Virus record (IMG/VR): IMGVR_UViG_3300025018_000487
Span: 1 to 26,055 of that record
Reading direction: 5' to 3' (one strand)
DNA: 26,055 nucleotides
Source: a virus
Taxonomy: Duplodnaviria; Caudoviricetes
Shown here: positions 1 through 26,055 of the stretch, one piece after another
Numbering within the stretch: the stretch's first letter is position 1
How the letters are laid out: the number at the start of each line of letters is the position of its first letter
The notes under the pieces: model-generated
The model's input: the letters and a program-made list of their open reading frames with translations, nothing else
Told to the model about the DNA's origin: nothing
Databases searched by the model: none
Translations under genes and position numbers: made by a program

Positions 1-76
1 GTAGCACTCGCTTGATCTCGGCGGGTAGATGGCGCAGCACTTCTCGGGTGACGGTGGGTGGGATGCGCTCGCTCAT
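1..76 (-). CDS. Hypothetical protein, N-terminal part (runs off the left edge)
   Basis: ATG at 76-74 overlaps the TGA of the 73..408 gene (ATGA coupling); frame MSERIPPTVTREVLRHLPAEIKRVL is open to the edge. Confidence 0.6.
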   Translation of the reverse strand, partial: MSERIPPTVTREVLRHLPAEIKRVL

Positions 77-408
77 GGCTTGATCCCCAAGGCAGCACGA
101 AGGCGACGCATCGCCTCTCGGGACCAGGACGTGTCAGCGAGTCCCATGCGTTCGCCGACGCCTCCCTCGGCTTCGTAGAGCACCCGTTCGATGTGCTCGG
201 TCGTGAGCCTGTCCCCTGGGGCGGGCAAGACGGGGCGCTCGGCCCACCACGTGTACTCGGAGTGCCCGTTCTCGTCCGGGAGCACCGTGTAAGCAACATC
301 GAAGTCGCTGTTGCCTTTGTCGTCCCCGAAGCAAATCCAGCGCTCCATGTCCCCCGTCGGTGGGCTTTCGGGCAGCGGGTGAAGCGTCAGCATCAGCACG
401 TCAGGCAT
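73..408 (-). CDS. Hypothetical phage protein (111 aa)
   Basis: ORF in a chain of overlapping minus-strand genes; purine-rich SD-like sequence upstream. Confidence 0.75.
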   Translation of the reverse strand: MPDVLMLTLHPLPESPPTGDMERWICFGDDKGNSDFDVAYTVLPDENGHSEYTWWAERPVLPAPGDRLTTEHIERVLYEAEGGVGERMGLADTSWSREAMRRLRAALGIKP

Positions 409-586
409 GTGGGCGTCCCCCTTCGTCGGCTACAGTTTGCGCCCACGCAGCTACAGTGAGCGCGAGCCGGTGGATGCCGTCGTGGTCACGGATGACCCGC
501 AGCGCAGCAATGGCAAGGTCGCACCCCGCTTGGCGCAGGGCAGCGTTCTCCCTAGCTAGGAACTGCTCGGAGGTCATGTTAGCCAC
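401..586 (-). CDS. Hypothetical phage protein (61 aa)
   Basis: GTG start with GAGGAGG upstream; overlaps both neighbours by 8 nt. Confidence 0.75.
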   Translation of the reverse strand: MANMTSEQFLARENAALRQAGCDLAIAALRVIRDHDGIHRLALTVAAWAQTVADEGGRPHA

Positions 587-911
587 GGCCTACCTCCTCG
601 ATGGCGCGACGAAGGCGAGCAGCGGCGGCGCAAAAGGACTTCGCCCATTGGCCCTCTAGGACTTCGATGGCAGTCCGCAGGTCGTCCATCGTGAGTGGCC
701 CGTGCTCGCTCTCAACGGGCGGACGAGGGTCACACCACACGGTGGGCTTGCAAGGCCCCTCCATGTCGGGCATCTCGAACTCCCAGGCCCGGCCACTGGG
801 CCAGCACCGAGCCATCCCCTCGTCGGTGAGTACGACCCTGCCAGCCCCTGGCGGGTCAGCCTTCGCGTCGCGCCACAGCACGAAGCCAATCACGGGCAGG
901 TCACTCGTCAT
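579..911 (-). CDS. Hypothetical phage protein (about 110 aa, MTSDLPVIG...)
   Basis: 3' part of the 579..1247 ORF. ATG at 911 preferred because the longer version overlaps 901..1338 and ATG 911 has a purine-rich upstream sequence. Confidence 0.7.
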   Translation of the reverse strand: MTSDLPVIGFVLWRDAKADPPGAGRVVLTDEGMARCWPSGRAWEFEMPDMEGPCKPTVWCDPRPPVESEHGPLTMDDLRTAIEVLEGQWAKSFCAAAARLRRAIEEVGRG

Positions 912-1338
912 CGTCTTCTCCCTTCGCTGGTCCAAGCCGGGGCGGCTCAAGTTCCACGTCCTCTGGTCCTGCGCCCCATGCGGGCTTGGAGCGGTAGGCC
1001 GCACGAGCATCGCCCTTCGTCGTCGGTAGGGTGGCGCGAAGGCGCAGCATCGCCAAGCGAAGCGGCTCGTTCGGCCAATCGGTACGACTCGCGTGGTGCA
1101 GCACCATCTGGACGTCGTCCGGGTCCGGGACGCGGGCTTGCAACTCTCGCAACCGCTCAAGGTACCGCGCGTCGTCTTGCTCGTACTTGGCGAGGGCGGC
1201 TTCGAGCGCCTCGATGCGGTCAGCAATCTTGTACAACCTTTCCCCATCAGGCAGCATGTTTACGTCAATCATGTAGTCATTCTGTGCCAGTGCTATGAGG
1301 AACTCTGCGTCGGTTGAGTCTGCGAAGTTCGTTCTCAC
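901..1338 (-). CDS. Hypothetical phage protein with coiled-coil segment (145 aa)
   Basis: GTG start with GGAAGGA upstream; GTGA overlap with the upstream gene stop. Confidence 0.75.
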   Translation of the reverse strand: MRTNFADSTDAEFLIALAQNDYMIDVNMLPDGERLYKIADRIEALEAALAKYEQDDARYLERLRELQARVPDPDDVQMVLHHASRTDWPNEPLRLAMLRLRATLPTTKGDARAAYRSKPAWGAGPEDVELEPPRLGPAKGEDDDE

Positions 1339-1517
1339 TGCTCATCCTTCCAAGAATGGTAGTCATAGTCAGCCTTCTCGTCTCTGTAGTCGGGTACAAT
1401 CGCCCGGTCCAAATCCGTCTCAGGACGGTGACGATACTCATCCTCGTACACCCTGTCCCAATAGATCTCCCACGTCTCTACTTCATCCATGTATCGGGGT
1501 CCCCACTCATGAGGCAT
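1335..1517 (-). CDS. Small acidic/aromatic hypothetical protein (60 aa)
   Basis: Fills the gap in the gene chain; 19/60 residues are D/E, many W/Y. Confidence 0.65.
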   Translation of the reverse strand: MPHEWGPRYMDEVETWEIYWDRVYEDEYRHRPETDLDRAIVPDYRDEKADYDYHSWKDEQ

Positions 1518-1725
1518 TGTCGCCCACCAGTTGGGTCCAGCCCCGCATCAGTTTGTCCATCGTGTTATCGAAGTGGTCGAAGTCTCGGAAGAAGAACGTC
1601 ACACCACCGAGACGCATGACGTAGACATCCGAACCTTCCACACCGAGAGGCTCCACGTTTACCCCCTCATCGTCCCCGTACAGGTGAACGTTAGCACTGA
1701 TAACAGGCTTCTTATCCATGAACAT
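1507..1725 (-). CDS. Hypothetical phage protein (72 aa)
   Basis: ATG with GGGAG upstream; overlaps both neighbours. Confidence 0.7.
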   Translation of the reverse strand: MFMDKKPVISANVHLYGDDEGVNVEPLGVEGSDVYVMRLGGVTFFFRDFDHFDNTMDKLMRGWTQLVGDNAS

Positions 1726-2662
1726 TTACTCCCATCAACAGGTCATACAGAAGTTCAGCCGATTCCTTTGGGTTCTCCCAAAGGAAATCCTCAACAGCAT
1801 CCTTTCTCAGTGTACCCCACTGCGCTTCCTGGACCAAGTCGTCAACGTTGGAATAGCCCTCGTAGGTACTCTTTGGCCCCCAATAGGAGTCGGCATACTT
1901 CCAAGGTGGACGCTGCTCGACAGAGAACGGGTCTCGACTCACGGGCAATCCTTCCCAGTCTACCAGCACACTGGCCTCAGCCATCTCCATCAGGAACCTG
2001 ACGTCCTGCGTCTCTGACGTTGTGTGCTGGTTGTAATAGCCGATGCTGATGTTGGTACACTCAGGTACCTCATCAATGAACGAGTATGAATCTGTGTACG
2101 CCCCTCCGTTATCAGGTGCTAACACCACTCCGAAACGTTTGTACTCACCGACTAGTGCGTTGGTAAAGTCATCTGAACAACTGCGTTCACCCATTTGGTG
2201 AGTGATGATGCTCGTCTCTCCGTACCTGTCCCAGCATACTACACGGTCCATGCCATCTGCAATGCCGTCCTTGGCTGCGAATGTTGACCCGATGCGTCCC
2301 GACTCCTCCCCTACAAAGAACACGTACTTGCCAGGTACCTTGTTGCGGATCAGGTGCAGAAGGATGACGATACCAGACCGATTATCAGCACCGAGTATTG
2401 TTGCTCCATCTGTGCTGACGTAATCTCCCTTCACGACACGACGTACCTTTGTCATCTGCCTGTCAGCAGTGTCGATGTGTGCGGCAAACAATGTCCTAGA
2501 CGAACCAATCTCTAGGATGTAGTTACCGTGCGAATCCATCTCACACCCCAAATCCGTGAAGAAACTACCGAACCGCTGTTGCTCCGACCCGAAGGGTGAA
2601 GTGTACTTGGTCAGGTAGAAGAAGTCACGGACTGTGACGTGTTGGTTGAGTTTGGGATTGAT
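1712..2662 (-). CDS. Zn-dependent peptidase-like protein (M28/M20/M42 clan); probable non-canonical ATC start at 2662
   Basis: Motifs AHIDT, GADNRSG, GEESG, WDR, YTDS, CTNISIGYYNQH. The frame is open 37 codons upstream of the TTG at 2551, to an ATC preceded by GAGGAGG at 6 nt spacing. Family call is fairly firm; the start is less so. Confidence 0.8.
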   Translation of the reverse strand: MNPKLNQHVTVRDFFYLTKYTSPFGSEQQRFGSFFTDLGCEMDSHGNYILEIGSSRTLFAAHIDTADRQMTKVRRVVKGDYVSTDGATILGADNRSGIVILLHLIRNKVPGKYVFFVGEESGRIGSTFAAKDGIADGMDRVVCWDRYGETSIITHQMGERSCSDDFTNALVGEYKRFGVVLAPDNGGAYTDSYSFIDEVPECTNISIGYYNQHTTSETQDVRFLMEMAEASVLVDWEGLPVSRDPFSVEQRPPWKYADSYWGPKSTYEGYSNVDDLVQEAQWGTLRKDAVEDFLWENPKESAELLYDLLMGVNVHG

Positions 2663-2663
2663 G

Positions 2664-4244
2664 TTAGTCCTCCTCGTCTTCCTCTGGGATGTCTTCGTCG
2701 TCTACGTGGTACCAGTCGTCACCACGGCACACTGCGTTATCAATGTCAACCCACTCGCCGTCGTATTCACCGGCAGTAAGTTGCACAATTTCCACAGTCA
2801 TCGTGGTCCAACGAGGACGATACTCTGGAATGAGGTAGTACACACCATCAGGTTCAGAGTACGCGATGCGGTAGTCATCGGGATGCCCATACCCATACAT
2901 AACGTTACTCAACGAGACTGCATCCTCTGTCGCAATCGTCTCTTCAAACACATCCGTGACATACAGTTCTGAGTAGCAGGACTCACACGTTAGCTCCCCA
3001 TCAGGGGTAGAGAACGCGTAGTCCAGGTGCTCCCGTGTGTTGCAATTAGCGCAACGGAAGTAGTTCTCGTCATCCTCAAACGGAGACACGTTATCTGTAC
3101 TCCGCATCTCACCGAAGAGAGCCTCCGACGAGTTATTTGTCAGGATGTAGTACCCGTCCTCATCAGGAGAAGTGACGACGTACCCAAACGTATCCATGTA
3201 CGGGTAATACTCGTTATCCTTGACGTGGACGTAGTAGTCGTTATCATCTGATAACGCACCATCAATCGTGTGTTCGACCTTGTACACCCACCCCTTATCC
3301 GAAGCGTACTTCATACCAGCACGAACGTGGGCACCACCATCAGACGGGTATATGCGGTCGAGAATCGTCACCTTCTCACCGTGTTTAGAGTTCCGATGTG
3401 CCTCCCAGATTAGAGCACGGCCAACCAGAGCATCCTTCTCGTTCAGGATACGCAGCAGACGCACGTTCTCCTGGTCGTTGTAGAACTTGGTCGCATCCCC
3501 ACTATGCATGCACGAGCCAAAGTATGACTCACGGTACGTCTTGCGAATCTTAGTCCCGCTTACCTCCTCAAACTTGTATTCAGGTAGACGCAGGTTCTCA
3601 CCAACCCAGTTAGAAACCTCCTCGATTTGCTGGTCAGTGAACCGCATCCCGTACTTATGACGCAACATCCCTAGGAACTTAGTCCACCGAGCAGAGTGTC
3701 GCTTAGAGTCCCCGTATCGCTCAGTCGTCGGATTACACTCGTACCAGTGAATGACACGAGGCTCAGCCTGGTCGATGTGGGTAGTATACAGGATGCGGAT
3801 TAGTTGCTTTAACTGTGGGTAATACCAGTGGGCAGCAACTAGGGCACTATTTTCCAGCTCCCAACTCCGCATGTTCACGTTCAGTTGCTCACGAGACTGG
3901 TCAAGCCCCTGCTCTAGCAGCGTCATTACCTTACTGTACGACATGTAGCGGCACGCATCGTAGTCAGCTACTTTGTCGGGGTTTTCTTGGATAAACCATT
4001 CCAGTCGGTTTGCTACCTTGCGACGAAGGCTTCGTGTGTATGCAACTTGAAGGAACGACAACGGCAAGAACTTATGGATGACCCTCCAATCGTACAGTGC
4101 CCACAAAGCCTCAGGAACTTCGTTTGCGACCTTGTTCCGCATGATTGTTTTCATGCAGAAGTTGTTCTTCGCAGCAAAGTCTCTGTTCGCAGGCTCAAGG
4201 TACGGCATGAAGTCGGACAGACGGAAGTGTGTATTGAGGTACAT
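2664..4244 (-). CDS. Hypothetical phage protein (526 aa) with GSCM...GRALIW...LDRIY core, CxxC..CxxC Zn ribbon and acidic tail
   Basis: Long ORF with SD GGAAGGGA; CANC and CESC pairs near the C-terminus. Confidence 0.85.
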   Translation of the reverse strand: MYLNTHFRLSDFMPYLEPANRDFAAKNNFCMKTIMRNKVANEVPEALWALYDWRVIHKFLPLSFLQVAYTRSLRRKVANRLEWFIQENPDKVADYDACRYMSYSKVMTLLEQGLDQSREQLNVNMRSWELENSALVAAHWYYPQLKQLIRILYTTHIDQAEPRVIHWYECNPTTERYGDSKRHSARWTKFLGMLRHKYGMRFTDQQIEEVSNWVGENLRLPEYKFEEVSGTKIRKTYRESYFGSCMHSGDATKFYNDQENVRLLRILNEKDALVGRALIWEAHRNSKHGEKVTILDRIYPSDGGAHVRAGMKYASDKGWVYKVEHTIDGALSDDNDYYVHVKDNEYYPYMDTFGYVVTSPDEDGYYILTNNSSEALFGEMRSTDNVSPFEDDENYFRCANCNTREHLDYAFSTPDGELTCESCYSELYVTDVFEETIATEDAVSLSNVMYGYGHPDDYRIAYSEPDGVYYLIPEYRPRWTTMTVEIVQLTAGEYDGEWVDIDNAVCRGDDWYHVDDEDIPEEDEED

Positions 4245-4280
4245 TACGCAATCCCTTCCGTTAGCAGATGATAACAGACG

Positions 4281-4412
4281 TCATTCTTCGTCGAACTCGT
4301 CTGCATCGAAGTCTTCCCACCAATCTGTGTCCTCGTTGGCGTGTGCCCAGCTCAGTGCGTCCTCAAGCTGCTCGTCAATCCAGTTTGCGTCTTGGAAGTA
4401 GTCGTCACGCAT
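4281..4412 (-). CDS. Very acidic 43-aa protein (absent from the ORF track)
   Basis: MRDDYFQDANWIDEQLEDALSWAHANEDTDWWEDFDADEFDEE*; start overlaps the end of the upstream gene and the ORF fills the gap. Confidence 0.7.
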   Translation of the reverse strand: MRDDYFQDANWIDEQLEDALSWAHANEDTDWWEDFDADEFDEE

Positions 4413-4569
4413 CGTCAATCTCTTCCGCTTCATTCACGCTACCCACAGTCACGTTGAGTTGCCGCAAGTACAGCTCTATGGAACGAGCAGCGTGGTTAGC
4501 AATCTTCCAGGCTTCGGCGAGGCTGTTAGCAGGGATGACAAGGGTGACGTCGACAGTGTAGGTCTTCAT
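4405..4569 (-). CDS. Hypothetical phage protein (54 aa, MKTYTVDVTL...)
   Basis: ATG at 4569 with GGAGGA upstream, 1 nt after the previous stop. Confidence 0.7.
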   Translation of the reverse strand: MKTYTVDVTLVIPANSLAEAWKIANHAARSIELYLRQLNVTVGSVNEAEEIDDA

Positions 4570-4570
4570 C

Positions 4571-4762
4571 TTACCAGTCCTCCAAAGTGGTGCTATCTGG
4601 GAGTACATTCAGCTCAATTGCTTGCCAAGATTCTCCCTCTGGTGCGAGCTCTTGTGCGAGGTCTCTCTCAAACTTAGCGTCTGCTTCGCTCTCGTAAACT
4701 TCGGGCCACAAAATGTAATCCCTCTGAGGGGTAATCCCGCGAAGAAGCCAAACAGTTTTCAT
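4571..4762 (-). CDS. Hypothetical phage protein (63 aa)
   Basis: TGATG stop/start coupling with the upstream gene. Confidence 0.75.
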   Translation of the reverse strand: MKTVWLLRGITPQRDYILWPEVYESEADAKFERDLAQELAPEGESWQAIELNVLPDSTTLEDW

Positions 4763-4983
4763 CAGTCTGCTCCGAGGGTACTCCGCACAATAGTACGGTA
4801 GTCTTTATCAAGTGACACCCAAGAGTGGAAGTTCTCGTCTGTCAGCGCGTCAATCCACTCAAGTTCCAAGTCCAGCAGCACCTCCCGTGCAAGGCTGATC
4901 TTACGTGCGTTGGTTTGGTTCTGCATGTACCTCCACGCTTTCACCATTCGGTCGTAGGTATCATTGAGGACGTCAGTACCCAT
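4762..4983 (-). CDS. Hypothetical phage protein (73 aa, MGTDVLN...)
   Basis: TAATG coupling; SD GGAGG upstream. Confidence 0.75.
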   Translation of the reverse strand: MGTDVLNDTYDRMVKAWRYMQNQTNARKISLAREVLLDLELEWIDALTDENFHSWVSLDKDYRTIVRSTLGAD

Positions 4984-5183
4984 TACTCCCCTCCTACCCA
5001 AAGGTACTCACGAACGATTTGCCCGTTGCAATCCTTATAGAGCAACGGAGCATCGTTGACATGGGCAACGCCGAGGACTTGACACCCGGACTCGGGAACA
5101 CTGATGTACGCCAGCGCGAAAATGGCTGCAACGAGAATCAGGAATAGTGCCCACCTTTCTCGGACAAACCACAGGAAATCCAT
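4983..5183 (-). CDS. Small membrane-anchored protein (start 5183 or 5225)
   Basis: Hydrophobic stretch WALFLILVAAIFALAYISV followed by a short two-Cys domain. Confidence 0.65.
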   Translation of the reverse strand: MDFLWFVRERWALFLILVAAIFALAYISVPESGCQVLGVAHVNDAPLLYKDCNGQIVREYLWVGGE

Positions 5184-5194
5184 TAAGCCACGTA

Positions 5195-5353
5195 TTATCG
5201 CATCCTCACGTAACGCTGCAAGCACTCATTCCACACAGTCCGAACTTTTGGTTGTGCAGAGAACTTAGTCCGCATGTTAGCAGTGATAACAGCCACAGTG
5301 TTGCGTTGTTCATCACGGTCGAGTTGCTGTCGGTTTCGTGGCGTCTGGTACAT
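5195..5353 (-). CDS. Small basic hypothetical protein (52 aa, MYQTPRNR...)
   Basis: ATG at 5353 with SD GGAAGGA, preceded by a palindrome copy. Confidence 0.65.
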   Translation of the reverse strand: MYQTPRNRQQLDRDEQRNTVAVITANMRTKFSAQPKVRTVWNECLQRYVRMR

Positions 5354-5383
5354 GGCAATCCTTCCGTTAGCAGTTGCTAACAC

Positions 5384-5772
5384 CCGCCGAGGACGCTACA
5401 CTCCGGTAATGTGACGTCCCAGGCGGCGAGGAATGTATCTGTGTATTGATACAGTGATGGCCAATCCTACCCCTCCGCACCGCTTTAGCCCCTGGTCCGT
5501 GGCACGTTTGTCAGACGCTACACAGCAGCCGCTAGTTTGCTCTGTCATGCGGAGGTCTATTGTCTGTTATCAGATGATAACGTCATGCTGCCGAGACTAC
5601 CCGGCGCAAGGTTATCCTACTCACGTCCCCACCTACTCCGCTAGATTTCACGCCCGGTCGTCTACTCTGACGGTCCCAAACAGGACAGGGGGTGCTAGCG
5701 TACTCCGTGGTTGCTGCGCTTTCGGTATGTTATCAGTTGCTAACGCTGTGCCAGACGCACTTCCTTTCAACT
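5384..5772 (-). ncRNA. Candidate large structured non-coding RNA or long 5' leader
   Basis: Directly downstream of a TTGACT-17-TATACT promoter; no convincing ORF with an SD. Nested complementary pairs: 5761-5765/5429-5433, 5683-5695/5477-5498, 5666-5671/5510-5515, 5636-5641/5549-5554. 3' hairpin at about 5384-5427. Family not identified. Confidence 0.55.
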
Positions 5773-5778
5773 AACCAC

Positions 5779-5807
5779 AGTATAGCACACGGGACCAATA
5801 GAGTCAA
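5779..5807 (-). promoter_or_regulatory. Sigma70-type leftward promoter
   Basis: TTGACT-17 bp-TATACT with TG extended -10. Confidence 0.8.
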
Positions 5808-5850
5808 ATCTACACGGACCCCGTAAAATAGATCGAGCCTTAAACCTACA

Positions 5851-5935
5851 ATGCCTCTGTCGTGCTCTGCAGTCCCCCTAGGAGGCCCTAGAAACTTTTC
5901 TGAGGGTTAGGACACTAGGGGGACTACCGAGGCAT
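5851..5935. repeat. Long imperfect stem-loop
   Basis: AGTCCCCCTAG (5871-5881)/CTAGGGGGACT (5915-5925); outer ATGCCTC/GAGGCAT; inner AGAAA/TTTCT. Confidence 0.7.
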
Positions 5936-6169
5936 CTTCCTAGGCTTCTCAGAGCCTCAAATCACCTGTTCCGTGATTTGTGGGGAACCATTCACTTCAT
6001 ACGCTACCGCGTCCTCACCCCATCCGAGCAATAGGCGTAGGAAGTAGTCCAGAGCTTGCCGCGTGTTTATCCGGGCAGTAGATCACATGTTTGTTCATCA
6101 TCACTGCTGTCGGTGTTTATTAGCACAAAGGGTGTCCAGGCGGGTTTAGGGCGTTTTACGTGAGTCATG

Positions 6170-6289
6170 TTATCGCCTGCTAACACGTTCCCAGAACGGA
6201 ATGACAATCTCATCCCAGATGTACACTACTCCGACCATGATCCCCAGCACCCCCATGAGCTGCGTCCACAGGTACCACGCCGTCCCCAT
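6170..6289 (-). CDS. 39-aa single-pass membrane peptide (absent from the ORF track)
   Basis: MGTAWYLWTQLMGVLGIMVGVVYIWDEIVIPFWERVSRR*; TAATG coupling with the upstream gene. Confidence 0.6.
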   Translation of the reverse strand: MGTAWYLWTQLMGVLGIMVGVVYIWDEIVIPFWERVSRR

Positions 6290-6480
6290 TAGAGGTGCGT
6301 CGCAGTCACTACCGTGTGGCGTCCCTGCATCTCACGCCGCAGACGGTGGATGTGGTTGCGCCAACTAGCAGACCATCCGTTGACCTCCTCAACGTCCACA
6401 GCGTCCCCATGCCCTTGGGCACACCGGATGATGACGTCCACATCTCGACGTTCCAACCAGCTAAGTTTACGACCGTTCAT
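6289..6480 (-). CDS. Hypothetical phage protein (63 aa, MNGRKLSW...)
   Basis: ATG at 6480 with GGAG upstream; first gene after the 6582-6610 promoter. Confidence 0.7.
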   Translation of the reverse strand: MNGRKLSWLERRDVDVIIRCAQGHGDAVDVEEVNGWSASWRNHIHRLRREMQGRHTVVTATHL

Positions 6481-6581
6481 GGTGCGTCTCCAATCTGTTA
6501 TCAGGTGATAACGTCCGCAGTATAAGTGCGGCAAGATAGACGTCCCCAACACAATGGCGTCCCCAATGCGCTCACAACTAA

Positions 6582-6610
6582 AGTGTAGCGCAGCACAGCG
6601 ATAGAGTCAA
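6582..6610 (-). promoter_or_regulatory. Sigma70-type leftward promoter
   Basis: TTGACT-17 bp-TACACT; shares TTGACTCTAT with the 5779-5807 promoter. Confidence 0.75.
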
Positions 6611-6655
6611 GCCCACAGATATCCTGGTCGATATCATCCGATAACGCTAGACTGT

Positions 6656-6687
6656 CCCTGATAACCTACCCTACCCCCCGTGGTACC
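6656..6687 (+). repeat. Left arm of a 32-bp imperfect inverted repeat
   Basis: CCCTGATAACCTACCCTACCCCCCGTGGTACC matches the reverse complement of 7275-7306 at 28/32 positions. Confidence 0.85.
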
Positions 6688-6694
6688 GCTTAAG

Positions 6695-7207
6695 TTATGA
6701 CTTAGGGACGAGGCTCTGGATGACGTCGGGCACGGTGATACCGGCTGCCACCGCGATGGCGCTAAGCGCGTCGTACGTGGCGCGATCAAGCTTTACTGAC
6801 ACGGTTTCGGCGGCGGCGGCGCTCTTAGGCTTAGGGCGGTTCGCCGGGATGCTATCCCATGCGGCCCGTAGCGCGTCGTCCTCGAGTTGGGTGGCTTTAC
6901 CGTCCGGTCCCTTTGGCTTGCCAAGCGACCGCCACGCGTAAGCGTGGAATGGCGAGTGAGCACCCGTCGCCACAGCGCCCCAGATCTTATGGGACGCTCC
7001 TAACTGCCGCACGGTGCTAGCTTTCGGGCAGGGCAGGATGGCCGCGGGTTCGGACTCCTGCGCCTTGCGCCACGCCGACGCAATCACGTCATACGTAGTG
7101 TCGGCGTCGGTTCGTGCGGTAGCGACGTGACGAGCCAGCGCCCAGTACGCGTCGTTGTTCTTGCCAGAGGTAGTGAGGATGGTCGTAATGATCCTGGTAA
7201 GGCTCAT
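6695..7207 (-). CDS. Putative DNA-binding protein with C-terminal ribbon-helix-helix (CopG/Arc-like) domain (170 aa)
   Basis: C-terminal TVSVKLDRATYDALSAIAVAAGITVPDVIQSLV has the beta-alpha-G-alpha RHH pattern after a PKPKSAAAA linker; ATG at 7207 preferred over 7282. Confidence 0.65.
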   Translation of the reverse strand: MSLTRIITTILTTSGKNNDAYWALARHVATARTDADTTYDVIASAWRKAQESEPAAILPCPKASTVRQLGASHKIWGAVATGAHSPFHAYAWRSLGKPKGPDGKATQLEDDALRAAWDSIPANRPKPKSAAAAETVSVKLDRATYDALSAIAVAAGITVPDVIQSLVPKS

Positions 7208-7274
7208 TTTCGTATCCGTTCTGTCAGCGGGTGCTAACGATGCTAGGAACGTGGTGCTGCGACGGATGGGCACA

Positions 7275-7306
7275 GGTACCACGGGGGGTGGGATAGGTTG
7301 TCAAGG
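7275..7306 (-). repeat. Right arm of the 32-bp imperfect inverted repeat (contains TTGACA on the minus strand)
   Basis: Reverse complement is CCTTGACAACCTATCCCACCCCCCGTGGTACC. Confidence 0.85.
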
Positions 7307-7778
7307 TACGCCGGCCGCGGGGGCTTAGTCCCCGTTGGCTTACCCTAAGTATGATTGGTGCCGGTTCTATTGAGTGTACGATACTTCACAGTCCGCCTTC
7401 ACCGGATTCTCATCCGTGTCTCATGCTGGGGGTGTAAAGGCTCGTTCGATCCTACCGGGTGGGGGGTATGTTCATTCCTCACCTACCAGGGGGCAGGTGT
7501 AGATCCAAACTATACCATCGATGAAGTGGTATGGTCTGTCTCACTTGCCTTAGATAATGAGATATGATCTAAGTATGTACGCTGTACATACCCTTATACC
7601 CTAAGAGAAGGTAGTTTAGAATAGAACGTATACTATACTGTATGTACAGAGAAACCCCCATCCCCCAAAACACACCCCCCACACACTGGAAAAAATACAC
7701 CGCTATAGGATTTCAGTAAAAAACATGCTAACTGTTCTTGTATAGACATAAACTATCACCATATACGAATCCACAGAC

Positions 7779-7808
7779 TTGACAAAGGGGGTGGCAGCGT
7801 GCTATAAT
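7779..7808 (+). promoter_or_regulatory. Sigma70-type rightward promoter
   Basis: TTGACA-18 bp-TATAAT with TG extension; SD AAGGAG follows before ATG 7839. Confidence 0.85.
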
Positions 7809-7838
7809 GGGATATAAGAAAGGAATTAAGGAGACCTT

Positions 7839-8429
7839 ATGGCTAAGTTCAACCTAACCGACTACCTAGCTGACACCAACGAACCCCTCATCGTCAGTTT
7901 TAGCAACTTCTTGAGGGAATACGGCCTGACGACACGGGTAGAATACGACTTCTGGGACCTTTTAGGGTACGGAGAGGACGATAACCCTGAAATTGCGGTC
8001 CTTGTGAGACGCAATAAGCTGTCCCCAAACGAGATTTTCCGTCTCACAGAGAAAATTGCCCCCCAAAAGGCCGTGTTGCTGGAAGGAGAGCAGATTCCTT
8101 GGGACGATATCGACACAATGAAGCTCTTTTGTGCCTCAATCGGGGTTTCTCTGTACATTCGCAACGTCGGATGGATCGCCAGCAAGACGAAACCACTGGT
8201 CGAGAAGACGGATGACTGGCATTTCCGGGTTCTGGACCGCTACAGCCAGGATGAACACGGAAACTGGGGCAAGTTCTGTACCCGATGTGGCGAGTGGCTG
8301 CCTACCTGGGAATTCTACCGCCGAGGAGCGCGCGACCGCAACGCCAAGGACCCATATCGGAACATCTGCAAAGCCTGTTCCAACCGCACGTGGCACAAAT
8401 CGAAGGCCAAGGACTTGACAACGCGGTAA
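7839..8429 (+). CDS. Hypothetical protein with C-terminal CxxC..CxxC zinc ribbon
   Basis: KFCTRCGEWLPTWEFY...RNICKAC is a Zn-finger pattern common in phage nuclease/regulatory proteins; strong SD. Confidence 0.8.
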   Translation: MAKFNLTDYLADTNEPLIVSFSNFLREYGLTTRVEYDFWDLLGYGEDDNPEIAVLVRRNKLSPNEIFRLTEKIAPQKAVLLEGEQIPWDDIDTMKLFCASIGVSLYIRNVGWIASKTKPLVEKTDDWHFRVLDRYSQDEHGNWGKFCTRCGEWLPTWEFYRRGARDRNAKDPYRNICKACSNRTWHKSKAKDLTTR

Positions 8430-8443
8430 ATCCGTGGTATAAT
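8415..8443 (+). promoter_or_regulatory. Sigma70-type promoter for the replication genes
   Basis: Perfect TTGACA-17 bp-TATAAT with TG extension. Confidence 0.9.
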
Positions 8444-8500
8444 AGTTCTTGTGGTCAGCTTCGAATCTCTCCTTCCTTACCAACGACAACCTGAAAAGAG

Positions 8501-10222
8501 GTGTCAGTGACAGACAGAGAGCAAACGGTAACATTCCTCAACATGCTGTTTGACGACGACGACATCTTTGAAGTCCGAGTGAAGTCCAACTCACAGAACG
8601 GAGCAAACCAACACTGGATTCCGAAGACGAAACAAGGCCAGTTCGTGGATGTACACCTCGACATCCACAAGCGGAACAAGAGGCACGTGTGGGTAGGCGT
8701 AGGTCCTCGTGATAAGGTGGGTAGCACGAACCCCGCTTTGCTACGTGCCCTCTGGGTAGACCTCGACGCTAGCGTTACGACGCAGGAAGGATTGGATGCC
8801 GCACTCAACCAGTCAGGACTCCCAGAACCCACGATGGTGGTCTGGTCCGGTAACGGATACCACCTGTACTGGGCTTTGTCAACTTCCGTCAAGGGAGACG
8901 ATATCCGAGCTTACGCACGAGGAGTCCATAGCGCTCTCCCTTCTGACAACACTCATGATCCGACTCGGGTTATGCGAGTGCCAGGAACTTGGAATTTCAA
9001 AGATGAGGAGCACCCAAAGCAATGTCTAATCCTGAAGCACAACTCGAACCTGAGGTACGAGTTAGCAATCTTTCCAAAGACGTCGTCTACGTATCTTGGG
9101 CAGGTTACCGAATCGATGCCGTCATCGAAGGAACTCTCCACGGCGGACTTCGACTTGTTCGTGAGCAACTGGCTGGACGGGCAGAAGCACACGATGGCGG
9201 TGGGGGTAGCGGGCTACCTTCGGAAGAATCTGTATATGGCGAGAGAACAGGCCGTGGCGACCGTCGCAAGAATTCATCAAGCAGCGGGGTACAGCTGGCC
9301 TGATCAGAATCTCATCAAGGTCGTGGACGATACCTACAACCGAATGTTTGCGACGGTATCTGGGTTAAGCAAGCTATACGAGCTTGGGGTAGTACCCGAC
9401 GTCAAGGATGCTTTCCAAGTTAGGTTCGTGACACCCAAGCCCCCCAAAGTCCCACTGATTGACTTCACACAAGAGATTGAGCCGCAGGAGTTCTGGGCAG
9501 AAGGTCTTGTCGGTCCTGGTATGCTCACGATTTGGGCCGCACAACCCAAAACTGGTAAGAGTTTTGCAGTCATGCAACTCGGTCATGCGCTCTCTCAGGG
9601 ACGAAACATTTGGGGATTCAAGGTACCCAAGGCAGTGCGTGTGCTGTACTTCCAGGGGGAGCTGAGCAAGGGCATGGTGGCTGAGCGAGCCATCAGTATG
9701 TTTGGCAGGGAAAGCCTAACCAACCCACGGCAGTTCGCAATGACGGATAAGCCCGACGAAACCATTAGCCTGATTCAGCACCCAGAGGTTCTGAACGACA
9801 TCGCGGAAAACTACGACGTCATCATCGTTGACCCACTCAGCGCGTTCAACTCCAACGATGAGAACTCGTTTACCAGTGTACGTGAGACTATTAGCGTATT
9901 CGATTCCTTGAAGGCGAAAGGAAAGGCGGTCATCGTTGTCCACCACACGAGGAAGCTTCAGACTGATCGAGCGGGCAATGTCGTTCCTCCGACTTCCAAC
10001 GATATCCGTGGTTCCTCTGCTTGGTTTGGTGCTGCTGATGCTATTGCAATGCAGTACACCACCCCCGAAGGAAGCTGCAAAGTCAAGTTCACCTTTAGGG
10101 CTGCTAGAGATAGGGATGTCCTCACTCTTTATCCTCGCCTAACTGGTGGATTCACTGACGACCGAGACCTTTATCTGAGTGAGCACAACACGTTGAAGAT
10201 CGCGTCCTCCATGCTCAACTGA
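8501..10222 (+). CDS. Primase-helicase fusion (RepB'-like AEP primase plus AAA_25/RepA-like helicase)
   Basis: WVDLD, SGNGYHLYW and DPTRVMRVPGTWN primase motifs; Walker A AQPKTGKS, Walker B IIVDP, VHHTRK, RGSS. Confidence 0.9.
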   Translation: MSVTDREQTVTFLNMLFDDDDIFEVRVKSNSQNGANQHWIPKTKQGQFVDVHLDIHKRNKRHVWVGVGPRDKVGSTNPALLRALWVDLDASVTTQEGLDAALNQSGLPEPTMVVWSGNGYHLYWALSTSVKGDDIRAYARGVHSALPSDNTHDPTRVMRVPGTWNFKDEEHPKQCLILKHNSNLRYELAIFPKTSSTYLGQVTESMPSSKELSTADFDLFVSNWLDGQKHTMAVGVAGYLRKNLYMAREQAVATVARIHQAAGYSWPDQNLIKVVDDTYNRMFATVSGLSKLYELGVVPDVKDAFQVRFVTPKPPKVPLIDFTQEIEPQEFWAEGLVGPGMLTIWAAQPKTGKSFAVMQLGHALSQGRNIWGFKVPKAVRVLYFQGELSKGMVAERAISMFGRESLTNPRQFAMTDKPDETISLIQHPEVLNDIAENYDVIIVDPLSAFNSNDENSFTSVRETISVFDSLKAKGKAVIVVHHTRKLQTDRAGNVVPPTSNDIRGSSAWFGAADAIAMQYTTPEGSCKVKFTFRAARDRDVLTLYPRLTGGFTDDRDLYLSEHNTLKIASSMLN

Positions 10223-10232
10223 AAGGAGACCC

Positions 10233-12542
10233 ATGAGGGTCTACGCCAACGCTGCCGAACTCCGCTCTAAACTTGACCCCGAATTATTTACTGACATGAC
10301 CGCGGTGCTGGGGGAGGGAAACGCTAACCCCGACGTCATTCTGGTAAGAGGCGTACCTACCGGCTGGGATGTGGGAGCACGTAAGCCCTTCATGGGCGAA
10401 GACGGGCTTGCCATCCGTAAGGCTCTGGTGCGGGAAGGTATCAAGTTCTACGCCACTACAGCCTTCCCCTTCTTCCGACCAGGCTACACGATGAAGGTCG
10501 CTGAGGGTCGGAAGGCTGCGGCAGTTCTTGAGCACGAGATTGAATCCCTACCCTGCAAGAACTATGTGCTCTTTGGGGCTGACGCTGTGAAGCTGATGCC
10601 GCTATTCAACTTTGAGTACCAAAAGTTTAATAGCCTCTATGGTCGTTCAATTGAGGTTAATAACCGGAACTTCCGAGTGTTCCCACATACGTCGGTTGTG
10701 GCTCGCACCCCTAGCCTGTACTCCGAGTTTATCGACGGGGTAAAAGACTTAGTGGGACTACGCAAGACGGACGTACCCAGAACCCCAAAGACCGAATGCT
10801 ATCATGCTCATACCAACAAGATGCTAGCTAAGAAGGTCTTGAGTCATATGGGCGACGTAGTAGCGTGCGATGTTGAGACTACCGGCTTGGATCCCTACAC
10901 CTGCCGTATTCTTACGGTTCAGGTATCGTGGGTTGAGGGAGTAGGTCACGCCTTCCCGTGGGACATGTTCACCTCGGAAGAGTGGCAGACGTACCTCGGC
11001 AAGAAGAAGTTGATTTTCCAGAATGGAACGTACGACGTCAAGGTGCTGGCTAATAACGGTGTTATGTGTTCTATCCACGAAGACACCATGCTGATGCACA
11101 GCCTGATTGACGAGACCCCAGGTACCCACTCCATGGAACAGATGGCCCACAAGTACCTAGGCATCGACAAGTGGGGTGATACCGTCAACTACGAGGCGAT
11201 GGAGCAGAACGACTTCAAGACCCTCGGACGATATGGAGCACGAGATACTGACATCACCCTTCGCTTGGCCAACAGGTTTCGTCCTGGGGTACAGACTCGG
11301 CACATCCACCGGGTACTGACTGACGCCCAGAACGCCATCACACGTACGGAACTGCGGGGTATCCGGATCAATCGAGACTTGGCCTTCCAGTTCCAGGACG
11401 AAATCCAAGGCCACTTGCACGACAAGCAGCGGTACCTCGAGGACGCATACGGGCTTAAGAACCCCAACAGTCCCAAGCAGGTAGCTGCCTTGCTCTACGA
11501 TGACATGGGACTTCCCGTTCAAAAAGAGAAGGGCAAAGTTACGACGAACTCTGTGGCACTGGAAGCTCTGGCTTCTGAGGCTCCTCTTGTGCGGGACATC
11601 CTCGAGTATCGTCACCTCACCAAAGCGAACGGCACGTATCTCAGTAACATCCTAGCTGCATCAGAACATGACGGACGTTATCATGCAGACTTTAGGTTAG
11701 CGGCGACAGAAACAGGAAGATTGGCTGAGAGGCTTGTCATGCTCATTCCCCGCGCAGGGGAGTGGGAAGGCCAGGATTTGGGCCAACAGTATCAAGCTCG
11801 CCTGCGGGAACTGTTTATCGCAGATGATGGATACGTTCTTGTTGGAAGTGACTATTCAGGACTTGAGGTCTCGATGGCCGCCCACCTGACTGGCGACAAG
11901 CAATTGATTCAGGATATCCACGACAGACTCGATACCCACTCCGCCGTCGCAATCCAGGCGTTCGGGCTTGACGAGCCATTGGAGCCATATGACACCCTCA
12001 AGAAACGAGTCAAAGAGAAGTACGGGCACTATCGTGACCTGGCTAAGCAAGGTACTTTCACGTGGCTGTACGGCGGTTCAAGATCGGCTATTGCCCGCCA
12101 ACTACAGGTGGGGAACGACGTGGCGGACTCTATCCTGGGCACCCTCCGTACTCGATATCAAGGTGTCGCTTCGTGGCATGAGGCTGTCCGCGAGGCGGTT
12201 CAAAGAGAAGGTAGCATCTCGACTCCGTGGGGTCGTACGCGTCATTTCTTCTTTCATCCAGGACTTGAGCGAAAGGTAACGGAAGAACAACTCCGGGAAA
12301 GCACGAACTCCCCCATCCAGGGTATGTCCAGCGACATGACCCTTGCCGCGTTCACTAGGCTTGAGAACGAAGGGCACCAGACTTTGTTCCCCCTTCACGA
12401 CGCGGTGTACCTGCAAACCCCCGAAAATCGGGCAGACGACACCATGGCTAGGGTCAAGCACGTCATGGAAACTATTCTACCAGGACCAGTCCCCTTCAGA
12501 GCAGATGCTAAGTGGGGACGAGATTGGGGTTCATTGGGATGA
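10233..12542 (+). CDS. polA: Family A DNA polymerase with N-terminal uracil-DNA glycosylase-like domain and 3'-5' exonuclease
   Basis: Exonuclease motifs DVETTG, QNGTYD, YGARD; polymerase motifs TETGRL, DYSGLE, RDLAKQGTF..LYG, NSPIQG, HD; N-terminal GEGNANPDV...KPFMGEDG resembles family-4 UDG. Confidence 0.93.
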   Translation: MRVYANAAELRSKLDPELFTDMTAVLGEGNANPDVILVRGVPTGWDVGARKPFMGEDGLAIRKALVREGIKFYATTAFPFFRPGYTMKVAEGRKAAAVLEHEIESLPCKNYVLFGADAVKLMPLFNFEYQKFNSLYGRSIEVNNRNFRVFPHTSVVARTPSLYSEFIDGVKDLVGLRKTDVPRTPKTECYHAHTNKMLAKKVLSHMGDVVACDVETTGLDPYTCRILTVQVSWVEGVGHAFPWDMFTSEEWQTYLGKKKLIFQNGTYDVKVLANNGVMCSIHEDTMLMHSLIDETPGTHSMEQMAHKYLGIDKWGDTVNYEAMEQNDFKTLGRYGARDTDITLRLANRFRPGVQTRHIHRVLTDAQNAITRTELRGIRINRDLAFQFQDEIQGHLHDKQRYLEDAYGLKNPNSPKQVAALLYDDMGLPVQKEKGKVTTNSVALEALASEAPLVRDILEYRHLTKANGTYLSNILAASEHDGRYHADFRLAATETGRLAERLVMLIPRAGEWEGQDLGQQYQARLRELFIADDGYVLVGSDYSGLEVSMAAHLTGDKQLIQDIHDRLDTHSAVAIQAFGLDEPLEPYDTLKKRVKEKYGHYRDLAKQGTFTWLYGGSRSAIARQLQVGNDVADSILGTLRTRYQGVASWHEAVREAVQREGSISTPWGRTRHFFFHPGLERKVTEEQLRESTNSPIQGMSSDMTLAAFTRLENEGHQTLFPLHDAVYLQTPENRADDTMARVKHVMETILPGPVPFRADAKWGRDWGSLG

Positions 12543-12545
12543 CAC

Positions 12546-12935
12546 ATGCCAAAGAAAACACTCAAAGTAAGTATGAAGCGACGGAAGGACAAGGGCAGTG
12601 ACCAAGAAGACTTATTTGCTGCCCAGCTATTTGGGGCAGGGTTCAAAGATTTTCTACGAAACGTCAAGTTTATCCCTGGAAGAAAGTTCGAAGCAGATTT
12701 TTTCTTTCCCTCATTACGACTTGCAATTGAAGTTGACGGGGGACTCTGGATGTCCAGAGGGGGTCATACATCAGGAGGTGGTGCTAAGCGAGACCGTGAA
12801 CGAGATATCTTGGCGTATCTTAGCGGCATCACCACACTCCGGGTAGCGACGGACCACGTGAAGTCTGGCGAAGCGATTACTTGGATGAAGGAAGCTATCC
12901 CATTGCGGGAGAAAGAAATCCATGGGGATTCGTAG
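12546..12935 (+). CDS. Vsr/DUF559-like PD-(D/E)xK endonuclease
   Basis: RKFEADF...LAIEVDGG..GGHT...DRERD pattern. Confidence 0.8.
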   Translation: MPKKTLKVSMKRRKDKGSDQEDLFAAQLFGAGFKDFLRNVKFIPGRKFEADFFFPSLRLAIEVDGGLWMSRGGHTSGGGAKRDRERDILAYLSGITTLRVATDHVKSGEAITWMKEAIPLREKEIHGDS

Positions 12936-13371
12936 ACGCATTGCCTACGCGTACCCAGGGAAGCACAAGGTAGGGATTGCAGGCGTTGTAATGGACGACA
13001 AGCGCGTTCACAAGATTGCCATTGGCTCTCTAGAACGTAGCGTCGTCCCTGCCCTACTCACCAGCTTCAAACCTGACGAACTTGTAGTCGCCATCGACAA
13101 GCTTTATGACCAGAAGGAAGCTCATGTATTTGTCCCCGATACCGTCAAGAAATTTAGGTTCGCACACCCAGGGTGGGCCGAGCGACGAGTACCTCTTACC
13201 GACAGAACGAATCCTCACCAGGGCATCTACATCCACAACGTGTGGAAACTCTTCTACGATGATTGCATCCGACGAAGTGACTTCATCCTCTCGCACCTAG
13301 ACATTGACGTCTTTGACATCGACTGGGTAGCGGCGAATCGACCGACAGGAGTCAGGCTAAATGACCGATAA
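12922..13371 (+). CDS. Hypothetical phage protein (149 aa)
   Basis: ORF overlapping both neighbours within the operon; no motif recognised. Confidence 0.7.
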   Translation: MGIRRRIAYAYPGKHKVGIAGVVMDDKRVHKIAIGSLERSVVPALLTSFKPDELVVAIDKLYDQKEAHVFVPDTVKKFRFAHPGWAERRVPLTDRTNPHQGIYIHNVWKLFYDDCIRRSDFILSHLDIDVFDIDWVAANRPTGVRLNDR

Positions 13372-13759
13372 CATCCGAGAGTACATTCTGAACCATGAGT
13401 CTAGGGACCCCTCGGTGATCGCCAAGGCAGCCACCAAGGAGTTCGAGAAGTTCGTCCCGGTGGCTGAGGTGGTCAAAGCTCTGTCCGTGCAGAAGCGGCA
13501 AGAGCGTATGGGCCAACTGAAGGGTAAGGTCGCTGAGACCCTGGACGATAAGTTTGTAGTCATGGAGAACGTCAGTGGTAAGTTGCTGATGGCGTTTAAT
13601 AATGAGGCCCTTCCCCTCAAGGAACGAATCGAGGCAGCAAAGGAACTTCGTCAGTGGACCCGCATGGGCATTGACCTGTCCGGTATTCACGATGAGGAGA
13701 CTGACACGCTATTCGTCATCGACCCTTCGTGGAGTCCCGAGGCTCGTGATGTGAACTAA
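13361..13759 (+). CDS. Hypothetical protein, possible terminase small subunit (132 aa)
   Basis: Size, helical character and TAATG coupling to terL; the function is inferred from position only. Confidence 0.5.
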   Translation: MTDNIREYILNHESRDPSVIAKAATKEFEKFVPVAEVVKALSVQKRQERMGQLKGKVAETLDDKFVVMENVSGKLLMAFNNEALPLKERIEAAKELRQWTRMGIDLSGIHDEETDTLFVIDPSWSPEARDVN

Positions 13760-16083
13760 TGAAGATGTCTAAGCTTGACTTCGGCACCCCGAACCCCGTT
13801 CAGGCCAGGGCGCTAGAAGCCTTCCGAGAAGGGAAGCGTATCGTCCTGATGAGCGGAGGTCGGCAGATCGGGAAAGCCCTAGGTCTTGATACCCCGATTC
13901 CTACTCCCCAGGGGTTTACTCGTATGGGTGAAATCCGAGTGGGGGATACAGTATTTGGTTCTAACGGAGAGCCGGTTAAAGTGGTTGGTGCTACAGATGT
14001 CATGCACAATCACGAAGTGTATGAAGTGCAATTCTCTACTGGCGAAGTTGTCGTTGCTGATGCAGACCATCAGTGGTTTACTATCTCAAAGTCTGAACGT
14101 AAACGTGGAAAGATTGGTAAGGTTCGTACGACACGAGAAATTTCTGAACGGGTTATGGTGGGGAAAGAGTACAATCATTACGTGCCCCAAACTTTTCCAG
14201 TTATGCTTCCCCATAGGGAACTCCCCCTATCTCCCTATGTCTTGGGAGTATGGCTTGGGGATGGGACCTGTGGGCAGCCCCATGTTACCATAGGGTCTAA
14301 GGCTGATTTAACTATCCCTCGTGTGGAGTCTGAAGGCTTCTCTCTTCGTAGGCTCTATTCTTCCCCCTATCGTTACAGCGTTGGGGAGCGTGGGAACAAG
14401 TACCACCCATGCGATCTCACTGTGGCTCTCAAGGAATTGGGGGTCTACTACGAGAAGTCAATCCCCCAGGAGTACCTGAGAGCGTCTCTGTCACAAAGGC
14501 GGGCTTTGTACGACGGGTTGATGGGCACAGACGGTCATGTGAACAAGAAAGACTACGCGGAAATTACATTTAGAGACAAGGCTTTGATCGAAGGGATGCG
14601 AGAACTGGTTGCTTCTTTGGGGTTTAAACCAGGCCCCATTACTCACAGACCTGAGGTTAACGCCTATCGTTTGACTTGGCTAACTAGAGCGGTCCGTCCT
14701 CGTGCGGTAGTGCGAGTCACCCCGATCCCTAGCGTACCCGTTAGGTGTATCGAAGTAGATGCTTTCGATCATATGTTTCTTGTGGGTGAGGGATTTATCC
14801 CCACCCATAATAGCCACCTGGGTGCCCGTTGGCTAATCACCCAGACGATGAAGCCCAACGACAAGTTCAAGCTAGCTGCCGCAGTCGCCCCCACCTACCG
14901 CATGGCACGAGTCCTCCAACGGAAGATTGAGGAAGTCCTGAAGGAAGACCCCAGCCTGTGGAAGAAAATCACTCACCGCAAGCAGCCCATCCCGACGTAC
15001 CAGTTCCCGAACGGATGGCTGATTGAGGTTCACTCGTCGGACGATCCCGATGCACTCCGTGGTCCTACCTTCTCTGCTGTCTGGTACGATGAGGTAGCCA
15101 AGGGAAGCAAAGAGTCGTTCGACATTATCATGCCTACCCTGCTTGCGTCCAAGGGTTCCTTTCTGGGGACCACGACGCCACGAGGGAAGCAGAACTGGAT
15201 TTACAACCAAATCTACCTGAAGTCTTGCCCACCTGGGCACCCCGACCACACCCCTGAATCCTACAACCCAGCCTACGCTACCATCACCGGCTCTACGTGG
15301 GATAACGCTGAGAACCTGTCCATTGAGGCTGTGCAGCAGCTTGAGGATCAGTACGGGGTAGGCAGCATCTTCGGACGTCAGGAAGTCGCTGGCGAGTTCG
15401 TCAGCTACGAAGGCTTGGTCTACGAGTGGGATGAAGCGAACTACATCCCCGTGAGCCAAGTTCCACCCATGGAAGACTTCGCCCAAGTGATTGGAGGGAT
15501 TGACTTTGGATGGACAGACCCAGCAGCCGCCTATGTTCTGGGTTACAAGGATGGAGTATGGTACGTCGTTGATGGGGTTTATGAATCACGTCTTGAACCC
15601 AACGACTTCGCCCTTGCCATTGGGGAACTTGGAGACCGCTACAAGGTCCGAGTCTGGTACGCTGACTCTGCCCGACCGGATGCGATTGCTGACCTGAACT
15701 CTCGTGGTCTGCCGGTCCTGCCGGTTATCAAGCCGCGTATTGAAGACCGCATCCGAGAGATGGCGATGTTCACCGACAACTACAGATTCAAGGTGAGTCA
15801 TCGCGCCCCCGACGTGAGGAACGAACTCCAAACCTACCAGTACCCCGACGAGACGCGACTCCAACGAGACAGACTCCGCAACCCAGTTGACAAGAATAAC
15901 CACGCACTCGACGCTATTGGCTACGCAGTCTGGTCAGTTCGATGGCTGTGGCGCAATGATGCTAGTTACAGGATTAAAGGCGACCGAGTAGAGAAGGACG
16001 ACGACGATGAGAAAGCGTTCATCCGAGTCAACTCCAAACGAAGGGGGTCCAGCAGTACACCGGCTGGACTTTACGGTAGCTAA
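13759..16083 (+). CDS. terL: Terminase large subunit with intein
   Basis: Walker A GRQIGK|S split by the intein, LRG, Walker B VWYDE, TTTPRG, nuclease motifs GIDFG and NHALDA. Confidence 0.95.
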   Translation: MKMSKLDFGTPNPVQARALEAFREGKRIVLMSGGRQIGKALGLDTPIPTPQGFTRMGEIRVGDTVFGSNGEPVKVVGATDVMHNHEVYEVQFSTGEVVVADADHQWFTISKSERKRGKIGKVRTTREISERVMVGKEYNHYVPQTFPVMLPHRELPLSPYVLGVWLGDGTCGQPHVTIGSKADLTIPRVESEGFSLRRLYSSPYRYSVGERGNKYHPCDLTVALKELGVYYEKSIPQEYLRASLSQRRALYDGLMGTDGHVNKKDYAEITFRDKALIEGMRELVASLGFKPGPITHRPEVNAYRLTWLTRAVRPRAVVRVTPIPSVPVRCIEVDAFDHMFLVGEGFIPTHNSHLGARWLITQTMKPNDKFKLAAAVAPTYRMARVLQRKIEEVLKEDPSLWKKITHRKQPIPTYQFPNGWLIEVHSSDDPDALRGPTFSAVWYDEVAKGSKESFDIIMPTLLASKGSFLGTTTPRGKQNWIYNQIYLKSCPPGHPDHTPESYNPAYATITGSTWDNAENLSIEAVQQLEDQYGVGSIFGRQEVAGEFVSYEGLVYEWDEANYIPVSQVPPMEDFAQVIGGIDFGWTDPAAAYVLGYKDGVWYVVDGVYESRLEPNDFALAIGELGDRYKVRVWYADSARPDAIADLNSRGLPVLPVIKPRIEDRIREMAMFTDNYRFKVSHRAPDVRNELQTYQYPDETRLQRDRLRNPVDKNNHALDAIGYAVWSVRWLWRNDASYRIKGDRVEKDDDDEKAFIRVNSKRRGSSSTPAGLYGS
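13876..14811 (+). mobile_element. Class 3 intein (312 aa) with LAGLIDADG-type endonuclease domain
   Basis: Starts ALGLDTPIPTP (Ala1) and ends PTHN before Ser+1; WCT triplet DHQW, VRCIEV, PTHN; LGVWLGDG and GLMGTDG motifs. Confidence 0.92.
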
Positions 16084-16085
16084 CC

Positions 16086-16883
16086 TTGCGAATTGCTGAA
16101 GCAGATATTACCGCCGACTCTAGTCGGTTTATCCGCGTGTACCCTATAGGTGACGTCCATTTGGAGAAAGTTCACTTCGATGAGGCTCGATTCAAACGGT
16201 ACGTCAACGATATCATCGCAGACCCACACGGGGTGTGGTTCTTCACCGGAGACGCTATCGAGGGGCGGACCCCCGACATGGCTAAGTATGACGCCGACGT
16301 CACTCTCCCCCAGTACAAGAACAGTGACTACATGTTCGTCGTGCAGGAGAAGATTCGGGAACTGTTCGAACCTCTTCGGGCTAGGCCTGGTGCTGTGGTG
16401 AAGGGAAACCATGATGAGTTCCTCAAATGGGCCGGTGTGGCAAATTTTGTTGCATCTGTATCCGGTGCATCCTACCTCGATGGTGAGGGGATGGTCCGCC
16501 TCAACTGTGACCTTTCCGGGAAAGGCCGCACTCTCCTCGTCTATGCGCGTCATGTCGTTGGAGGCGGCAAGACACCTGGCGCGAAACTCAACTCCGCCTA
16601 CTCAATGGGAAGCCTCGTGGACGCTGACGTGTACTTGGCTGGGCACATCCATAACCACGCGTCTACCATCACCCCCCAGTATTCCCTCCCACGAAGAGGA
16701 GCGTTGGGTCTTACATCACGTGATGTTGCCACGGTTATCGCCACTTCATTTCTTAAACCTAAGCTTGAGGGCTTTGTGGACTACACTGGTAAGAAAGGTT
16801 ATGCCCCACCGGACCAAGGACTCGTCTATTTGAACGTGGACCTTGAGAACATGCGGATGTACAGATCCGAAATGAGGTACTGA
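16086..16883 (+). CDS. Calcineurin-like metallophosphoesterase
   Basis: GDVH, GD, GNHD and GHIH motifs; TTG start uncertain. Confidence 0.85.
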   Translation: MRIAEADITADSSRFIRVYPIGDVHLEKVHFDEARFKRYVNDIIADPHGVWFFTGDAIEGRTPDMAKYDADVTLPQYKNSDYMFVVQEKIRELFEPLRARPGAVVKGNHDEFLKWAGVANFVASVSGASYLDGEGMVRLNCDLSGKGRTLLVYARHVVGGGKTPGAKLNSAYSMGSLVDADVYLAGHIHNHASTITPQYSLPRRGALGLTSRDVATVIATSFLKPKLEGFVDYTGKKGYAPPDQGLVYLNVDLENMRMYRSEMRY

Positions 16884-18700
16884 TGGACCAACTTGAGCAA
16901 CCTCTGTTCCCAGAGGAATTGGCGCAGGCGGCAGGAGAGGACCCTGGTCCCCTGCCCCCGCCCATCCCCGAGGATGAGCAGCAGGACCTGTTGAAGAAAC
17001 TCAAAGCCGAGTACGACAACTTCAAATCTAGTGTCGCACCCCTGCACGCCAGCATCGAGCGATGGCACTCCCTCTATGAGACGTCCCAGAAGGCGAAGAA
17101 GAATTTCCCCTGGCCTGATGCGGCTAACTTCAATGTGCCCCTCATCATGGCTACTGTGGACAGCATCCACGCCCGTATCACGAAGGCGGTGTTCGACGTT
17201 GACCCGCTCTGGCTGACGCACGCTCGGACAGCCTCAGCGCACGACACAGCCCACGTAGCCGAGAAGTACCTGGACTACTGGGCCGACGAGATGGGTCTGC
17301 CTTCCGTACTTGACATGATGATTCTAAACATGCTGATTGAGGGGACTGGGGTCGTCAAGCTGGACTGGCTACGCAAGACGGCTCAAATTCCCGAGAAGGT
17401 TGACCCGACTACCGGGCAGTCCATGGGTGGGGAAGTAATCGAGTATGACGGTCCTGGGGCCTATCACGTCCCGCTGACGGACTTCATCATGATTCCCGCG
17501 GACTCCCCCACGATTGACGACGCAGTGTACGTGGGCCACCGAGTCTTCCTGACGCATCAGCAGCTTATCAACCGAGAGCAGCAGGGCTTCTACTTCAACG
17601 TAGACCGACTCCTGGCTAAGAGCCAAGGTGACGGCACGCTGGATAAGACGGCTCTCCCCTTCAGTCTGGTCAACGTATCTCGTTCATCCTCGGCTCAGTA
17701 CGAGGAGACGAACCAGTACGAGGTCGTGGAGATGTACGGGCCTTATGACTTTGGGGATGGCCCTGTGCCTGCTCTGATGACGTTCTCCCCCGACCACGAG
17801 ATTCTGCTGCGGATTGAACCTTACCCTTATCAGTATGGTCGTCCTCCGTACATCGACTTCAAGGTGTACCCACGGGCTAACTTCTTCTGGGGTCGTAGCG
17901 TCCCGGAGATGTTGGAGTCGGCTCAGGAGGAACTGACTGCCCTCCACAACATGCGTGCCGACGCCATCGCTATCCGCATCGCTCCCCCCATCATCCGTCG
18001 TACGGGTGAGGCGTGGGACCCGGAGGAGCAGCCCTGGTCTCCTGGTCAGGTGATCGACGTCACCGACCCCTCGGCTCTGTTCCAGATGCAGTTGATGGAT
18101 GTCCCGTCTAGTCTGTTTGCTCACGAGCAGGATACCCTGGCGTTCGTTGAGCGAGTGACCGGCATGAGTGACTACTTCATGGGTCGCTCTCCCACCCAGA
18201 ACCGTACCGCTACTGAGGTTAACCGCGTCACGTCTGAGGGCCTTGCCCGAATTGACGTCATGGTTAGCCGATTCCAGCAGGGCGGCATGAAGAAGATGGC
18301 TTGGGCATTGTGGTGGTTGCTGTACCAGTACCGCCCTTTCCTCGACTTCTTCTCGTCTGAGGGTAACCAGTTGCAAATCACGAAGCTACAGATGGCACCC
18401 ACCAGCAACGGGCTGATGCCGTTTGAGTTCCGTCCTCACGGGGAACTGTCCGACGCCAGTAAGGAAGCACGACGTCAGCAGAAGCTCATGCTCCTTCAAG
18501 CCGCGTCTGGTCCGCTCTCCCAGTTCTACCCAGATGGAATCCAACAATTGCTGCGGGATATCTTCGGTGAGTTTGAAATCACCAACAAGGACATCATTCT
18601 TGGTCCGCCCTGGTCTGTGATTCAACAACAGATTCAACAAGCTTTCCAACAAGGTATGCAACAGGGGATGCAGCAGGCACAACAGACACAGGAGGCTTAA
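16883..18700 (+). CDS. Portal protein (P22-like pattern)
   Basis: 605 aa after terL; EGTGVVK, FFWGRSV..LESAQEEL, ERVTG, RTATEV motifs; Q-rich C-terminus. Confidence 0.88.
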   Translation: MDQLEQPLFPEELAQAAGEDPGPLPPPIPEDEQQDLLKKLKAEYDNFKSSVAPLHASIERWHSLYETSQKAKKNFPWPDAANFNVPLIMATVDSIHARITKAVFDVDPLWLTHARTASAHDTAHVAEKYLDYWADEMGLPSVLDMMILNMLIEGTGVVKLDWLRKTAQIPEKVDPTTGQSMGGEVIEYDGPGAYHVPLTDFIMIPADSPTIDDAVYVGHRVFLTHQQLINREQQGFYFNVDRLLAKSQGDGTLDKTALPFSLVNVSRSSSAQYEETNQYEVVEMYGPYDFGDGPVPALMTFSPDHEILLRIEPYPYQYGRPPYIDFKVYPRANFFWGRSVPEMLESAQEELTALHNMRADAIAIRIAPPIIRRTGEAWDPEEQPWSPGQVIDVTDPSALFQMQLMDVPSSLFAHEQDTLAFVERVTGMSDYFMGRSPTQNRTATEVNRVTSEGLARIDVMVSRFQQGGMKKMAWALWWLLYQYRPFLDFFSSEGNQLQITKLQMAPTSNGLMPFEFRPHGELSDASKEARRQQKLMLLQAASGPLSQFYPDGIQQLLRDIFGEFEITNKDIILGPPWSVIQQQIQQAFQQGMQQGMQQAQQTQEA

Positions 18701-18867
18701 TGAGTTATCTTCCGGTAGCTGGTCCAATGTTTAACATCGACGGGAAGGTGCGGCTCGGGGAAGAGAAGAGACAGTTCGGCTTGGGGGTTGAGGCGACTAA
18801 CAACCTTCGTGCCCATCTAATCAACATGGTGGTTCTGCTTGACAGTGTGAAAGACCCCCATGATTGA
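18700..18867 (+). CDS. Hypothetical 55-aa protein (absent from the ORF track)
   Basis: TAATG coupling to the portal, GGAGG upstream; MSYLPVAGPMFNIDGKV...KDPHD*. Confidence 0.65.
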   Translation: MSYLPVAGPMFNIDGKVRLGEEKRQFGLGVEATNNLRAHLINMVVLLDSVKDPHD

Positions 18868-19105
18868 TGACGAACTTGATCTTCTTTCAGAACTAGTAAC
18901 TCATCCAGGTTGGCGAGTCCTTCGGAGGGAACTAGAAAAGTACCTCCAAGGACTCTACAGTCAGATTCTTACTCCCTCGACTTCTGACTTTGACCTCATT
19001 ACTAAGGAGGCCCAAACTGTAGCAATTCGCTCCCACAAGCAGTTTCTCGCTAGTCTAGAAGAGAGGGTAGAGAAGTACAATCGGACTGTCAAACGTAGGC
19101 CTTGA
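18860..19105 (+). CDS. Small head-module protein (81 aa)
   Basis: LVTHPGWRVL pattern typical of small genes between portal and scaffold. Confidence 0.75.
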   Translation: MIDDELDLLSELVTHPGWRVLRRELEKYLQGLYSQILTPSTSDFDLITKEAQTVAIRSHKQFLASLEERVEKYNRTVKRRP

Positions 19106-19130
19106 CAAATGAGAAAGTTTGTGGTATAAT
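19102..19130 (+). promoter_or_regulatory. Sigma70-type promoter for the scaffold/capsid operon
   Basis: Perfect TTGACA-17 bp-TATAAT with TG extension. Confidence 0.9.
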
Positions 19131-19184
19131 GGTATATGTAAGTACTTGGACGGTAGCACGGACTCGTCCACCGTGGAGGCATTG

Positions 19185-20132
19185 GTGGAAGTACCCAACG
19201 AACAGGCTCCTCAACAGAACCAAACTCCTGCACAGACGGAAACTAGACCGCAGGCTCCGAGTACGGAGATTAGCGCACTTGCTAACTACCGGAAACAGAA
19301 GGAGGCTCAGGCTGCGTCGGCCAAGCCACAGGGAAGTGAAGTTGACGCTCAACCCCAAGCGAACGTGGGGCAGCAGGCTCCTCAAGAACCCCAACGAGAG
19401 CAATACATTCCTCGTGATCGGTTTGATGAGGTAATCAATCAGCGTAATACTCTTCAGCAGCAGCTGGCTCAGTTCCAACAGATGCAAGCCAACCAGCAGG
19501 TCGTAGGACCCACTGGCATGGTGCAGCCCCAGCAGGCACCCCAACAGCAAGCAGTACAACAGCAGGCGGTACAGTCGTTCCTTGACCAAGTGACCAAGGA
19601 CCCGACGCAACGCCAGCAGTGGCAGAAGAAGATTGCCAATGAGGGTGTCACGGCTCTTGCGGATTTCGTCCGTCAGGCTGTGGAATCCGTTGGTCGTCCG
19701 CTTCTTGAAGAGTACACGAAGAATGTTAGTGCTCAGCTTTCGCCCATCCAGAAGCAGTACCTCAATCAGCATCTGAACTCCTACGCACAGTCGCGTCAGT
19801 CCGATCCTGAGTTTGCCATCGCTCGCCCTGTGTTTGATAATCTCGTTTCCACCGCTGTCCAGCGGGGGTACGACGTTACCAACCCACAGGTGCTCAGCAC
19901 GATTGAGTTCCTCGCTAAGCAGCAGGCTCGCCAGTCCGGTGCTCAACAGCCGTACCAGCAGCCTCCTACCCCTACTCCGTTCTCTGAGCGGCCTGGGAAC
20001 AGCGGGCAGAACTTCGGTAAACCACAGGCTCCGAACCTCACCCCACAGCAGCTTGCTATGGCTACGAGGTTCAACATGACGCCACAACAGTACGCGGATA
20101 GCCTGACGGCTATGGGGGTTAAGAATGGCTGA
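19185..20132 (+). CDS. Putative capsid scaffolding protein (Q/P-rich)
   Basis: IPRDRFDEV and LTPQQLAMATRFNMTPQQY motifs. GTG 19185 with GGAGG preferred; the track start at 19119 lies inside the promoter. Confidence 0.8.
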   Translation: MEVPNEQAPQQNQTPAQTETRPQAPSTEISALANYRKQKEAQAASAKPQGSEVDAQPQANVGQQAPQEPQREQYIPRDRFDEVINQRNTLQQQLAQFQQMQANQQVVGPTGMVQPQQAPQQQAVQQQAVQSFLDQVTKDPTQRQQWQKKIANEGVTALADFVRQAVESVGRPLLEEYTKNVSAQLSPIQKQYLNQHLNSYAQSRQSDPEFAIARPVFDNLVSTAVQRGYDVTNPQVLSTIEFLAKQQARQSGAQQPYQQPPTPTPFSERPGNSGQNFGKPQAPNLTPQQLAMATRFNMTPQQYADSLTAMGVKNG

Positions 20133-20754
20133 GGATACTAAGACCGGCGCTCTTGAGATGAATCACCTCGGCTTTGGTAAATACGAGGTTGCTGGGCAGA
20201 GGTTTAAGAGCAAGGCTGCGGCTCAGCGGTTCGTTGACGCACAGCTTCGGCAGGATGAACTCGAGGGCAAGATTGGCGACAAACTCCCCGAAGGTTACGA
20301 TCTGAAAGTGCATGACCAAGCGCATATCTATCGTGGGTCCCTAATGGACCTGGCGATGAATGAGCCTTACGCCCCGGACGGCAGCTTCAACAAGTATTAC
20401 GACCGAGAATGGGTTTGGGCTTGGGCTGCTCATCAAAGCACTGACATTTCTGATAAGCGCGCTAAAGGGTACCAGTTGGTTACTCTTGCCGACCTGGAAG
20501 CAGGCGTCAAAGAGGACCGCTATCCCTCGCACGTCCTGAGCCTGGTTCGTGAAGAAGGCTCTTACCTCGTTTATGGGGACAATGTACTGGTTCGGATGCC
20601 TCGCGTACTCTGGCGACAGCAGCGTGCTGCTAAGCGTGAACGTAACCTGAAGTTCTTCAAGGATATGGACACCAAGCAACGCTCTCAGTTCGACAATGCA
20701 GGCGTCGGGATTGGCAAGCTCCCCGTTACTAACGAGTTGCAAATTAAACTCTAA
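20125..20754 (+). CDS. Hypothetical head-module protein (209 aa)
   Basis: ORF between the scaffold and capsid genes; overlapping start. Confidence 0.8.
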   Translation: MAEDTKTGALEMNHLGFGKYEVAGQRFKSKAAAQRFVDAQLRQDELEGKIGDKLPEGYDLKVHDQAHIYRGSLMDLAMNEPYAPDGSFNKYYDREWVWAWAAHQSTDISDKRAKGYQLVTLADLEAGVKEDRYPSHVLSLVREEGSYLVYGDNVLVRMPRVLWRQQRAAKRERNLKFFKDMDTKQRSQFDNAGVGIGKLPVTNELQIKL

Positions 20755-20767
20755 CGGAGGCCAATAA

Positions 20768-21250
20768 ATGGCTACTTTTGCTATTCGGCCTATCACCCCG
20801 GTGATTCGTAACGAGTCCTATCGCTACGTTACTTACCCCCTGGGTGCTAGCCAAGATTTCCAGAAAGGAGCGCCTGCACTGCTGACGTCTGACGGCACTG
20901 TGGATGAAGCGGGGGCGAACCCTGCGGTTATCCTCGGTTTCTTCACCGCTGACGCCGCTCAGTACACCTGGCAGGACGACACGATTGGGCATGTCAACCC
21001 TGCCGTTCCTGTTGCTCTCGCTACCGGAGTGTTCCGTGGTACCCTTGAGGGCACCGTGAACCTCGCTACGGACCTGAATGACGAGTTCGGTCTTGTCGAG
21101 GACGCTACCGGCTATTGGACCGTTGACCGTTCGCAAACCACGACTGTGCGCGTCAAGGTTATCGGCTTTGATGATGATGTGGCGACGGGCGACGTTAATG
21201 CGCCCTGCACTTTCATCGTTCTCCCGGCTAACCGGCAGGTGGTTTCGTAA
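20768..21250 (+). CDS. Putative capsid decoration/cement protein (160 aa)
   Basis: GGAGG SD, beta-rich composition, TAATG-coupled to the major capsid gene; function inferred from position. Confidence 0.65.
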   Translation: MATFAIRPITPVIRNESYRYVTYPLGASQDFQKGAPALLTSDGTVDEAGANPAVILGFFTADAAQYTWQDDTIGHVNPAVPVALATGVFRGTLEGTVNLATDLNDEFGLVEDATGYWTVDRSQTTTVRVKVIGFDDDVATGDVNAPCTFIVLPANRQVVS

Positions 21251-22152
21251 TGATGGTCTCTGGTACTTTCTCCCAACTGCTGGCTCCTGGGCTTAACCAG
21301 GTTTTCCACACGGCGTATGATGAGGCTCCTCAGATTTGGAGCGAGTTCTTCAACCTTGATTCGTCCGAACGGGCGTATGAAGAGGACCTGAGCTGGGCTG
21401 GCTTTGAGCCGTTCCAGAACTACGGGGAACTGGAAGATATCGAGCTTCGTGACGCCAACGAGGGCTATCTGACCAAGTACGTCCACCGCAAGTGGGGCCT
21501 TGGGTACCAGCTTTCGCAAGAGCTTGTTGACGACAACCTGTACTCGGGTGTCATTGATCAGTTCCCGGCGATGCTGGCTCGGGCTGCGCGTGCTACCAAG
21601 GAGACGGTTGCGGCTTCGCTGTTCAACCTCGGCTTCTCGGCCACTCCTGGTGGCGATGGTCAGAACCTCTTCTCGACTGCTCACCCGTTCGCGGGTGCTG
21701 GTGGCGGGACGGGGGCTAACACCTTCGGCACTGCTCGTGCTCTTTCGCACTCTGCGCTGAAGGAAGCCATCACTGCTCTCAAGCGCACTCGTGCGGACGA
21801 CAACATCTTCTCGCCCATCACCCCGTCGATTCTCCTGGTCCCTGACCAGCTTGAGCATCGCGCGTTGGAGATTTTGGGCACGGATCGCGTCCCGTACTCG
21901 GCGGATAACACTACGAACGTTCTCACTTCGCAGGGTCTTAGTGTCGTTCCTTGGTCGTACCTGACCGATGAAGACAACTGGTTCCTGCTTGCGCCGAAGG
22001 CTCAGACTCGTCTGCGCTATTTCGAGCGTTGGCCCATGCGCCAGGTGATGAAGGACCGTGAAGAGAACCAGTCGATGGTCCACCTCGCGTACGAACGCTA
22101 CAGCTTCGGCTACAGCGATTGGCGCGGTCTGTGGGGCGTTGACGGGGCTTAA
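21250..22152 (+). CDS. Major capsid protein (Mu gpT-like pattern)
   Basis: LLAPGLN..F..Y, SSERAYEE, ELVDDNLY, DGQNLFSTAHP, ERYSFGYSDWRG; followed by a terminator. Confidence 0.9.
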   Translation: MMVSGTFSQLLAPGLNQVFHTAYDEAPQIWSEFFNLDSSERAYEEDLSWAGFEPFQNYGELEDIELRDANEGYLTKYVHRKWGLGYQLSQELVDDNLYSGVIDQFPAMLARAARATKETVAASLFNLGFSATPGGDGQNLFSTAHPFAGAGGGTGANTFGTARALSHSALKEAITALKRTRADDNIFSPITPSILLVPDQLEHRALEILGTDRVPYSADNTTNVLTSQGLSVVPWSYLTDEDNWFLLAPKAQTRLRYFERWPMRQVMKDREENQSMVHLAYERYSFGYSDWRGLWGVDGA

Positions 22153-22176
22153 GCCTCGGCAACTCAACCACTCTTG

Positions 22177-22211
22177 GGGGAGGGAGTTCATCTCCCTTCC
22201 CTTTTCTTTTT
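22177..22211 (+). terminator. Rho-independent terminator after the capsid gene
   Basis: GGGGAGGGAG-TTCAT-CTCCCTTCCC followed by TTTTCTTTTT. Confidence 0.85.
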
Positions 22212-22221
22212 GGAGATACTA

Positions 22222-22485
22222 ATGGCGCAACGATTTGAAACTGACGGGGGCACTGCGTTTGTCGGTCCTCTGCAAGTCATTGACGAAGACGGGAACATCC
22301 TGGCTTCGGTTGGTGGGGCTGCTGCTGCGGTAGCGGAACTCACGGATAACAGTGGCGGTACTGCTGCTGATACGATTGCGGTGATTGGCGCGACCTATAC
22401 CCAGGCTGAGGTGGCTAACGCTGTCGCTTCTCTGGCCGCTAAGGTGAACGCCGTTATCACTGCTCTGGGTCTGGAAGGACTCTGA
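22222..22485 (+). CDS. Head fibre/decoration-like protein (87 aa)
   Basis: ATG at 22222 with GGAG; LTDNSGGTA...ASLAAKVNAVITAL pattern. Confidence 0.7.
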   Translation: MAQRFETDGGTAFVGPLQVIDEDGNILASVGGAAAAVAELTDNSGGTAADTIAVIGATYTQAEVANAVASLAAKVNAVITALGLEGL

Positions 22486-22534
22486 ACCCCTTGCTGCCTT
22501 TGGGTAGTCGCTGTACTTACAGCTAAGGAGCAAC

Positions 22535-22753
22535 ATGGCTATTATTTTTGATGAACGCGGGATTCCGATTACTTCGGATAACCCGTTTCCTGTTACGCTA
22601 TCGGGCAGTAATGGCGAACAAGAACTACAGGGCGCCATCGCCTCCATCCCTGCGGCGGGGAGCGTGCCGGTGAACAGCACGTACCTCGCGTTGGACGAAG
22701 GGAAACTGTACTGGACGAACGGCAGCGTGTGGGCTGAGGTTGGTGCGCCGTGA
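22535..22753 (+). CDS. Small virion-associated hypothetical protein (72 aa)
   Basis: SD AAGGAG; C-terminal YLALDEGKLYWTNGSVW fibre-like motif. Confidence 0.7.
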   Translation: MAIIFDERGIPITSDNPFPVTLSGSNGEQELQGAIASIPAAGSVPVNSTYLALDEGKLYWTNGSVWAEVGAP

Positions 22754-23418
22754 GTATCGCCAAGGCTGCGTTCGTGAAGGCGGACGCTGCCATCCCCGCG
22801 ACCGAGAAGGGCGCAGCGGGCGGGGTAGCAGCGCTGGACGGGGACGCTGCATACGCTGGCGAGTTTGCATCACCGCCCCCGCTTGCGGCAGGAGGTGGCC
22901 GGAACGCGGTTACGTGGTACGGCTCCCCGGCTGGTATCGACGGAACGGGGCTAGACGCGCTTGGACTCATGTGTCTGCCGTTCTACGTCGCCAAGGCTCG
23001 CGCCATCCACAGCATCGGAGTTTTTGTAATATCGGCTGGGGCGGCTGGGGCGGTGGCGCGTCTCGGCGTTTATGCGAACGACGCGAGCGACCGCCCCGGC
23101 GCGCTCATCGCGGACGCTGGTCTCGTAACGGTTGATACGACGGGAGAGAAGATTATTGCGTTTGGCGCGCAGCCTTCGGTCGGCCCTGGCCTCGTTCACT
23201 TGGCGGTGGCCGTGCAATCGCCCGGGGCGCTTCCGGGCTTCCGGCTCTTGTCGCGCACGATGCGACACACCTATGGCGCCTATAGCGCGGAGAGCGAGTC
23301 GGCGGGAACGTACCTTGGGTGGCACTCTGGCGATTACTCGGCTGGCTTGCCTGACCCGCATCCGGGCATCACCTCGTCTCCGCATCGTACGCCCCACATC
23401 GCCGTGAGGTTCGCATGA
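22750..23418 (+). CDS. Putative fibre/receptor-binding or minor virion protein (222 aa)
   Basis: GTGA coupling; EKGAAGGVAALD and ARLGVYA....PGALIADAG patterns seen in phage fibre-like proteins. Confidence 0.65.
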   Translation: MSIAKAAFVKADAAIPATEKGAAGGVAALDGDAAYAGEFASPPPLAAGGGRNAVTWYGSPAGIDGTGLDALGLMCLPFYVAKARAIHSIGVFVISAGAAGAVARLGVYANDASDRPGALIADAGLVTVDTTGEKIIAFGAQPSVGPGLVHLAVAVQSPGALPGFRLLSRTMRHTYGAYSAESESAGTYLGWHSGDYSAGLPDPHPGITSSPHRTPHIAVRFA

Positions 23419-23927
23419 AGCAACTCGTGACCGTGTACGGACCCGGCGGCTACGACCCCGACCTGCCGAACGGCAACGTGGTCGAGTCGTATGAGGTGGA
23501 CGTGCCCGACCCGCAGCCGACGGTGGAGGATGCGCTTCGCATCGCCGCCCGCATGAGCGCAGAGGCCCGCATCAAAGCGGCAGACCTCCCGGACGCGGAC
23601 GTAGCCGTCCTCAGCCTGCTCTACGACCCCTGGGCGGTCGGGCAAGCCGTGAGCGTGGGCGACCTCCGAGCGTGGGACGGCACCATCGTCGAGTGCGTCC
23701 AAGCGCATACCACGCAAGCGGACTGGACGCCCGACGTGGTGCCAACGTTGTGGAAAGTGCATCGCACGCCCCCCGCGAGCGGTCCAGAGCAGTGGCAACC
23801 CAATATCAGCGTGGCGGTCGGCGAGGAGCTAGAGCACGAGGGCGTGCTCTACCGCGTGCTTCAAGCGCACACAACCCAGGTCGGCTGGGAGCCACCGAAC
23901 GTGCCCGCGTTGTGGGCAGTCGTTTGA
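23415..23927 (+). CDS. Protein with two CBM5/12-like carbohydrate-binding modules
   Basis: Two repeats of W..G...G...Y/E.(C/V).QAHTTQ..W.P..VP.LW. Confidence 0.85.
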   Translation: MKQLVTVYGPGGYDPDLPNGNVVESYEVDVPDPQPTVEDALRIAARMSAEARIKAADLPDADVAVLSLLYDPWAVGQAVSVGDLRAWDGTIVECVQAHTTQADWTPDVVPTLWKVHRTPPASGPEQWQPNISVAVGEELEHEGVLYRVLQAHTTQVGWEPPNVPALWAVV

Positions 23928-23939
23928 CCCTGTAGGGCG

Positions 23940-24794
23940 CTACTGCACAAAGTAACGACGGAAGTCACGCTCCCTAGCGGCGCCGCTCAAGTGGGTGTAC
24001 AACAACGTAGTCTCAGGCTTCGTATGCCCAAGGATAGACTGCACGGTGGCAAGAGGCGCACCCTGGTTCAGCAACACAGTAGCCAGGGTGTGCCTCAGAA
24101 CGTGTGGAGTAACCTTGTGCGAAAGCTCAGCACGGCGAGCTACGCAGTTGATAGAGTGCCGCATACTCTGGATGGTTGGTCTTCTCGGTGATCCGTTGAA
24201 AGACCGGGACGCCACAAAGAGAGCGGGGTTCCTGTCTTTCCTGGAATCCAGATATCGCTTCAACTAGATTGCCGCTCTAGCCCCCAAGTAAACTTCTTGT
24301 TCTCTCGCTCCTTTACCAAACACGACGATAGCTTTTATACCCCAGTCTACTTGGTTTCGGTTCAGGGACGTTAGTTCTCCGATCCTAGCTCCGGTAGCGA
24401 AAAACGTTTCCAACAGAGCATGGTCACGAAGACCTTCACACGAGTCCCTAAGCATCTCGATTTCCTCGATGGACAAAGCTTTGGGTACGCGTTGTGGGGT
24501 CTTAGGTTCCTTGAGTTTGATGGTAGGGTTTGTTTCAATGACCCCCTCTTCATGAAGCCACTTGAAGCAGGAGCGGTATACCACCACCCTAAGACCTGCG
24601 CTAGTAGCCTTGAGGTGGTCTAGGGTTCCCAGATAGCCCCGGAAGTGGGACAAGCAGATGTCAGTAACTTCGGGGTCTTTGACGTGCTCAGTGAACTTCC
24701 TGAGATGGAGTTCGTAAGCAGACAGAGTATGAGGGCTGTAGCCTTCGATACGCTTTGCGGAAAGATAGCTGTGAGTAGCTTGAGAAAGTTTCAT
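23940..24794 (-). pseudogene. XerD-like tyrosine recombinase/integrase with in-frame TAG at 24264-24266
   Basis: Two abutting same-frame ORFs. TGARIGE and GKGA lie before the stop; HVLRH, LGH and the catalytic Y lie after it. ATG at 24794 with GAAAGGA. Confidence 0.85.
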
Positions 24795-24819
24795 ATAGTA
24801 TCCTTTCATTGGAGGTCAG

Positions 24820-25170
24820 ATGGAACTCCCTGACTTTGTAAATCTAGAAGCTAAGCAGGGAGACCACTTCGCTCTCCCTTTCATCTATACCGAAGACGAC
24901 GACACCCCGATTGATGTCACCGGGTACTCTGCTGAGTTTTCCTTGGCGGTAGCACCCGGCGGCTCTCCCTCCTTCACCTACACTGAGGACGACTACATCA
25001 CTGTGGGCACCACGGACGGGGCCTTCGATATCGATGTAGTTCCCTCGGAGACTAGGAATTGGACAGCCCGACGTTACTTCTACGAGGTATCCCTTGTTCC
25101 TCCTGATGGTAAGAAGGTTACGGTATTTGAGGGCCGCATTTCTATTCGACCTGAGGTGGTTCGTGAGTAA
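24820..25170 (+). CDS. Virion protein resembling the BppU N-terminal (Ig-like) domain (116 aa)
   Basis: QGD.F...F......PIDVTGY...YFYEV...TVFEGRISI pattern; GGAGG SD. Confidence 0.7.
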   Translation: MELPDFVNLEAKQGDHFALPFIYTEDDDTPIDVTGYSAEFSLAVAPGGSPSFTYTEDDYITVGTTDGAFDIDVVPSETRNWTARRYFYEVSLVPPDGKKVTVFEGRISIRPEVVRE

Positions 25171-25978
25171 GGTTGTCATCAATAATAGCATCACCAGGGT
25201 TGTTAAGATTGCTGGCCCTACAGGCCCTGCAGGTCCCACAGGTCCCACAGGTCCCACTGGGGCGACTGGGCCTGCTGGTGCGGATGGGCAGGGAGTCCCT
25301 ATTGGGGGAACTACTGGGCAGATTCTCTCTAAGAATAGCGCAACAGACTATGATACCGTATGGGCAGACTACACAGAGAGCATTTCTGAGGTAGTCGCTG
25401 GGGGTGCTGGGTTCGTCTCAGTGAGTGGTGCTGTAGCATTGGACCTCGCTGACGCACGTAACTTCCATCAACAGATGACGGGAAACATCACGGGGTTGTC
25501 TTTTACTAACGTGCCTAGTGAGACGGGGTTTTCTGCTTCTTGGGCGTGGGTGCTCAAGATTGATGCCACCGGGGGTTATACCCTGTCCGGCACCCCCACG
25601 GTAACTTGGGTAGATGGAAGTTCCTTCAGTGACCTCAATCTGACCGCTAACGCAGTAAACATCGTGACGTTCTGGCGAATCGGTACCGTCACCTACGCCG
25701 CTCTAATCAGTAACGGCAGTCTGGAACTTGAGCCATATGTAGTTTCATTCCCCGCGTCTGGTACCGCGTTGATTGCTGTGACTCGTTCTGAGACGGTGAA
25801 CCTTGGTAGTGTTACGCACTTAGAAGCAGATGGTACTGCGGGTACTGGTACTCTGACTTACCAGAAGAATGGAGTCTCCGCTACGGGTTTTACGTCGTTT
25901 GTGAGTGGGGATGTTCTGTCTGTGATTCTCGCTAGCAGCACGACCCCGTCGGCCGTGAGCATCCCAAGGAGTGTCTGA
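25163..25978 (+). CDS. Collagen-repeat fibre protein (271 aa)
   Basis: GTG at 25163 overlaps the previous gene; 8 G-X-Y triplets at 25214-25285, then GGTTGQILSK.SATDYDT.W; beta-rich C-terminal part. Confidence 0.8.
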   Translation: MSKVVINNSITRVVKIAGPTGPAGPTGPTGPTGATGPAGADGQGVPIGGTTGQILSKNSATDYDTVWADYTESISEVVAGGAGFVSVSGAVALDLADARNFHQQMTGNITGLSFTNVPSETGFSASWAWVLKIDATGGYTLSGTPTVTWVDGSSFSDLNLTANAVNIVTFWRIGTVTYAALISNGSLELEPYVVSFPASGTALIAVTRSETVNLGSVTHLEADGTAGTGTLTYQKNGVSATGFTSFVSGDVLSVILASSTTPSAVSIPRSV

Positions 25979-26055
25979 TGGCGCCGTTTGTGAACGTCTT
26001 GTGGTCAAACCCGTCAGCCTTTCCGGGCAGAGTTGGTACCGCCAGCGGTGGCACG
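25978..26055 (+). CDS. Hypothetical virion protein, N-terminal part (runs off the right edge)
   Basis: TGATG coupling; frame open to the end of the window. Confidence 0.55.
   Translation, partial: MAPFVNVLWSNPSAFPGRVGTASGGT

Follow-up and report, generated by a model that had tools for sequence, protein, structure and literature searches.

For the Cluster A mycobacteriophages L5, D29 and StarStuff, one report (PMC5712189) describes a non-coding RNA, P-left, whose roughly 500 nt separate an early promoter from the first gene and whose region holds repressor sites. According to the same report, P-left RNA is more abundant than any other transcript of infection, about 90% of transcripts end there, a canonical terminator is absent, and the region is toxic when cloned. 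Among other large phage-borne RNAs, ROOL has a mean length of 581 nt and GOLLD is often longer than 800 nt, as given in PMC5737381 and PMC12286853. PMC9378689 places putL of HK022 just downstream of an early promoter and gives put RNAs a length of about 70 nt.

Here we describe a predicted structured RNA of about 390 nt, with inferred ends, at 5383-5772 on the minus strand of a 26,055-nt window, the whole stretch of DNA that was analyzed (coordinates are those of the window unless stated otherwise). As with P-left, a gene-free interval of 400-500 nt runs from an early-type promoter to the first early gene, repeated repressor-type or operator-like sites lie in it, around it and along the arm, and a canonical terminator is absent in both. 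Unlike P-left, to which no sequence or model match leads, the sites here are 16-bp palindromes rather than asymmetric 13-mers, and the evidence is compensatory pairing known from sequence alone, whereas expression has been shown for P-left. Alignment to the L5 region scored 23 and 30 against 25.7 and 26.0 for shuffles, and a model search of the L5 P-left region reached at best 3.4 and 10.3 bits, neither of which indicates homology. The element resembles ROOL and GOLLD in being a large phage-borne RNA with several helices, candidate pseudoknots and no known protein partner, but it is shorter, occurs in two phages only, lacks a tRNA cluster and has no Rfam match at E 10. It resembles putL and putR as a structured RNA (here predicted) downstream of an early phage promoter with a long operon ahead, but at about 390 rather than 70 nt, with two large domains instead of two stems and in one copy only. 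Overall, the element is apparently uncatalogued and clade-restricted, and its layout resembles that of the P-left RNA of mycobacteriophages.

The window covers part of a tailed phage genome. From 8501 on, its plus strand carries the genes for a primase-helicase, a family A DNA polymerase, terminase, portal and major capsid, and the left arm holds mostly small genes on the minus strand. A host search for this phage returned only distant and mixed matches. We gathered loci through two alignments, one of the primase for family members and a second for distant phages, and excluded the window's own contig (L030) from the homologue count. The stretch was matched in 1 of the 121 other loci, L032 (nhmmer E 6.8e-38), where the homologous region spans 1544-2030. 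The primase of this second phage is 67% identical to that of the window phage, and its copy of the element shares the strand and the distance to the primase, with an equivalent promoter before it and a homologous small gene after it; both contigs are fragments. Closer primase relatives on 13-46-kb contigs are present in the protein collection, at the protein level only. No match was found in four more distant members of the family with enough upstream DNA (L001, L003, L039 and L040), so the element is not general to the family.

Further searches for homologues added none. Models built from the two sequences and run on 20 loci with filters off gave scores only for the two training sequences. 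Exact patterns had 0, 0, 1 and 30 matches in IMG/VR; the single match was rejected since its surrounding sequence is unrelated by eye, and the 30 since similarity stops at the pattern in every one. One exact pattern had no match in GTDB genomes, the primase profile found no relatives there, and blastn against isolated phages and plasmids yielded only matches of 25-39 nt. DNA searches of 5 and 50 viral records and a model search of 50 produced no significant match, and single-protein scans of IMG/VR with the 526-aa and 195-aa neighbors did not find relatives. Word-based searching of the literature returned no description of this RNA. Its motif spellings are absent from four of the six text supplements of Fremin 2023 (PMC10690425), a source whose alignment files may bear on novelty.

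The near-consensus promoter reported by the first-pass annotation, a model's reading of the letters, is present: a promoter-like site of the sigma-70 type with an extended -10 (5779-5807, minus strand) matches 10 of 12 consensus positions and has the extended TG. From its spacing, transcription is predicted to start near 5772. Such sites are no commoner in positions 1-13000 than in shuffles (8 against 7.9), and support for the promoter is therefore the equivalent site at the same place in L032 (2009-1980 of that locus). A short stretch just upstream of the -35 box (5817-5831, minus) is also kept in L032. The first downstream gene (5195-5353, minus) encodes 52 aa and is 46% identical to an L032 homologue that sits one gene further down. 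Genes on the same strand continue for at least 5 kb after the element, and because we found neither a U-rich terminator after it nor a further consensus promoter on the minus strand below 5779, the predicted RNA would also be the leader of the downstream operon.

Conservation of the element at the DNA level exceeds that of coding genes. Core identity between the two phages is 75% over 259 nt, compared with 69% for the primase, 64% for the polymerase and 71% for the terminase. Within the left arm, this element alone aligns with L032 at the DNA level, and neighboring small proteins are 36-46% identical. Identity over the full length is 65%, with 79% in domain A, 64% in domain B and 49% in the 3' hairpin. 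Mismatches are distributed 47/47/41 by position modulo 3, and indels of 1, 4, 3 and 1 nt break the frame. A 113-aa plus-strand ORF across the stretch was rejected as a gene because it stops in L032. An inner minus-strand ORF is open from the same position in both phages, for 50 codons in the window and 40 in L032. It too was rejected, given 3 synonymous versus 16 non-synonymous changes in 31 codons; by codon position its changes count 8/12/13, where the primase has 154/114/325, and its start codon shares bases with the best-supported helix. With both crossing ORFs failing in this comparison, the claim that no credible gene lies between the promoter and the ATG at 5353 stands. The first-pass annotation had named a homologue conserving a reading frame rather than base pairs as the finding that would overturn it; the opposite was seen, with the frame pattern absent and pairing kept, a combination that points to a conserved structured non-coding RNA.

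Neither copy folds better alone than expected by chance. The window stretch had an MFE z of -1.49, with 7 of 100 shuffles folding as well, and its 54 helices of at least 7 bp compare with 48.5 in shuffles; the L032 copy alone gave z -1.16, within chance. Folded together, the two sequences reached -103.2 kcal/mol. Column shuffles preserving the conservation pattern averaged -57.2 (sd 6.2), with 0 of 100 as low (z -7.4), and the joint fold contained 22 double-changed pairs where 11.1 were expected. Four primase windows of similar identity served as controls and gave z values of +0.6, +1.8, -1.9 and +1.2. The opposite strand scored z -5.0, compared with -7.4 for the promoter's strand.

We also made the comparison non-circular by taking pairs from one sequence only. 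Among pairs predicted from the window alone, 18 of the 22 that are doubly changed in L032 still pair there (null 9.1; 1 of 5000), as do 26 of the 48 varying ones (null 16.0; 9 of 5000). In the reverse direction, with pairs predicted from L032 alone, 11 of the 20 doubly changed ones still pair in the window (null 8.4; 838 of 5000), which is not significant because L032 alone folds differently. Hence the covariation called for by the first-pass annotation is borne out by pairs predicted from the window and not by those from L032, and compensatory changes exceed chance in one direction in a comparison of two sequences. A curated set of 75 pairs formed in both sequences holds 16 double and 6 wobble changes, a descriptive count rather than a test because the pairs were chosen from the same two sequences. 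All 6 one-sided changes in these pairs lead to G-U on the promoter's strand, an observation that is partly circular. Compensatory pairing occurs in six helices, the operator hairpin not counted.

We infer two domains in the fold of the predicted RNA, which crossing helices may lock together. Domain A (5585-5728, minus), the most conserved part, comprises a long arm and then the hairpin 5605-5590; helices 5710-5707/5632-5629 and 5700-5696/5643-5639 and this hairpin carry 1, 2 and 2 double changes, respectively. Domain B (5472-5555, minus) has invariant inner stems and is closed by the best helix of the element (5555-5547/5480-5472), with 5 double changes and 1 wobble change in 9 pairs; its tip hairpin, 5518-5515/5507-5504, has 1 double change. 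Three candidate crossing helices of 5 bp each would connect domains A and B across 5510-5688 (minus), at 5688-5684/5546-5542, 5681-5677/5539-5535 and 5671-5667/5514-5510. Each contains one wobble-preserving change and zero double changes. Three were observed where 0.45 were expected (76 of 2000 shuffles), which is suggestive only, because the ranges were picked after seeing them and local hairpins compete for the bases. Further along, a 6-bp hairpin with an 8-nt loop (5434-5453, minus), read from the alignment and the window fold, occurs in L032 with other sequence and its register shifted by one base. The long G+C-rich 3' hairpin (5384-5426, minus) has no U run. Its stems, at only 49% identity, pair in both phages; among 12 pairs there are 4 double changes and 2 wobble changes, and the energies are -26.7 and -33.2 kcal/mol. 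Its conserved loop (5407-5403) contains the self-complementary CCGG.

These helices differ in part from those first proposed. All five pairs of complementary segments in the first-pass annotation exist where it placed them, but the long-range fold built from them keeps only 18 of its 36 pairs in L032, the other 18 being broken. The closing helix 5761-5765/5429-5433 (1 of 5 pairs kept) and the pseudoknot 5745-5750/5521-5526 (1 of 6) are lost, and 5683-5695/5477-5498 is about half retained (7 of 13). The segments 5666-5671/5510-5515 keep 5 of 6 pairs and belong in part to a candidate crossing helix. At 5636-5641/5549-5554, 4 of 6 pairs are kept, two of them by double change, and 2 are lost; the retained 4 bp (5639-5636/5554-5551) compete with better-supported helices and could make a switch. 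In place of the broken long-range pairs stands another helix, of 9 bp and with five compensatory changes. The local elements fared better: the proposed local hairpins are present, the one at 5604-5591 keeping 5 of 5 pairs in L032, and the 3' hairpin described as lacking a U-tract (5426-5384) keeps 12 of 12 outer pairs.

The two palindromes said to be embedded in the element were found, together with a third copy directly after it. The first (5729-5744) lies near the 5' end, the second (5566-5581) forms a variable hairpin between the two domains, and the third (5366-5381) follows the 3' hairpin and precedes the next gene's ribosome-binding site. L032 keeps the same family at the middle position and swaps the outer two for another. 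The 16-bp palindrome occurs 7 times in exact form in the window, and 12 sites match it when up to 3 mismatches are allowed, against 1.8 expected; 8 of 8 near-perfect copies are in the left arm. The L032 arm has three copies of it and a second family, with 1-3-nt spacers, at seven sites. Along the arm, ten to eleven sites span 2108-7238 in the window, and those of L032 span 259-3341. This spread resembles that of the stoperators of mycobacteriophages: several copies immediately precede ribosome-binding sites, and two are within genes. At 5 of 11 sites in both phages, the halves are unpaired at the variable position, and an RNA hairpin was accordingly rejected as the palindromes' primary role. 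Because the halves vary independently, we read these palindromes as putative DNA operator sites for a dimeric protein. The predicted RNA seems to tolerate any hairpin at their positions, as the outer ones are swapped for the second family in L032; operator-like sites thus appear to have been exchanged inside spare hairpins of a predicted RNA gene.

A tentative candidate for the palindrome binder is a 170-aa protein (6695-7207, minus) with a weakly ribbon-helix-helix-like C-terminus. The match to Pfam RHH_4 (E 0.014) is under the cut-off and was obtained on a 195-aa reading of the ORF. The protein is 33% identical over 57 aa to a syntenic L032 protein, and an Atlas structure search returned matches under the bar. 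Flanking the 170/195-aa ORF is a 32-nt inverted repeat, 88% complementary (6656-6687 and 7275-7306).

Next to known RNA classes the element stands apart. The Rfam covariance-model check suggested by the first-pass annotation gave no credible family match for the window, the stretch or L032. The best E values, 1.8 for the window stretch and 0.95 for L032, are far under gathering scores and belong to unrelated families; as positive controls, introns were detected, as were hammerheads in L040. We rejected ROOL, GOLLD, OLE, raiA, RNase P and known ribozymes, whose Rfam models found no match. The proposal of a compact member of the ROOL/GOLLD class fell with them, tRNAs being likewise absent from both fragments (0 in the window and none in L032). 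Resemblances to the RNase P S-domain and to HDV-type ribozymes, both judged by eye, fail at the Rfam level, and the HDV-type motif of the window is lost in L032. A CsrB-type sponge was rejected because only one hairpin loop bearing GGA is conserved. In other members of the family, tRNA genes lie just upstream of the primase: 11 in L039 (4076-5078), and others in L003 (8325-8395), L004 (887-957), L033 (1751-1823) and L040 (3793-3863). L040 also has two type II hammerhead ribozymes on its minus strand (654-721 and 232-299), at the 3' ends of consecutive left-arm ORFs.

Group II introns received separate attention. An arm with internal loops resembles, by eye, what we take to be part of group II domain I. 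Both copies contain GUGYG about 13 nt past the predicted start (5760-5756 in the window, aligned in L032), a five-letter motif that PMC4424553 gives as the group II intron 5' boundary. The domain V model (RF00029) had 0 matches in the window at E 10 and finds six control introns, no domain VI and no similarity to domains I-III was found, and there is no reverse transcriptase near the element. The best local alignment to five intron loci scored 40 against 31.3 (sd 4.4) for shuffles, whose maximum was 43, and group II intron loci do not score with models of domains A and B. With domain V absent, the alignment within shuffle range and the models silent, identity with a group II intron was rejected.

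With conservation above that of coding genes, no codon pattern, compensatory pairing, and promoter and position kept, we regard the element as very probably a real structured RNA. In this respect the first-pass proposal is supported, apart from most of its long-range fold: a large non-coding RNA with structure, encoded behind an early-type promoter of its own. An ordinary untranslated spacer or cryptic small gene, conserved through recent exchange instead of selection on the fold, would be in keeping with there being only two sequences, with single-sequence folds within chance and with an inner frame open for 50 and 40 codons. Recent exchange would not, however, leave stems fully paired at only 49% identity, and the inner ORF has the substitution pattern and helix overlap noted above, so that we think such an origin very unlikely. 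We see equally little likelihood in a single-stranded DNA structure acting as a replication, injection or packaging signal. The opposite strand does fold above shuffles, and palindromes of a protein-binding type lie in the region, but the promoter's strand scores better and takes all six one-sided changes as G-U (partly circular), the promoter is at a fixed distance, and the phage has its own primase-helicase and polymerase. Scarcely more probable is catalysis by the RNA, with the early transcript processed by a ribozyme that cleaves itself or derives from splicing. Long invariant stretches in unpaired or poorly resolved regions, the candidate crossing helices, GUGYG in both copies and the two hammerheads in the same arm of a family member are compatible with it. 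Yet neither domain V nor any ribozyme family was matched at E 10, and the intron comparisons stayed within shuffle range.

As to function, we give about an even chance to a stand-alone folded RNA that is made early, ends mostly at the 3' hairpin and acts in trans on a host factor. Host sigma-70 polymerase would start near 5772 as infection begins and produce an RNA of about 390 nt, with two domains that crossing helices might hold together. The 3' hairpin would be a partial stop or a nuclease block, with read-through supplying the downstream early genes, and a phage dimeric repressor would silence the unit via operator sites placed in hairpins that the RNA can spare. The stable RNA would then bind a host factor during host take-over; for this proposed trans action and its target, the L5/D29 P-left RNA serves as the analogy. 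A leader of the early operon that acts in cis, with the nascent RNA modifying RNA polymerase for read-through in a put-like manner or stabilizing the long early message and not being released as a separate RNA, is possible but on the unlikely side. The element does lie directly behind the promoter with at least 5 kb of same-strand genes ahead and no further consensus promoter, much as putL lies just downstream of an early promoter (PMC9378689); the element's 3' hairpin has no U-tract, and the competing pairing at 5639-5636/5554-5551, with two double changes, could act as a switch. On the other hand, it is five times the size of a put RNA, its conserved strong 3' hairpin suggests a defined end, and relatives with a similar left arm lack it. 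There would also be little obvious to read through, since a scan of the minus strand from 5383 to 2640 lists no terminator-like site and one at 2638-2624. A more doubtful form of the folded RNA would be a new, compact class with three pseudoknots, in which successive loop segments of domain A, three in all, would each pair with the segment of domain B that comes in the same order. The knotted core so formed would either be catalytic or, through the conserved self-complementary loop of the 3' hairpin, assemble into RNA-only oligomers. Catalysis would here process the early transcript, a job that hammerheads may do in L040.

Few structured RNAs of about 400 nt occur in bacteria and phages, and the large ones known so far have yielded ribozymes or unexpected RNA-only assemblies. 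This element is small enough for direct transcription and probing, and its two natural variants differ at a third of positions. Recurrence of the P-left layout with unrelated sequence suggests that on more than one occasion phages placed an abundant RNA at the head of the early transcript.

Other features of the window were recorded along the way. The 526-aa protein (2664-4244) belongs to no Pfam or PHROG family, has distant relatives in Cellulophaga, Thermus and very large phages, and adjoins an M28-like peptidase (1712-2551). A 20-nt inverted repeat links 7642-7661 and 8139-8158. Terminase profiles match two separate parts of the 774-aa terminase gene (13759-16083), and the gene has an insert whose ends look like those of an intein. 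Among the tail genes, a tyrosine recombinase is divided over two adjacent minus-strand ORFs (24264-24809 and 23940-24263), with G+C lower than its left neighbor and best plasmid matches of 41-43%. Finally, positions 1-1300 and 22500-24000 have a G+C content of about 65%, against 51-58% elsewhere, which suggests acquired modules.
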